Below are positions 1 to 64,000 of a DNA stretch of 64,000 bases, one piece after another. The number at the start of each line of letters is the position of its first letter. Position 1 is the stretch's first letter. Position numbers and translations under genes: made by a program. Origin of the DNA: Cyanidioschyzon merolae (taxonomy: Eukaryota); the NCBI GenBank assembly GCA_000091205.1, contig AP006498.2, one strand, 5' to 3'. The notes beneath the pieces are model-generated. The model was not told where the DNA came from. It saw only the letters and a list, made by a program, of their open reading frames with translations, and ran no database searches.

Positions 1-345
1 TACGACTCAACACGGTTTCTAGTTGCCTCCCGTAACTTCTCCACCCACGCATTCTTGATATGTTTAAGAAGACAGGCTTTCACCACCGTCACGTAGGACT
101 CTTGTTTTTCGTGCAGCTTCTGACGTGGGCTCTCCCTCTTCTGCGTCTTTGTCTTTTCCTGTTACTCTCCGCCGGGCACTGTTTTTTGTTTTTTTTTCTG
201 GCAGCCGGCGACACCTGCCTTCCAGGATCCTCCGCTTGCTTTTCCAGAAATTTCCTTTTTTCGAAAAAGAACACGCTTTGAACGCTTCTGTTATAAACTG
301 CGAAAAATCAACCGAATACACTCATTTGAGCGTTGAAACACGACT
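1..345 (-). mobile_element. F-family (TnpB/Fanzor-like element) 5-prime portion, truncated by the window edge
   Basis: Reverse complement of 1-280 aligns base-for-base with the 5-prime 280 bp of the long F copy at 28311 onward (shared ATG...GTCGA(G/C)GATCCTGGAGG start and the aaacatatcaag block). Minus ORF 64-321 and plus ORF 60-281 mirror ORFs 28286-28513 and 28311-28574. Confidence 0.6.
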
Positions 346-409
346 GAGATGAAATAATATATTTCGCTACGATTCCAATGCAAATACACGTTTTACGTTA
401 AAACAACAA

Positions 410-1100
410 GTCAACGAATGGTCAGGATTGCGTTTCCCTTCAACGGCGAGATGCGCGTCGTACCTCATGCCTGCCGGTAATGGAGGTGTGCATCTCGACC
501 GCACTATATGCAGCAAAGAACAGGACTAGCTACTGACTAGCAATGAGATGACCATTTCTTTCCCACTCTACAGTAAACGTTAAAAGGGCAAATGTTGCCA
601 GATCGTCGAAAGCTTACCTTCCAGGCGAAAGGTCCAGCGAGCCGGACGAGTCTCCGGGGGTTCGTGCTTCATGGCTTCCCCTTCGCCACCCCAGTGCCAG
701 GTGCTCTAGTGATATCTGACCAACTCATCCCCGAAGCGGTTTATTCCGGCATTAAGGGTGCTCAGGCAGCGTCTGGGCGTCGCCCTGGTCGCAGCGCATT
801 CGGTGGTACGCCTACGCTGTCCTGTCCCTGTGCAGCATCCGCTCCAGCGGTACAAGCGCTGCGGCGGGTGCTCACCGCAGGCTCGGCGCACGAAAGAACG
901 CACAAATCGACCAGTCTAGCGGAAAGGGAGTCTAAGTAATGGAACCTGGAAGCAGGGTGCACCATGACGGGCGCTTTCCCGAAAGCCGATATCCATCCCG
1001 CAATCCGTGATCCACGGTCGATGGATAGGTTTTCTCAGACCAGAAAAAGAACAAGACACGACGCACATCTCGCCGTTGAAGGGAAACGCGATCCTGATCA
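410..1100 (+). mobile_element. B-family non-autonomous element (MITE-like) with about 40-bp terminal inverted repeats
   Basis: 412-452 (ggtcaggattgcgtttcccttcaacggcgagatgcgcgtcgta) is the inverted complement of 1058-1100. Internal sequence is shared with 27390-28140 (inverted) and 63010-63700. Confidence 0.65.
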
Positions 1101-1149
1101 TGAACGTGTCGCTCTAACGGACAAGACGTGTTAGGGTTGAAGTGGCAGC

Positions 1150-1735
1150 AAGGTCTAGTCTTTCAATGCATTCGTGTTCCACTAGCCTCGTAGAGTATTC
1201 AAGTGGTTTTTCGCGGTTAACAGCAGATGCGTTCCAAGTGCGTTCGTTCTCAAAAAAAATAGAATGCAATGGTATGGACGTGAAAGTCGAGGATACCGGA
1301 GGACCGTCATTGCCGAGTTCGACAAGCAAAATGAGGAAATCCTCTTCCCGCCGACCACCTATCCAAGAAGAACAACGGGTGACGACAACGAAGACGATGA
1401 CGATGACGACGATGCGATATAGGCGAGAAAAGGTGTTTGCGCAACCGGTACGTTTACGAAACTGTGGTGGCACAGAGAGCACGAGTTCGAGGCGTCTTCG
1501 CAAAGCGAGGTTCCACCATCGGCCATAAATGCAAGGAGTTCGTCGACCGAGACCCCAACGTCGCCATCATGATCAGATAATATGCAGAGCGAAAGACTTT
1601 ACCCGAGGAACTGACGCGATCTGACTTGCGGGGCAGTCTCTCAGGGTCTCCGTACACAACCAGAAGCTGAAGCCGACAGCAGGGCCCGGTCCAGCACGGC
1701 AGGGAGGCGTCTGCGGGTAGATATCCATGTATACG
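1150..1735 (+). mobile_element. F-family internally deleted short copy
   Basis: Carries the 5-prime leader plus ATGGACGTGAAAGTCGAGGATACCGG start and a (GAC/GAT)n tract. The 3-prime part encodes ...KCKEFVDRDPNVAIMIR...EELTRSDLRG (degenerate RuvC-III region) and a 3-prime terminus like the other F copies. Confidence 0.6.
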
Positions 1736-3220
1736 ACATGGTCGTGGGACGTTTTTGTTCCACTGACAGGTGCGTTCGAGTTACATAGAACTGAACAGAT
1801 CCACGGACAAAGACGTATGCACTAATATTTCGGCTTCTTTAAACGACGCTGGTCTCTCCTTTCTCTCCGGCGCTGTTCATAGCAGTCGCACGATATTGGC
1901 GGTGGTGGTGTTCAGGCCCCGATTCCATAGCTGCCGACTCTTGTCTAGGCATTCCATGCACTGCCAAAAGTTGCCATCTTCGCTTCGCTTGCCATGTGCA
2001 CCTTCTCTCCACTCTGTTGCGGTGCGCCCGTCGCAGCGTTGCCGCTTGGCTGTGGTCTGGCGGTCACATGCCACCAGCATACTTCGTCATCTGACGGCTA
2101 GTCGCTGACACGTGAACGCTCGCGTCGACGCTCCGTAACTGTGTGTGGCGGGTCCAGAAGCCTCACCTCAGTGCCCTGCTCCGTTCTCGCACCAGCTGCC
2201 GTAACCTACGCTCACGGGCTTCTGCTGGGCGATCGCCTCGGCGAGAGCGCTCCCCGCAGCACACGCCTGCGCATGCTGCTCCCTTCTCTAGACGACTCGT
2301 CGAAGGCGATGCTCTCCAGACAGGAACAGGTACCGCAACGAACCTCCCAGGCCGGCGTGCACGTCGTGAACTCTCGATCTGTCTTCGCTCGCTTCGCGCA
2401 AAGCAGTGACGCACACTCTACTCAAAGTCATCGCAGCGATGAGTAAAGCCCGGGTCCAAGACCCCTTTCCATGCGCAGAGAAGAGACGGGCGCCTCTGAG
2501 CGCATGTTCCGGGAACTGCACCATACTGCCAATGAGTGCCGCTCCGTCGATAGCCCCACATAGAGGTGCCATTGCCTCTCAAGCGAAACTGCCTGTTCGC
2601 AGTGATAAGCTGCGTGACGTTTCAGCGAGAGTCTGTGAACGAGTCGTCACGGCCTCAACCCAGGTATTTTTCGTCGTTCATCCAGCGACGTGAAGTGCTG
2701 CACCCGAGTGTCGTCTTGAAGCAGAGGCATCGAACCTTGGCGCATGCGAGTGATTCGTGCACGCTACACTTAGGAATATGAGAAGCGCAGAGGCTTGTAC
2801 ACATGTCGTGGAAGAAGATGCCTTTTATGTGATGAATCCTTGCTCGTGGGTGCCGCGCATCATTCAAATGACGGTGACGTGACGAATGCGAGCGGCAGAG
2901 GGTCTACAAAGCAACTCCGGATGTGCGACCCTGATTCCTACAGCTACTTCCCAGTCCATGAGCCCGCACTGTTGCACTTTGCATCTACAGGCTGGAGATC
3001 TAAAACAATTGCGGAAAAATCTCAAGCCAGGAACTGCGCGAGCAGCTCTGTATTGCATTGATTCTAACACTGGCGCTGCATCAGGTGCCGCCGCTGTTTC
3101 TCTGCAAAGCTCTGCCGTGCGCTCTCTCTCGCTTTCTCTCTCTACAACCTCCTCTCCGCGCCCTTGGCCAAAACACGTGAACAGAGTGCTGGATGTCGAG
3201 CATAACGCCCCGTTGCGCAG

Positions 3221-3724
3221 CTATCCGCCAGTCTGCACCTGCTTCGAGTACTCTCTCACTAAATAGACCAGGACCGCTATGCATACAGGAACAAACAGTC
3301 GTTTCAAAAGCGTCCACGTGCTGGATCCACCAGAGAGCGGCTCAGCTCCGAACGCGCCCCCGGCAAAGAGTCGCTCTTTTCCCAGACCGTTGGCTCGAAC
3401 ACCATCGCCGTCACGCCTCTCGGCTGCTGCACTCGCTTGGACGGCTCGCTTTGCAGCGAGTTCCTCTGCAGTGGGCTCTCGTACGTCACCAATGTAAAAC
3501 TCTTTGAGCTGCTCCCGCGCAGACTTGGAGTGACCGACATCCTCGAACTCGCGCGTCGCGTCCCGACCTGCGGTCTCGAGGAGCACGTCTTCGCCTCCGG
3601 GGTGCTCGTTCAGAAACTTCTCAACGGCGTATACTTTACCATCGATGACTAGCCAGCATGAGTCCTTATCTGCGTGTTTAGCGACCTCGTCCAAAGTAAA
3701 CTGAGTCGTGCGACCCATCGCCAT
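3221..3724 (-). CDS. cytochrome b5, tail-anchored
   Basis: Minus ORF 3221-3823. The haem-binding motif HPGGEDVLLETAGRDATREFEDVGHS and a C-terminal hydrophobic anchor (LFVPVCIAVLVYLV) are present. The likely start is the internal Met of MAMGRTTQFTLDEVAKH at 3724. Confidence 0.75.
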   Translation of the reverse strand: MAMGRTTQFTLDEVAKHADKDSCWLVIDGKVYAVEKFLNEHPGGEDVLLETAGRDATREFEDVGHSKSAREQLKEFYIGDVREPTAEELAAKRAVQASAAAERRDGDGVRANGLGKERLFAGGAFGAEPLSGGSSTWTLLKRLFVPVCIAVLVYLVREYSKQVQTGG

Positions 3725-3849
3725 CACCAACGCCGTTCGAAAGTCGAACGACGCCAACGGTGTACAATAGTGGCGAGTGACCCGCCCTAGAGGAGACGTC
3801 GCCAGTTGATGTGCGGACGCCATCCAATCTTTCTCGACCGGCCACGTAC

Positions 3850-4385
3850 AACTGCTTCCAACTTTTTCTCATATAATTCCACGTTGGGAGGTTCTCCCAC
3901 AAAATTCTCTCTTGTCTACTTTGGAGGTCTATTCTCCAGCACCGCACATCTCCTTATATCGATAGCTGCGTTAAGGTCTCGGTTCACAAACTCGATACGT
4001 TTCTTGCCATCATTGGTTGTACTTACTAATGCAAGTAGCCGTCGAACTTTTGCCCTCCTTTCCATTTGCTCGTCTGTCAGCGGTCCGTACTTTTTTATAT
4101 CCTCAGGGCTCCACTGACACTTTTACATTTCCACTCTCTGAGGTGTGCATCCGAGTTCATGGTGTGTACACGATGTTCGGAACTCATCTACAGGTATCGT
4201 GACGAAACGCCTTGCGCACTCCTTTTACGTTCTTGTCGATGGAGCTGGTGTAGTCCCTTTTTGGGTCTTCCATCGGCCTGCTCCGTACGCTACTACGAGC
4301 CTCTGACTTTCATCCTCCTTCAGGGCACTCAGCTGATTGAAGAAGTTTGCGAACGCCCGCTGCCTCCCACCGTATAGATGCATAC
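3850..4385 (-). mobile_element. F-family 3-prime-region fragment, left arm of an inverted pair
   Basis: Plus ORFs 3806-4117 and 4017-4202 match the minus-strand reading of 30145-30564 (GLFSxTAHxxIxIxALxSRxxNSIRFLP, HGVYTMFGTHL). Confidence 0.5.
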
Positions 4386-4489
4386 GCTGACGAGCCCACC
4401 GGGGCTTTGTATACCCTTTCTACAGCTCCTCGTTATGAGCAGCGCGAGTATTCATGAACTCCAGAAAAGCCTGAAAGTCCGCTCAACGG

Positions 4490-4910
4490 CTCGTCACGTT
4501 ACCGATAGATGAGTAACGAACGACTTTCGTCCACCATGAGTTGGGACGTACACTTCAGAAGGTAGAGATGGAAAAAGCCAGCGGGGCGCTCCGGAGATGA
4601 AAGAGTACGGAGAGCTGCCAGAGCAGGAAATTGCAGTGAGGGCACGAGGCCGTGGACTCCTTGCATTCATAAGTTCCACCAGCGGCGGAGCATGCAAGGA
4701 GTTCGTGAACCGAGACTTTAACGCAGCTATTAATATCAGAAGATGTGCAGTGCCGGAGACGAGACCCGAAGAGCTGACGCGATCTAATTTTGTGACACAG
4801 CCTCTCAGGCTCCAAGTGTACAGAGAGAAGCTGAAACCGATAGCCGAGGGCAGGTCGAAAAAGACTGGGAGATGTCTGCGCGATAGTAGATACACACAAA
4901 TACCGCCCAT
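4490..4910 (+). mobile_element. F-family 3-prime fragment retaining the RuvC-III motif
   Basis: ORF 4597-4938 reads GLLAFISSTSGGACKEFVNRDFNAAINIRRCAVPETRPEELTRSNFVTQPLRLQVYREKLKPIAEGRSKKTGRC, with D-x-NAA-x-NI. Confidence 0.6.
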
Positions 4911-5372
4911 GGCCGCGAAACGTTCTTCATTTTGCTGAATGTATAGATCATCTTCCGCCGGATGCACCAGCGATGTCCCCGGCACAAACGCTCCAACAGA
5001 AGATGTATTTCTTTTGGCAAGCCGTCGCACGGAAGACTTGCTCGGATACCGATGTTGGACGTCTGGGTCTGCATAATATTCTCAAACGAATGCTGATCCA
5101 GATTCTACCGTGGCATCTCTCGCAACGCATGAACTTCGCGCGAACCCGTTTCATCGTGTGCGTACGGCTTCCGCAAACCCCCTACATTTCAAAATCCGCT
5201 CACTCGGTGGTTGCCAACGCGGGGGTGAGGCCAACCTCATGTCGCCCTCTTTGAAACGCGCCTCCGGGGCGGAGCGTTCGCCACTCGGGTGATCCCAAAG
5301 ATGGATACCCCCGCAGCGATGCATATCGGTGGAGCGCATCCCAAGGAAGCGCGCCCCTATGATTTTCCGTCA

Positions 5373-6524
5373 TTATTCCTCTTCGACTAGATTGCCATGA
5401 CGGTCAAAGAAACGATACCGACGCCCGGGCACGATCGCGTTCCAAGCGATGCTTGCAAACGCGCCCGGCAGTGTCTTGAACCTGATGTACGCCCCACGAA
5501 GTGGTGGCTGTGATCGCGCCACCTGGATGATTCGAGGCACCAGGAACGCTGCAACTGTTTCCGGTCGCTCCGCCAAAAGGTTAAAGAATAGGCGCATCTG
5601 CGCGGTGGAGTCACGGAGCAGAAGATCCGTTATCATCATACCCGGTGAAATGGTGTGGACGGACACATTGGTGCCAGCGAGCTCTCTGTTAAGGGAGCGC
5701 ATCAGCTGCGGCATGGCACGTTTGGTTGTACCATACGCAGCAAAGTACGGGGTTCCGTTGCCAAAGACACCCGCACCGTCGACATTGAAAATATGCCCAT
5801 GCTTGTTTTGCGCACGCGTCATGTGGAGCGCTGCGGTGCGGCAGCCGAGCATCGTTCCGAGAAGGTTCGTCTCGATGACTTCGCGGAGCGCAGCTGCTGG
5901 CACATCGACAGCGCTCCCGCGTCTGCCAACAGTACCTGCGTTGTTAATCCACACATCCATGGTCGATTCACCAAAGTACGAAAAAGCCGACTCCACAAAC
6001 GACTCCAACTCGTCTTCACTCGCTACGTTGCAACGTTGAGCGAATAGAAGCGTTGGCGGGAGTTCGCTGCGAATGTCCGCGAGGCGCGTCGTATCGCGTC
6101 CGCAAACGGCAACGCGGTGTCCGCCCTGTGCAAATGCCCTCGTCAGCGCCCAGCCGAGACCACGGGAGCCCCCAGTGATGAAGACTACGAGTGAATCAGC
6201 CGCCGGCTGGAGTGTGCTGTCGAGGGCGAGCCTCGACGGACGCCTTGTGCGCCTGCGTGTCCAGCGCCGAGGTTCGTGCGCAACGCTCCTGTTGACGCAA
6301 GTTCCGCAAGCAGAGCGTGTGCGTTTTAGCACGCGCGCCGAACGCTGTACCGGCCGCAGATGCACGCGTTCCGACTCTGCTGTAGTACGGAGCGAGAACG
6401 ACCGGCCGCTTGCTGCCCTGAAGGGCGAAATCAGGAAGCATTCGCTCGGGGTACGCGTCGCGCTACCTGTCAACAGGGACAACCGACAGTGGCGCTGTCC
6501 ACAAGCTCCCTGCTCGGGGATCAT
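5373..6524 (-). CDS. short-chain dehydrogenase/reductase (SDR) family oxidoreductase with a long N-terminal extension
   Basis: VFITGGSRGLGWALTRAF matches the TGxxxGxG cofactor motif, NNAG is present, and YFAAYGTTKRAM matches the YxxxK catalytic motif. The roughly 110-aa Arg/Ser-rich N-terminus may be a targeting peptide or a too-early start. Confidence 0.75.
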   Translation of the reverse strand: MIPEQGACGQRHCRLSLLTGSATRTPSECFLISPFRAASGRSFSLRTTAESERVHLRPVQRSARVLKRTRSACGTCVNRSVAHEPRRWTRRRTRRPSRLALDSTLQPAADSLVVFITGGSRGLGWALTRAFAQGGHRVAVCGRDTTRLADIRSELPPTLLFAQRCNVASEDELESFVESAFSYFGESTMDVWINNAGTVGRRGSAVDVPAAALREVIETNLLGTMLGCRTAALHMTRAQNKHGHIFNVDGAGVFGNGTPYFAAYGTTKRAMPQLMRSLNRELAGTNVSVHTISPGMMITDLLLRDSTAQMRLFFNLLAERPETVAAFLVPRIIQVARSQPPLRGAYIRFKTLPGAFASIAWNAIVPGRRYRFFDRHGNLVEEE

Positions 6525-6603
6525 GCCCGACCTACCCGAGCGGTCTTCAACAGCCTCCAGTTTGCAGTGTATTCCGAAAGACTTGCGAAAAAGGAGTTTC
6601 GTG

Positions 6604-6685
6604 ACGGCGACGCGATTCGAACGCGCGTGAGCTGTCGCTCATTGGAACCTTACTCCAACGCCTTGGACCACTCGGCCACGCCGTC
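6604..6685 (-). tRNA. tRNA-Leu(AAG)-like, type II with long variable arm
   Basis: The reverse complement GACGGCGTGGCCGAGTGGTCCAAGGCGTTGGAGTAAGGTTCCAATGAGCGACAGCTCACGCGCGTTCGAATCGCGTCGCCGTC folds by eye. There is a perfect 7-bp acceptor stem, a GCC/GGC D-stem with a GAGTGG loop, an anticodon stem TTGGA/TCCAA with loop GTAAGGT (anticodon AAG), a GAGC/GCTC variable arm, and a GCGCG/CGCGT T-stem with TTCGAAT loop. Position 32 (G) and the discriminator (C) are atypical. Confidence 0.55.
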
Positions 6686-7194
6686 GTGCCTCTCTCTGAA
6701 GCGTACTGGGTGCACAGCGTCCGCGATAGTCGCTGCGATTGCATCGGCACGTCCATCGCGTTAGACATTGACGCGAACGCGCTCACCTGAGCGGATCAAG
6801 CTGTGCCCCAGCATCTCCATGGATCTTGTGATGCAGAAAACCGTATATAAAGTGATCAGTGCTGTCCGCGCAACGGCTGTCGCTCCGGTGGCGATCGCTG
6901 CGTGCCGCGGGCACGGAAGCGCACGCGTGCGCCTTCACGCATGGCCGTGCCTGAAGGGTTATTGCGTGGCAACGCGAGAGGCGTCCGCACACCAGAATGC
7001 GCCTCCAGCACCGCTGGACTGGGATCAATCGCCCGCTGCATGCACCGATGCGTGCGAGTCACGCGATCCTCCCGGCATCAGCGCCAGCAGAGATTTGCCC
7101 ATGCTGGGTCTGCGTGCTGCTGCTGTGTACGCGTGTGTATAGAGAGGCTCCTGATATCGCGAAACGTACCTATTCTTGAACTGGGCGGGCAGCC

Positions 7195-9531
7195 ATGTTC
7201 GTGCAGAGAACGTTTATAGCTCAGCACGCGCGGGAAAAGAGCCGCCCATTCAACCCGAGTCGCTCAGGAAAAGTTGGTCGGCGGCAGCACCCGGTGGCTT
7301 GCTCGTACCTGCCCTTGTCGCCCACGTCGCCGGGGCCTGGGCCGTCGAGACCGGAGAAGGAACTTCAAAAGAAGATAGATAATTTTCTCAAGCAAGTTCG
7401 TACGAGCTTTGCACGGTTGACGCGTCGTGGACAGTCGCGCGAAGCAGAGCGCTCTGCTGGGCCGCTCCCGGCGCCGTTGTCAGAGGCCCTGGCGGCGTTG
7501 CGGAAGCGCTTCGGCGACGATTCAGCGCAACCCAGCAGTTCCAGTACGGAAGACGGGTCTATCAGCAGCATTTTGAAGAGCGCAAGCGAGTTTGTGGACA
7601 ACATAGTATCCTCTGGTACGGGTTCGATGCCAGATCTAGGAGCTGTCCTGTCCGATTTGGTTGAGGATGCGCAGTCGCGTCTCGGGCAGACACGCAAGGA
7701 AATCGAGCGCTGGAGTCGCGATACGAGCAGATACATCCAAGACCAGCTGCCGGATGATACGGCGCAGCGAATGCGCGACCTGAACGACGCCGTACGCTCG
7801 GTGGCGATGACGGGGCCGGGCGATATCGACATGCCAGCACGCCTGCGGTCCGCAGAGCAGACGTTGCAGAACCTACGCGGAGACTTTGAGAATCTCAAAC
7901 CGTACTTGTCGAATACGTTGTCGCCAGTGGTTTCGGAAGCACAACGGTTCCTGGAATCTATTCGTTCGCAGTACAATCGCTTTGTGGAGACCAAGCTCGC
8001 CGAAATGACGGCATCGATTGGTATAGCGGAGTCATCATACATTGCAGAACCTCTTCGCGGGCGCAGGGTCCCTTTTGATGCGCAGCTGGCTTTACTCATG
8101 GCGGGGTTCACTTTCGACGCTTATCGAGATCCAGAGCCACACGAGGGCAAACGATGCGCTCTCGGGGACCTTCAGACGGTTTATCTCTCCCTAGATTTTG
8201 TTCGGGAATGCTTCGAGGGCGTGCTCACGGGACAAACTGGACGCAATTGGGCGTTGGAGTATCCACCGGAGGACTCGGCTCGCGAGGATAGCAGCTACAG
8301 CTTCTACATCAGAGATTTCGAGAACGATGATGCCACCGTCATTGAAAACAAGCCCTTTTTCCGTACAGAACGCCGAAAAGTTAAGGTCAAACAAATTCCG
8401 GAATCGCGGTTTGTGCGTTTCAAATTGAATGGTAATGGAAATGAGGAACACGGGCTTAATTCTGAGCAAATGGTGACTTCATCAGAGTCTTCTCTGATAG
8501 GGTTCGCGAACCAAGCAACACGCCGCTGGACGGACGCCGCACAGTATGCGTTTCATCGAACAGTGCAACTCGCTCAGCGACAAGCGAATAGCACCGAGAT
8601 CGCAAGATCCGTGGAGCAACTGATTCGCGAGTCAAACGTTCCGCCAGGCGAACTGCGAGAATGGGATGAGTTGCAGCGACGGGTCTTGGATGAGATCAGC
8701 TGCTACAAGGACACAGAGAGGCTGATGTTCGTCAAACATGTTGGTACTGATACTGAGTTTTATATCTGGCGTTCGCCTCCGGGCGAGCCGAACCGACGCG
8801 TGGTCTTCGCGTTCCGTGGAACAGTCCAAATGTCCTGGCGCGATTTCCTGACCGATGCCAAGCTCAATCAGGTGGATTTTTCTGAAGAAACTCGCGTGGA
8901 AGGGGCTTGCGTACATGCTGGGTTCGCCGAGGCGTACCGCTCGATCCGGGAGACAGTTCGGCGCGTGGCGCTCTATTTCGTGGAAAAGAGCCGGCGAGAA
9001 GGCACCCTCTCCAGCGAAGGGCTTGAGTTCTTCTTCACCGGACATTCGCTGGGTGCCGCGTTGGCCACACTTGCGGCGCTCGATGTGACGCGCGTTCTCG
9101 AGGATCGTGGCATTCCGTTGAGCCAGCGTGCACGCAACGGTGTCCGCATTCGTATGTACAACTTTGGCTCGCCGCGGGTTGGCAACGGAGTGTTTGCGCG
9201 GACCTTCAATACGCTGGTACCTGACGCTTATCGTATCGTGAATGACGCGGATGTTGTCGCTCGAATGCCGCGTACATTAAGTTTCGACTATCATCACGTC
9301 GGATCAACGGTCCTTGTGAACGCTGACGGCAAACTCTGGATAGAGGGTCAGAGTCCGGGCAGGGATCCGCTCAAGGAGCGATGGAGCACCATCGAGGATT
9401 TGATCAAGCTGGAGCAACGCGCGTTCGAGAGCATTTTTAACAATGAAGCGCTTTTGCACCACCTAGAAGATGCCTATTTCGTCGCTTTAGCTCGAACCAT
9501 CGTGAGGATCTCCGAATCAGCCATTTTGTAA
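7195..9531 (+). CDS. class 3 (fungal-type) lipase domain protein
   Basis: The 778-aa ORF has VVFAFRGTVQMSWRDFLTDA (the AFRGT block) followed by the nucleophile elbow GHSLGAALATLAALD. These are lipase_3 hallmarks. Confidence 0.8.
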   Translation: MFVQRTFIAQHAREKSRPFNPSRSGKVGRRQHPVACSYLPLSPTSPGPGPSRPEKELQKKIDNFLKQVRTSFARLTRRGQSREAERSAGPLPAPLSEALAALRKRFGDDSAQPSSSSTEDGSISSILKSASEFVDNIVSSGTGSMPDLGAVLSDLVEDAQSRLGQTRKEIERWSRDTSRYIQDQLPDDTAQRMRDLNDAVRSVAMTGPGDIDMPARLRSAEQTLQNLRGDFENLKPYLSNTLSPVVSEAQRFLESIRSQYNRFVETKLAEMTASIGIAESSYIAEPLRGRRVPFDAQLALLMAGFTFDAYRDPEPHEGKRCALGDLQTVYLSLDFVRECFEGVLTGQTGRNWALEYPPEDSAREDSSYSFYIRDFENDDATVIENKPFFRTERRKVKVKQIPESRFVRFKLNGNGNEEHGLNSEQMVTSSESSLIGFANQATRRWTDAAQYAFHRTVQLAQRQANSTEIARSVEQLIRESNVPPGELREWDELQRRVLDEISCYKDTERLMFVKHVGTDTEFYIWRSPPGEPNRRVVFAFRGTVQMSWRDFLTDAKLNQVDFSEETRVEGACVHAGFAEAYRSIRETVRRVALYFVEKSRREGTLSSEGLEFFFTGHSLGAALATLAALDVTRVLEDRGIPLSQRARNGVRIRMYNFGSPRVGNGVFARTFNTLVPDAYRIVNDADVVARMPRTLSFDYHHVGSTVLVNADGKLWIEGQSPGRDPLKERWSTIEDLIKLEQRAFESIFNNEALLHHLEDAYFVALARTIVRISESAIL

Positions 9532-9860
9532 AAACAAACACGACATGAACAGGAGTCTCGTTCCCGATCAACGCTGGTTGTGGTATAGGCTGCTATCCTG
9601 CCGTCACTGCAGCCTTCAGTGCACATGGGCTAGAATACGCTCCACCAGCACGATTTCCGGACCCGAGCACACAACTCTCGGCATCAGCGGTTAATCTCAG
9701 CCGCCGTCACCGCGATGTCAACCGCTCAGTGCATCACGCACTCAGGATCCCCGGTCAGATACAACAATCCTGCATTGCGACACACGAAACACACCCATTC
9801 AGTTGCGTACCCACAACCCGTGGTTAGACGCAGCGATTCTTCAGAGCATAGGAAATCCAC

Positions 9861-10949
9861 TCAGTGCTGAACAACCTGGGGTGAGCCTGTCTGCCATGAG
9901 CGAACGAGCGCCTCGGCGACGCGCGTAGCTGCGAGGCCATCCAGAGGCCCGGGTGCGCCTGCGGGTAGGGTTCCCTTTCGAACTGCTTCAGCGAAGACCT
10001 CCATCTCTCGTTGGAAGGCCTGTTCGAAACGCTCCCTGAAAACGGGTGCAATGCGCTCGGACAGGGCTCCGGCTGGATCTGCAACGCGAATGGCGTCTCC
10101 CGGTCGCTTGAGTTCTCCTAAATACACGGAACCGCGCTCACACACCAGTTCGCTCGTAACATTATATCCGTAGTTAAATGCGCGACAAAAGTGTGCCGAC
10201 ACCAGAGCGCCGCTATCCATCTCGAGCAGGGCCAAGGCGTTGTCTGCGTCGCCCAGCCCCGCCAGCTGCGGATACACGAGCGAACGACAAACGACGTGAA
10301 CCCGGTGGACCTCAGCACCGAGAAGCCAGCGGGCCAAATCGATATCATGCACAGCAAGGTCAAGCAGCATGGAATTGTAGCCAAGATCTCGTTGATATTT
10401 CGCGGGATACTCGGCGTCACCGGAGGTGCACTTGAGCACCGTCGGTTTCCCAAGCGCCCCCGACTGTACCAGTAGTTTTCCTCGCGCGTACGCCGGATCA
10501 AAGCGGCGCATAAACCCGACCATGAAAACTTTCTTTCCAAAGTCGCCGCGCTCAAGTCGAGCGTGCTCCACTTGTGCAAGCGCCTTTTCAACGCTCGCAG
10601 CTGAGAGGCCAAGCGGCTTCTCACAAAATATGTGCTTTCCAGCTTGGGCTGCTCGAACGATTCGTTCAGTATGATCCGCAGGAGCGGTAGCCACTACGAC
10701 GGCATCCACTCTCGGACTGGCTAGAGCATCCTCGTACGACTCGAAGCGCAACGCACACGGTACGTACAGGCGCTCCGCAAGCTCGTGGAGAACCTCGGAG
10801 CGTTTCGAGGCAAGAGCGAGCTCTACTCCGCCAAGTCTCCGCAGAGACTCAGCGTGTATGGTGCCCATCTCACCCAATCCCAGTACAGCTATACAAATAT
10901 TCCGGTCCATTGTACCAAGAACAAAAAGCTGCGCTGCTTTGTAGTACAA
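9861..10949 (-). CDS. Gfo/Idh/MocA-family NAD(P)-dependent oxidoreductase
   Basis: N-terminal Rossmann motif ICIAVLGLGEMGTIHAESL and the family EKP motif (HIFCEKPLGLS). The start is probably the Met of MDRNICIAVLG. Confidence 0.75.
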   Translation of the reverse strand: MYYKAAQLFVLGTMDRNICIAVLGLGEMGTIHAESLRRLGGVELALASKRSEVLHELAERLYVPCALRFESYEDALASPRVDAVVVATAPADHTERIVRAAQAGKHIFCEKPLGLSAASVEKALAQVEHARLERGDFGKKVFMVGFMRRFDPAYARGKLLVQSGALGKPTVLKCTSGDAEYPAKYQRDLGYNSMLLDLAVHDIDLARWLLGAEVHRVHVVCRSLVYPQLAGLGDADNALALLEMDSGALVSAHFCRAFNYGYNVTSELVCERGSVYLGELKRPGDAIRVADPAGALSERIAPVFRERFEQAFQREMEVFAEAVRKGTLPAGAPGPLDGLAATRVAEALVRSWQTGSPQVVQH

Positions 10950-11159
10950 GGCGAAATGCGGTCAAGAAGCCTGGAGACAATTCCGGGTGCGGGCTCTCCG
11001 CGAGCACAAGCCGACGTTCTGGCTCTCTGAATGGACAGGGTCCAGTACGGGATGGTGCCGGCTTCACTAGATGCCGATAACCATGATGCATTCGAGGAGC
11101 TCTGCTTCTAGTCTTCCAGGTAAATTATGCTGGATTCTGCAGGTTCGTATCATCAAAAG

Positions 11160-11676
11160 CTTTTTTACGGTTTATAGTGAATGCATTCGAAGTGCGTTCA
11201 TTCGAAGTGTAAAAAATCCATAGGAAATATATGGACATGGAGGTCGAGGATCCTGGTGGACCCCCATCGCCGTGCTCGACAAAGGAAACAAAAAAAGTCC
11301 TCTTCTCGCTGGCCATGGATCGAAGAAGAGCGCATGACGGAGAAGAACAGGGGGAATAGGCGAGAAAAGGTGTTTGCCGGACGGTACGTTTACAAAACTC
11401 TAGTGGTACAGGGGGCACGAGTTCCAGCTATCCTTGCGTTGATGAGTTCCACCATCGGCGGCAATAGAAGTATGGAGCTCGTGAACCGCGACTTCAAAGC
11501 TGCCATCAATATCAGACGATACGCGTTGCTAAAGACGAGACCCGCGGATCTGACGCGATCCAACTTTGCGGGACAGCCTCGCAGGGCCTAACTTTACAAG
11601 CAGACGCTAACGTCGATAGCATGAGGCCCGTCTAAAAAGGCCGGGTGGCGTCCGCAGGTGGATATTCGTTTACCGA
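11160..11676 (+). mobile_element. F-family internally deleted short copy
   Basis: Conserved 5-prime leader (gcattcgaagtgcgttcattc) and ATGGAGGTCGAGGATCCTGGTGGACCC start. ORF 11181-11591 ends ...ELVNRDFKAAINIRRYALLKTRPADLTRSNFAGQPRRA. The conserved 3-prime terminus ggtggatattcgtttacc is present. Confidence 0.6.
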
Positions 11677-13395
11677 CTTATGTGTATGCTTTGAAACAAC
11701 ATCCCCAGGATGCATGATGGAGATCGATAGCCAGCTGCAGGACCTCAGTTCCCTTTGAAATGCTAAAACATTTCGTTAACTCCATGTTCAACTAGCCGTC
11801 TGGGACAGAGTCTTGATCCGATGAGCCCCTCGTGTATCGAACCTACCATGAGCACCGGCTGTGAAGCTAGATGCTTCGCCAGCGCAATTGTTTCCTCGAG
11901 ACAGAACAGCTCGGCTATACCTTTGCGGGTGTCGGCTCCAGTGCGCTGCTGCTCCCGCTGACGTGATGCGCAGCTACGGAAAAGCGATGTAGAGGCAGCC
12001 CCGATGACCGGGAGCGTTTGCCCATATGCGGAAACCTGGCTCAATGCCATCATCCCGCCCGACACACAAGCGGTATTACGCTTCCTGCTGCGCAGAGCAG
12101 TTCCGATGCAGCCAGCTGCTGGGAGTCTCTCCACGAGCATATTCGAGAACAGTTACGGAAAATTCATGAAAGACGCTCGATGAAGTGGAATATGGCTGTG
12201 AGCATGGCAGCAGTCAAACGCCAGAAGGCAAACGTGCCAGAATCCAACATAGAGAAGCGCGCTCAACAGTCTTTGCGTACAGCCCCGCTCCCATCTCTTG
12301 TCGCTGCTCATGCATGGCGTACGACGGGGTTGCGACGGTGCGCACCGAACTCCATCCAGCATGGTGGAACTGAGCGAGACATTTGGCAGCAGATGCACCT
12401 TCAGTTAGGTAAGCAGAGAAACAGACAGAGCCCGCCATTGACCGCGCTAGAAGATTCAGAAGTAGCTTGAAGAAGCTGCTCCGTCATCCCAGTTGCTTCT
12501 GTTTCCAACACAACAGGTCATACGCTCGCTCAGTGGAATCGCCATGAGGCACCTGTCCGCAGTGATCATTCTCTCCAGCTGCAAAGGACTCGGAGCACGC
12601 CAATTCTGTGCTTTCCCGAGATGGCAGCACAGCGTTCGGGATCACCGTTATCTGGATGACCCAGATCGTACGAGCATTGATGCCAGAGGAGGTCGACGGG
12701 TGGACTGTGCGTTCACTGCAGCCTTCGATCCGTCTGTTGACGTTTAGAAACGGACGTCGTCTGCCCAAGCACTCACGGCGGAGCACCTGCACCGAAGCTA
12801 CGGCACCCAATAAGTTGCATGCTGCCCTTTCCCGCCCGTCCGTCCGCGAATGCACGCTGCCAATGTTTTTCGTTTCAAAGAACGTTTACACTAACCAGTG
12901 ATACCCGACTGCAAGCTCGATATCAGCGATCGGAGAAGCGTTTGTCGTCCCGCCGACCTTCAGGCTCCATGACTTGCACTTCACCTCCGAGATACTGGAC
13001 ATTTATCACGCTGCCGATACGCGCAGTCGAGCAGGTTGCCGCAACGCTGTGTATGTTGACTCGGCGAAGGGGGCGGACGGGCGGCTGTCTCACTCAGAGG
13101 CAGCGCCCCGGACTCTGCATCATAACCTCTTTCTGTGTTCCGAACAACCCGAGACCTGCATACTCCACCAAAGCTCGGTTCTCCCAAATAGAACCACTTT
13201 GCATCCATACACCTAGATCGGGATAGATGTTTCGTCTTGCACTCAATACGCTAGCACCTATGTCAGAATGAATACGAACTGGATTACGAACTCGGGCGTA
13301 CTCTATAAAGCTTAAACCTCTTCCCGTTACCGCCAGCATCAGCCTTTGCGAATTTTTCCTGCAATTGCTTTTTCCTTGCATGTTATCTTCAGCTT

Positions 13396-14030
13396 TCAGT
13401 AGCTACGCTCTCGTGCCCATCTAGCTCCATTGTCAGCGGTCGATGGATGCCCATTGCAACGTGAAACTCCCGATTCCGCCGCTTCTGGTTGTATGCTATT
13501 CATGTCATGGACTGGAAAAAGGTTGCGGTCTACGCTTCGCTTGCTATTTCCATCTTCATCGCAACCAGCTTCGGTGCGTCTTTTGCAGCCGTGATACTTG
13601 GCTGTGGTCAGGTGTTCGCATATATCCACGATTTTTCCTCCTCCGGGAGCTGCTTACTTGCACATGAACGTTTGCTTCATCGCTCGGTTCATGCACTTGA
13701 CGGGTACAGCAGCCTCAACACAAGGCCCTGGTCCTTTTGCGCACCAGTACCCATATCCACTTATCACGAGCTTCTTCTGGGCAAGCCTTTTGGTGAGGTC
13801 CATATCTGCTGCATGCGCAAGGGTACGCTGTTCCATTCGATACAGAATTTGTGGAACGCGATTTTGTTCATGATGAAAAGAAAACCAGAAGGGATATTCA
13901 GACAGGCGAACAAGTCTAGACACTTAGATACGCCCATGCTGCTTTGGAGCAAAGCAGTGACACGCTCTCCGCTGGAAACCATCACCGCGATGATGGAGGT
14001 CCGAGTCCGATACCCTTTTCCATGAACACA
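13396..14030 (-). mobile_element. C-family relic (diverged TnpB-like remnant?)
   Basis: Minus ORF 13654-13923 reads ...ILYRMEQRTLAHAA...VPVKCMNRAMKQTFM, followed by Cys-rich CEHLTTAKYHGCKRRTEAGCDEDG (13396-13629). It is homologous to 22755-23111, 33278-33965, 43500-44110, 48100-48600 and 51335-51945. Confidence 0.45.
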
Positions 14031-14686
14031 GAAACGAAGGCAGCCTCTGGGAATGTATCCCGTGATATGTATCACGCTGCAGTGGAATCATATTTCTTGG
14101 ACGGCGACGATGAGAGGAAGTTTCTCTTTCGAACGGAGTCGATGATTGCACATGAGAAAATCAGGGAACTTTCTGCATGAACTTGTGGAGAAGCCTTCAT
14201 GGGCTGATGTCGAGCTTTTTCCCTCGTCAATCCACCGGCGTGAATCACGGCGCCTGCGAGTCCCTCTGAGGCAAAAACATTGAGATTTTGAAGAATGCAC
14301 GATCCGGCCATGCATCAGGGAAGGAAAAACAATGCGGAGCTCCTTGTACGCATGTCCTGGATAATTATATTGGTTATTTTACGAACCCGGTGTTCGACGG
14401 CATCGCGAATTATCCTGATGAAGATGCCGTGACGAATTCTAGCGCCAACGGGCCGAGGTAGTTTCTCAGAAAACGCGACCACGCATCCTAAACCTACGGA
14501 TGAATCGGCAAGCCCCAAGTGCTGCACTTCGAGTCTCGAACCTGCAGATATAAAAAACAGTTCGGAAAAATCGAAAGACAGGAATAGAACGAAAAAACTG
14601 TGTTCTATTTTAATCTGAAATTGGTGCAGCTCTTTTGAACGCCTGGACGGTCCCGAATACCTGTAGCGTGCCCAAAAGAAGCACTT

Positions 14687-14995
14687 CTACGTCGTCGATG
14701 AAGGTACATAGGCACATCCGAGCTGCTGGGATCCATCCAGTGTCGGGGCTGCTGCCAGAACACAGATCTGGCTACCGTTCAAGAACATTTGAGCGATATG
14801 CTGCTTCTCGATACCCTCCTCACTGTACGTATACTCATCGACATCTTCCAAAAATAAGTTCACATATTCATCAAATCCCCGGAGAATACCACAGAACTCG
14901 CGTGCACCCCGTAGGATGATCCAGACGCGGGTTCCCACAGCTGCGTCCACAAGTTCCAGCGGATAAAGAGACGGCTGGTTCGCGTGTGCCGCCAT
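14687..14995 (-). CDS. LSM5: LSm5-like Sm-fold protein
   Basis: MAAHANQPSLYPLELVDAAVGTRVWIILRGAREFCGILRGFDEYVNLFLEDVDEY...QMFLNGSQICVL matches the Sm1/Sm2 motifs, and LPLELID...GxLxGFDxxxNxVLEDV is LSm5-like. The start was set at an internal Met of ORF 14687-15157. Confidence 0.65.
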   Translation of the reverse strand: MAAHANQPSLYPLELVDAAVGTRVWIILRGAREFCGILRGFDEYVNLFLEDVDEYTYSEEGIEKQHIAQMFLNGSQICVLAAAPTLDGSQQLGCAYVPSSTT

Positions 14996-15838
14996 TCTGA
15001 GCGACAACTCGCCGTTCGGTCCAGGAGCTTCGTGAGACACAAAAGCGATGAGCAACCTCTGAACCAGTAACTTGCCAGGACTCCAGCGGGCCTCGGCTGC
15101 ACAAACGTTGCGGCTGGAGGGTCTTGCGCTGCAGCCGAGAACTGCAACAGTTGACAAACCAATCGATCTTGTCCGGTGGCGAGCTCAGTTCAAGCGTGAA
15201 TTCCCAAAGCCTTCCAGCTTGAGTAAAGAGACGGCTCAAGCGAAAAGCTCCGTATGTGAACGAACGGATATAATGGCCTATTGGTCAGCGCTCCAAGTGT
15301 GTGGAAGCTTTCCCCAGTCTCAGACAGAGACTCTTCCCGAGGCCTCGGGTTGTAGCACTATCCTGGGGAGTTCTCGAGTTTCCCGGACGATTCGTACACC
15401 CAGGCTCTTTCTTAAACTCGAAATAATACCCGGACAACACAAGTTCAAGTCCTGATTGGTGCAACAGCACTCGAACAGCGTCCGCGGTTGGCCTGTTGCC
15501 CCGACGTCCCGAGTGCTGCACTTGCCAAGGAAGGCGCGCTCAGACAACAACGTCGCCGCGCTAGTTGTCGCGCTTTTTACCGACTGCTTTGGCTAAGCTG
15601 CTTGGACGCGGGCGAGGAACCCTCCTGGCTGGATTAGCGTGAGGTTCTTTCAATGGTGCTGCAGCGCACGAGCAAGGGTGGCTAGGTTCCTGGAACCGCA
15701 AGCGAGCTCCAAAGAGTTGTCCGCCGAGCGCAACGTTGGCAACTACGAGCCGTTTCGAGGAGTCCTGCAGCGTTTCTCGAAAACGATCAGGCCAGGGTTC
15801 CACTCGAGACGCCCTCAATTGTCTGACTTGATGCAAGT

Positions 15839-18316
15839 ATGTGGGTGCGGGGTCGTTGGTTGCTTCAACCGCTCCGCTCCAACAGAGCAACCTGCAGTTC
15901 GCTCTCGACGGGGCGCGCACAGTCCAGTCCCCAGGAAGACGGTGCTACAGCGAAAGCAGGTCGTTTCTGGGGCGGTGGTTGGGTTTCTCGGCTCTCGCGA
16001 ACACTCCGAAACACTCTGGCCCTTATCGGACTCTCAACTATCGCGCTCAGTGCTTTGACAGCAGCTCGTGCAGACCAGGCATATCGAGCAGCAGTTGGCG
16101 ACAGACCAGCGTCCGTCATTCTCGAGATCCCCCTTGATCGAATCGTCATCACAGAGGAGGAACCCATCGAGGATCTGGCGGTGTGGCGAAGGTTATGGCG
16201 TCGCCTCTCATCGGGCTCCATGTCGCCACCAGAGCCAGTCTCTCTGTTTCAGGTAACCCGCGCACTCGAGGATGCTGCCCGGGATCCCCGCATCGCTGGT
16301 ATCCTAACCACTTCTGGGAGTAACCAGGGGCGTGCTTTCCGCGCTTACACCAACCCGCTTGGCGTTCTGGAGGAGGTCACAGCGGCCCTGCGGTCATTCG
16401 CGCTAGCCGGGCAGCCGACCGCTTTCTACGCCCCGTCGTTCGAAAATACGGCTATGTACTACTTGGCTGCTGCTCACGAGAAAATCTTCATGCATCCAAC
16501 TGGCATTTGGAATGTCGTTGGATTATCGGCAGGTGGCCTCTTTCTTCGCGATCTCCTCGATGCGAAGGGTGTCCGGATCGATGTCATTCGTTGCGGGGAA
16601 TACAAAACGGCAGCGAACATCTTCACCCAGACCGCCTATACCCCAGAACATCGAGAAGCAGTGCAGGCGCTTTTGGACACGATGTACGTCACGATTGTGC
16701 AGGCGATTGCGGCGAACCGCCGAAAAGAGCCAGCTCGAGTGGAGGCGCTCATCAATACAGCCCCTCTGAGCGCGTCCGAAGCTTTCGAAGCGAACCTGGT
16801 GGATGCACTCGCCTATCCGGATGCAGTTCGATCACAGATGCAAGCGCTAGTGCTTGCTCGAATGCAGGAACGCGCAGCTGAACGCCAGGAGGCCAGGGAG
16901 CTTCTCGAGCAGGCGCTCCTGAACCCACAGGCACTCGAGGACCTCAGCGATAGTGTTGAAAGGTGGCTGCGCACCCGACCCTGGGAAGCGAACCCACCGA
17001 GCGTCGAGAGGGAACCTGCAGCCGAATGGTTCGCGGCCTATGAAGCGGTGCAACGCGCTCGAAGTACTGTTGCAAACTCGGACAGCGAAATACCCGCTGA
17101 GAACGCCACCGTCCTAGTTGAACGCATCCAGGCACTCCTGAAACTAAGCACAGCCCAGGAGACGCGACTTGGCGATGCGGTTCCGGATGCATCAATAGAC
17201 GCGAAACGGCCTGCGTCTCGTTCAGAGGGACACGCTCGCAGAGAAAGCACCGAGAGTTTGCGCTTCTGCCCGGTCACAGACTACATCGCGGAGCGATCCT
17301 TGTTCCGCAGTCGGCTGGAAAGGGCTCAACAGTCTGGTCTCGAATGGCTCAAACGTCGATTCTCGCGGACGGAGCCACTTGGCAACGCTGACCGACGAGC
17401 CAGCATTCCAGTCATTGCGATCGTTCCCGTAACAGGTGTGCTGACCGATGGCAGCGTGCGCTCGCCTTTGAGGGCACTGCGCAAAGCCTCCAAGGATCCA
17501 AAAGTATGCGCAGTAGTGCTACGAGTGGTATCGCCTGGTGGTACGGTAACCGCTTCGGAAAATCTTCGCCAAGCTGTGGAGCAGTGTGCACAGGCGAAAC
17601 CGGTGATCGCCTCCTTCGGCGAAGTCGCTGCCTCAGGGGCTTATTTGGCAGCGCTGGGAGCCAAGCACATCATCGCACCAACGTGTTGTATCACTGGCAG
17701 TATTGGCGTCATACTGCTCAGATTGAATCTGCTCGATGTGGCGAAACGCAATGGCATCCAGTTTGATCACGTCTCGATTGGCAAGAATGCACCCTCCTTT
17801 GCCGCAGTTTCCAGTCTCTTTCAACCGTTAGATGAAGAGCAGCAACAACGGTTACAGAGTCTAGTGCATTGGCAGTACAAACTCTTCTGCGAACGAGTCT
17901 CTCGAGCACGTCGGCTCAGCGAGGAGGCGGCGCAACGCGTTGCCAGGGGTCGCGTCTGGAGCGGCGCTGATGCGCTTCGCAACGGTGTGGTGGACCAGCA
18001 GGGTGGCCTGCAGGACGCCATTCGCTTGGCTCGTCGAGAGGCAGGCCTAGCCGCCTGGGACCCTGCGTCAGTCGATGCGCGTTACGGGCAGTATTCGGGC
18101 TCTGCTGTACAGACGCTTCGGCGTCTGACGAGTCGCGATCGAGATGACACAGAACAGGAACAGCTTGCTGAGCTTGTGTTGCGATCCCCAATGATCACTG
18201 TTCCGAGCGAGGTCCAGAGGTATCTGGGCCAGTGCCTGCAGCTCTTGGGGCATGCGTCGGTGCCAGAACCGATGGCGCTCTGGCTGGAAGGCATTGGATT
18301 CTGGATTCATTCGTGA
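15839..18316 (+). CDS. sppA: signal peptide peptidase SppA (protease IV, two-domain 67K type) with N-terminal targeting/TM region
   Basis: The 825-aa ORF has two ClpP/crotonase-fold halves and S49 signatures (VIRCGEYKTAANIFTQ, PVIASFGEVAASGAYLAALGAKHIIAPTCCITGSIGV). Confidence 0.8.
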   Translation: MWVRGRWLLQPLRSNRATCSSLSTGRAQSSPQEDGATAKAGRFWGGGWVSRLSRTLRNTLALIGLSTIALSALTAARADQAYRAAVGDRPASVILEIPLDRIVITEEEPIEDLAVWRRLWRRLSSGSMSPPEPVSLFQVTRALEDAARDPRIAGILTTSGSNQGRAFRAYTNPLGVLEEVTAALRSFALAGQPTAFYAPSFENTAMYYLAAAHEKIFMHPTGIWNVVGLSAGGLFLRDLLDAKGVRIDVIRCGEYKTAANIFTQTAYTPEHREAVQALLDTMYVTIVQAIAANRRKEPARVEALINTAPLSASEAFEANLVDALAYPDAVRSQMQALVLARMQERAAERQEARELLEQALLNPQALEDLSDSVERWLRTRPWEANPPSVEREPAAEWFAAYEAVQRARSTVANSDSEIPAENATVLVERIQALLKLSTAQETRLGDAVPDASIDAKRPASRSEGHARRESTESLRFCPVTDYIAERSLFRSRLERAQQSGLEWLKRRFSRTEPLGNADRRASIPVIAIVPVTGVLTDGSVRSPLRALRKASKDPKVCAVVLRVVSPGGTVTASENLRQAVEQCAQAKPVIASFGEVAASGAYLAALGAKHIIAPTCCITGSIGVILLRLNLLDVAKRNGIQFDHVSIGKNAPSFAAVSSLFQPLDEEQQQRLQSLVHWQYKLFCERVSRARRLSEEAAQRVARGRVWSGADALRNGVVDQQGGLQDAIRLARREAGLAAWDPASVDARYGQYSGSAVQTLRRLTSRDRDDTEQEQLAELVLRSPMITVPSEVQRYLGQCLQLLGHASVPEPMALWLEGIGFWIHS

Positions 18317-18721
18317 GAGGCTGGTCAGCGGTCGGCGATCATTGCGGGCCTCTCTGGAGCGGCGTCTTGAGGGGCATTTTTTGTTGCTCGACTGCCTCTG
18401 GTATGCGCATCGATACTGGAGGCCATTTCAAAGACGTAAAGCACCCGCGGCTTCGACGTCACGACCGTGAATACGTCTGCAGGGCGCACCGAGCATCACG
18501 GAGCGTAGACAAGAGAACGAGGTTGTTTTGTCGGGCTGTAAGACGCGTGTATCGAACCAGAATTCGGCATATGCGTAGTCGCTGCTGGCATCCGAAGAAA
18601 CGACCGTCAATGCGCTCCTGGGAAGGAGCGGATATATCGCGAGACGGTTTTTCGAAAGACGCAAGAGCAATAATATGCGTATTAGCAGGGTTTCTTTCAT
18701 GCACTCCTACACAGGGAAACG

Positions 18722-18852
18722 TTCCGATCGGCCTGAACGCATCATTGCAATGCGGAACCTGATGATATGCCTCGTAGAACCACTCGGTTATTGCCAAAGA
18801 TCGCCTGAACGCATCACTGCAATGCAAAACTTCAAGATGCGTCCCACGGGAT
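18722..18852 (+). repeat. Tandem duplication of a roughly 64-bp unit containing the palindrome CATTGCAATG
   Basis: Unit 1 (cgatcggcctgaacgcatcattgcaatgcggaacctgatgatatgcctcgtagaaccactcggttattgccaaa) is followed by a diverged unit 2 (gatcgcctgaacgcatcactgcaatgcaaaac...cactcggtcattgctaga). Confidence 0.5.
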
Positions 18853-19368
18853 CACTCGGTCATTGCTAGAGTCGCTTGGCTGCCGTCCATGGCGCCATTG
18901 CAGCTCGAAAGTGCTCCATCTTGATCATCGGTTCAGAAAAGCTACCCATGTACTGTGCTTGCGCTTCGTTGCGGTGCCCGAATACCATATTCACCATCGC
19001 CAGCATAGCGTGTGCATTGATAGAACACCAGAAAAACTCATCTGACAAAGTTCATTGTCGTCACCTCAAAGTCAATCTATGGAATGTCTCGCGCTCCCTG
19101 TGGACTCACGACGTCAGCTCCTTTCAAATGCGACATAAATACCGATTTATGGAGATACCTCCCAAGCTGCGGTGCAGACATCACCACAACCATCTGTGCA
19201 GCTGCATCGCTTCACGTTGCCTTCAAGAAGCCTAACGGAAAATTCGATGCACACATGGAGTTTCCTGTACGGAACCTTTACAGGCATCGCAGCAGGGATC
19301 CGCACTGCTGGATCGATTCGTGCTGCATTTTCAGAGCGTTATGAAATCTGCTGCTTGACAGCGGAATT

Positions 19369-20295
19369 TTAAGCGCCGGGCTTCCATTGCCTACGCACAA
19401 TCACCACCTGCTTTTCTACAAGAAAGAGCGCATCCCTAAACGGCTCGAAACGAAACGCTCCCAGCTTTCGTGAACAACCAGGGCATCGGAGACGACCTCC
19501 TCCTGACTGGACGACTCCGCACGCTGCCCCGGGTACCTCGGTGCTCTGCTGCATCCATGAAATGGCGTATAGCTGAAACGTTCGCGCATCTTCCCGAACA
19601 ACATCCTCCGCGAGACGAAACAGCGGCACACGACACCAACGACAGCAAGCGCAGACAAATCCACAACGTGCCTCCTGTTCCACCGTTTTCCAATCCAAGG
19701 CATACTCTGAAGACCAGGCCCTGCATAAGCCCATATAGGTTAGCCCGTGCGACGCTTTCGCGATGGCGGTGCGACCTCCTTTCCATCTCTGCAGCTGCAG
19801 CACAAAGCCGGGGTTCATGTCGGGCTCGACGCCACTGCGTTTGAGGATGGCCTCGGCTTCAGCAAAGTCGTGCCCGTAACTGTGCATGAGATAGGCGCAT
19901 ACAACCGCTAGACATCGACTCCGGCCAGAGACGCAGTGGCAGAGCACGCCGTGTCGCTCGCGCTGCGCGCTCTGTATCAGGGGAACTGTTTCTCCCAAAA
20001 TAGGCCATAAATCCTGGTCTGGTGTGTCCTTCAAGTCAGGGGCCTCATACCAGAAGCGGCCTGGCGCTTGTCGAGTCCAGTCCTCCAGAGCGCGGACGGC
20101 ATCGCCACATCCAAGCGACACGATAACTTGGACCGGATAGAGTACACCGCGGCGCGCTACCTCCAGCGCCGTCTCTAGCGAACCGATGTAAAGAGCTGGT
20201 GGCACGACCAAAATAGGGGCGTGCGGCTCCCGGAGGTATCCACCAGCTGCTTGACGCGTCGATCCGGCAGTCATGTGGAGCGCCCGCACCGCCAC
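19369..20295 (-). CDS. dual-specificity protein phosphatase
   Basis: Active-site loop VLCHCVSGRSRC matches HCxxGxxR, and the general-acid/PNxGFxxQL region is MNPGFVLQLQRW. Confidence 0.7.
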   Translation of the reverse strand: MAVRALHMTAGSTRQAAGGYLREPHAPILVVPPALYIGSLETALEVARRGVLYPVQVIVSLGCGDAVRALEDWTRQAPGRFWYEAPDLKDTPDQDLWPILGETVPLIQSAQRERHGVLCHCVSGRSRCLAVVCAYLMHSYGHDFAEAEAILKRSGVEPDMNPGFVLQLQRWKGGRTAIAKASHGLTYMGLCRAWSSEYALDWKTVEQEARCGFVCACCRWCRVPLFRLAEDVVREDARTFQLYAISWMQQSTEVPGAACGVVQSGGGRLRCPGCSRKLGAFRFEPFRDALFLVEKQVVIVRRQWKPGA

Positions 20296-20439
20296 ACTTT
20301 AGAAACCGCTCTCCTTGGTCTGCTTGCCGCTCAACCGACGCCAACTGCGCCGTCCACACGCCTAGAGCGCTCTGTGAGAGGTTGCTCGTCTGCGAGATCT
20401 CAAATTTTTATGACTGCAATGTTCAAGACTCGTGGTGCA

Positions 20440-21480
20440 GCCCCCATGGCCCGAACGGAGATCGTGCAGCTCAGTCGTCCATCGTTGCTATAGCCCTTGA
20501 ACTCGATTTCGTTCCGTCCCTGCCGCGTGTCATCGAATGCTTGTTCGCAGTGTATTGCAGGAGATCGAAATCGCTAAGCAATATGCCGCATAGATCTCGG
20601 ACGAATTGAATGTAGTATATATTCTTTCACTGAAGAGTGCAAGGAGGACTGCATTCTTCTTTCAGGTCAGTCGTACCACAGTACTCCGATAACAGAGGAA
20701 CACTGAAACAAAGAACTACATGCGCTCCGCGCCTTACATCGATATTATCAATGTGTGTTTGCAGTCCGTCGAAGAAACGCGACCCGTTGGTCACATTTCG
20801 GAAAGCAAAAGCGACGATGGTAGTCACCACGGGCGTCTGTGTGGCTCAACAGCTTGCTCGTGTGGTCCTGAATGCATTGGGATGCAATCCAGTAAAAGAG
20901 ACCTAGTTCACGCACGGCGTTCTTCCACACAAATCGCAACGAAAAAAAGTTCCTGGAACGTCGCGATCAGTATGAAGTACCCGGCGGTCGGTTTGTTTGT
21001 TCAGTCGGTGACACTTGCTTCGGACGAGAAGGTCGGATCGTGTATGAGTATTCGTGGGGCAGGGCGCCCATTTTATGTACAATCGAACTCGAATAGAACG
21101 AGGAAATCATAATCTGTTCTAGCTTTAGTGTATTCAAGTGGTGGCTCCAATTTCGCTCATAGAGAGGGCTCATATTAGAGCGCTTACGTTGTCGAATCAT
21201 TGAAGACTTTTCCCTGACGCCCGGCGACGCCCTTCAATTGGAAGACATGGTACTTCGCAAGTCCCGTTGCGTTCGAGCTTTTGTCGAATCGATCGAGGAG
21301 TAGAGCTGCTTTTCATTTCTCCGTACGCTCCGTGATTTAACCCCATCGAGGGAGTGTTTCGTATTGTGATACGTAATGACAGCTCCACTGGGTGAATCGC
21401 TGAAGCGTGCAGCACACGGTGACACACCAGGCCACATGTCGTCGTCCTTATGCAAGTCCTTCTCTCTCTAGGAAGGTACT
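20440..21480 (+). pseudogene. D-family: Tc1/mariner-superfamily transposase remnant (degenerate)
   Basis: About 1.0 kb homologous to 61500-62520. At 21200-21360 a frame reads LEDMVLRKSRCVRAFVESIEE*SCFSFLRTLRDLTPSREC. This is the degenerate counterpart of the DNxxxH...PxYxPxLxPxxE catalytic block visible in copy 2. Confidence 0.5.
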
Positions 21481-21985
21481 CGCCTAACGGCATAAACAAG
21501 TATGTTCTTTTGAAGAAACATGAAATTCAAGGGAAAGTTACGGACATGGATGTCGAGAATCCTGGAGGCCCGATGTCTCCGGATCCGAAAGAAAATATTC
21601 GCCTCCCCGACCATGGAGCGAAGAAGAGCAATTCATGACGACGACGACGATGATGACGACGATGCGATATAGGCGAGAAAAGTTGTTTGCTCGACGGTAC
21701 GTTTGCGAAACTGTAGTGGCACCGAGAGCACGAGTTCGAGGCATCTTCGCAAAGCTAAGTTCCACTATTTGCAGTAAATGAAAGGATTTCGTTTACCGAG
21801 ACCTCAACGCCGCGATCATTATCAGACAAATGTGCAGTGCGAAAGACGATACCCGAGGAACTGACGCGATCTAACTTCGCAGGGCACTCTCTCAGGCTCA
21901 AAGTGTGTCTAGATAAACTGAAACCGATAGCACGTGGCTGGTCAAAAAAGGCTGCGAGGCTTCTCAGGGTGGATATTCATTTACT
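21480..21985 (+). mobile_element. F-family short copy fused downstream of the D relic
   Basis: ATGGATGTCGAGAATCCTGGAGGCCC start and a (GAC/GAT)n tract. ORF 21837-22175 reads EELTRSNFAGHSLRLKVCLDKLKPIARGWSKKAARLLR, and the terminus is ggtggatattcatttac. Confidence 0.6.
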
Positions 21986-22754
21986 CTATGGTCCTGGGAT
22001 ATTTTCTGTTTCACGGATCACATGTATACAGCGACTAGTTCAGATGCCGATCGGCGTCCTGTCCAACGCTAACTACACCAGTTCCAGGATAAAATGTGAC
22101 ATGGAACTATTCGCTCTGTTTCTGTCTTGCGATTTCAACCGAACTATTTTAGATGTCCAGGCTCTGCGTTCGTAGTCTGGCAATAAGCGCTTACGGATTC
22201 ATACGCAGTTTTTGGGATTTTCGGTCGACCATCCGCAGTGGCTCCATCGATGTCGTGGCGCTGGAATTCGTTACGCCACAGGATTCAAGATCATTCGCTA
22301 CGCCCTCGAACAGGGATTTGTAAAATAACCTGTATTATAATCCAATGGATAAGCAGAAGCCTTGACTCTTCTCTCCCAGTTGCGTACAGCATGCTCAAAT
22401 CAAAAGACTTTAGCATTTTTGGATCTTTCAGTGCCAATGGAACTCGTGAGTGCAGCAGTTCGCCCCACTGGATAAACGAGGAAAAGAGTGCAACGTTGTC
22501 GTCGACTATGGGCTTGTTCACAAACTCATATCAAATGCATACGGACATTTTCACGTCATAGATACGATTGCGTTCAAAAGAAATATCGTTTTCCCTTAAT
22601 GTCCATCGACGAGACGGGATTCGACAGCAGCATGAACGCGTTCAGAAAAAATCTGCCCCGAGAGCATCCGCCGCTTTTTATGTATGGGAAAGGACCAGGA
22701 ACCGGGACTTGAGTCGTCAAAGCGATTACATTCAGTGGATAGTTCGTCAGCGCT

Positions 22755-23330
22755 TTGCACGAAGGGCGCGAAGCCGGATCAAGATTTCACGATTACCTCT
22801 TTGACCTGAGTTTTAGTTTTTGGTACCGTTTTCGTCGTCGACGACAGCGCGTTCTAGTATCCCTCTATCAAATGGAGCAGCGTACGCTTATATATGCTGC
22901 GGAGAGAGTCCGCACCGAGGGGACCTCTTTGAGGAAAACGCGTGGTCATAGGATATCCGCTGGACGCATAAACGGGAACGAGCACCGTTCAGTGCCGTCT
23001 GTACCCGCCAAGGGCATGAACCGAGCGATAAAGCAAGCATTCATGCGCGACTGGGCGGCGCTTGGGGGAGAAGATCTAAAGGGTGCAGAGTTATACCTGA
23101 CCAGTATCTAGTGTAACCGCTGCGCGGGGCGCACAGAAACTGTATACAAAGAGAATGAAAATCACAAGCGAAGCGTAGATCGCAATGATCGTCTGTCAAA
23201 GAAGTACATCGACAGCATCCGAAAGCAGCGGAGTCAGATCCCTAAAGCTACCATCGACATCCTCCGACTGCTGGCAAGAGAACCGGAGGGAAAAAAGTGA
23301 CCAGCATATTCAAAGCCAGCACGTAAGGGA
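22755..23330 (+). mobile_element. C-family relic, plus orientation
   Basis: ORF 22755-23111 reads ...LYQMEQRTLIYAA...VPAKGMNRAIKQAFM. The downstream frame reads CNRCAGR...RSVDRNDR, a CxxC followed by a degenerate D-R-N stretch. Confidence 0.4.
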
Positions 23331-24109
23331 GAGGATAAGGAAGCAGATGCAGGAATTGCCGCCAGAGGCTGATTTTGGTGCTCATGGTAAGGGACGCAAG
23401 CTTTGCAGTGTACATACGTTTCAGGGGACACGCCCTGTTTTCTCTGACACTCTAGCGCACAACCTGAATATTGGGCGCGTACCGCCTGACGCCTATCGGT
23501 GGTTCACGCTTTCTCGAAGAGAGCAGCAGTGAGGCATGCAAGAAACCGCTCTAGCCTGATCTGCTCTGTACCCGTTCACGTTGATATTCGTAGAGTGCGG
23601 GCGTCAGCAGTGCAACACGACTCCACGAATGACTGGACTCGAAAGTATGCGCGGCAGCGATGGGGTTCATATCCCGATGATGCGCAGCGATGACTACTTC
23701 GGAAGTGTGTAGTTCCATCCATCGATCCGCTCGCTAGAAAATCCGATACTAGTTCAACTGCCGTGTGCGTAGCATTGCGAGCACCCTTGTGCCTGTCGAC
23801 AAAGTACTCTACTCTTCAGGACACTTTTCTTCATATTGAGGCCCGGAGCGCAAGCGTCCTCATCCTTCTCCTGTTTTACAGAAAAGCACCGCGCTTACTG
23901 CTTCGGCATGATCTCGAAATGGGTTCAGCAAAACGCCCCCTAGAGCGAAACATTTATCCGAGTACGCGTCTATGGAGACACGACGCCATCTGGGGTATCA
24001 CCGACGCGGTTTGGTAAACAAAAGCGTAGCCACTGCGGGCTACACGACCTGCACCTTGTTCTGAACGCGAACTCTTGGACGCGCATCAACTAACGCCGTA
24101 CATTGCCAG

Positions 24110-26737
24110 CTAGCATTCATCGCACCAGACGCTTGTCTCCTGGACAATGCGCTGGATCATGTCCAGCACGCTCCTATAGCGCACATCCTCCCGGCTTGGT
24201 GGCTTACAAACCTGCAAGTGATCGGCACGATCCACGCGGACCAGCTCGCCGACCCCTGCGTAAGCAGATTCCTCTGAAACGAATAGGAAGCGACTCCCGC
24301 CCCACGTTCGAGTTGTGGTGCCTTCATAGATGCTGAGCACTTGCACCGGCGGTAGTATGCAGCTTGGCTCTAGGGACAACTTCTTCGCTGGTGACGAAGG
24401 AACATCGCAGTCTGATGCTGCGGCTTCCTGCTCATCGTCGTCGGCAGCGCTGCGACGTTTGATTTCCTCACGTAAAAGGCCCTGCACATACTCAGTGCCG
24501 ACCGATACCGGTCCAAGCACGTCCAGAACTTGGTCGCCTCGCTCGCGAAAGACCTGTCGACGAGACGGCTCTCTGCTAGACTGTTGTCCACGATGCGCGT
24601 GCTGGTCTGCAACGGTGCTCTGGAGCTCGCTCCGGATGCCCGCTCCTCCTTCGGCAGGTCTTCGAGCATATTTTGTTGTCCCTGCATCCAGCGCTGAGCG
24701 CGACCCATCCCGCTGCTGCTGACCTGCACTTGCTGCCAACCAGAGACCCCAGAGCACCCCGGGAAGCCGAGTGCGCCCCTGGTCGTCGCGCAGTTCTCGA
24801 CAGGGGTGTCGAATGAGTGTCAGAAAGGCACGGTGTAACTTTTCGATGCTTTCATTGTAGGGGAGCAGCTCACGCACGGGCGCTGCAGGCCTGACGGCCT
24901 TGTCGAGGATGCCACCCAGAAACCGGCCAGCAACTGCAGATCCATGATGCGGTGTCGAATAGAACGCAATACCACGCAATGCCCTAGACAAGGTTCCCGC
25001 GCCCGGCGTATCAGCAGCCGAGGCAGCTGCGTCATCCACGAGGAGCTGTTTCGCAATGAGGCCTCCATATGAGTGCGCAACAAGCACCAGGGGCCGCTTG
25101 CCCACACCTGCTCGGAGGAGTTTCCGACGCAGATCAGCGGCTTGCTCGCTCAAGGAGAGCGTTGCACCGGATTCCTCAGAACTTCCCCAGGCGGTCAGGG
25201 CACTGGAGTAACCAACGGAGAGAATTCGTGCCGATGCACCAAGGTCTGGCGCGAGCCACTCCCGAGGCCACAGTCGCTCTTGCCAGGCTTTCATGCTCTT
25301 GCGCGCTGCGGTTGCCTGCACAGGCGCCTCAACGAGGTCCTCATCCGTCGGTTTGCGGACGTCGTAGGCGCCACATCGCCACGTCAGAAGCGGATCGCCT
25401 CGAAGTCCGTGGACAAATACCACATCCACCAGGGGTGCGCAGGCTCGCGCTAGGGTCGGCTCAGGAGATAGCAGGTACACCTCCAAATCGAGGCGGTTCG
25501 ATGAATATCCCAGGAGTTCCTCACACGCATTCTCGAGGGCTCGATCCGCGCACGCCTGCAGAAGCGTATGATCTGTTCTACACTTCCACTCGCAAAAGAT
25601 GCGAATCCATTCAGGATATTGCTGGGCAAGCGTAACACTAAACCGATCCGTGATCCGCTTTGCTATTTCCATGCGTAGAAGATCCGCTGCCTGCACGCCC
25701 GCAGTGCCGCTTCTATCCCGGCTGTTGGGAGACGACGGCCTTGGTGTCTCTGCAGCATTCATGTTCACGAGTCCTGCGCCCTGCTGCTGTCTCGAATCGG
25801 CAAGGAGCATCAGCGTGCGCATGCATTCATCTGCTTTGGGGTTTCCGTCAATCTGCTCAAACAAAAGTGTGACTGCTCTGGTATCCGCATGACGAACGCA
25901 GGCAGAGGCAAGCAGGCGAGCGTACTCCTGTTCAGGAGTCTCAGTTGGAAGTGCCAACAGGCCATCGGTGTCATCCGGGAAAAGTGGAAGACGTCGCAGC
26001 GGAGACGGGTCCGCTTCTAGAATCCGTTCAAGCGTTCCTCGCAATACAGCAAACATCTGGGTATCGTCGAGGCTGTGGTTCGCAGTACGCTCGTGTGCCA
26101 GTGTTGTGGCTGCTGGGTCCGGCAGCGCGGACTCGACGCTATGCCGTCCCACTGTTCTGCGCTCGCCAGCAACCGCTGGAGAAGCAGCCACCAGTTGGGA
26201 CCACGATTCTAACAGCACTGGGGCAACAGCTGCCTGCCTGGCAAACTCCAGCAAATGAGGTGTGCTTCCTCTCACACTGTATGGAGCACATCGCAGTAGC
26301 AAGCGAGAAGCCTCAGCGCTTGCGGAGACGCAGGCATCGCGCAGGGACTCCATGACAGCGCGACTGATCGGCCTTGAGGCGTGTTGCATAGCGTCTCCGG
26401 AGGCGTGCCCCTGCTCGCTCGAGAAACCTGTTCGAAAAAGTTTCTTGCTGGTCGCTTGGTTGCACGCGAGCCGCCAGATACGGGCGATCCAAGCAGTCAA
26501 GACCCAGCCTCCTTGCAGCGCCCATTCTTCGCACCACGCAGCATCTTCAACGGGTCTTAGACTCCGCATGGCGAGTGCTCGCTGTTCAGCGTCCCCAACG
26601 CGCAGACGCCATACCGTCTGCAACACTTGTCTGCGGATATATACCCGGTCCATCGTACCAAACCCACCTGCTGGGCGGCCTCGACTCCATTCCGTGCATG
26701 CTCGGTCGCTCTGTTGAACACTTGACGACTCTCCCAT
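24110..26737 (-). CDS. alpha/beta-hydrolase protein, DUF676 / PGAP1-like putative serine esterase family
   Basis: The 875-aa ORF has VVFVHGLRGDPLLTW (the oxyanion/HG region) and LVLVAHSYGGLIAKQLL (a GxSxG-type nucleophile elbow, here AHSYGG). Large non-catalytic flanks. Confidence 0.65.
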   Translation of the reverse strand: MGESSSVQQSDRACTEWSRGRPAGGFGTMDRVYIRRQVLQTVWRLRVGDAEQRALAMRSLRPVEDAAWCEEWALQGGWVLTAWIARIWRLACNQATSKKLFRTGFSSEQGHASGDAMQHASRPISRAVMESLRDACVSASAEASRLLLRCAPYSVRGSTPHLLEFARQAAVAPVLLESWSQLVAASPAVAGERRTVGRHSVESALPDPAATTLAHERTANHSLDDTQMFAVLRGTLERILEADPSPLRRLPLFPDDTDGLLALPTETPEQEYARLLASACVRHADTRAVTLLFEQIDGNPKADECMRTLMLLADSRQQQGAGLVNMNAAETPRPSSPNSRDRSGTAGVQAADLLRMEIAKRITDRFSVTLAQQYPEWIRIFCEWKCRTDHTLLQACADRALENACEELLGYSSNRLDLEVYLLSPEPTLARACAPLVDVVFVHGLRGDPLLTWRCGAYDVRKPTDEDLVEAPVQATAARKSMKAWQERLWPREWLAPDLGASARILSVGYSSALTAWGSSEESGATLSLSEQAADLRRKLLRAGVGKRPLVLVAHSYGGLIAKQLLVDDAAASAADTPGAGTLSRALRGIAFYSTPHHGSAVAGRFLGGILDKAVRPAAPVRELLPYNESIEKLHRAFLTLIRHPCRELRDDQGRTRLPGVLWGLWLAASAGQQQRDGSRSALDAGTTKYARRPAEGGAGIRSELQSTVADQHAHRGQQSSREPSRRQVFRERGDQVLDVLGPVSVGTEYVQGLLREEIKRRSAADDDEQEAAASDCDVPSSPAKKLSLEPSCILPPVQVLSIYEGTTTRTWGGSRFLFVSEESAYAGVGELVRVDRADHLQVCKPPSREDVRYRSVLDMIQRIVQETSVWCDEC

Positions 26738-27389
26738 CGTATCGCTTACGTTCTATATCATAACATGATCCGCTATGAGGACGTGCCAGGGCTGTGCTTG
26801 GTGCATACACGCTCGTTGTGCGCTTAGCGCTCGTTTCGCCTTGGCCCGTCGCTGACGAGCAGCGGTGTCGCAGCAGCGTCCAGCGTGCGCTGCTTGTGCC
26901 GCGTTTAAAGAGTCCTGCGGCACTACAGGGCCGTAGCGGCCGGCTCACACGAGCGCTGGCAGGGCACTGTCTCAAGCGTTTCCAGCGGGTGTACTGCAGG
27001 TACGGGAGGTACGACTCTGGACAGGTACCTGGCGCTGTTCAACGGTACTCCTCTCGCTAACTGAGCTTGAACTGTGGACAACTTGGAAACCGTCTCGTGT
27101 AGTTGTCCTGAACAGACGCAGGCAAGTGGCAACTGCCTCCCTTTGCGCTGCAACTAGGCTTGGTGGCTTTCCCGGTGACGCTGAAGCGACCTTGCAGACG
27201 TCTCGACTACGTACGGGCAGTTATGTGTTTGCAAGCAACGTGCTAGAGCGTGTTCAGTTGCGAGCAAGCGTCTATATAGAAGATGTAAACGTCCGTTTTT
27301 ATTCAAAACTAGCGTCAATCTAGGTACACAACGATTTCTTTGACGCACCAACCAGTGCTTCGCCCTATACGCGGGCTAGATGAAAATGG

Positions 27390-28140
27390 TACACTGATTT
27401 TTTCGATGACAAAACGTTTACATTGACCTTGCATCCCGGATTGCAGGATAGATAATGGTAATCAAAGAAGTGTCCAACATGATGCACCTTACCTCCAAGT
27501 TCCATGACTTATTCTCGGATGTATTGGTCGTTTCGTATGTTCTATCGTGCGCCAGGTACCTGCTTTGAGCACCCGCCTTGGTACCTAAACTGCTGTTACG
27601 GATGCTGCACGTAAACAGAGCGGCTTTGCCATACCACTGAGCGCTTCGGCTGGAGGAATGCTTCACCTAACATGGAGTCGGGATCCATTATAATCCTGGG
27701 TGCCGGTAAGCTGTGCAGACAGACGTACTGTCTGCGGCAGCGCGAAGCGATGTACAAGGAGTCCACTGCGACCGGGGCGATCCCCAGACGCAGCGTACCC
27801 GCTCCTAGTCTTGGAATAAACTGCGTTTTGGACGAGCTGCTCAGGTCCATTCACAGCACTGGGCGCTGGAAAGAGCATGAATGACTGGTCTAGCAGACAC
27901 GTCCGGCTCGCGAGACCCTCCTCCTATAGGGTAAACTTTCGACAGTGTGGAAAGCGTGTCCGCCTTTTAACGTTTATCGTAGATGGGGAAAGTAATCATT
28001 TTATTGTCGCTACTTAGTGGCTTCTTTCTGTTCTTCGTTCTGAATAGAGCGCTCGATGCGCGAACCTCCATACCTGGCAGGAACTGAACATGTCGCGTAT
28101 CTCGCAGATGGAGGGAAACGCGATCCTGACCGCTCCTTGC
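27390..28140 (-). mobile_element. B-family copy, inverted relative to the copy at 410-1100
   Basis: The TIR at 28100-28140 (ggagggaaacgcgatcctgacc) is the inverse of the 412-435 TIR. 27850-28000 matches 550-830 and 63050-63290. Minus ORF 27418-27666 (GAQSRYLAHDRTYETTNTSENKSWNLEVRCIMLD) matches plus ORF 63301-63618. Confidence 0.6.
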
Positions 28141-28239
28141 CCTATTTCTCTAAAGGGCGAGTTGTATTCTCGTTAACTTCATAGCCAAGTATAGTTTTCA
28201 ATTCGATTGCTTTTCAACCCTCAAGTAAAAATATTCGAT

Positions 28240-30656
28240 TGACTTTTCGCAGTATATAACAGAAGCGTTCAAAGAGCGTTCTTTTTCAAAAAAAATAAAA
28301 ATGAAAAGTTATGAGAAAGCAAGTCGACGATCCTGGAGGCCCAGTGTCGCTGGGTGCCAGACAAAAAAACGAAAAACTGTGCCTAGTCCAGAGGAACAGG
28401 AAAAGGCAAAGAAGCAAGGGCAGGAAGACCGACGTCAGTGGCTGCAAGAAAGACGACAGTACGACGAGACGGTGGGGAAAGCCTGTTTTCTTAAACATAT
28501 CAAGGATCCGCATAGAGAAAAATCGCGAGAGGTCATTAGGAACCGTGTCGATTCGTACTCCAGGAGGAGTATAAAGTCGTCCTCAGGACTAATGCATCTG
28601 GTGAAGGGGATGTACGAAGACGTGATGGACATGGAAACAGTCGAGGTTCCGGAAGAATTCTTCGACAAGACCTATATTCGTCACCTGATGCTTGGTAGAG
28701 CGGAAGCGCAGAGGGAAAAAGAGCGGATACACGTCCTCACGAAAACCATCCTTTTTACAGCTTCGAGGGTGCTCGAAACAAGGGTGACCGGGATATTCAC
28801 GACAATGGGGCGATGAAGTAGATCACGAACCTGAAGAACCATTTGACAGTGAACCTCGAACGTTTCATGAAACGCACCGTGTTTGCACTCTACTCGGGCC
28901 TATCTCGCAATGGAAAATGGGCGATTATCAATGGCATCACGAAAGATCGCAAGCGTGAAGATGAAGTCGAATTCGTCGACAAGAAGGCATCAAACGAGAG
29001 CACGAATGAAGCTTCTGTAATCCGTGCGGCTATAGAAGAGCATCGTGCAGTCCTGGAGCTGGCGAATCCAACAGACAAGATATCAGAGTTGAAAGAAGCT
29101 AAGGAAAGATACTATCGCCTCGTCCTGCGCTATTTCGTGTTTCTGGACCAAGAACTCGAACGCAAGGCAGAGGTGAAGCAGCGTGAGGAAAGCAATGAAG
29201 AGTGGGAGAGACGGAAGGCTTTCCTACTGGGGAAGCGCCTCAACGTGGTTCCAATGTGCAACATCAAGTCACATTTTGTGACTATCCACTCCAGAATCCT
29301 TCACGGCATCATGGAGGAGATTAGTCCGGAGTTCGATGTTAGCAGGGAGGAATTCTCCGGTGAAAACCGGGAGACGTACTGGAAGAATATCTTCGATTTC
29401 AAACATCTCAAAGTGAGCAAGCAAAAGGTATTCAATGGGATGATCGAAACCGATGGGGTAGCCTTGTGTGTACACTATCGGCGGTTGAAAAGAGATCGTC
29501 CAGTTCCACCCTCGGCTTCGCCCGTGACGAAGGATGAAGAAAAGAAGGAGGCGGATCCTGCGACGCAGGAGGTATAGGATAAAGACCTTGTCGTTGACGT
29601 GACGAAGGATGAAGAAAGGGAGGAGGCGGATCCTGCGACACAGGAGGTGGAGGATAACGACCTTGTCGTTGACGCGGTGAAGCATGAAGATGAGAAGGAG
29701 GCGGATCCTGTGATGCAGGAGGTAGATGGGAACGACTTTGTCGTTCGTGCTGACCCCGGAAACACAAATATCGTAATCATCGCAGTATCCAAGCGTGCGG
29801 AAGACGGTACCGACGGTAATTTTCGTCAGAGACATGCGTCTTTTGAGGTTCTCGAAAATGATATATTATCGAGAATCCGGCACAATGAATGCAAGGAAGA
29901 AAATTGAGACATGGAATGCAGGAATGAAGGATCACCTGGAAACTTTGAGCGAGGTGACTAGCCGAGAGGCGGACTTTCAAACTTTTCTGAAATTCATGGA
30001 AGTTCGCGTTGCTCATTGGGATGCGCTGTGGAATGAGTATGCAAAGCCCCGGTGGGCTCGTCTGCGTATGAATTTGTATTTTGGGAAGCAGCGTGCATTC
30101 GCGAACTTTTTCAATGAGCTGAGCACCTTCAAAGAAGATGAAAGTCAGAGGCTCGTAGTGGCGTACGGAGCAGGGCGCTGCGCGCCCAAAAAAGTATATA
30201 CACCAGCTCCAACGACAAGAACGTACAAGGAGAGCGCAAAGCGTTTCTTTACGATACCAATAAGATGAGTTCCGAACATCGTATACACACCATGAACTGG
30301 GGTGTACATTTCAAAGGGTCGAGATGGAAAAGTGCCAGCGGAGCCCTGAGAATATAAAAAAGTACGGAGCGCTGACAGATGAGCAAATGGAAAGGAGAGC
30401 GGAAGTTCGGGACTACTTGCATTCGTAAGTACAATCAATGGCAAGAAACGTATGGAATTTTTGATCCGGGACTTTAACGCCACAATCAATATAACAACAT
30501 GTGCGGTGATGGAGAATAGACCACCAGAGCGAACACGAGAGAACTTTGTTGGACAACCTTTCAAAATGAAACTATATGAGAAAAAGTTGAAACCAGTAGT
30601 AGGTGGCCGGTCGAGAAAGACTCGATGGTGTTTGAACGTCAGTTGGAGACTTCTTG
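28240..30656 (+). pseudogene. F-family long copy: disrupted TnpB/Fanzor-like RuvC-nuclease gene (about 790 codons over five frame-shifted ORF pieces)
   Basis: ORF pieces are 28301-28816, 28843-29577, 29599-29907, 29795-30268 and 30452-30661. [17 protein letters not shown] is a RuvC-I-like GxDPG block. LVVAYGAGRCAPKK...PAPTTRTYKE is a post-RuvC-II-like region. The C-terminus GLLAFVSTINGKKRMEFLIRDFNATINITTCAV carries D-x-NA(A/T)-x-NI, the RuvC-III signature. There are in-frame stops at 29578 and about 30400. Confidence 0.6.
29524..29748 (+). repeat. 75-bp tandem repeat x3 inside the F long copy
   Basis: Units at 29524-29598, 29599-29673 and 29674-29748 encode ...[22 protein letters not shown] / [25 protein letters not shown] / [29 protein letters not shown]. 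The last unit ends in the RuvC-I-like block. Confidence 0.7.
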
Positions 30657-30838
30657 ACTAGGGCGGGTTTCTCGCCACTACTGTACACCGCTGGCGTCGT
30701 TCGACTTTCGAACGGCGTTTTGCGATGGTTTGATCGTTGCAACGCTCCAGGAGCAAACAAGGCTTGGAAACGTGCACGCTTTTCATGGAAAGAGCGCAGC
30801 GCTGCTTGCAGAGAGAGCCTTTGATGCGGTAGAGGTGC

Positions 30839-33016
30839 TTGGTGCTCGTCGCTGAGAGTCCGCGAAGCAACTGCACCAAAACTGGCGACGGCAAGGTTTT
30901 ATCTATGTGCATGGTAGTCGCGAAAGGCGTAATAGCACGTTTCAGCGGTAGCGTGCACAACCTGGGCCGCTGGAGAAGCTGGCTTGTCTCGCGGACAGCT
31001 CTGTTTCGTCCGTTTTCACTTCGAGGCGAACGGGCGCTGCTAGCAGATCCCCGATGCCAAAACGACAACGTTGCAGCTCCTCTTCTACCTGTTCAACTGA
31101 GCAGCTCTCATCCAAGGGGCTTGCTTTCGGCAAACTTGGTGTATCGGACAGCGCGATTTATTTGCACGAAACAGTGTTTGCCAGCGACGGCAGCAGAACC
31201 GCCTGTACAGCAGCAGCACCAGCAGCAGCAAGACGGCAACGTTACCGATTCTGCGTGTCATAGGAAGTGCCTCAGTTTTCTGCAGGCCTGGAGCATTCCC
31301 GAGTTCCCGGTAGTGTCCGGGACGCAGCTCGGGGCCTTCCATGGATGGCCGTTGCTCCTGAGAGCCCTCACACATGCGTCTGCTCTGCCGCCACGTCTGT
31401 GTCCCCGCGAGTCCGGTGTGCTCACTGATGCACAGCGCTGGGAGCGCTACCAGCTCCATAATGCTGCCTTAGAGTTTGTCGGGGACCGCGTCCTCAACCT
31501 TTGTGTCGTGGACTGGCTCGTAAGGACACAGCCGTGGAAAACTCAAGGTGCAGACACTGCGCTGTATCGAGGCTCGAATATCAAAGAACGGTTGACGTTC
31601 TATGTACAGCAATATGTGTATAATGCGCATCTGACGGATGTTGCATATCGAATAGGACTTGATCGTATCGTCCGTCGAAGACTCCCTGCTGAAAAGGAGC
31701 ACCCCGGACGCGGCACCGAGCTGGTGCTCGCCAACGCTTTCGAAGCCCTTGTTTGCGCGATATTTCTGGAACACGGTTTTCTCCAAGCACAGAAATTTGT
31801 ACGCCAAACATTATTTGAGGGGCCGGGTTCCTCGCTGAAACAGCCCATGGGAGACTCGTGGCATGCAGACACACGATTTGCTGCGACGGACACAGCTCGG
31901 GTACGACAGGAGGCTGCTGCTCTGGACAGGATGCGGCAGCCAGTTCTGCGACCCCCGCATAATATACCGCTTTCTTCTCATCCCAAGGAGGCTTTGGAAA
32001 AAGAGCTGTTGCTCTGGGGTCTGTGTATCGGAGGTAATCGCTCTGCCGGAGGTGAAGACCTTCGAACTAGAGCGCAGCAGCAAAAGAGGTCGGGAGTATG
32101 TCTCTCCTACTGTCTAGAACATGAGGAAAGGCGACTGAGCCATCATTCCCTATATATGGTGCGTCTAGAGCTGTCAGGAGTGGTGGTCGCTCGCGGACGA
32201 GGTCGCTCGATTCGCAGTGCAGAGAACGCAGCAGCGGCCGCTTTCCTGAAGGCACTCGGTCTGGACTGTGCATCGTTTCGAACGCCATATGCCTCTGGGG
32301 AAGCGTTATCCAGCCGAGAGATTTGGAAACAGTTCCGCGACCTCAACGTGCCGCTTTGCATCCCGGACAACTATAAGCCCGCGTCTCCTTTCGACGAGGA
32401 TGCCGACTGGGCGACAATCTTGCTCTGGAATCGAGAACGCTTCGGGAGCGTCTCGCGACAAGAACAGAAAACACGCGCCAAGGCCGAAGAACGAGAGGAA
32501 CGCTCTCCTGGTGATGCTGTTTTTTGGCATCAAGCTCTGGGATTCGATGATTGGGCAAACGCCCGGCAAGTGCTGCCGTCTCTGTTGGCGCTGGTGCTTC
32601 CGAACGAGGGCCCCGAACCCGAGGCTGCCCGAACGGCGCTCGCTGCTGCGGAGCTGGTGGAACTCAAGTATTTGGGACACTGCGGTTTGAAGCTTTTCGC
32701 AGCAAGCTCCAGTCTTCGGATCTATGGTCCGGGTGCATGGTCGACGGGAGCCCTTCACGATGACTACGTGCGAGCGATTGCGTCAACAGCGGTAACGGGG
32801 CAGGCTGCGGAGCTGCTGAGACGTCTGCAGCGCGCCGGGGCCTGGCGGACGAGGCAGCGCCTCTCAGCAGCTGCGCAACGCGAACTGTTGCTAGCGTTCT
32901 TAGGAATTGCACAGGTGCTGTTTGGTTACGAAAAAGGGCCGGATTTACTTCTTAGAACTCTGGATGAGGAGAAACGCGCGTCTACACCTGTCTCTTTCGA
33001 CAGACCCCATCTTTAG
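30839..33016 (+). CDS. RNase III domain protein with C-terminal dsRBD-like segment and polyQ tract
   Basis: HNAALEFVGDRVLNLCVVDWL matches the RNase III signature (E-x-LEFLGD), and ELVLANAFEALVCAIFLEHG matches the second conserved block. SGVVVARGRGRSIRSAENAAAAAFLKALG is dsRBD-like. (CAG)n at 31200-31232 encodes QQQHQQQQ. Confidence 0.7.
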   Translation: MVLVAESPRSNCTKTGDGKVLSMCMVVAKGVIARFSGSVHNLGRWRSWLVSRTALFRPFSLRGERALLADPRCQNDNVAAPLLPVQLSSSHPRGLLSANLVYRTARFICTKQCLPATAAEPPVQQQHQQQQDGNVTDSACHRKCLSFLQAWSIPEFPVVSGTQLGAFHGWPLLLRALTHASALPPRLCPRESGVLTDAQRWERYQLHNAALEFVGDRVLNLCVVDWLVRTQPWKTQGADTALYRGSNIKERLTFYVQQYVYNAHLTDVAYRIGLDRIVRRRLPAEKEHPGRGTELVLANAFEALVCAIFLEHGFLQAQKFVRQTLFEGPGSSLKQPMGDSWHADTRFAATDTARVRQEAAALDRMRQPVLRPPHNIPLSSHPKEALEKELLLWGLCIGGNRSAGGEDLRTRAQQQKRSGVCLSYCLEHEERRLSHHSLYMVRLELSGVVVARGRGRSIRSAENAAAAAFLKALGLDCASFRTPYASGEALSSREIWKQFRDLNVPLCIPDNYKPASPFDEDADWATILLWNRERFGSVSRQEQKTRAKAEEREERSPGDAVFWHQALGFDDWANARQVLPSLLALVLPNEGPEPEAARTALAAAELVELKYLGHCGLKLFAASSSLRIYGPGAWSTGALHDDYVRAIASTAVTGQAAELLRRLQRAGAWRTRQRLSAAAQRELLLAFLGIAQVLFGYEKGPDLLLRTLDEEKRASTPVSFDRPHL

Positions 33017-33277
33017 ATGAAGCTTTGGACGAGCTCACGAGTCGGTAGCTCGCATCCATGTATTCTGGCTTTCTCCGAGACTCTGAAAAGCTATGACACC
33101 CCCTTCACAATAGAAGAGGACACATCCTCCAACGCAGGCGTACAGAATACCATTTGTATCTCTTCAGATTTTCATCAAGATCAGCCTTTGTGCGCTGTTT
33201 CTGCGACTGCATTGATTTCCTCCCTCTTTTCTCCGGCTTTAAATAAGCAGCGCTTTCCTTCCCATCAAGTTCCGTTT

Positions 33278-33965
33278 TCAGCAGCTGGGGGATGCTGATG
33301 GACGCATGAATGTACAATAGGCACCGTTCACGGCTGGTGTCGACCCATCGGATGCACAGACCGAAGTTGCGATCCTCGCTTTGCGAACCATTTTCTTCTT
33401 CTTTGTATGTAGCCTCAATGCGCCGCTGGCAGTTGTGATACGTGGCCGCTGTTCAGTATTCTGATACGCCCACAGCATCTTCACCGCCAAGCACCACCCT
33501 GTGATGCATGAACGCCTGCGTCATCGCTCAGTACACAACCATGATGGGTATAGATGGCTGGCATCGACGCGCTCCTCCGTTCATGCGACTGCTACCACAC
33601 ACTACGATCATGGAGTTCTTCTGGGCAAACTGCTATACGTGGACGGTGCCCGCTATACGCGCCAGCGTGCGCTGTTCCACATGATGGAAGATTTCCCGAA
33701 AGATATGGTGACTATGATAAAACATGTTCCTGAAGGAATATCGAGACTCAGGGACAAATCTAGATTTTTCGATCCCACTACGCTCGCTTCGTGCAAAGCG
33801 GTGAAGCGCTTTCCATTGGTAGCGATCCCTGCGGTAAGTAAAATGCGATTCGAACACCCTTTCCCATACAGTCAGAACACAAGTGACTCGAGTCTCTGCG
33901 AGCATATCCAGTGCGAGGTATCAGGCTGTAGCTGGATACCGCTTTCGTTGATGTCCACAAAGTGA
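33278..33965 (-). mobile_element. C-family relic
   Basis: Minus ORF 33633-33905 reads ...HHVEQRTLARIAGT. 33290-33380 aligns at the DNA level with the RuvC-III-like 43520-43620 segment, but here it is degenerate (IHASISI versus FNAGINI). Confidence 0.4.
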
Positions 33966-35496
33966 GGAAGATTTGTATTTCGAATTGAATCGATTACTTC
34001 ATGAGACAATTTCAATCGAATTTCAACATTGGCGTGTGAAGCACTCGTCAAGGGACGCAGTGGAGTTTCTTTCTCGTCAATAAAATGCTAACCATCGATG
34101 CGCCCGGTGTTCACTTTGAAACGGAAAGATCTAGGACTAGAAAGAAGCGTAGTTGAAGCATGCTGCACGTAAGGAATCGAGAAGAGTAGATGCTTGAACG
34201 TATAAACTGGATAAAGGTATCTTTTATTTTTATCAAACCTTCTTGAAGAATGTCGTGAATCAAATGCATTCCTGCGATGTATCGAATACCAGCGCGAAAA
34301 AGAATCGAAAGCGCCACTCCAGAAAGTCTCCTGAAAATCCTGAAACTCTACTCATGAGTCCGTGAAACCGTATTCGTGCAATTTAAATTTCGATGATGTG
34401 TATCAAGAAAATTTAGCACATTTTCTCAAGCCAGGCACAGAGCGAGCAGTTCGGTGTTCCATATTAGTCTGACACAGATGCAGGACACCGTTCTGCATCT
34501 GCGCTCGCAGTGCACGCATTCGTCGAATCCGAGGTCATCGATGCAACAAAAGTATCATTTCTCTGCTTTGGTGCACATGGTGATCGTTCAGGATGATGAA
34601 GATCTGTATGTCTATGCCATCGAAGCGGCAAAAGTAGCATTCTTCTGTTTTGATGCTCTCGGTGATCGTTCAGCTTCCCAGAAGTCTATACTCCGAGACC
34701 ATCGACGCGGCCAACGTCTCACTACTCTTCCACAGTGGACAGGGTTATTCATCAGCTTCCTGGAGATGCACATGGCAAGTGTACTGCAGCGGTGAACCGA
34801 TCATCCCTGTTCCTTGGTGCAAAGCGGGGTCATTAAGGTTCCGTCAGACGCATATCCAGAGGAAGCGGCGGTGGCGGGACAGTCGCCAAGCACGCTGTCG
34901 GAGCGACCAACAGAGACGCACACAGAACGACAGCTGCTTTTGCGTTCGTAAGCACCATGGATGCAAATGCATCCAAAACCGCATGCGTCGTGGACGTGGT
35001 ACCACGCATCCCGTGTACTGTGTTCGTGCCCCAGAGGATGCTGTGCAGTAGTCTACCTGGACTGCCACAAAGAGGTGCGCACCACGTTCCTGTTCACTGC
35101 AAGAGCTCAGCTGTAGAAGTGCCTATGCGCCTCAGGGCAAACGTTTTTTCCAGAGGTCGCTGGGTTTTCTGGTCTCGGTGGAATGCTCGTGCATCTTACA
35201 TAGTCTGTACGCAACACGCATTCAACTGTTCGCGAACGTTCGACGCTACACAATAGATGTACACTTCATGCGCAATGCCGTATACTCAGGTTTTTTTTTG
35301 TGCCGGCAAATCTTACCAGGGCCGCTGCAGTTCCCCTCAGAGCGTCCCGCGACACGCTCATACGTGACCTTGACCGCCGACGTCGCTGCGTGAGCGTTTT
35401 CGTGCCATTGAGAGCGTGCGTCTCTGTCTGCGGCTAGACTTGTGAACTGCGCTGCGGACAACAACAGCCCCATGACTTTATGTACAGATTGTATGC

Positions 35497-36861
35497 TCAA
35501 GGGCGTTTCATTCTTTCGGGACTTGGGCCCCTTGGTGTATCGACAGCGACGACCTCGCCCCGTTGCGTCGTCGGAAACTTTCCCGCGTCCTTCCCGTTGC
35601 TTTGCAGAGCCGCATCCGCTGCCATTTCTTCATCCATTTCTTTCAGGGCTTGTCGGGTAGTTCTCCCAATGAGCACCAGTACACCGGCAGTAGCGGCAAG
35701 GCCAACAATCAGCAGCGCAGTATTGACTCCAGTGCCGCTCGCGGCGAGCTCTTCGCCAGCATCTGACGCAGCGCGACTGGCAACCCTCTCAAGCACGGCA
35801 TTTCCAGTGCGCCCTGCGTAAACGTACGCAAGCGTGCCTGGCAGCATGCCCAACCAGCTCGCAACAATGTACGGAACGAAGCGCACGCTCGTCAGGCCGT
35901 AGAGATAGTTGCTAGCGGAGAACGGCAGCAGCGGGCTCAGACGAAGCAGAAGAACAATTTTGAAGCCCTCTTTCGCAATTGCACGGTCGATAGCGCGGAA
36001 TCGGGGAAACCTCGATGCCAGCTTCTCCTGGATCAGGTTGCGAAGAAAATACCTTGAAAGCAGAAACGAGGTTCCCGCGGCTGCAGTTGCGGCCGCCGAA
36101 GACACCAGGAGGCCTCGCCAGACGCCAAAGAGATACCCCGCCCCGATGGTCAGCAGCAGGGCTGGAAACGAAACCAGCTCTAACACAAAGTACAAACCAA
36201 AGTAGTAGAGCACTGCGGCAGGTCCCATAGATTCAAACCACTTCACAAGATCGTGGAGGTTCTCGATGGAAAGCGTGCCCAGCGAGTGCCCTAGCACGCT
36301 TACCGCACCAATAGCGCCTCCTGCAAGACCAAAGAGATAGAGCGTTCGTTTCAGCGAGCGGCGCTCGGGTTTCCTCTCCCGACTCTCCAGATCCGGCTCA
36401 GTTTTCGCCTGCAGTCTCGTTGCGGCGCAACCACTTCGCCAAGCCGAACGGACGCGCGTCATGCTCGCAGAGCAGCTGGGCCGGAGTAGCCTCTGTTCTG
36501 GGGGCCCCAACCAGGTTCGCTCCAGTGCTCGTGTCCCAGCACACAGCGTGCCTCGCACGGGTCGTGTGCGCGCGGAGGGAACACTCGCACAAACCGTAGA
36601 AGTACAGCTGACGCTTCGTTGGCGCGTGTTCAATACAGACTTGCCTCCGGATCCAGAAAGCACGAATGCACTGCAAGGGCGCAGCCAACTCAGGTTATGC
36701 ACTGTGCAATGCTGTAGGCACGCAACGCCGCTCAGTTGTGTGAATGCTGCAGGCTGCGCTTTCTGTGAAGCAGCGACGCACAGGACCCAAACTTTTGGCA
36801 GCGTCCAACTTTGCCTTGGCGCAGCGGTTGAAGCTTCCTGTAGAGAAAGCATACAGTCCAC
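35497..36861 (-). CDS. TVP38/TMEM64 (DedA / SNARE-associated Golgi) family membrane protein
   Basis: Family core VSFPALLLTIGAGYLFG...LLLRLSPLLPFSASNYLYGLTSVRFVPYIVASWLGMLPGTLAYVYAG, multiple TM helices. Confidence 0.75.
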   Translation of the reverse strand: MDCMLSLQEASTAAPRQSWTLPKVWVLCVAASQKAQPAAFTQLSGVACLQHCTVHNLSWLRPCSAFVLSGSGGKSVLNTRQRSVSCTSTVCASVPSARTRPVRGTLCAGTRALERTWLGPPEQRLLRPSCSASMTRVRSAWRSGCAATRLQAKTEPDLESRERKPERRSLKRTLYLFGLAGGAIGAVSVLGHSLGTLSIENLHDLVKWFESMGPAAVLYYFGLYFVLELVSFPALLLTIGAGYLFGVWRGLLVSSAAATAAAGTSFLLSRYFLRNLIQEKLASRFPRFRAIDRAIAKEGFKIVLLLRLSPLLPFSASNYLYGLTSVRFVPYIVASWLGMLPGTLAYVYAGRTGNAVLERVASRAASDAGEELAASGTGVNTALLIVGLAATAGVLVLIGRTTRQALKEMDEEMAADAALQSNGKDAGKFPTTQRGEVVAVDTPRGPSPERMKRP

Positions 36862-38228
36862 CAGCTTCGGGAGAGCGAGCTTGTTTCAAGCCTGCAGTCG
36901 TTTCAGACACTTTGTTCCAGCGCTGCTTGGGATGCATCTGGTGGCGGGCCCGCAACGATGCGGGCGCAGGCGATGGTGGCGGTGGAAGGGCGCAGCAGGC
37001 CGTTGCAGCGCGCGCGCCCCGGACGTCAGTCGAATCCGATCGAAATCGACAGAGGCATGGCGACTGGCGATGTCAGGCTAGGGACTGGTAGACTGCTTGA
37101 TCGTTATCAGGGGCAGGTATGCACCCATTGCTATTCTGTTCGATGCATAGATGCTAAAGCCTGAAATGTCGGACGGTTGAGTGGACAGTATCCCTGCATC
37201 TCAAGCCGCAGCCCGAATTCCATCAAGGCGAACCGTCATGCGTCCGTACAAGCTTCGTCCTTTTTTTTCTAGTCCAGATTGATGCATCCGCCAAGGCTCT
37301 CGAGGACGCGCAAACGCAGCTGATGATCAGGGAAGAGAGTTCAGTTCCTCGGCAGGCGCTTGCGTGCCCCGTACGACCAAGAACAGTTTTTAGGCAATAA
37401 CGGCCTGTCCCATCTAAAGATATTCAGAGTGCGGAGCCTATCGGGGACGCCACGATTGGACAGGGCCGCTCCGCGCGCTACCCTTGCCCGCCTCGGACCG
37501 CCACATGGAGGACACGGCGCAGGACGAGGACTCGCTCATTGCCAAGACTCCTCCGGGGAGCAGAGCAAGGCCTACTACTGGAGCCCAGCGACGTGCTGGT
37601 GCGAGTTCGCGATCAGTTCGACACGCGCGCCTCGAGGGCCTCTCTGCGTCGTCGCCGAAGAGCTGACAGAAAGCGTTCCAGGTGCGCGAGCCTCACTTGG
37701 GCATATACCAGTGAGTGGGTGCGGGCACCACTAGTCCGGTGAACTCGGCCGGTCAGCCAAATCCTCCACCCGGAAGGTTCGCACCGTCACTGCAGCGAGC
37801 GCAGTCCAAGCTTCTAGGCGCGGTAGGCGTGCAGGATGCGCGTCCAATTCGGCAAGATGCGCTGCCGGCATGCCCGCCCATGTGTCGGACCCATTCCGTG
37901 CAAGCGAGGCACGTCGAGCGATTTGGGGCGCGTGCATAGGCCCGCGCACGATGAATGATCTGGTTGCATGCGTACACAAACAGGACTTTTCTGACCATGA
38001 TATCCCTATTCGGACATGACGCATCGCGCACTTCCGCAACACCTCGTTGCTGGGCGCAGCCGGCCGCGGCACCTCGCGAGCACGCCGGCCTCGGCAGCGC
38101 GAGCGCATTAGCGAGATCTCCGACGACGGACGTGGGTCGAGATTCGATTTCGGAGGCCGCACGACGCAAAAAGGTCATTCGAGTTTGTGTCTGCGGACTC
38201 TGAACGTTCCTCGTAAAGCACTTCTGAT

Positions 38229-39464
38229 ATGATCGGCTTCGTTGGTTCTGTTAGCTCTCTCGGCGCTCGTGTTTCATCCTTCACAGCAAGCTGTAGTGCA
38301 AGCAACAGCTGCTCGGTCGTAGCTGCTCCCCGACGGGCGTTCGACCTCCGCGCGGCTGAGGAGAAGCCACAAACCAGCAGTTCGAGTGCAGCGGGATCGT
38401 CTTCTGCTTCGAGTAGTGGCGCGGGATCATCGGAGCGTGCGGCGCCATCAGCAGTGTCGTCACCCCCTGCGGCGGCGACGTCCACGCAAAGCGGGGCAGC
38501 GAAGATGCCCACGATGACTGCACTGAAGACGGCAGCAAATAGGAAGTTGGGTGAGGTTACACAGGCTCGCTTGCGCAAGGTCGGAGACTCCGTCACCCCA
38601 AGTTATCGCCAGATCGATAGCTTCCGTGTTCCAGCGTATCCGATACCCGGGAAAGATGACGAAGTGTCTCGCCGCACGGAGCGTATGTACATGATCCTGC
38701 GCCAGATCTTTGGATACGGTCACCTCTTCGAGCGAGACGGTGAGGAAATGGATAAGCTCCAGAGTTGCTATATCAATGGTGAGCTGAGCACGAAGGATTT
38801 CGTGAGAGCCGTCGCCAAGTCGGAAACATACAAGGAAAAGTTTTGGAACAACCGGCCGCCGTTCGGACGCTACGGCGCGGTGGAGCTCGCCTACAAGCAT
38901 CTGCTTGGCCGCCGCACCTTCGACGCGAAGGAGAACGCAGCTGCGCAAGCGGTGTACCACGCACACGGCTACGACGCAATGATCGATTATATTATCGACA
39001 ACGAGTATGATCGGGCGTTTCCGTTCCGCAACGACGGCAGCGACAACGTGCCGCACTGGCGTGAACCAGCTTGGTTCATGGGACGCCGCCCCGAACCCCA
39101 GGCACTACGTGGCGGTCTCGAGCGCGCGATGAGCGGTGCCCGTGGTGCGATGCTCTACCAGTACCGCGTCCGCCTCGGCTCCCAGAATATGGGCGTTGTG
39201 GCTGGAGGCTGTCCGCCGCCCGTGAACCTCAAGAACAAGACCGACGAGCCGGTGTTCCGTGTGGTCACGGCCGGGTATCGCGAGCCGGCAGTGAACAGCG
39301 GCGGGCTGGGCTACTCCGTGGGCAGGTCCTACACGCGCCAGAACAAGTACAGCACCGTGGCGCGCTCACAGCGCACGTATCTAGTGCCACTGAGCGAGCT
39401 GAACAACACCATCACTCGCATTCACCGCTCGGGAGGCTACATCCGCACAGTGGAGCGAGCGTAA
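38229..39464 (+). CDS. phycobilisome rod linker polypeptide (PBS-linker domain plus C-terminal CpcD-like domain), nuclear-encoded with Ser/Ala-rich transit peptide
   Basis: The PBS-linker core spans MYMILRQIFGYGHLFERDGEEMDKLQSCYINGELSTKDFVRAVAKSETYKEKFWNNRPPFGRYGAVELAYKHLLGRRTFDAKENAAAQAVYHAHGYDAMIDYIIDNEYDRAFPF. The C-terminus YRVRLGSQNMGVVAGG...RTYLVPLSELNNTITRIHRSGGYIRTVE is CpcD-like. The N-terminal 90 aa are Ser/Ala-rich with Phe at position 4. Confidence 0.75.
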   Translation: MIGFVGSVSSLGARVSSFTASCSASNSCSVVAAPRRAFDLRAAEEKPQTSSSSAAGSSSASSSGAGSSERAAPSAVSSPPAAATSTQSGAAKMPTMTALKTAANRKLGEVTQARLRKVGDSVTPSYRQIDSFRVPAYPIPGKDDEVSRRTERMYMILRQIFGYGHLFERDGEEMDKLQSCYINGELSTKDFVRAVAKSETYKEKFWNNRPPFGRYGAVELAYKHLLGRRTFDAKENAAAQAVYHAHGYDAMIDYIIDNEYDRAFPFRNDGSDNVPHWREPAWFMGRRPEPQALRGGLERAMSGARGAMLYQYRVRLGSQNMGVVAGGCPPPVNLKNKTDEPVFRVVTAGYREPAVNSGGLGYSVGRSYTRQNKYSTVARSQRTYLVPLSELNNTITRIHRSGGYIRTVERA

Positions 39465-40516
39465 TAACGGAGCGTTTCACGAGGGACGCTCACAGGAGGA
39501 TGCTTGCGCTGCGTTCACGGGACCAGAACCCGCGGGGGACGTTTAACTCATGCTGTTTCTTGGTACGCTCACTGAATGGCAGGGAAATGTGAAAAGCAGC
39601 TGGATCTCATCCTTCCAGCATGGAAATAGTATTAAGAGGACTTTTGGGAACGATATATCAATAGTTGCCATGCCATTCGTTTCGTGTTATCGCATGAAAA
39701 CGTTTGACTTCAAAGGATCGACAAAGTCAGGATTCGTAAATAGACGGTAATTAGAACATCACAGTGCTCGTGTCTCCAGCGAACGCTGTAGACCGCTGTC
39801 AGCGAGTGCGGCATTCGCGCATGCGCCAGCGCATCAGCGAAGAAACGGCGCGAGACACCTCCCAGCGAGCCCGCCATGAACTCGATCGTCAGTGATCGTG
39901 CATGAAACCAGCGAGGCGTGTTTCCTCTTCACCGGCTTTGCTCGTCAGGTTAACGTCGCACGACGGAAGACGCTTCGCCCCAGCATCCACGCTGAGGCTC
40001 CCGGAAAAAAGAAACCACCGAGCTAGAGAGGGCGCGCTCCACCCAGCCTGTGATACGCAGTTTACGAACCACACGCGGTTAGGCACGCGACGTAGGGTTT
40101 CCCAGTGCGTCGCTCTTCTTTTTCCTCTGTGCATGCGCTTTACCATAGAGATCCCGAATGCGCGTCCGGTTGTGGGCAAATTGTTTCCAGTGGCAGCTGT
40201 TGATCGCTGGTGGAACCCCGTTCGACTGGAATGGATGGACGCGCATTCCGCGTCATCCAGGAGGCGCGCTTCATCACATATCTATGACAGTGGATTAACT
40301 GACGCCGGCCAAGGCGAGCGCCAGTGTGAACGCTTGTCTCGACGATGTAGTGTGCTGCCGGCCAGTCTGCGAAGCGACGTCGGCCTTTGCTGGCAAACGC
40401 GCAGCTGTTCCCTCAAGCAGAGATCTCGAGCGATGGATGCAGCGGAAGCACACTCAAGTCGCTGGCAACGCCAACGCTTCAATAACGTTCGCAGTACTGC
40501 TTCTAGCCAGTGCACA

Positions 40517-41500
40517 TCATCGAGGAGAGTCTTCGATTGGATCACGCGAATCGGTGCATTCGGTTGGGCCCCAGGGCATAGGTCGATTTTGCAAACGCTC
40601 CTGTCTCCTTTGCAAGCGCTCAATCACGAGCATAAGTTCCGTATCGGGCTCGAGCGAGCCTATGGATACCGTGGCGACGCAGCCGGCAACTGGACAAGGT
40701 GCTGCATGCCTGTCCGTGAGACGTTCACGGGCTCGCAAACGGTTGTGGGCTCTGATGAGCTGCTCTATGCTCTGCTTTTCGTATGAGTGCTGGCAATCGC
40801 GGTTCCGGAAGGGTTGCTGCATGACTACGCCAGAAACGGGGCAGCGTATTCGAGAAGCATCTGGTTCCCAGTCAGCGGCTACATACGTCGGGGCGGTTGA
40901 ATCACCGACAATAGGGTCTGGGCTCGCTTGCTGCGTAGCGGCGAGTGACGGATCACTCAGGCTATCCGCCGAAGCTGACTGCATCGTGCCGCCTTCAACC
41001 AGGCGACGGACCTTGTCACGGTTCCGCTCCGTTATTGTCTCTCCCGAGCTAGCGCTTCTTGCCGACCTTCCCGTCTCTTCAAAACGCCGCCACGTGTCCG
41101 TGAAAGACTCTGTCGTCTGCCCTTCAGTCCCTGTTGGTGTTGGTTCCTGGCAGGAGAGAAGCGCCTCGCGAACTTTCCGTGCAGTTCGGAGGATATTTGC
41201 AGCCTCTCTCTCTCCGGTAACGCACTGCGAAGCAGCCAACGAGAGACTCTCCAGCGTACCAGCTTGCGAGGCCGCACTGGGGCCCTGACAGACTGCCTCC
41301 GGGTTCGCAGGCGCTCCTCCGAGAAGGCACCGAGATGCGCTCACCAAATGCTCCGAGAGGAGCACGCTTCGCGTCTTCCACGCAGTGGTGAAACGCTCAA
41401 TATCGGCCAGTGAGGCCTCAAAGTCAGGACTTTCAACCGTTGTGCCTTCCGCAATGGATTTGGCAAGTTCTAGTATTGAAGCCTCGCCGCTACGCTCCAT
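40517..41500 (-). CDS. NSE2: SP-RING (MIZ-type) zinc-finger protein, NSE2/MMS21-like SUMO E3 ligase of the SMC5/6 complex
   Basis: The C-terminal block CPVSGVVMQQPFRNRDCQHSYEKQSIEQLIRAHN...CPVAGCVATVS follows the SP-RING pattern CP(I/V)...C.H.(F/Y)(E/D)K..I......CP..GC. Confidence 0.55.
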   Translation of the reverse strand: MERSGEASILELAKSIAEGTTVESPDFEASLADIERFTTAWKTRSVLLSEHLVSASRCLLGGAPANPEAVCQGPSAASQAGTLESLSLAASQCVTGEREAANILRTARKVREALLSCQEPTPTGTEGQTTESFTDTWRRFEETGRSARSASSGETITERNRDKVRRLVEGGTMQSASADSLSDPSLAATQQASPDPIVGDSTAPTYVAADWEPDASRIRCPVSGVVMQQPFRNRDCQHSYEKQSIEQLIRAHNRLRARERLTDRHAAPCPVAGCVATVSIGSLEPDTELMLVIERLQRRQERLQNRPMPWGPTECTDSRDPIEDSPR

Positions 41501-43437
41501 GTCTGGTTCTTCTTACAAGAGGTGAGCGTATCGAAGAAGACCTCCGCCTATCTACCTGCCTGTCTGCCAAACAAATATTGACGGAACCCAACCGCTTTCC
41601 AAACCAGGCGTGCCACAAGTCTAACAGTACTCTTCGGGCAAGTTTCCAGGTTTTGGCGCCACATCCTACGCGCTTCCGCAGGGTGCGTTTCATTCAATGC
41701 CGGTACACGGCTGCAGGCTTTCGTCGTACAGGCGGAGCTGCGTTCCCTTACTCCTCCACTTTGGAAACAACCTCTGCGTTATCAGAGAGAAAGGCTTGAA
41801 CTGCTGTGTCCTTGACGTTCATCGCGATGTTCGTTTATTTGCAGAGTTTCAGTTCTGCTCGCATGAGGCCAGTTGCAATATGCAAGGCACAATAGTGTCG
41901 GACTTGTACACTTTGTCGTTAATTATGCAGCACTGCAGGCAGGAACTCTCGCGAGAATAGTTAATGGGAGGGGGGTTGGAACTGTGAAGTGCCTCAACAC
42001 GGCATGTGCCGGTGACTCGGTTTGTCATGTTCTTCAGCAACCAGGTAGGCAGCCTCTGGGAGTCATTTTGTGCCGCTGCAAAAGAACCACCTTGCACCAG
42101 GGAAAACGTTCTTGTTTCCGTGAAACAAAAATAGGCGAATCTTAGGACAAAAGTAAAGATCGGTCTCTGTGATATAAAATCAGCCTCCGAGTTACCTGCG
42201 AGGAATGTGGAACTCGTGGAAAACAGCGGTCCTTTATGAGTGAAAGCCGTTGCATTCCACATGCAACGCTTTTCCGGTAGCGAATTCGGGTCCAGGTACC
42301 TCAATGTACATCATCGACTTGTAATTAATCAGACAGCGCTGTGGCGGCCACGTAGGATGGTAGATGCGTGCGCTCCTGTCCAGGCACGAAACTGTCAGCG
42401 CTCGCCTCTGTCTCCACGCCAGCTCACGGATGGTGCGATACCATGCTACGACTTGCATGAGATTCATGCACTGAAGAAGAGAAGCATGAGACAAGTCAAT
42501 TCGTAGTGGCATGCAGGCACAGACTCGTTCTATCACAAGCCAATGTTCCCTGTGCTGAAGCGTTCTTCAGGAGAATCAAAGTATGCCACCGCGCTACCCT
42601 GAGCGTTTTGGCTCCGTGCCTGTTCTGCCGCCTTCACCAAGCCGGGGCTCGAATCATTTCGATATCCTTCGGATGCTTGCTAGTGCGTTACGGGCATTTC
42701 CAGAGCACCGATGCGAAGCTGACTTCTGCTCCAGTGCCTCGGCATTGAAGTCTGTGCTCGCATGCGTTGACGAAGAATACACGGCGCGTTCGAAACTGAC
42801 GCGCCGTTTCCGGCCAATATCCCAGACGGACAGAGCTCTTCGCGGAGTCATTACTCTGGTGAACGCCACGCAACGCAGCTATCATGCGCCCGAAGACGGG
42901 ATTCGACCGTACCCAAGAGCGCCCCTGCCCAAGTGCGGCACACATCTCGTAAATGGATCCCATGTGATGGCCTCTTGTAGCGAAACTGCTACCGGATACG
43001 TTATCCGAGGCGAAACCTCGGCAAATGCCAAGATACACCGGCGTTTGCGACCAGTTCAACTGTCCCGGAGTGTGACTGCAAATCTTCGTAGAATATAGAG
43101 ATTCCCATCGCAACATATCTTTGTCTGGGCGGAAACGTTTGCAAAGTAGTTCTCCACGGAGCGACTCTTGGTGGGCGTTTCCCGCCACGGAGCGCAAACT
43201 GGCCCCTTGGGTGCGGCTTCCTGATGGCACTGTAGCTGCGCGACATGTGTGTGCGAACGAGTCGTTCCTGGGTACTATGATGTACGGAAACATGACAGTA
43301 ATGATTGCTTTCCCTGCATGGGGCCTCTTCGTGTTGTCGGCTCGCTTTCTGTGGCCCAGGGCTCTGCTAATTTGATGTCTGACGAAAATGGAAATCGTCC
43401 AATAAACTAACTCGGACGTACATGCGAAATTTTTGGA

Positions 43438-44780
43438 TCTTTCCGCAGTCATCAACACCAGCCTTGGCGGATTCTCTGTGACTGCTTCCATTAGATTTCT
43501 CGTAGCTACGACTTTAAATACGCCGGTCGATCACCTCCCTCAAGATCTGTCGTCAGAGCTCGACGGATATTGATGCCAGCATTAAAGTCCCGATTTCGCC
43601 GTCTCAGGCTGGTGCCAACGCATGCCATGCCCAGGCAAAAGTTGCGATCTTCGCTTTGTCTGCCATCTCCATTTTCTCTCCAGAGCAGCATCGATACGCC
43701 CTTCGCAGCAGCGACTCTTGGTAATGGTCACGCTTTTCCTGTTTGTCCAATACGCTTCCTCCTCTGAGCGCCGCCCTGTGGCGCGTGAACGCTTGCCCCA
43801 ACGCTCACAGCACATGCACGTGCTGGGTACAGAACCATCCCGCAAGTGCCGTCCTCCATCCACGCGCCCGGTACCGTACCCTGTGATCGACAGCTTATTC
43901 CGGGTAAGTCTGCGGCAGGTGCTCTGCCCGCTGAACACGAAAGCGCACGCCACTCTATTCGACAAAGGATTTGTGGATCGCGATGTTGTTCACGATGAAA
44001 CAAGTTCCGGACGGGAAACCCGCAGCAGCCAGAAGACTGAGGAGCTTCGAACAATCCACGCTACACTGGTGCAACGCGGTGACGCACTCTGCGCTGGGGG
44101 CGAGCGCTGACGTCAGTGCGAGTCCAAGACACTTCTCCGTGCAAGCAGAAGCGCTGGAGCCTCCGAGAGCCTCCGAGAGCCTCCGAAAGCCTCCGAGAGC
44201 CTCCGAAAGCCTCCGAGAGCATACCCCCAAGAGAGATATCGTGCTGTTGTCGAACCCTATTTCGTGGATGGCCACACAGAGTAGAGAATAACTCCTTCGG
44301 ACGGAATAGATCGTTCGGCGTTCGCAGTCCAGTCCGGAATCGGCACAAGCTCGCGAAGGAGTCCTCAAGGGAAGGCGTCGAGTTTTTTGGTCGCCAGTCC
44401 ATCAGAGCAGATTCCTACGCGCTCGGGTAGCCTCGAAACCAGAGAACTCTAAAAATTGAAGAATGCGTCATTTGAGCATATTACTCGTAAGGAAGGAGTA
44501 TGAGTGGCGTCTTCTGCGTATGAATTGGATGATGGTATCGGTTATTTTACGAACCCTTTTACGGGGACGTCGCGAATGACCGTGACTCTGGGGATGAAAC
44601 GCAGTCCAGCGGGAACGAGTCGAAGGGGTCATTCCGGAAAGACCACCGATGATCCTGGAGTTATATGAAAATCCCAAACCGATTGCTGCACTTTGCATGC
44701 CGAGGACGTGCAGCTAAAAGAATTTCGGGAGAATTGCAAGGCAGGAAGAGAGCGAAGAGTTCAGTGTTTCATTTGAATCT
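43438..44780. repeat. 1.3-kb direct repeat, copy A (composite of F-like RuvC-III fragment, C-family relic and minisatellite)
   Basis: Near-identical to 51274-52575, with only a handful of substitutions plus extra minisatellite units. Identical ORFs appear in both copies: 43506-43691 = 51341-51526, 43622-44110 = 51457-51945, 43582-43965 = 51417-51800. Confidence 0.85.
44157..44220 (+). repeat. 10-bp minisatellite (GCCTCCGAGA/GCCTCCGAAA), about 6 units
   Basis: gagcctccgagagcctccgagagcctccgaaagcctccgagagcctccgaaagcctccgagagc. The paralogous position 51995-52018 has only 2 units. Confidence 0.8.
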
Positions 44781-44868
44781 GGCTCGGCTGTTGTGCACTC
44801 GTCCAGAGGAGGCACCGAAATGCCTCGGAGAACGCTCGCACTGCACTCATCTTAAGGGACTCGTGGCA

Positions 44869-46935
44869 ATGGACTTCAAAGACTTGGTTGCTCTCCGTTG
44901 TGAACTTTCTGTGCAGAGTCTGACAGAAGTTTCGGCTGCACTCCGCCGCGTGATTCTGAGCAAGTCCTACTACGAGTATCAGGTAACTAGAGCGCCCCTG
45001 CGGAGTTTCCTCAACAACGGACCGCTATGGATTTTCCAGACTCTGAGCGGTGCAGGCAGCCTATGGGTATCAAACTTTTACGACACTTGCCGGGATCTCA
45101 TCGCGTCGGGAACGAGACCGGCAACAGGCACTTCCAGTTCTGCGGCGGGCGGCGCGCCAGCGAGGGCCTCACCGACCAGGGCGAGCGATAAAACAGAAAA
45201 GAAAAAGGCTCGGAGGCTGCTGGAGCTATGTCAGGCCGCACAGCCACCGGGGCTTCGCTCTTTGTGTGAACTAGAAAGGGCCCGATGCCAGGCTGCTGTG
45301 CATGCTCTCGGCCGTCTCGAGCGAGCCTTAGCAGTGTATCTTGGAAGGGCCCAGGAGGAGCTTTCTCGTCTACGAAGTTTAGTCGAGAAAGATCCTCAAA
45401 ATAGTTCTGAGTTGCGGGCACTCTTTCTCTCTTGCGACGAATTGCATCACCGTACACTAACAGCGCTGGAAGCAACCGATGTGGATGCTATCGAGGAGGC
45501 TGTTTACGCCCACTTGTTGGTCGATTCTGACGTTCTGGCTGATCTGGATCGCTGGGCTTCTATAATGAAAGAGGATGCAGAACGATTCATTACGCTCCTG
45601 CGCGATGTTCCGCGTAGATGGAACGTCTATTTGACTCTGGAAGAGCTCAGTCGCATCATGCCTGCGGCAGGACGTCAGTCCGGAAAGCGCCGCGGTCTGG
45701 GCTTCATCGAGCGATTGCAAAGGGTTTCGCTCATTTACCCATCGCACTTTGCGAGAAACTGGATACGCTACCTGTGCGGTACCCTGACCATCTTCTGGTC
45801 CTGGACGAAAATCAGCGCACATCGCGAGCATGTGATGCATATCGCACTGAGCGTACGTCAGGTTGTGAGAGGCTTCTGGGACGAGCGCATTATTACCCCG
45901 CTCACCATGATCTACAGGGAAATCTTTCAATCGTCGTATCGAACATTCATGGATCCGAAGGCGGTTCAGGCTGAGAAAGAGACCTTGAAGCGCATGGTTG
46001 TGGATTTTACCCGGGAGGCCTATGCGCGCCTCCCGGACGACCAGCGACAGGAAGCTGAACTTCTGGCTGCAAATGGTGATCTCACACCGGTCATGAAAGT
46101 CTACGAACGCCAGATTCGCAGCCCTGTGGTGAATATGCTTGCTGGTGACGTGATCAGAGCATTACTCATACAAGTCCAGAAACTCAAAGTTGATGTCGAG
46201 CAGGAGATGGTCGCTGTAGACTCCTTGGTTCGTTCGAACGAGCTCAATCTCCAGATCGCTGCTGCCGTTCCAGGCGTTCTTGGATGTTGCCTAGCGGTCG
46301 CGCTCCTGTACCGCTGGTTCAGGCGTTGGTGGTCGAGTATTCGCCTCACTGAAGTAGATCGTTTCGGAGGTGGCGGATATCTCTGGGCCAACGCCTTCGC
46401 CGAGAAGCTTCCCACCCGTGAGCGGGCCCGCCTCTTGCTACGAGATATCGAACGCTATCTGGTGTTGACGCTTTCGCTACGCGGCCCTGAAGCAGCTTCT
46501 GCGAGGCTTCAAGAGACGCCTCTGCTCCAGAAAGCACAAGTGCTCAACGGGAGAGCGCCGGCTTCGTTGGCGTCCGCTTCTCCGGAACGTGTGCAACGAG
46601 TATCAGATCGAACGCTCGCGACGTTCTTCCCTGGCGGTCTCGCTCAGGGTGAAACTGGCGAGAACCTCAAAAGCAGTGAAAATAGTGTGATTTTTCTCTC
46701 GACGGCTTGCATTGCTGAGTACGAAGACAAAGGACGTATTCTTCTCACCCTGGACGAACTGGAGGCCATGGTAACGAGCCGCGCTGGAGAGTTTGGGATC
46801 AGCCGCGGCTCTCAGCTGGAGACTCGCCTACGTGAAGATCTTTTGGACCTGAGATCATTCGCTCTCGACGCTGAACAAAAACTGCTCACAATCCTTCGAA
46901 TGCGCTCTACATATCCCTTTTTATGGGATCGCTAG
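44869..46935 (+). CDS. conserved hypothetical protein with one predicted TM helix (AAVPGVLGCCLAVALLYRWF)
   Basis: The 756-aa ORF 44665-46935 has its first 34 codons inside the 1.3-kb repeat (they are shared with ORF 52460-52675). The start was therefore placed at the Met of MDFKDLVALRCELS (44869). No family motif was recognised with confidence. A vague NCA2-like resemblance is unverified. Confidence 0.45.
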   Translation: MDFKDLVALRCELSVQSLTEVSAALRRVILSKSYYEYQVTRAPLRSFLNNGPLWIFQTLSGAGSLWVSNFYDTCRDLIASGTRPATGTSSSAAGGAPARASPTRASDKTEKKKARRLLELCQAAQPPGLRSLCELERARCQAAVHALGRLERALAVYLGRAQEELSRLRSLVEKDPQNSSELRALFLSCDELHHRTLTALEATDVDAIEEAVYAHLLVDSDVLADLDRWASIMKEDAERFITLLRDVPRRWNVYLTLEELSRIMPAAGRQSGKRRGLGFIERLQRVSLIYPSHFARNWIRYLCGTLTIFWSWTKISAHREHVMHIALSVRQVVRGFWDERIITPLTMIYREIFQSSYRTFMDPKAVQAEKETLKRMVVDFTREAYARLPDDQRQEAELLAANGDLTPVMKVYERQIRSPVVNMLAGDVIRALLIQVQKLKVDVEQEMVAVDSLVRSNELNLQIAAAVPGVLGCCLAVALLYRWFRRWWSSIRLTEVDRFGGGGYLWANAFAEKLPTRERARLLLRDIERYLVLTLSLRGPEAASARLQETPLLQKAQVLNGRAPASLASASPERVQRVSDRTLATFFPGGLAQGETGENLKSSENSVIFLSTACIAEYEDKGRILLTLDELEAMVTSRAGEFGISRGSQLETRLREDLLDLRSFALDAEQKLLTILRMRSTYPFLWDR

Positions 46936-46989
46936 CAGCTGTGCTACCGTATTGTTCCCTGCGATCCTGCACGTTATGCGCTCATCCAG

Positions 46990-47110
46990 TGCCCTGCGAC
47001 CGCTTGCCACTGAGTGCTTCTGTATGTTTTCACTCTGTACCTGCAATTCGTGCGCTCTGCCAAGCCTCTGTTATCGCTCGCCACTGAGTGCTCCTGTACG
47101 TTTTCACTTG
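46990..47110 (+). repeat. About 57-bp tandem repeat x2 just downstream of the 44869-46935 gene
   Basis: cgcttgccactgagtgcttctgtatgttttcactctgtacctgca and cgctcgccactgagtgctcctgtacgttttcacttggagcctgca. Confidence 0.5.
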
Positions 47111-48099
47111 GAGCCTGCATCTGATGCGCTCATCTCATCCATAGCGCATTGGTGAAAGACAAAGTCCTTTCTCAGAGGTATTTTTAAAAAGGCTCTTACG
47201 GATGAAAACTGTTCGTATGTGCACCGCAGTGGTGCCCATCGTTTTTTTTTTCGAGTCGGAAAGTGCTCTCGCTCTATCGCCTACCCCACCGGAACTAATA
47301 CTGCATACATCGTTGTCTCCAAAAGAAACGTTCCAGCGCTTGCCACGCAGTCTGTTGTACGTATTTCGTACAAGTGATGCATCGCGTCAACGATGGCACT
47401 CTGCCAGACTGCATTTCGTCGTTTCCAGGGCCTAGCACCCAGGGTCCGTTGAAGTGGGTCGCTGTTCGTCGCATGCAGCACGCAACCGGCATCGAAGAGA
47501 GTCACTGGAAACTACTCGAGGAGCAGTGCCTGCCTCTCGCTGCTAGATCCATTTACAGCTGTCGCAACTTGTTATGGCCATAATGTCCATGGAAACCGAA
47601 AAGCTACGGTAGGCAAGTAATATGTAACTGCATCGAATGCAGTGGTTGCAGCACCTCCATCGTAGCAGCAGTCAAACGATCATGGCGCTGCTCCTTTGGC
47701 GCATAACGCATAACGCGCGGGCGCATAGACTTGCATCTGTGTTGCCATCAATGCTCGTTTATTCCGTCGGGATTTCGAAGCGCCCACGATCGCAGTGGGA
47801 GGAGTACGAAACATGTGAAAGCACCAGATGCCGAATCAATCTCCCGTCCTCGAATTTGCACATGAAACCGTGGGATTCGTGCGTCTCCACAAGCCCTGGC
47901 TAATTTAAGATGCGCTTCTTGAGACATTTTTGATTGTGTGCCGTCTAACGCCAGCGTGGGCAACGTGAACGAGCCTCCAAGCTAGGACGCGACATTTTTG
48001 TCTTCTACACACATGCGAACATACATGGGAAAGGGTCTCGTACCGCTGGCGTACGCTCTAAAGATTGGGTCTCTCCCCATTGTAATCAACATGAGCCTT

Positions 48100-48600
48100 T
48101 GGGGGCTTCTCAGCGATTGTTTCCGCTTCCTCTCTCCTGTCCACGCCATTCGGTACACTAGTCGCTACAGTTCCGTTATCAGCTGTTGGAAGATGTGGAT
48201 GGCAGTGACAAAGACCCGATTTCGCTCCTTCTCGCTGTTGTCGACGAATGCAGTGCAGAGGCGGCAGTTACAACCTGCGCTTCTGTTGCTATTTTCAATT
48301 TTTTTGTTTACAGCCTCGGTTCGCCCTTCGCAGCAGTGGTACTTGACTGCCGTCACGTGTTCTCGTACGTCCATCTCACTTTTACCTCGAGCACCGCCTT
48401 GTGGTGCGTGACGGTTGCTTCATCACTCAGAACATGCCGTGGGCTGGTACGGAGGACTCCCCATAATGTCCTTCTCCGTTTCCGCACCTGGTCCCGTACC
48501 TAACGATTACGGACTCCTTCTGGGCGGTACAAACGGCGAGTGCTCTGTTCCCTGCACATGCGAGCGCATCCTGTTCCATTCGATAGTTGATGTTTAGAAA
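48100..48600 (-). mobile_element. C-family relic
   Basis: Plus ORFs 48186-48503 and 48415-48597 share H.R..HRSVH..DGY...LLGK...LFH-type frames with the other C copies. Minus ORF 48165-48374 is Cys-rich (KYHCCEGRTEA...SAGCNCRLC). Confidence 0.4.
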
Positions 48601-49406
48601 GAGACGTTGTCCATAATGAACCGAGTGAAGGAAAAATATTTCAGGCCGGAGATCAAGTCGGGATACTTAGATCCGTCTACGCCCTCGGCATGGGAAACGG
48701 TGACTCACGCTCCACTGGAAGCGATCGCTGGAATGCCTCGATTCCCAGTCCAGGAACTTTTCCATGGAAACAGAAAAGACGGGAATCGCTGGATCCGCAA
48801 TCGGTGAGAGGTTCATGCTGCTGCCGAATCCTGTATTTCGGATAGCCTGAAAGAGAGAAGGATTTACCTTTCGAACAGAGTCGATCATTAAATGTGACAA
48901 GTTAAGCGAAATTTCAGCATGAACTTCTTAACAAGGCCCTGATGGACGTTGTCGAGTTTTTCTCTCGCCAATCTAGCTATGCGAAGGGTTGCGACAACAA
49001 AGTTGCCTTCAAACAGCAATATGGAAAACTTGAGGAACGCATGATTTGAGCATGGAACACCTAGTGACTTGGGAAGATTGGAGGCTTGCGCGTGTGAACT
49101 GGATAATGATATCGTCTATTTTACGACCCGCCGTTCGAAGGCGTTGCGAATCATCTTAATTCGTGTGAAGTTACGAATTCCAGCAGCAAATAGTCGAAGA
49201 CGCCATTCCGAAGACACAACCGAGAATTCTAAAATCTACATATGAACCAGTAAGTCCTCACAGCTGTACTTTAAAATGTCGATGCTTAACGTCTAAAAAC
49301 AAGTGCGAATAAAAGTCGAAGTGCAGGAACATTGCGAGTAGTCCAGCGTTCCATTTTTAATCTGACGCAGTTGTGGAGGGACAATGAATCCCGGAGCGAC
49401 TTTGCC

Positions 49407-50189
49407 ATGCCAGAGCTGCCAGCAGTTGAGCGGGCTCGTCGTATGATCGATGCCTTATGTAAGAGCTATAGACGGATAAACGTTCAATCCGCACCCGATC
49501 CGAAACATGCCTCTGAGTTTGTGGACAAGCTTTTCGAAGGCAGGCTGGGGCTGGACCTGCTCGAGCGACGTGTCTGCGTAGGTCATGTGCTGCGGCAACT
49601 TGGCCGTCACGGCAAGAACCTGTGGTTTGAGTTCGACGAACCTCCCCACGTTTTCGTCCGCTTTCGAATGGCTGGCTCTTTCGTGGTTCGTGGTCACGAA
49701 GACGGCTACGTTTATGAGACTTTTCGCCGACGTACTGCCGCCTGTCGGTTCCACGACTCAGGAACGCCCCTCGTCTCAGTCTGGCCACCGAAGCATACAC
49801 ACATTGTTTTTAGTTTTGCTCCCTGCTCCCCAGGAGTAGATTCTGCCAGTATAAACGGTATCTCTGTCCGAGAGTTCGCGCTGGTCGACCCGCGAAAGGT
49901 TACGAGGATGCGCCTCAGCGACTCGTCGTGTCCTTCTGTCGAGATTCGAAGCCTCATAGGAGGCTTCGATGCGCTGCATGCGCTCCCTCCTATTGAGCGC
50001 TTCGAAAGGAAAATGTTAGTGTACCCGAAAGCGAATATCAAATCGTTGCTTTTGGGCCAGCGCTTCATCGCTGGGCTCGACAATTGGATGGTCGACGAAG
50101 TTCTTTATTACGCTCATATTCACCCGGAGAGTCGCACTTGTGACCTCACTCGTATCGATGTTGCAGCATTGCATCAGAGCATCGCATAA
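49407..50189 (+). CDS. formamidopyrimidine-DNA glycosylase (Fpg/Nei family), zinc-finger-less type
   Basis: The N-terminal MPELPAVERARRMI matches the catalytic P2/E3 PELPEVE motif (set as start, inside ORF 49332-50189). The H2TH region is KANIKSLLLGQRFIAGLDNWMVDEVLYYAHIHPESRTCDLT. Confidence 0.7.
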   Translation: MPELPAVERARRMIDALCKSYRRINVQSAPDPKHASEFVDKLFEGRLGLDLLERRVCVGHVLRQLGRHGKNLWFEFDEPPHVFVRFRMAGSFVVRGHEDGYVYETFRRRTAACRFHDSGTPLVSVWPPKHTHIVFSFAPCSPGVDSASINGISVREFALVDPRKVTRMRLSDSSCPSVEIRSLIGGFDALHALPPIERFERKMLVYPKANIKSLLLGQRFIAGLDNWMVDEVLYYAHIHPESRTCDLTRIDVAALHQSIA

Positions 50190-50513
50190 GTTGTGCGAAG
50201 CTCGTGTGATGCAAACGCAGACTTGGCCCTTTTCCCCTAAGACTGGCTCTTTCATATCCGGTGGCAAGGAGCAGCGAAAAGGAGACGCGGCCGCGACATG
50301 CATCAAGTCGTTATTACAGCAGACGGGAAAAGCAAATTTCATTCATGCTAGCGGACGTACAGCGGTATATGTACCCTCTCTGCAAAGAAAACGTGGCCAT
50401 GCCCGAAAGGTTTGCCACACAGACGCCGGCGCATAACAGTTGAAAACGTTAAAGTGTCTTCTCTTGCTGACTCGGACGAGCTTGCGTATTTCAAGTGAAG
50501 GACTTTTCACGCT

Positions 50514-51191
50514 TTGATGCCTCGCATAAAGCACGCTTCAACGAGCGACGGAAGGAGCAAGACGGTGACAACGCATGGCAAAGGAGGCTCTTCCACAGTG
50601 CGCTCGAGCAGAGCCTCCGCACGCGCCGGCACTGATGCACCTCGAAGCCTGGCCCGCACTGGGGGCGCGCAAGACCACAACTTGCGGCGTTGCAGCAGCG
50701 AATCAACAGAGGCTCTCTCTGATTCGGACACGAGCTGGAAGCGAAGCGACGCAGAGAGCGCGGACGAGACCAGTGGGGAGCACGACCGGTCAGCCACGCG
50801 GAAGCGTAAGCAAACCCAAGTTAGCGGAAGCGCAGTGAACGGCAAGAGAGCTGTTCGCGGAAATGGCGTAAGAGAGCTTGAACAGCCCACTGCAGCTGCC
50901 GCAACCGTGAAAACAGAGGCAGCTTCTCTGAAAAAAAAGCCCGCTGACAGTGCGAAAAAGTTGAAAGCATCGGAGGTCACCTTCGTTTTCGATGAACTTC
51001 GCAATGATCAACGTTTTATTACACCTCGCCAGCTCATGAGGGCAATCATGTGTCAAATGGGGCAACAAGAGGCTGAACAAATGACTGACAGCGACATCAC
51101 AGCGATGATTAGACTAGCCGACACCAACGGAGACAACAGAATCGACAGAGAGGAGTTTGAGAATTTTGTACAGAGAGAAATCCGTCTCTGA
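50514..51191 (+). CDS. EF-hand calcium-binding protein with Ser/Arg-rich low-complexity N-terminus
   Basis: The C-terminal canonical EF-hand loop is DTNGDNRIDREEF, preceded by a non-canonical partner helix-loop (FVFDELRNDQRFITPRQLMRAIM). Confidence 0.6.
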   Translation: MMPRIKHASTSDGRSKTVTTHGKGGSSTVRSSRASARAGTDAPRSLARTGGAQDHNLRRCSSESTEALSDSDTSWKRSDAESADETSGEHDRSATRKRKQTQVSGSAVNGKRAVRGNGVRELEQPTAAAATVKTEAASLKKKPADSAKKLKASEVTFVFDELRNDQRFITPRQLMRAIMCQMGQQEAEQMTDSDITAMIRLADTNGDNRIDREEFENFVQREIRL

Positions 51192-51273
51192 ATATACCAC
51201 TAAACCTATGCTCCATAAGTATGAAACGAGTCCTATCTGGACAATTCTGGTTTGCATATTCAAGTTTCTGTCC

Positions 51274-52575
51274 CTTTCCGCAGTCATCAACACCAGCCTT
51301 GGCGGATTCTCTGTGACTGCTTCCATTAGATTTCTCGTAGCTACGACTTTAAATACGCCGGTCGATCACCTCCCTCAAGATCTGTCGTCAGAGCTCGACG
51401 GATATTGATGCCAGCATTAAAGTCCCGATTTCGCCGTCTCAGGCTGGTGCCAACGCATGCCATGCCCAGGCAAAAGTTGCGATCTTCGCTTTGTCTGCCA
51501 TCTCCATTTTCTCTCCAGAGCAGCATCGATACGCCCTTCGCAGCAGCGACTCTTGGTAATGGTCACGCTTTTCCTGTTTGTCCAATACGCTTCCTCCTCT
51601 GAGCGCCGCCCTGTGGCGCGTGAACGCTTGCCCCAACGCTCACAGCACATGCACGTGCTGGGTACAGAACCATCCCGCAAGTGCCGTCCTCCATCCACGC
51701 GCCCGGTACCGTACCCTGTGATCGACAGCTTATTCCGGGTAAGTCTGCGGCAGGTGCTCTGCCCGCTGAACACGAAAGCGCACGCCACTCTATTCGACAA
51801 AGGATTTGTGGATCGCGATGTTGTTCACGATGAAACAAGTTCCGGACGGGAAACCCGCAGCAGCCAGAAGACTGAGGAGCTTCGAACAATCCACGCTACA
51901 CTGGTGCAACGCGGTGACGCACTCTGCGCTGGGGGCGAGCGCTGACGTCAGTGCGAGTCCAAAACACTTCTCCGTGCAAGCAGAAGCGCTGGAGCCTCCG
52001 AGAGCCTCCGAGAGCATACCCCCAAGAGAGATATCGTGCTGTTGTCGAACCCTATTTCGTGGATGGCCACACAGAGTAGAGAATAACTCCTTCGGACGGA
52101 ATAGATCGTTCGGCGTTCGCAGTCCAGTCCGGAATCGGCACAAGCTCGCGAAGGAGTCCTCAAGGGAAGGCGTCGAGTTTTTTGGTCGCCAGTCCATCAG
52201 AGCAGATTCCTGCGCGCTCGGGTAGCCTCGAAACCAGAGAACTCTAAAAATTGAAGAATGCGTCATTTGAGCATATTACTCGTAAGGAAGGAGTATGAGT
52301 GGCGTCTTCTGCGTATGAATTGGATGATGGTATCGGTTATTTTACGAACCCTTTTACGGGGACGTCGCGAATGACCGTGACTCCGGGGATGAAACGCAGT
52401 CCAGCGGGAACGAGTCGAAGGGGTCATTCCGGAAAGACCACCGATGATCCTGGAGTTATATGAAAATCCCAAACCGATTGCTGCACTTTGCATGCCGAGG
52501 ACGTGCAGCTAAAAGAATTTCGGGAGAATTGCAAGGCAGGAAGAGAGCGAAGAGTTCAGTGTTTCGTTTCAGTCT
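51274..52575. repeat. 1.3-kb direct repeat, copy B
   Basis: See copy A (43438-44780). The differences include gcaggattcctacgcgc versus gcagattcctgcgcgc and fewer minisatellite units. Confidence 0.85.
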
Positions 52576-52804
52576 GAAGGTTGTAAAGTGCGATTGGTCA
52601 ACGATACTTGCACTGCCCATCAAGAGAGTTTTACGGATCATCGTTTCCCCACCGCTGCCAAAAATTTGCAACTAAGCATTGCGAGCTGGATCATGTTCTA
52701 CATCGTGTAAAATCGATCCGCACTTGTCCAACAGAGGCATTCGTCCGTGCCCCTGAACGAAAGCCTCGCCTGGAATTCTCAACGTGAAGGTTCTCCCGTC
52801 CGTG

Positions 52805-53650
52805 TTAAAACACGTTTGGAATGAAAGCCTTCACTCGCGCGGCATACTCTTCATACTCTTTGCCGAAGCGCTCAATAAGATATTTCTCCTCTTCAGTTGC
52901 TTTGCGAGTGAAGAAGTAAAACAGCGCTAACGTTAAAACTAAACGTTCCGGAGAATGCGAAACCGTTGAAAATCCAAAACTGGTCAGAACTATCCCAGTA
53001 TAGATCGGATGCCGCATGAGGCCGTACAAGCCGTCAGTTTTCAGAGCGGCGCTCGCCGGCGGCTTCACCCAAGGCACAAAATTCTCAGGACCGAGCTCTC
53101 GGATAGCCTGCACGACAACGTATATGCCCAGGAAAAGAGGCACAGGCCCCATAAGGAAACCGAAGACGGGATCAAGTGCTCCTGGATCGCGCAAAATCAG
53201 TAGTATGAGAGCAAGTTGTATAACAACGTAAGTCTCACCGCGATTGAACCATTCGCCGGCCACCGTGTTGTCTAAGACTCTTTTCCAGTATGCAGCTGAA
53301 TCACGAGAAAACTTTTCCACGTCGAAATTAGCTATTTTCTTCGAAATTGCTTCGGGTATTTTCTCGATGCTTTCCAATACCTTTTGCAGTTTCTCTCCCA
53401 GTTCAACAGTTACAGACTCGTTTGCTGGAGTCGCATCTACAATTTCAGGTGCGCTTTTACTCGCTTTAGGCGCTTCGTCGACCTTCCGCATCAGCAGCGT
53501 TGCTCGCTGTGCACGCGAACTTGGAGTACAAGCCAAACCAGTCCTCCCGGAGTGCCGGCGGCTCGTTGATCGCCCCCACAGTGGCGAGAGCGTTTCACGA
53601 CACAGTGCCGCTGGCACAAAGGCAAGCTCATCTCCCGCAAGAAAAGTCAT
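52805..53650 (-). CDS. ICMT/PEMT-family integral-membrane methyltransferase
   Basis: The C-terminal DGLYGLMRHPIYTGIVLTSFGF...EEEKYLIERFGKEYEEYAARVKAFIP carries the RHPxY and EE..L...FG..Y..Y signatures. The start was placed at Met-61 of ORF 52805-53830, because the first 25 codons overlap a tandem repeat. Confidence 0.7.
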   Translation of the reverse strand: MTFLAGDELAFVPAALCRETLSPLWGRSTSRRHSGRTGLACTPSSRAQRATLLMRKVDEAPKASKSAPEIVDATPANESVTVELGEKLQKVLESIEKIPEAISKKIANFDVEKFSRDSAAYWKRVLDNTVAGEWFNRGETYVVIQLALILLILRDPGALDPVFGFLMGPVPLFLGIYVVVQAIRELGPENFVPWVKPPASAALKTDGLYGLMRHPIYTGIVLTSFGFSTVSHSPERLVLTLALFYFFTRKATEEEKYLIERFGKEYEEYAARVKAFIPNVF

Positions 53651-53756
53651 TTGTGGCTGTACTCTGCGTCGCGAACGTTCTCTCTCGGGCTCTTTGTACA
53701 GGCGTGACACCCGCACGTTCTGTCGACGCCGCAAATACGCGCCATACATTGTCATA

Positions 53757-53900
53757 CACTTCATGCGATCGACATGGACAAGGCGTCCGTGGCACTCCAT
53801 TGGTGCAGGTATGTCTGTAAATGTACACAACTAGCGATACGCATCATGCGAGCGACACGGACAGGGCGCCCGTGGCAGCACATTGGTGTATAAATGTCTA
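53757..53900 (+). repeat. About 72-bp tandem repeat x2 in the divergent intergenic region between the methyltransferase gene and eL31
   Basis: catgcgatcgacatggacaaggcgtccgtggcactccattggtgcaggtatgtctgtaaatgtacac and catgcgagcgacacggacagggcgcccgtggcagcacattggtgtataaatgtctaataaggtacac. Confidence 0.6.
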
Positions 53901-54016
53901 ATAAGGTACACGGCAAGGTCGCCGCGTGTCGCTGCGTCGCCATTCCGCGAAATAAGCTACTGTGTGCAGCGCTCGACGCTGGAGTGGGGCGTTATCGTTC
54001 GTTAGGCTCGTGAGTC

Positions 54017-54370
54017 ATGGTGCGTGCGACCAAGCAGGCTTTACTAAAGGAAGACGTTACAAGAGAGTACACGATCCACCTTCATAAATACATCCACAGC
54101 GTCGTATTCAAAAAGAGAGCACCGCGAGCGATCGCAGCAATAAAGGCGTTCGCACGACGGACCATGGGTACCGAAGACGTGCGAATCGACGCCAAAGTCA
54201 ATAAGGAAGTGTGGAAAAATGGCATTCGGGGCGTTCCAAACCGTGTGCGTGTCCGGCTCTCGAGGAGAAGAGCGGATACGGATGCGTCCAAACCGAAGCT
54301 TTACACGTACGTGACACTCGTGCCGGTAACCAGCTTTCGAGGCTTGCAGACCGTGAACGTAGATGAGTAA
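54017..54370 (+). CDS. RPL31: 60S ribosomal protein eL31
   Basis: The 117-aa [73 protein letters not shown]...[23 protein letters not shown] is collinear with the eukaryotic L31e consensus. Confidence 0.85.
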
Positions 54371-56384
54371 CCTATTGAAGCCAAGCTGTTCTTTCCACTC
54401 TCAACAGGGCTAAGCCTCGTTCGCAGTCTGTCTTATGGAAGAGTCGGAAGAGTGCCCATGGGATTCAACAAGGATGCGCGCACATATTGCGAGGCGCACT
54501 TCAGAGGGACGCGCTGCATGGTCGCGGCCTACGCGAGTCAGTGCGGGCAGTCTCAGTTCGGCTTTTCTACGGCATTTTCTTACGACAACGCTCGGCTCAA
54601 AGTATTTGTGATTGAGAGCTGAGGCAGCCGCGGGATACCATGTGTATCGAGAAGTACTGTGGGCCTTGTGGAATAGTAGCATTCTGCACATGGGAGCTGC
54701 AGTTGTTTCCGCTTTCAGCCTAATGCCCTGCTATTTCACATCGACAAAGATGTAAGCCTCCTTGATTTCTGAGGAAATTTCCCTATCTCGGTGCTTTTTA
54801 CAGAGCTTCGAGCTTACCGTGTCTATCGCGTTCGAGGCGCAGGGCAAGGCGCTCAGCGGATGGACGACTCTTTGTACGTGTCATTTCGTGATAAAGCAGG
54901 GAATACACATCGAATGTTCTGGCCAGCGCTGTCCACGGGCATGGCGTCCAAATAAAGCTGAGGATATGGAATCCATAGCGTGCATACGCCTTCTTGGTTC
55001 CAGAGCGTGCTTCCCGGTAGCGTGTCGACGTGTGCGGACTGTTGTGGGTGCGGAAGTAATCCTATGCAAACCGCGTTCCGTCTACGTGCCAGGGCAATGT
55101 GTGTTTCCGGTGCGGCATAATATATTGCTCAGAGTGGCGTGTGTCCATGAGAACCCCAAAAACTTGGTAAGCAGCATGGGCAAACTTCTCTCTGAAAGTG
55201 GCTTGAAAAAGTATCGTCTGCTGTACCTGGAACAAGTCGACTTGTAGCTGCCGGCTAAATGCTCCAGTCTCTGATTGCACATGAAACACGCTGCGTGGAA
55301 ACGCTACTTGTCATGACGTGGGACGCATGCTGCTATGAAAGTTGACGCCAAGTGGTATGCCGTTCGTTTCCGTTCCGCTTTGCCTGTACCGCCTCGAGGC
55401 ACATACCAGCATATATGTATAGCCCTTGGAGCTTCGTTGCGCATCGAGCTCTTGATAATTGGATGTCTTCATAGCCTTGGAAATTCTCGGCAAGCACGTT
55501 ATGCGGCTCTGAAATCTTGCACGACGAGCGAATGGATTCCCATACATCACTGGTTCAAGCCTCGAGCGAAAATTTGCCCCAGAATTGATGACGAACACAG
55601 ATGTAATCATGCACAGGCGATCTAAGTGTCGCCTTGACAGTCATCCATGGAGCGGACTTGCATGAACAGCGCATACAGTAAACTAGAAACTCGTTGATCC
55701 TCGAGAGCTGTATGTAGCGAGCTTGGGCTGGAAACCGAACAACGACTTGGTGTTCTATGCAGTTAGATTTTATTTCGTTTGATCAAATTCCCTTCAAGTG
55801 CGCGTTGTGGTATCCCCGAGAAGCGGTGGCTGAACGTTGACTTTCGCCCGGCCTGTCACACCGCTGCGTGATACAGTCCTGTAGCGCATTGGCCTGTCAA
55901 ACCATGGACTTTTTGCGCTGCAGTGGAAACAGCGGTATTCGTGGCACGATCCTTGTTTGCAGCGCTGCAATGCCCGATAACTTGCGCGATGGCGCATCCG
56001 CTACCGCCATCCAGCCTAATGTATGAGGCGTGTCGTCACCCGTCTAAAGACACTGCATTAACAAACCAGTATGCCTCATGCGCTCCACTCTATAGTGTCA
56101 AATGTGTGGCGATCTTGTGGAGCCTTAGTCTCGCCAACGATCCTGGTGACGCACGGAGGTCCCGTATTCTACGATCCAGTGCAGCTTTCTTGGAAGCTGC
56201 CAAAAGCACCCATCATAACTAAATCTCTCAAGTTGTCGAAGGTTGCATACTGGAGGGTTTCTGGGTCATCTGTCCAATCCAGATAAGAATACCTCACCAC
56301 GAACAGCCCAGCAGAAGGTCACAAAGCGGAAAGTAAGCACAGTTATTCGGACCGCTCTTTATCGCGCTCTTTCAAGTGCCCCGA

Positions 56385-59300
56385 TCACGCCTGCGGGCCC
56401 TGATCTGTGCGCGTGTCGCCGCACATGCAGTGCTCAAGCTCACGCTCAAGAAGGGAATCACAGGCATCCTCTGCATCTGGCGATAGGGCTTCTGCTTGCC
56501 GGTGATTGGGAAAGCCAAGTGACGCCCCCGAGAGGTCTCGCTCCCCAACATTGTTGCAGGGAGCTTCTCCGTCATCACAGGAGTCCGGGATGTGCCCCGT
56601 CCTCCAAGGGACGTGCTCCTGTGCAAACTCTCGCCCCTCCTCTGCCTCGGAGGCAGGGGAAACAGCGTGCAAGCCGTGCTGCAAGCGCTCGGCACGAAGA
56701 CTAGCCATCTGCGCGCGGTATGCCTCCAAGTTCACAAGCTTAGAGATGCTGGATCCATCCTGTCCCGATGCGCGTTGTGCAACAGAATCCCCAGCGAATG
56801 TTGCAGAAGCGCTTTCACCGTCATCAAGTAGATGCTCCAGTTCATTGGCGCGGCGCATATCCTCCGCAGAACAGACTAACCAAGTGGGTTTCACAATGAA
56901 CACGCTATTCATTGCTCTAGCAGTCTGGGTTTTCAGTGTATCGCGGCCTCGTTGCGGATCAGCAATAAGATGGGAAACCTGCGGAAGTACCTCCCGATGG
57001 CATACGGCGCCGAAACGAACCGCTAAGCGCCACAGCTCGTGATCCTCAGGAGCCATCCCAGCATGCTTGGCAAACACACCCGTAAAGCACAGCTCGCAGC
57101 CAGTCAAAACAGAGCGCCGCAGCTCAGCGAGGATATCTTTGATGCTCGCCGGCGGTCGCCAGAGTGGAAGCGAAGCGCTCACGGTATACGCCTTCCCGCG
57201 CTTCACAGGATCCAAACCTCCTGACGGAGGAGGCACTGGTGGTGTCGAGCGCGACTCCGGCGTCGCCTCTGGATGGCAGCGAGGACGAAGTACTCTGCGC
57301 GGGCGACGTGTTGCTCCATCATGTTCCGGGTTAGACCCAGGGGAAGGTTTTTGCGTGGTGCTGCTCTCCGCCAGGGTACCACTGGTGATACGGTTTTGTT
57401 CATCGCCTTCAGCGAGCGCCAGCGCTGCCGTGCGACGCAGCAGGTTCTGACGGAGTTGCGTTGCAGGCGACGGAGAGCGCCTCTGCTCCCTCGCTCGCTC
57501 GGGAAAGCGGTTCCGCGTTTTCTTCGTCGGCGCGACACTTTGGCGCTCACTCGAGTCAGCTATTGTGGGCTTGTCGTATCGCCCAATTTCTCCTTCACAG
57601 TTCGGATCAATCGTGAAAGACGTTCGTTCTGAGACGCTATCTTTCAATGCAATTCCGCCCGTGTTCATCTCTCTGGAAGCCGAAAGATTCCGTTTTCTTC
57701 CGGTTCGCGTGTAACCCACTGCACTACCCAGCGTTGCCCACGCAGTCGAACCCGAGTCAGCACTCTGCTTGCCGCTCTCCCCGTTGCTACGTTTCAGGCT
57801 TTGCTCCAAGAGTCGTCGAGAGCGGCGAATGATTTTGCCATCCGCACAAGACTCCCCTCCGAGGGCTTGTGATATCAGCAAAAAAGTGGAACCAGACTCC
57901 ACCTGTGCAGGCGTATTCCTATCGACCATGCTGTCCCAGGACCGCTGTGTTATGGGCGTCGGCGTATCGCCAAGCCCGTCAGTTCGGCTCTGTTCAGAGA
58001 GATCGCCCTTTGTGGAGAAACTGAGGCCTGGGTCGCGCTCTTCCTCGGCGACGTCCGCAGCCGCAGTGAAATCATGCACAGTCGGCGCTGGAGACGGTGA
58101 CGCTATCGCCGCACTCTCGTCGTCATCGTCGTCGTCGTCAACATTTTCGTCTTCCGCACCATCAGAGTCTGCGACATGAAGGCTTCGAGCTTCGACAACC
58201 ACGGAACTAGCTTGGTTGCCATCTGCAAACTCGCCACCGCCGTCAGTTCCCAGAATGCTGCTGGGATAATCCTTCGCACCGCCAGTTCCTAAATCGTACG
58301 TAAATGCAAGGTTGGCATCTTCTGCGTGTAGAATCCGTGCTGCGCCCGTCGCTTCTTGAACCTCAAACGTAGCCGGCAACATGCGCATTCCGGTTTCAGC
58401 GGAGAGCGGCGAGTCGGTACCCGACTTGGTCCGTTTCTCGTGGCGGTCCCAAACCATCATCTGCATCGCCCCGGCGGATGTCCCACGATAGACTGCGCAG
58501 CCCCCTTCGTCCGGCATTTTGGAAGGGCCCTTCGTCAGGAACAACTCTGTCGAAGTGCCCTTTGGACTCTGGTTATCGCAATAAGATGGAAACGTATGCA
58601 TGTTTGGTTCCGAGTCGCCATCGTAAGCATTCGAGGCTTTCGCATTGACGGCGGCGCCTGTGCGCTGCAGTAGTTCGCCTCCTCGTGCTTTGTAGCCATG
58701 GATATCAGCCACGGTCGAATAGGAGCCCGGGAGAAATGATCCCTCTGCTTTGGAGGAAGCAATGAGGGGTGATCCTGATAAGGCATTAACCGCCGGATCG
58801 GAGGACGAGCGTTCTTGTGTTGGCTCATGCTGCGGTGCGTTTGCCTGCAAGACAGCCTCGCTTACATTTCCGTCGAGGGTGCGTCGCTCAAGTGGACATT
58901 GATCCGGATAACGTGCAGTTACGGAGTCTGAATGTCGCCTGAGTCGCTGTATCCGTGATCCCTTCTCGAAGACGTCTCGCTCATGTGCTACCTCGGCTAG
59001 CCTCTGCCGAGGATACTCGATCGAAAGCGATTGCAGTTGATCAGACTTGGACACTGAAGTGCTCGGGTCCAACTCACTCGCTGCAATCGGATGCTGCTCG
59101 ATCCCAGATGCTACATATTGGTCGTAGAGGGTGAAAAATCGCTGGTGGCATTCGGCTAGAATTTCCGCAAGCCGTCGGAGATGGCTGTGATCCTGATGAT
59201 CAGCAGCAATCCACTGCTGCAGAAACCATAGGGCGCTCTTCACTGCAGAGCTCGGGCTGTTTTGCGAATTTTCAGACAAGAGTACACCCTCACGAGATGG

Positions 59301-61322
59301 GGCAGGATCCCCATCAACGATCAGGCTCAAGTCCGAATGATCATGAGTATTCGTAAGAATGTCAGTGGTTGCTGTGTGCTGTTCTCGTTGAAAGGTCTCT
59401 TCGAGTCCGCGGAAGAAATAGTATGGCCTTGCTCTAATGAGATTCGGAAAATGGCGTCCGTGCAAAGACTGATCCTGAGCGACCCAAACATCCTCGCGGT
59501 CATCAACAACTAGAACCATTGAATCGTCACAGGGAAACACGTGTTTCAGATTCTTCTGGTTCAGCCGACCATCTTCAAAGTCATCTCTTGAGGTTATCCG
59601 GCCCTGGAACAACCGCTCATCCGAATCGATTATAGAAGCAACAGTGTCCGCATATGGTCGCGAGCCCATCGTGTAAATGTGAAGCTCAAAACGATCCGCG
59701 ATCGTTCTGAGAAATTCATGCAGACCGGGACGTAGTTTGATGTAATAAAGAGACGTATTCGCATCTGCTGTCTGACCAATTCCTTTTGAGCTGTTCGTTT
59801 GCTGCAGGGAGGCCGGGTCAGTCCGCCACCATCTCCAGAATGGAACCAGTTTCGCGTCAGTGGTGTTGTCCAATGGTGCACAACCCCTTGACGCTGAGGT
59901 GTCTTTGCCGATTGCAAAGGCGAAGATCCCAAGTCGCTGGAACAGGTTTTGCAGAAGCCTATCTACGGTTGCAGCAGATTGCTCCGTAGCGTTCAAGTCT
60001 GCCCGATCCGCGGAGACCTTGGATACGACCCGGTTGGGGCTGTCCATCCTAGTCAGCTCCCGGAGGAGACGTTCCGCAATGGGAGCGCTCGGGTCTTGAA
60101 GTATTCGCTCCCATTCGCTTAGCGCCCCCGTGAGCTGTAACGAGGCGTGAAGCGTGCTCGACAGAACGCACAGAATTTCTCGAGCCCTCGGGTCATTCGT
60201 TGCGTGGACTAGTGTGTGATCTAGATCAAGCACAAGCGGCAATTTGCGCTGACGCAACAAGCGTCTTGCATTCTCCTCTGATAGTTCTTCGGCCTTACGA
60301 AGCGAAACGCTGAGCTGATGGTTTTGGTAGGCAACCGGTATGTGGAATTTTCGACTGGATCGAAGGATATCGCTACCTGAATCCTCCATCCAGGCGACAC
60401 GTCTAAACGAAGAACCATGCCCCATGCTGGGACCATACGAAAAAGTGGTACTTTCTTGTGATTGAGGCCGCGCTACCGTGGGTACCGCGCGAGCCTCGCT
60501 TGACACGTCCCTTTGGCAGTTGACGCAAATACCGCGGTAAACAGTCGAATGTGTGCAATACTGCACAGTGCCGATAACCTGGCCAGGTTCGACACGTGCA
60601 GGTGAGAACGCGCACGCACGTATGACCTCAGACAGCTGTTCCTTGTCGCTTTCGGACTCCATAATCGAGGCTAATTTCTGTGCAAGATCAGTTGGTAACT
60701 GTGCCGCCAAATGTTTCAGAGTACCGTTCACTCTGGAAGGCAGGTGAGCTCGGCCTACGCGAAACATTGGCTCCTGTCCACTGCCTTTTCTGGTGACTAG
60801 ACCTGATTGGCCGTTCGTGGTCGAAACAGGACCTTGCCCGCTGTGCTCTGTCTCAAAAAGTACGACTTTAACGCTTTCATCAGTGCGCGAAGGTTGCTCT
60901 ACGCTGAAGCGCACCAGTTCTGCTACAGAACTCCCAGCTGCCACATCCCCACCATCTTCGGCGTACCAGTGCATAATAACATAGAAGGGAAAAGCTACAA
61001 CCTCCGTATTCAGGGAGCGCGTCTCTTTCCTTCCAGCCTTCTCGGAAGCCCAACTCGAGTCGTTCTGAGCCTCGACACTCGCATTAGCCGCGGTGCTGTC
61101 CTCTAAGGGAGTCGTTGAGGAACTCAGCGGTGTCGTGGAGCCTCTCCACGCGGTAGCCTCCGCCGCAGTAGAAACGCTGGAGCTCGTCGAGCACGTGAGC
61201 GCGGCGTCCGCGCACTCGCTGGGGCCTCGAGTCGGACCCTCCAGTACTGGAGGCCAGCAGCTCGGTGCTCGAAGCTCCCACGTTTCCCAGTCCCCTTCCA
61301 TGGCCATATTGGGCCTGCTCAA
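56385..61322 (-). CDS. FCP1: RNA polymerase II CTD phosphatase FCP1-like protein (FCP1-homology phosphatase domain plus C-terminal BRCT), 1645 aa with long low-complexity inserts
   Basis: RKLPLVLDLDHTLVHAT is the DxDx(T/V) catalytic motif. YIKLRPGLHEFLRTIADRFELHIYTMGSRPYADTVASIIDSDERLFQGRITSRDDF...KHVFPCDDSMVLVVDDREDVW is FCP1-homology. The BRCT-like C-terminus is LTGCELCFTGVF...VSHLIADPQRGRDTLKTQTARAMNSVFIVKPTWLVCS. A poly-Asp run (DDDDDDDE) is encoded by (GAC)n at about 58095-58135. Confidence 0.7.
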   Translation of the reverse strand: MSRPNMAMEGDWETWELRAPSCWPPVLEGPTRGPSECADAALTCSTSSSVSTAAEATAWRGSTTPLSSSTTPLEDSTAANASVEAQNDSSWASEKAGRKETRSLNTEVVAFPFYVIMHWYAEDGGDVAAGSSVAELVRFSVEQPSRTDESVKVVLFETEHSGQGPVSTTNGQSGLVTRKGSGQEPMFRVGRAHLPSRVNGTLKHLAAQLPTDLAQKLASIMESESDKEQLSEVIRACAFSPARVEPGQVIGTVQYCTHSTVYRGICVNCQRDVSSEARAVPTVARPQSQESTTFSYGPSMGHGSSFRRVAWMEDSGSDILRSSRKFHIPVAYQNHQLSVSLRKAEELSEENARRLLRQRKLPLVLDLDHTLVHATNDPRAREILCVLSSTLHASLQLTGALSEWERILQDPSAPIAERLLRELTRMDSPNRVVSKVSADRADLNATEQSAATVDRLLQNLFQRLGIFAFAIGKDTSASRGCAPLDNTTDAKLVPFWRWWRTDPASLQQTNSSKGIGQTADANTSLYYIKLRPGLHEFLRTIADRFELHIYTMGSRPYADTVASIIDSDERLFQGRITSRDDFEDGRLNQKNLKHVFPCDDSMVLVVDDREDVWVAQDQSLHGRHFPNLIRARPYYFFRGLEETFQREQHTATTDILTNTHDHSDLSLIVDGDPAPSREGVLLSENSQNSPSSAVKSALWFLQQWIAADHQDHSHLRRLAEILAECHQRFFTLYDQYVASGIEQHPIAASELDPSTSVSKSDQLQSLSIEYPRQRLAEVAHERDVFEKGSRIQRLRRHSDSVTARYPDQCPLERRTLDGNVSEAVLQANAPQHEPTQERSSSDPAVNALSGSPLIASSKAEGSFLPGSYSTVADIHGYKARGGELLQRTGAAVNAKASNAYDGDSEPNMHTFPSYCDNQSPKGTSTELFLTKGPSKMPDEGGCAVYRGTSAGAMQMMVWDRHEKRTKSGTDSPLSAETGMRMLPATFEVQEATGAARILHAEDANLAFTYDLGTGGAKDYPSSILGTDGGGEFADGNQASSVVVEARSLHVADSDGAEDENVDDDDDDDESAAIASPSPAPTVHDFTAAADVAEEERDPGLSFSTKGDLSEQSRTDGLGDTPTPITQRSWDSMVDRNTPAQVESGSTFLLISQALGGESCADGKIIRRSRRLLEQSLKRSNGESGKQSADSGSTAWATLGSAVGYTRTGRKRNLSASREMNTGGIALKDSVSERTSFTIDPNCEGEIGRYDKPTIADSSERQSVAPTKKTRNRFPERAREQRRSPSPATQLRQNLLRRTAALALAEGDEQNRITSGTLAESSTTQKPSPGSNPEHDGATRRPRRVLRPRCHPEATPESRSTPPVPPPSGGLDPVKRGKAYTVSASLPLWRPPASIKDILAELRRSVLTGCELCFTGVFAKHAGMAPEDHELWRLAVRFGAVCHREVLPQVSHLIADPQRGRDTLKTQTARAMNSVFIVKPTWLVCSAEDMRRANELEHLLDDGESASATFAGDSVAQRASGQDGSSISKLVNLEAYRAQMASLRAERLQHGLHAVSPASEAEEGREFAQEHVPWRTGHIPDSCDDGEAPCNNVGERDLSGASLGFPNHRQAEALSPDAEDACDSLLERELEHCMCGDTRTDQGPQA

Positions 61323-61499
61323 GGCGTCTCAGAGCCAAGACGGCTGAGGCTGCTCCGCAGCGTGCGAGGAAAGCGTTCGTTGCAGTTGCACAGCCTTCAT
61401 GCGGCGACCGTCCAGCGACCGCCACCTCGAGATCTTCATCCGCGCGCAGTGCGTCCGACGCGAGCCTGGAGCAGCCGGACCTGTGGCGAAGTCCGACGA

Positions 61500-62520
61500 C
61501 GCTTGGCATAGCTGCACTTCCTGTCGTTCAACGCAATGCTGTTCCGTACCCGCTGCGTATCATTGAATGCTTATTCGATGTTTATAGCAAGAGATCGAGA
61601 TCGTTATGCAATGCACCCTACATACCGCAGACGGGTTGCCTGTATGGTACACTCTGTACTGAGGAGTGTACCGGGAACTGCATGCCTCCTTCAGGTCAGT
61701 CATACCGCATTACTTTGATGGCAGAGGAACGCTGAAAGAAATAACTAGATCTGCTCCGCGCCGAAAACTGGTATTGCCAAAGTATGTTTGCGGTCAATGG
61801 TACAAAAACAACCCGTTGATCTCTTGAGGGAAAGCAAAAGCTGTGATAGGAGCTGCTAGGACTGTCTCTGTTACTCAGTAGCTTGTTCGCTTGATCCTGA
61901 AAACACTGGGACACAGTCGCAAGAAAAGGCAATCTAATTCAGCACCATCTTGCACGGAAATCGCAACGAAAGCGTTCCTAGAACGTTGCGATCGGTATGA
62001 AGCTGAGCAACGCCCGTGTATTTCAGTCGATGTGGCTTGCTTCGGATGAAACGGTCGGAGCGTACATAAGTATTTGCTGGGCGGGAGCCCGGCGTATGTA
62101 CGATCCAACACGAAGAGAATGACGACATTATCATCTGTTCTAGGTACAGTGTATGCATATGGCGGCCTCAGTTTCGCTTATAAAGAAGGCTCATACATCA
62201 GGACCCTTTTCGTCGAATTATTCAAGATTTTCCTCCTCACGTCTGGCGGCGTCATTTTGTTGGACAACGTGGCGTTTCACCATTCCCCTTGCGTTCGAGC
62301 TTTTGCAGATGCGGTTGGGGTAGAACTGCTTTTCACTCCTTCGTACGCTCCTTGGTTAATCCCAGTCCAGGAGTGTTTTCTATCATGAAACGTAATGAGC
62401 GCTCCACTGGGCGTACTGATGAAGCGTTCAGCACACGGTGACACCAGGGCACATTTCGTCTTTCCTCCGCAAGTCCCTGTCTCTCCGGGAGGGTTTTCCC
62501 CTAAGGGCATAAAAAGGTGC
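61500..62520 (+). pseudogene. D-family copy 2: Tc1/mariner-superfamily transposase C-terminal remnant
   Basis: ORF 62074-62388 reads ...GGVILLDNVAFHHSPCVRAFADAVGVELLFTPSYAPWLIPVQECF. DNxxxH is followed 36 residues later by the E of PxxE, the Tc1/mariner DD(34-37)E third catalytic block (compare fqqDNapcHts...lpPYSPDLNPIE). Upstream frames are degraded. Confidence 0.55.
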
Positions 62521-62996
62521 GTTTATTTGAAGGAATAAAAAAATCCGAGGGAAAATTAAGGACATGAAAGTCGGGGATCCTGGCGAGCCGTCATCGCCAG
62601 CTGCCGGAAAACAACGAAAAACTCCTCCGCCCGCCCACCATCGAGCGAAGAAGGACAAGTGACAAAGAAGAAAACAGAAGTTTAGCTAGAAATGGTGTTT
62701 CCTCCAACAGAACAATGAATAGGCTGTTGTAGCATATACAGCATGAGTTCTGGGAGTCCTTCCAAAGGTGAATTCTATCAGAGGCAATAAACGCATGGAG
62801 TACGTGAAGCGAGACTTTACGCTGCTACCAACATCATACGCTATGTGGTGCTGTATACGAGACTACAGGAGCTTAGGCGATATGAGTTTGTAAGGCAGCC
62901 TCTCAGGGACTTGGTGCAAAGAGAAAAACTGAAGCCAATGGCAGGAGGGCGGCCAAAAAGGCTGCGAGGCGTCTTCGGGTGGGTGTCAATTTGCCA
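62520..62996 (+). mobile_element. F-family short copy fused downstream of D copy 2
   Basis: GGACATGAAAGTCGGGGATCCTGGCGAGCC start. A 3-prime part encoding ...RDFTLLPTSYAMWCC...LRDLVQREKLKPMAGGRPKRLRG (degenerate) and the terminus gggtgggtgtcaatttgcc. Minus ORF 62428-62658 mirrors the other copies (DDGSPGSPT). Confidence 0.55.
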
Positions 62997-62999
62997 AGG

Positions 63000-63700
63000 A
63001 TAGCAAGAACAGAAACTAAACACTTACTAGCTGCCCGATAACGATTTCTTCCCGCCTCTACAGTAAGCGTTGAAAGGGAGGGAAGGGTTCCGTATATTCG
63101 AAAGTTTACCTTCTAGGCGGAAGATCCCCCGACCCGGACGAGTCTGCCGGGCTTACGCTCCGTTTGAATCTGCAGTGACGAAAGCTGTGATGAAGTTTGA
63201 GCAGCTCGTCCGAAATGCAAGTTATCCTGGGACTCGGAGCTGATATGCTGCCTCTGGATGTCGCCCTGGTCGCAGTGGACTCCTAGTATATCGCTTCGCG
63301 TTGCCGCAGGCAGTATGTCTGTCTGTACAGTTTCCAGGCTCCCAGAATGATAATGAATCCCAACCTGTGTCGGATGAACCACGCCTCGGTCCGACGCCTC
63401 AGCAGTATGGCAAAGCCGCTCTATCTCCGTTCTGCATCGGCATCAGCGGTATGGGCGCTTTCGCTGGAGCCCAGAGCAGGTACTCGGCACGCGACAGAAT
63501 GTATGAAGCGACCAGTGTGTCCAAGAAGAAGTATCGGTTATGGAACTTGGAGTTAAGGTGCCGCGTGATGGACGCTTTCCCGAAAGCCAAGACCCATCCG
63601 GCAATCTGGAATCCATAGTCTATGTAAATATTCTGTCAAAGAAAAAAGATCGACGCGATCGCTGCCTCTGTTGGATGCTGCCGCCCTCGATGTTTCCCAT
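63000..63700 (+). mobile_element. B-family copy, 5-prime-truncated, abutting the F copy
   Basis: 63050-63290 aligns with 550-830, and 63540-63690 aligns with 940-1080. ORF 63301-63618 matches the minus ORF 27418-27666. The right TIR is degenerate. Confidence 0.5.
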
Positions 63701-64000
63701 CGATTCCAAACCTACTAAACACCCGCGACGACTCGCCCGTCGTGCAGTTCTGTGCAGCTCTGCAACCGCTTGGCCGCATTGCACGAAATAGTCTCGGGTT
63801 GCACTCGTGCCATGTACGGGCGTGACGCAGATGTTAAAGTTCCTAGGAACTTTCGTTTACTCGAAGAGCTCGAGAAAGGGGAACACGGGCTTGGAGACGT
63901 GTGCGTCAGCTATGGCCTTGTGGATGACGACATGACGCTCTCGAACTGGACTGGCACGATCTTGGGCCCACTCAACACGGTGTTTGAGAATCGAATCTAC

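Follow-up and report, generated by a model that had tools for sequence, protein, structure and literature searches.

How can two direct repeats of about 1.3 kb, lying 7.8 kb apart on nuclear chromosome 16 of Cyanidioschyzon merolae 10D, be nearly identical: through very recent duplication, or through gene conversion between older copies? The 64-kb window, i.e., the whole stretch of DNA that was analysed, extends from CMP166C to L31 and contains the repeats at 43439-44781 (copy 1, c5) and 51274-52576 (copy 2, c7), as determined by blastn of the window against itself and by global alignment (Table 1). A sequence-only reading of this DNA had described two such repeats of more than 99% identity; they are real, with the earlier coordinates one base off. 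The copies, 1,343 bp and 1,303 bp long, start 7,835 bp apart, are separated by 6,492 bp, and share 99.5% identity when a 40-bp length difference in the 10-bp minisatellite GAGCCTCCGA, of which c7 has four units fewer, is left aside. Three substitutions lie in the interior (44128, 44417, and 44589) and a further three in the last 11 bp (44771, 44775, and 44777), which amounts to six substitutions and a 40-bp indel, in agreement with the few substitutions and the altered minisatellite length noted before. The left edge of the pair is sharp, and the right edge is frayed across these 11 bp. The minisatellite numbers 2 to 6 copies across strains and is missing in the other five copies of the family described below.

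Table 1. Features of the locus, in coordinates of the 64-kb window
Feature	Position	Strand	Basis or remark
c1, old family copy	1806..3066	+	nhmmer, identity, termini
c2, old family copy	13289..14617	+	nhmmer, identity, termini
c3, old family copy, the sole inverted one	22086..23422	-	nhmmer, identity, termini
c4, old family copy	33131..34471	+	nhmmer, identity, termini
CMP168C, annotated hypothetical gene	42688..43491	-	first 18 codons within repeat
c5, full family element with old termini outside identical tract	43377..44793	+	profile from c2, c3, c4, and c6 only; left-terminus PWM 11.8-12.4 bits
c5, proposed homogenised tract	43439..44770 (to 44781 with frayed 11-bp right edge)	+	99.5% identity to 51274-52565; locus-specific differences from 44771 on
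c5, degraded C-terminal Fanzor/TnpB-like part (RuvC-II, zinc ribbon, RuvC-III)	43473..44004	-	in-frame stops; RuvC-II Glu and first CxxC lost
Minisatellite GAGCCTCCGA in c5	44157..44220	+	10-bp unit, 6.4 copies
NCA2-like CMP169C (BAM81800.1, 688 aa)	44869..46935	+	Pfam PF08637, E=2.5e-51; annotated start outside repeat
c6, third copy, inside bracketed block, orientation as c5/c7	48071..49364	+	61% identical to c5/c7; ends 43 bp before Fpg start codon
Formamidopyrimidine-DNA glycosylase (Fpg) CMP170C (BAM81801.1)	49407..50189	+	Pfam, annotation
EF-hand protein CMP171C (BAM81802.1)	50517..51191	+	Pfam, annotation
c7, full family element with diverged termini of its own (51243-51273 and 52566-52589)	51243..52589	+	profile alignment 51246-52579
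c7, proposed homogenised tract	51274..52565 (to 52576 with frayed right edge)	+	blastn, global alignment, strain comparison
c7, counterpart degraded Fanzor/TnpB-like relic	51308..51839	-	as c5
Minisatellite GAGCCTCCGA in c7	51992..52015	+	2.4 copies
ICMT/PEMT-like methyltransferase, right of c7	52805..53800	-	BAM81803.1 is the shorter annotated version

Repeats of ~1.3 kb are a classic origin of mis-joins, and the second copy might have been born of a mis-assembly of the reference. No support for such an artefact was found: the 10D copies differ as listed above, the 10D genome sequence is described as finished from telomere to telomere (PMC1955436), and independent metagenome contigs from different samples traverse each copy and reach unique sequence on either side of it, namely L001, L003, L013, and L014 for copy 1 and the same four together with L027, L028, L029, and L030 for copy 2. 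The artefact, with a probability next to nil, is effectively refuted.

The pair belongs to a dispersed family. With c5 as the query, nhmmer detected seven full-length, co-linear copies (E from 1e-72 to 0), whose ends lie 1-12 bp off those of the identical pair and which make up ~14% of the window. The entire 1.3 kb is one unit of this single family and not, as had been thought, a mosaic of several. The presence of the unit at many sites had been named as grounds for regarding the pair as simply another dispersed repeat; five more copies do occur in the window, but these are only 55-62% identical pairwise, so the 99.5% pair stays a special case inside the family. Further young copies were sought in metagenome contigs by exact look-up of a 61-aa ORF and by a 26-mer scan, both of which returned c5 and c7 contexts only. 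The weak period-3 signal in the substitution pattern of the old copies suggests that they diverged mostly as non-coding DNA. No consistent extension of family homology was found in the 2.5-kb flanks, nor any sign that the unit arose from a longer element by internal deletion, and ARAGORN detected no tRNA near the repeats. The same flanks hold another repeat family of ~500 bp, whose positions and orientations vary.

Judging by sequence comparison, the family represents relics of a degraded TnpB/Fanzor nuclease gene on the minus strand. In this orientation, the 433 codons of the family majority consensus include 6 stops, compared with 9-16 for the remaining five frames, and the consensus matches Pfam PF07282 (Cas12f1-like TNB) with 27.6 bits against a cut-off of 26.3 (E=3.3e-6). 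Consensus residues 255-409 are 51% identical to P0045, an intact metagenomic protein of 682 aa (156 aa, E=3e-41), and residues 123-410 are co-linear with residues 197-513 of P0044. The profile search detects residues 245-419 only, and the alignment of residues 123-180 with the LDPGRVNLY region of P0044 is co-linear with few identities and no conserved RuvC-I Asp, which in such elements is expected 125-275 residues upstream. The consensus contains the [TS][TS]-x-x-[C4 zinc finger]-x(5,50)-RD signature of Bao & Jurka for the RuvC-II/III region (VVDVWEHLTTAKCHRCEG...CLCMAC...RNRDFNAAINIL), of which c5 and c7 retain ...CLGMAC...RNRDFNAGINI only; the RNRDFNAGINI motif confirms the minus-strand RuvC-III-like fragment recognised previously (43506-43691). 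The ORFs of c5 itself gave no meaningful Pfam match, as expected of a decayed copy, and the signal appeared only after the family consensus was built. PDB sequence searches with P0045 and a five-protein profile gave no match, so no link is made to experimentally characterised Fanzors. Long ORFs are absent from all seven copies, and the minus-strand frame across 43473-44453 contains 5 stops in 327 codons. With these stops and the loss of catalytic and zinc-binding residues, the relics are dead, and the homogeneity of c5 and c7 would thus be a by-product of recombination and not a sign of function.

Fanzor/TnpB-like elements are known from C. merolae (PMC1955436, PMC3627910). Bao & Jurka in 2013 described the Fanzor1 element CMe-1A (PMC3627910), and Nozaki et al. 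in 2007 reported a 'novel interspersed repetitive element' with a truncated ORF resembling WSSV WSV486 (PMC1955436); the two are presumably one and the same. Like CMe-1A, the present family is old, degenerate, and dispersed in the intergenic DNA of C. merolae, has a TnpB/Fanzor-like ORF with a [TS][TS]xxC zinc ribbon and an RD motif, and is without terminal inverted repeats (searched in 40000-56000); CMe-1A is also without recognisable target site duplications. However, the published element is ~3-3.2 kb long and present in 150-253 copies, each ~80% identical to the consensus, whereas the present family forms a discrete unit of 1.3 kb comprising the C-terminal 290-430 codons only, is more diverged (55-62% pairwise), and is far denser locally (7 copies per 64 kb), the comparison being made with the published descriptions of CMe-1A and TE-N2_CMe. 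It may be either a truncated sub-family of CMe-1A or a family of its own.

The age of the pair can be read from the sequence that borders the identical tract. When c5 and c7 are left out of the profile, its alignment runs 28 bp past the tract on the left side of c7. The left terminus of c7 scores 8.2 bits in register with the PWM, a value that the genuine copy c3 also obtains in a leave-one-out test and that is attained at ~4 unrelated positions per 128,000, while its right terminus gives P=2e-4 and is unlike c5 at 44771, 44775, and 44777 across all examined strains. This evidence, drawn from short segments (31 nt on the left, 24 nt on the right) and a five-sequence profile, indicates that c7 has old, diverged termini of its own on both sides of the tract, which argues that it is not a fresh insertion but an old copy that was overwritten or kept from diverging, contrary to the proposed very recent duplication. 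Recent transposition or copy-and-insert duplication, by which c7 would have come fresh from c5 or the reverse, between CMP171C and the ICMT-like gene and shortly before the sampled strains diverged, is therefore unlikely. It would account for an identical tract that takes in nearly the whole family unit and ends within about 10-60 bp of the family ends, and mobilisation in trans is conceivable since some Fanzor1 elements of C. merolae are still intact (Bao & Jurka, PMC3627910). Nevertheless, apart from the termini, no third young copy was found in the metagenome contigs and no terminal inverted repeats in 40000-56000, the relic is unable to encode anything, and duplication alone cannot yield the parallel strain-specific substitutions described below. 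The flanking motifs common to all seven copies could formally also be a conserved target, in which case the mobile unit would be the 1.33-kb tract only, inserted site-specifically into a repeated sequence of ~30-60 bp, and the 'old termini' would be target sites. We regard this as very unlikely, as no unoccupied target was found in the window, where the strong left-terminal PWM matches all adjoin family copies and the rest are at noise level, and the metagenome contigs contain no other young insertions. Moreover, ~35 bp separate the end of the Fanzor frame from the left edge of the tract, and, judging from TnpB organisation, the right end of the element would be expected in the adjoining 30-60 bp.

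The option of ongoing gene conversion receives direct support from the comparison of 10D with related strains. At 43737, 43875, 43883, and 44038 both 10D copies carry T, C, G, and T, whereas 13 out of 13 metagenome-derived sequences carry C, G, A, and A, and relative to L001 five of the nine differing sites are common to both paralogues (44650 being the extra shared site). The tract is discrete, its identity dropping abruptly while the older homology goes on beyond. Such parallel fixed differences in both paralogues indicate, at the sequence level, concerted evolution by gene conversion. In metagenome contigs with both copies the interiors are always identical; many contigs break ~122 bp into the repeat, a pattern typical of de Bruijn graph collapse, and this identity was dropped as proof of within-strain identity. 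Since short-read assemblers may collapse the repeat, robust evidence is confined to those positions at which 10D stands apart from every other assembly.

We therefore consider it probable that c5 and c7 are old members of a Fanzor-relic family at long-held sites, the interiors of which were homogenised by gene conversion. The non-autonomous ~1.3-kb relics would have settled at their present sites long ago, each keeping diverged element ends (left, 30-60 bp; right, about 12-24 bp), whereas the interiors (43439-44770 and 51274-52565) would have been homogenised by conversion between direct copies 7.8 kb apart, a process that seems to have gone on after 10D split from related natural strains. Double-strand-break repair or meiotic conversion with the neighbouring copy as template could be the route. 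Conversion may have acted since both copies were young, in which case the pair never diverged and homology was eroded from the ends towards the interior; alternatively, one old copy may have been overwritten later. At ~60% identity, two sequences should be too dissimilar for canonical homologous recombination to begin between them. Late overwriting would need an unusual event, e.g., microhomology-primed templated repair, and with family relatives ~40% diverged the start of conversion is hard to explain unless it has been running since both copies were young. Continuous conversion, on the other hand, leaves unexplained how c6, situated between c5 and c7 and oriented as they are, was spared.

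Concerted evolution by gene conversion is exemplified by bacterial tuf duplicates, Y-chromosome palindrome arms, LTR pairs, and segmental duplications. The c5/c7 pair shares with them the sharp-edged tract of near identity between two neighbouring homologous sequences, substitutions common to the paralogues within a lineage and differing between lineages, and the ability of direct repeats to mediate deletion, but differs in consisting of dead transposon relics without evident function. In bacterial TnpB homing, a DNA break induces copying of the transposon back into the emptied donor site. Double-strand-break repair templated on another element copy would be common to both systems; however, the relics here are catalytically dead with no sign of an active nuclease or guide RNA, and homing restores the element at its own site without homogenising two paralogous sites. 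There is a slender chance that an active Fanzor encoded elsewhere, guided by RNA from the conserved 3' end of the family, cuts at or next to the relics and drives break-induced copying between neighbours and occasional deletion of the genes between them; if true, RNA-guided cleavage would be shaping the DNA between the genes of a minimal eukaryote.

Selection on a functional element, e.g., an NCA2-like promoter/5' leader or a non-coding RNA, could also keep c5 and c7 alike. Only 88 bp separate the end of c5 from the start codon of the NCA2-like gene downstream, and 43 bp separate c6 from that of Fpg, so the relics supply upstream regions of host genes, and the interspersed elements are transcribed according to Nozaki et al. 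(PMC1955436). Nevertheless, the genes on either side of c7 converge on it, leaving a promoter there without an obvious gene to serve, and no Rfam family was detected in 42000-54500 (E<=1). The drift of the other five copies to ~58% identity shows that the family as a whole is not under sequence constraint, and selection does not make sharp identity boundaries or parallel substitutions. Such a function is highly improbable.

The suggestion that the pair is a substrate for non-allelic recombination is plausible. The metagenome contigs L004 and L007 carry exactly the predicted deletion junction, but both may be chimeric. In L007 one flank resembles one strain type and the other flank another, and the reciprocal junction is absent in the 8 contigs crossing copy 2 from the EF-hand gene. 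A real hot-spring allele without NCA2, Fpg, and the EF-hand gene is possible, albeit doubtful.

The finding is ordinary, both the kind of repeat and the process being known already, and the understanding of such repeats in general is unchanged. The intergenic DNA here is largely made up of old Fanzor relics, although the C. merolae genome is known for almost no transposons, and the published repeat figures may be too low for such relic sequence, at least in this region. The c5/c7 pair provides a small, clean example of concerted evolution and a candidate marker for ectopic recombination in C. merolae, an alga in which gene targeting makes use of homologous recombination and for which a sexual cycle was recently reported.

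Of the three host genes placed in the bracketed block, Fpg and the EF-hand protein stand, while the hypothetical membrane protein is the NCA2-like CMP169C, and the block includes the third family copy c6. A place for the MKIPNRLL... codons in a host gene is not supported: they lie in sequence homologous to all family copies, and the annotated NCA2 start at 44869 is outside the repeat. What look like 'duplicated gene starts' within the repeat are transposon-derived sequence. For CMP168C, direct 10D protein look-up returned nothing and cluster relatives were used. It differs from strain L001 by 7 nonsynonymous and 1 synonymous changes, with a nucleotide divergence of 1.0% versus ~0.4% locally, and is probably not a real gene.

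The near-identical pair c5 and c7 (copies 1 and 2) is a new case of known things, namely the Fanzor-derived dispersed repeats of C. merolae and the concerted evolution of neighbouring repeats. Self-comparison of the window and global alignment bear out two highly identical direct repeats (43439-44781 and 51274-52576). Three substitutions in the interior and another three within the final 11 bp separate them, as do four repeat units of the 10-bp minisatellite GAGCCTCCGA, and the left edge of their identity is sharp. The second copy, flagged earlier as a potential assembly artefact, is not a mis-assembly of the reference, since metagenome contigs from several independent samples, 98.6-99.6% identical to the window, span each copy with unique sequence on either side. 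Among the seven family copies, expansion of GAGCCTCCGA is confined to c5 and c7; its copy number ranges from 2 to 6 across the two 10D copies and the strain contigs, a variation that may be of use in telling strains apart.

The sequence-only reading described the repeat as a mosaic. In a translated search of the window, copy 1 matched co-linearly in all frames at five further places, and nhmmer recovered seven full-length copies, whose ends fall within a few bases of the ends of the identical pair. Identity of the old copies (c1-c4 and c6) among themselves and with c5/c7 is 55-62%, with 12-21 small indels and approximately 700-800 inferred substitutions per pair; at ~40% divergence, lengths in the c2-c6 family alignment are nearly constant, 1,294-1,312 bp without the minisatellite. 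Co-linearity, coinciding ends and near-constant length thus identify the unit as a single family rather than a mosaic of several. The indel to substitution ratio in the family, near 1:45, is low for DNA that decays neutrally. Spaced ~10 kb apart, with six of seven in a common orientation, the copies make up ~14% of the window, much denser than the published C. merolae figures of 0.7% for transposons and ~5% for a 3.2-kb interspersed element. One of them, c6, lies within the bracketed gene block in the orientation of c5 and c7.

Positions of repeats and genes in the window and of the single-repeat junctions in metagenome contigs
Feature	Position	nhmmer match	Strand	Details
c1	1806-3066	1826-3064
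c2	13289-14617	13320-14617
c3	22086-23422	22086-23388	inverted
c4	33131-34471	33160-34471
c5 (copy 1)	43377-44793
c6	48042-49364	48071-49364
c7 (copy 2)	51243-52589
Minisatellite GAGCCTCCGA	44157-44220 (c5); 51992-52015 (c7)			10-bp unit
Rod-linker gene BAM81797.1	38229-39464			exact protein look-up
CMP167C	40517-41500			exact protein look-up
CMP168C	42688-43491		minus	annotated hypothetical gene; exact protein look-up
NCA2-like gene BAM81800.1	44869-46935			exact protein look-up, Pfam
Fpg gene BAM81801.1	49407-50189			exact protein look-up, Pfam
EF-hand CMP171C	50517-51191			exact protein look-up, Pfam
~500-bp family	1257-1763; 4673-4880; 11154-11666; 21523-22014			68-86% identity
Inverted pair	3729-4497 / 29954-30719			82% identity
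Further dispersed pairs	20511-21565 / 61541-62583; 54-653 / 27895-28504; 27398-27843 / 63198-63647
Tandem repeat, 74-bp unit	46955-47134			2.1 copies
Tandem repeat, 83-bp unit	53754-53911			1.9 copies
Repeat in L004	8444-9766 (contig)			11 kb; JGI 3300050364, Ga0506591_000067
Repeat in L007	1249-2561 (contig)			3.8 kb; JGI 3300050366, Ga0506594_002314

The minus strand of the majority consensus has 6 stops in 433 codons (9-16 in the remaining five frames), carries VVDVWEHLTTAKCHRCEG...CLCMAC...RNRDFNAAINIL and exceeds the Pfam cut-off of PF07282, the Cas12f1-like TNB (TnpB zinc-ribbon) domain. Intact metagenomic proteins of 551-756 aa, retrieved by a database search, share 51% identity with the consensus over their C-terminal 155 residues, and one of them, P0044, is co-linear with the consensus from residue 123 on. 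A profile of these proteins matches only consensus residues 245-419, so where the rightmost 400-700 bp come from is uncertain. The reading frames of c5 and c7 contain stops and have lost the RuvC-II glutamate and the first CxxC; both copies are dead as Fanzor/TnpB genes. A Fanzor-derived family fits the published C. merolae elements: Nozaki et al. 2007 (PMC1955436) reported 253 copies of the 3.2-kb element, ~5% of the genome, with a truncated ORF similar to WSSV WSV486, and Bao & Jurka 2013 (PMC3627910) classed an element of ~150 copies as Fanzor1 (CMe-1A), with ~80% identity to its consensus, no TIRs and undetermined TSDs. Going by the published description, the 1.3-kb family may be a shortened sub-family of CMe-1A or a family in its own right.

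Whether c7 is a fresh copy or a homogenised old one can be read from its termini. A profile built from c2, c3, c4 and c6 only, with c5/c7 excluded, aligns over 43377-44793 in c5 and 51246-52579 in c7, exceeding the identical tract leftward in both copies. With a position weight matrix for the 31 nt that adjoin the tract on its left, from c1-c4 and c6, the c7 flank 51243-51273 scores 8.2 bits in register. The genuine copy c3 has this same score when left out of the matrix, and only ~4 of 128,000 positions in the window reach it without being related. The right end of c7 (GTTTCAGTCTGA..., where c5 has ATTTGAATCTGG...) is likewise family-like (P=2e-4), and the three right-end differences between c5 and c7 are constant across every strain. 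Having diverged family termini on both sides, outside the identical tract, c7 carries its own old ends, which argues against the recent duplication proposed previously; it is best read as an ancient insertion, the interior of which has come to match c5. Neither the exact 61-aa ORF of the repeat nor a 26-mer from its middle turned up outside the c5 and c7 contexts in the public assemblies that were searched, and nothing there points to recent activity of a sub-family.

Ongoing gene conversion, the other origin put forward, is supported by a strain alignment of both 10D copies with 13 metagenome-contig sequences. At sites 43737, 43875, 43883 and 44038 the two 10D copies agree on T, C, G and T, where all 13 contig sequences read C, G, A and A, and five of the nine sites differing between 10D and contig L001 are common to both paralogues. 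Such sites point to conversion because independently evolving copies would share essentially none. The interiors are identical in every metagenome contig with both copies, and many contigs end ~122 bp into the repeat, which suggests that assemblers collapse it; we therefore counted as evidence only those sites at which the metagenome calls are unanimous and the finished 10D sequence departs from them. Conversion between neighbours that are 99% identical is unremarkable, but the first homogenisation is harder to explain, as identity within the family is now only ~60%. Most simply, exchange between c5 and c7 would have gone on from the time when both were young, and homology would have eroded from their ends inward, since conversion tracts would seldom extend that far. 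This leaves the escape of c6 from homogenisation unexplained; alternatively, a copy may have been overwritten later through microhomology-primed templated repair.

The pair was rightly seen as a substrate for recombination. Two metagenome contigs, L004 and L007, are without the NCA2-like, Fpg and EF-hand genes and carry a single-repeat junction from the ICMT-like/L31 side to CMP168C, precisely the deletion predicted from unequal recombination. The reciprocal junction was seen in none of the eight contigs spanning copy 2 from the EF-hand gene, and the flanks of L007 resemble two different strain types. Both contigs were assembled from short reads of mixed populations, so that a natural deletion allele is no more likely than an assembly chimera across the repeat.

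Exact protein look-ups placed the genes and assigned the window to nuclear chromosome 16 of C. merolae 10D. Pfam agreed with them for NCA2, Fpg and EF-hand; beyond the EF-hand gene lie an ICMT-like gene and then ribosomal protein L31. Given the position of the NCA2-like gene, the duplicated "gene start" formerly assigned to the repeat was wrong. CMP168C, which has no Pfam match, starts within the relic c5, shows 7-8 nonsynonymous changes and one synonymous change against two related strains, and is probably a spurious ORF call. In some related strains the Fpg call has 277 aa rather than 260 aa (window 49332-50189), its upstream in-frame extension running into the right end of the relic c6. Tandem repeats directly follow the NCA2-like gene (74-bp unit) and occupy the 5' end of the ICMT-like gene (83-bp unit).

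A second dispersed family, of ~500 bp, bears a RuvC-III-like NRDFNAAINI-type motif (tblastn matches 4708-4737 and 11484-11543) and may be TE-N2_CMe or a CMe-1A-related family of Bao & Jurka. Further dispersed pairs, one of them inverted, are present. The copy at 29.9-30.6 kb weakly matches intact Fanzor-like proteins in their central and C-terminal portions and may thus belong to a longer Fanzor element.

Follow-up and report, generated by a model that had tools for sequence, protein, structure and literature searches.

Fanzor nucleases are under investigation as RNA-guided genome editors of eukaryotic origin, and their relation to the transposons in which they reside continues to be clarified.

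It is established that Fanzor1 genes can reside inside autonomous Mariner/Tc1 transposons (PMC3627910; PMC10530073). The Fanzor1 family of Cyanidioschyzon merolae, CMe-1A, was described by Bao and Jurka in 2013; its consensus measures 3169 bp, and each of the roughly 150 copies is ~80% identical to it (PMC3627910). Some of the CMe-1A copies still encode an intact Fanzor, and the first 635 bp of the consensus equal another repeat, TE-N2_CMe (PMC3627910). For CMe-1A, no inverted terminal repeats were reported, the target duplication was left undetermined, and the entry carries the remark 'TE classification is unknown' (PMC3627910).

Here, we analysed a single stretch of 64,000 nucleotides of C. 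merolae DNA (GCA_000091205.1 AP006498.2), referred to below as the window, onto which the CMe-1A consensus from the supplement of PMC3627910 was mapped. Of ten host ORFs in the window that were compared by exact sequence, eight are proteins of C. merolae strain 10D (BAM81787-BAM81799, with locus tags such as CMP167C), and the CMP tags point to chromosome 16. The C. merolae genome has a high gene density and hardly any introns, and many old repeats fill the intergenic regions of this window. In a preceding sequence-only reading of the window, a short repeat named F had been taken for a Fanzor remnant, and two composites had been noticed in which a Tc1/mariner-type transposase remnant appeared to be fused to a short F copy. 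Our results indicate that the composite is very probably a dead deletion derivative of one two-gene C. merolae DNA transposon, and not a fusion of two elements.

Two composite copies and their relation to CMe-1A

The two composites, hereafter copies A and B, are ~70%-identical copies of one repeat, in which a transposase pseudogene precedes a Fanzor1 gene devoid of its middle part. Positions 61541-62982 aligned with 20511-21972 at 69.5% identity across 1480 nt (E=3e-161). Transposase and F sequences run colinearly in copies A and B and meet at an identical junction, precisely as the sequence-only reading had it. That reading was also right in placing the composite at two loci, but not in the exact limits: when the element boundaries are set by comparing distinct loci (24 for the left end, about 20 for the right), copy A extends from ~20487 to 22019 and copy B from ~61517 to ~63000. 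In the composite, a leader of 94 nt is followed by the transposase, which a spacer of 51 nt separates from the Fanzor ATG. The features of the window that are relevant here are as follows.

1236..1766, + strand: F-short copy F1, with the same internal Fanzor deletion and without the transposase
11107..11673, + strand: F-short copy F2, with the 5′ terminus of the composites and the same Fanzor deletion, without the transposase
20487..20582, + strand: 5′ terminal leader of copy A, from alignments and the shared left boundary
20583..21495, + strand: transposase pseudogene of copy A, more decayed than that of copy B, with HMM fragments in three frames
21498..22019, + strand: spacer, internally deleted Fanzor1 and complete 3′ end of copy A
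27404..30717, + strand: full-length CMe-1A copy without transposase, 84-87% identical to consensus positions 1-3169
61517..61610, + strand: 5′ terminal leader of copy B, with a left boundary common to 24 distinct loci
61611..62512, + strand: transposase pseudogene of copy B, DDE_3 / IS630-Tc1-mariner type, ~300 codons, from Pfam and the family HMM
62513..62563, + strand: transposase-Fanzor spacer of copy B, where CMe-1A homology resumes at consensus position ~868
62564..62674, + strand: Fanzor1 N-terminal remnant of copy B, MKVGDPGEPSSPAAGK..., by BLAST match to CMe-1A 906-~1011
62746..63000, + strand: Fanzor1 C-terminal remnant and truncated 3′ tail of copy B, CMe-1A ~2849-3082
63005..63638, - strand: inverted TE-N2_CMe copy (CMe-1A 4-635), 81% identical to the CMe-1A consensus

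Copy B lacks the last ~35 nt of the element and abuts the inverted TE-N2_CMe copy, which is a neighbour that lies outside the element. Its N-terminal Fanzor1 remnant was compared with the start of the CMe-1 protein, MEKEVEDPGGPVSPAAGKK, and its C-terminal remnant includes a decayed RuvC-III motif at ~62807. In copy A, the Fanzor1 remnant has its ATG at 21546 and the RuvC-III motif ...YRDLNAAIII at ~21794, and the 3′ end holds a decayed copy of the subterminal hairpin of the family (21994-22014).

The F repeat is found at 1236-1766, 11107-11673, 21498-22019 and 62514-~63000, and in part at 4638-4880. Its translation, ...KRMEFVNRDFNAAINIRR, corresponds to the RuvC-III end of a TnpB/Fanzor protein, as in CMe-1, and the F part aligns to the CMe-1A consensus, which bears out the earlier identification of F as Fanzor and places it in the CMe-1 Fanzor1 family (PMC3627910). 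In all four F-short copies, CMe-1A positions ~868-970 are joined to ~2833-3088, and F-short is thus a Fanzor gene without its middle that carries the same deletion in every copy. The region deleted from copies A and B, CMe-1A ~1010-2833, includes GADPG and DEFRTS. What these two copies keep is the RuvC-III segment and ~25-35 N-terminal Fanzor codons, with RuvC I and II gone; because the RuvC I/II region is deleted, the composite holds a fragment of a Fanzor gene and not the gene itself. The CMe-1A copy at 27404-30717 contains a complete but decayed Fanzor1 gene. In F2, the junction of the transposase deletion is the same as in CMe-1A.

When the composite was aligned with the CMe-1A consensus, only three segments matched, at 65-76% identity, with a ~920-bp transposase segment interposed. 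An identity of only ~65-75% implies a different, older subfamily, and the composite is therefore a sister subfamily of CMe-1A rather than a CMe-1A copy.

The transposase gene and its decay

The open reading frame at 62074-62388 on the + strand, in which a transposase motif had been noticed, is present and ends in ...VILLDNVAFHHSPCVRAFADAVGVELLFTPSYAPWLIPVQECFLS. Copy B matched Pfam DDE_3 (PF13358) with 41.7-42.6 bits (E=7e-11 to 1.4e-10), compared with a gathering threshold of 28.6, and the motif goes well beyond what chance would produce. When 1.84 billion proteins were scanned by HMMER with window:62053-62385 as query, 339 relatives were retrieved, among them a family of intact proteins of 295-305 aa. 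On a family HMM built from 12 intact relatives, copy B scored 148 bits (E=4e-46) for residues 69-259, equivalent to 61804-62379, which agrees with the assignment of this part to a Tc1/mariner/IS630-type transposase upstream of F. In addition, residues 1-78 of the HMM map to 61611-61832 and residues 277-296 to 62432-62491. With HMM coverage from residue 1 to ~298, the remnant comprises almost the whole gene, from the ATG at 61611 to the TAA at 62510-62512, and not merely the C-terminal block to which the description had been confined.

The left 75 nt of the composite were also considered as the N-terminus of the transposase. This was ruled out, with the ATG being at 61611 and the left piece representing an untranslated leader.

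For the N-terminal helix-turn-helix region, HTH_23 scored 26.1 bits in an intact relative (cut-off 24.6), with HTH_32 and HTH_Tnp_Tc3_2 remaining under their cut-offs. The C. merolae consensus reached 20 bits with HTH_Tnp_Tc3_2, which is under the cut-off, and the N-terminal 78 residues of copy B can be aligned with the family HMM. Among solved structures, the mariner-type domain of SETMAR was the only match, and a weak one (E=7e-4).

D, D and E were all identified in 11 relatives that are intact or nearly so. Exactly 34 residues separate the second D from the catalytic E in every one of them, and their spacing is D-76-D-34-E with minor variation in the first spacer. Because of this uniform gap, the transposase family is classified from its sequences as DD34E. 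The DD36E-like spacing proposed earlier, with 36 residues between D and E, has to be given up accordingly for the family as a whole. In copy B, the codons for D1 and D2 are located at 62029 and 62263, and the position of the catalytic E, at codon 62368, is occupied by Q; PVQE in this copy aligns to PIEG in the family. The residue that had been taken for the E is encoded by the next codon, 62371, and is the 36th residue after D2 (35 between).

The transposase gene of copy B contains three frame changes and several stops. In copy A, the second D is replaced by E and the catalytic E at 21348 is retained, and the stop that had been pointed out in the homologous block is indeed there, a TGA at 21333-21335 inside ...YAP*FNPIEG. 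With stops, frameshifts and damaged catalytic residues in the transposase, and with a Fanzor part that lacks RuvC I and II, both copies in the window are dead. The mismatch rates between copies A and B at the three codon positions are equal (0.287, 0.289 and 0.281), which points to neutral decay of the copies. No signal of selection on the transposase was seen between A and B, and the comparison with a further family copy, L004, revealed at most a weak excess at third positions.

The repeat family and its ends

Four ORF fragments among the HMMER matches led to four further composite copies (L004, L015, L016/L017 and L018), each of which is ~67-71% identical to copies A and B. The consensus of the six copies restores DETCFGR, LLDNVAFHHS and NPIEG and with them the D, D, E triad, scores 75.2 bits on DDE_3 (copy B alone, 42) and aligns end to end (1-301) with the intact relatives at 38-44% identity. 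The conserved block can thus be extended into a full domain, a complete transposase being found in other copies and in the consensus. Judging from this reconstruction, the master copy was probably coding; since the six-copy consensus still needs three frame corrections, we infer an intact master transposase rather than observe one.

A metagenome scan with the six-copy consensus yielded 146 relatives, of which 80 were kept. Clustering at 95% identity, with the earlier loci included, gave 42 clusters, of which about 29 belong to C. merolae-type contigs; for most of the metagenome contigs, the assignment to C. merolae is based solely on sample, GC content and repeat content. Three metagenome contigs represent the copy-B locus itself (99.6-99.8% identity), which shows that the hot-spring samples contain C. 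merolae strains. An empty site was sought in the strain contigs L001 (locus A) and L044, L045 and L047 (locus B), which are 99.3-99.8% identical to the window; none was found in these contigs, which carry the same insertions.

The metagenome loci displayed three architectures. The first is like that of copies A and B, in the second the transposase is joined directly to CMe-1A ~2737-3090, and in the third the transposase is cut by a TE-N2 copy. Furthermore, L077/L095 represents one full element with the leader of the composites, a transposase that is 78% identical to the consensus, and CMe-1A 876-3119 at 84-88% identity. This relic shows that the transposase and a CMe-1A-type Fanzor were once parts of one element in this lineage.

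Across the family, the loci have unrelated flanks and common left and right boundaries. These data bear on the idea that copies A and B arose by segmental duplication of host DNA with old transposon debris in it, and not by transposition. Both copies are situated ~200 bp upstream of an oppositely oriented host gene, as might be expected for such a duplication. However, closeness to genes is expected anyway because C. merolae intergenic regions are short, and the flanking host genes, which encode a DSP phosphatase and an FCP1-like phosphatase, are not paralogous. The two loci have no flanking host DNA in common, the homology breaks off at identical positions on the left and on the right in some two dozen loci with unrelated flanks, and about 29 loci exist. 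The probability of a segmental duplication is, in our view, next to negligible. The composite was copied as a unit, and on this point the sequence-only reading stands.

The left boundary consensus across 24 distinct loci is CTTATAGTCTTTCAACTCAATTTTGTTTCACC. The right boundary consensus from about 20 right ends is ...CCATGGTCGTGAAACGTTTTCGTTTCACTGAWC, and the element has the right boundary ...GTGAAACGTTTTCGTTTCACTGAWC. No inverted terminal repeats above shuffled controls were detected in copies A and B, L004 and F1, and no inverted repeats were detected between the consensus termini from 20-24 loci or at the edges of the transposase segment; erosion in copies that are ~30% diverged could hide short inverted repeats. 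A match of TATAGTCTTTCA with TGAAATGTATA, seen by eye, was not significant and was dropped. At the boundaries, with the left consensus CTTATAGTC and the right consensus ...TGAWC, no consistent TA pair could be assigned as a target-site duplication. The right end carries an 8-bp subterminal hairpin, GTGAAACG/CGTTTCAC, about 5 nt from the terminus, of which individual copies keep 4-8 of the 8 pairs, with a few compensatory changes; copy B lacks this hairpin entirely. At the C. merolae ends, a conserved left terminus is apparently combined with a subterminal hairpin on the right, an organisation atypical of Tc1/mariner. The hairpin might serve in recognition or belong to a Fanzor guide RNA.

Conceivably, the composite could still be functional, for example if its Fanzor 3′ end and hairpin specified a guide-RNA scaffold that serves an intact Fanzor in trans, or as a regulatory insertion acting on the host genes next to it. 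All deletion derivatives keep the 3′ ~250 nt together with the hairpin, in which a few changes are compensatory, the guide RNA of published Fanzor and TnpB systems comes from a transposon end (PMC10530073), and an intact Fanzor is still encoded by some CMe-1A copies, as mentioned above (PMC3627910). However, the copies are ~30% diverged without any codon-position bias, the pairing of the hairpin is incomplete in individual copies and lost altogether in copy B, and kept ends are what any transposon deletion derivative shows. We consider a present function of the composite very improbable.

Origin of the composite and comparison with described elements

Intact relatives were inspected in five look-ups (L006/L007, with L006 from GCA_037963435.1; L008/L009; L010; L011-L013; and L014). 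In every one, the intact transposase was followed by a homologue of the CMe-1 Fanzor1 on the same strand, 9-114 nt further on. The downstream proteins are 620-650 aa in length and match the CMe-1 Fanzor1 with E values from 5e-76 to 2e-155. The same transposase-Fanzor1 arrangement was observed in the metagenome loci from other environments in which the contig continues past the transposase gene. The transposase of L006 scores 97.4 bits on DDE_3. In L006 and L008, imperfect inverted ends that start with TACACT are flanked by TA, and the left edge of L006 was confirmed against L007. When the five relatives were ranked by transposase similarity and by Fanzor similarity, the two rankings were alike but not identical. 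The suggestion that the arrangement fits the known occurrence of Fanzor1 genes in Tc1/mariner elements was well founded (PMC3627910, PMC10530073). The search for a full-length element with terminal inverted repeats, which had been recommended together with this suggestion, was successful in part: a full relic, L077, exists in the C. merolae lineage, but inverted terminal repeats were not found in the C. merolae copies, and TA target-site duplications were seen only at the intact relatives.

The junctions in C. merolae were compared with CMe-1A. The left ~75 nt of the composite (20489-20566 in copy A and 61519-61594 in copy B) share homology with CMe-1A 785-862 and likewise with the DNA that precedes F1 and F2 (z=5), the copy B segment matching consensus ~785-862; for the L004 leader, the identity was 84%. 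Relative to CMe-1A, the composite thus has a single extra segment, which starts 16 nt ahead of the transposase ATG and ends with the stop codon. This means that the piece missing from CMe-1A is exactly the transposase ORF, and no space remains for the ends of a nested element.

Such nesting would be the consequence if an F-short copy had received an independent Tc1/mariner-like transposon immediately before its Fanzor start and the resulting structure had then been amplified. In comparison with CMe-1A, F1 and F2, the transposase segment does look like a ~920-bp insert between ~862 and ~868, and the weak similarity just before the two junctions can be read as a duplication. However, an insert confined to the transposase ORF and 16 nt in front of it offers no space for terminal repeats, and its edges carry no inverted repeats. 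Moreover, the intact relatives in unrelated hosts all have the transposase followed by Fanzor1 with similar short spacers, the transposase of L077 adjoins a full Fanzor gene, and among the metagenome architectures a C. merolae transposase without a downstream Fanzor part was largely not seen. We therefore regard a nested insertion as very unlikely. The gene order in the intact relatives, the L077 relic, and the presence of about 29 loci together with a near-intact consensus transposase argue for one two-gene transposon. What had been described as a transposase fused to a short F copy is best understood as two genes of one ancestral transposon, the second of which suffered an internal deletion.

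The ancestor would have been a compact cut-and-paste transposon of about 3.3-3.6 kb, with the order ~90-nt 5′ leader, ~300-aa D-76-D-34-E transposase, ~50-nt spacer, ~730-aa Fanzor1 and a short 3′ end. By analogy with described elements, the DD34E transposase would have moved the element by cut-and-paste, with Fanzor as an RNA-guided nuclease passenger (PMC3627910, PMC10530073). An internal deletion of Fanzor codons ~25/35 to ~640 would have left the transposase and a Fanzor stump, and this derivative may then have spread to many sites, copies A and B being two of these, before all such copies decayed neutrally to ~70% pairwise identity. CMe-1A would be the reciprocal derivative, in which the transposase ORF was deleted from 16 nt before its ATG to its stop and the Fanzor gene was kept; an unrelated 785-bp piece, including TE-N2_CMe, would have been added in front. 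In F-short, both deletions, that of the Fanzor middle and that of the transposase ORF, would be combined.

A simple tree does not account for the F parts. The K2P distance between the F parts of copy A and F1, which lacks the transposase, is 0.28, and that between copies A and B is 0.49. Deletion junctions common to different types of derivative, and an F1 that is nearer to copy A than copy B is, require that copies have recombined or exchanged templates during synthesis (template switching). Such events may plausibly have arisen from abortive gap repair.

Regarding the wider family, we lean towards the view that CMe-1A and its TE-N2 partner descend from a compact two-gene DD34E transposase-Fanzor1 transposon, the lineage of which is intact elsewhere, and that transposase-only and Fanzor-only derivatives were each amplified, with the Fanzor-only form reaching more copies and remaining coding for longer. 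If this is true, C. merolae would be a natural case in which to examine whether Fanzor genes persist or spread in the absence of their transposase. CMe-1A, published in 2013 as unclassifiable, with neither inverted terminal repeats nor a transposase, would now be tied to a Tc1/mariner-type transposase through the full-length relic L077, the intact relatives and the reciprocal deletion derivatives, which provides a classification for the family. No paper that links the C. merolae Fanzor family to a transposase was found in the literature searched. The link between CMe-1A and the transposase appears to be new; the C. merolae Fanzor family itself had already been published (PMC3627910). The system offers a tidy example of a two-gene transposon that splits into transposase-only and Fanzor-only lineages, and it reveals no new mechanism.

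Among the described elements, the Mariner-type Fanzor1 carriers PUl-1 and PUl-2 of Pythium ultimum and PGv-1 (PMC3627910), as well as the Mariner/Tc1-Fanzor elements (PMC10530073), have the same order, with the transposase followed by Fanzor1 on one strand, in ~3-3.6 kb. The transposases of such carriers, for instance PUl-1 and PUl-2, are similar in size (308-310 aa) and homologous to that of the composite: in blastp searches against PUl-1 and PUl-2, copy B gave E values of 3e-6 and 2e-8, and the consensus 4e-14 and 9e-15. In contrast to the 34 residues found here, the PUl transposases have 43 residues between the second D and the E, and they are only 25-30% identical. The PUl elements also possess clear inverted terminal repeats of 24-33 bp and TA duplications, which were not seen in the C. 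merolae copies.

CMe-1A shares with the composite the genome, the Fanzor1 protein family and the absence of detectable inverted terminal repeats (PMC3627910). The homology is limited to positions 785-862, 868-~1010 and ~2833-3088. The composite has a transposase gene of ~300 codons that is absent from CMe-1A, and it lacks ~1.8 kb of the Fanzor gene. Furthermore, it begins at CMe-1A position ~785, so that it has no TE-N2 part, and its 3′ tail diverges after position ~3088.

The intact two-gene elements (L006, L008, L010, L011, L014 and the loci from other environments) differ from the C. merolae copies in being intact and in belonging to other organisms, with a GC content of 35-60% and no similarity to the C. 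merolae copies at the DNA level. Their Fanzor1 proteins are 30-42% identical to CMe-1. Their transposases are 38-44% identical to that of the composite from end to end, with the same D-76-D-34-E spacing, and the leader and spacer are of similar length.

Relations among the copies and the right-end hairpin

The Fanzor parts of three copies in the window were compared, namely those of F1 (1236-1766), which carries the same internal Fanzor deletion as the composites, and of composite copies A (21498-22019) and B (62514-62996). The K2P distance was 0.28 between copy A and F1, and 0.49 between copies A and B. In its Fanzor part, copy A is thus nearer to F1 than to copy B, and yet the transposase is common to copies A and B and absent from F1. 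As judged from these sequences, this discordance points to recombination or template switching between copies. In addition, we found a second deletion derivative, in which the transposase is joined straight to positions ~2737-3090 of the Fanzor1 repeat family CMe-1A, without the Fanzor N-terminal stump. This form is present at no fewer than eight distinct loci (L023, L048, L061, L041, L071, L098, L076 and L075).

At their right end, elements of this family share an 8-bp subterminal hairpin, GTGAAACG-TTTT-CGTTTCAC (consensus of ~20 loci), located about 5 nt from the terminus. In single decayed copies, 4-8 of the 8 pairs are left, and a few compensatory changes (TA to CG, AT to GC) were observed. 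This hairpin could serve as a transposase recognition structure or be a portion of a Fanzor guide-RNA scaffold. Two instances were located in the window:

1744-1763, subterminal hairpin of F1
21994-22014, subterminal hairpin of copy A

Host genes and repeats next to the elements

Each composite starts upstream of an opposite-strand host gene, about 200 bp from that gene's start. This proximity may be due to chance, given how compact the genome is. The gaps are:

20295-20487, from the dual-specificity phosphatase gene (19369-20295) to copy A
61322-61517, from the FCP1-like CTD phosphatase gene (56385-61322) to copy B

Copies of the repeat TE-N2_CMe were observed in several orientations, abutting or within these elements:

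800-1037, minus strand, inverted TE-N2_CMe just upstream of F1
63005-63638, minus strand, inverted TE-N2_CMe where copy B is truncated at its 3′ end

At two distinct loci, L087 and L022, TE-N2 is inserted inside the transposase at an identical position (consensus ~975). These elements may be favoured targets of TE-N2; alternatively, TE-N2 may move along with them.

Other transposase remnants and a young direct repeat

The window also holds remnants of another DDE_3-like transposase family, a second and more distant one (e.g. ...MSIDETGFDSS...):

13845-14392, minus strand, second-family remnant
22416-22808, plus strand, second-family remnant
43961-44626, minus strand, second-family remnant
48558-49215, minus strand, second-family remnant
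51796-52421, minus strand, second-family remnant

Against the family HMM, built from 12 intact transposase relatives, second-family remnants scored E=2.6e-7 and 1.2e-8. Composite A is followed, ~400 nt downstream, by one of them. Fanzor pieces do not adjoin these remnants, which are parts of other repeat families in the window.

A 1.3-kb direct repeat pair (43439-44781 and 51274-52576; 96.6% identity) is far younger than the remaining repeats of the window, for which identity is mostly 65-82%. Between its two copies sits the NCA2 gene (44665-46935), and weak transposase-like fragments are present on the minus strand inside the repeat.

Full-length and intact relatives

The full-length CMe-1A copy of the window contains a tandem repeat of ~75 nt (29523-29745) matching CMe-1A positions ~2117-2196. 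Because the same tandem copies occur at 4728-4882 of L077, a full transposase plus Fanzor element, we place both in one sub-lineage.

Intact two-gene elements of ~3 kb, encoding a DD34E transposase of ~300 aa and a Fanzor1 protein of ~620-650 aa, were found at loci L006 (GCA_037963435.1), L008, L010, L011, L014, L032-L040 and L049-L053. The assemblies and metagenomes concerned range from 35 to 60% GC, and some of the contigs are about element-sized. In L006 and L008, the elements have inverted ends that start with TACACT and are flanked by TA.
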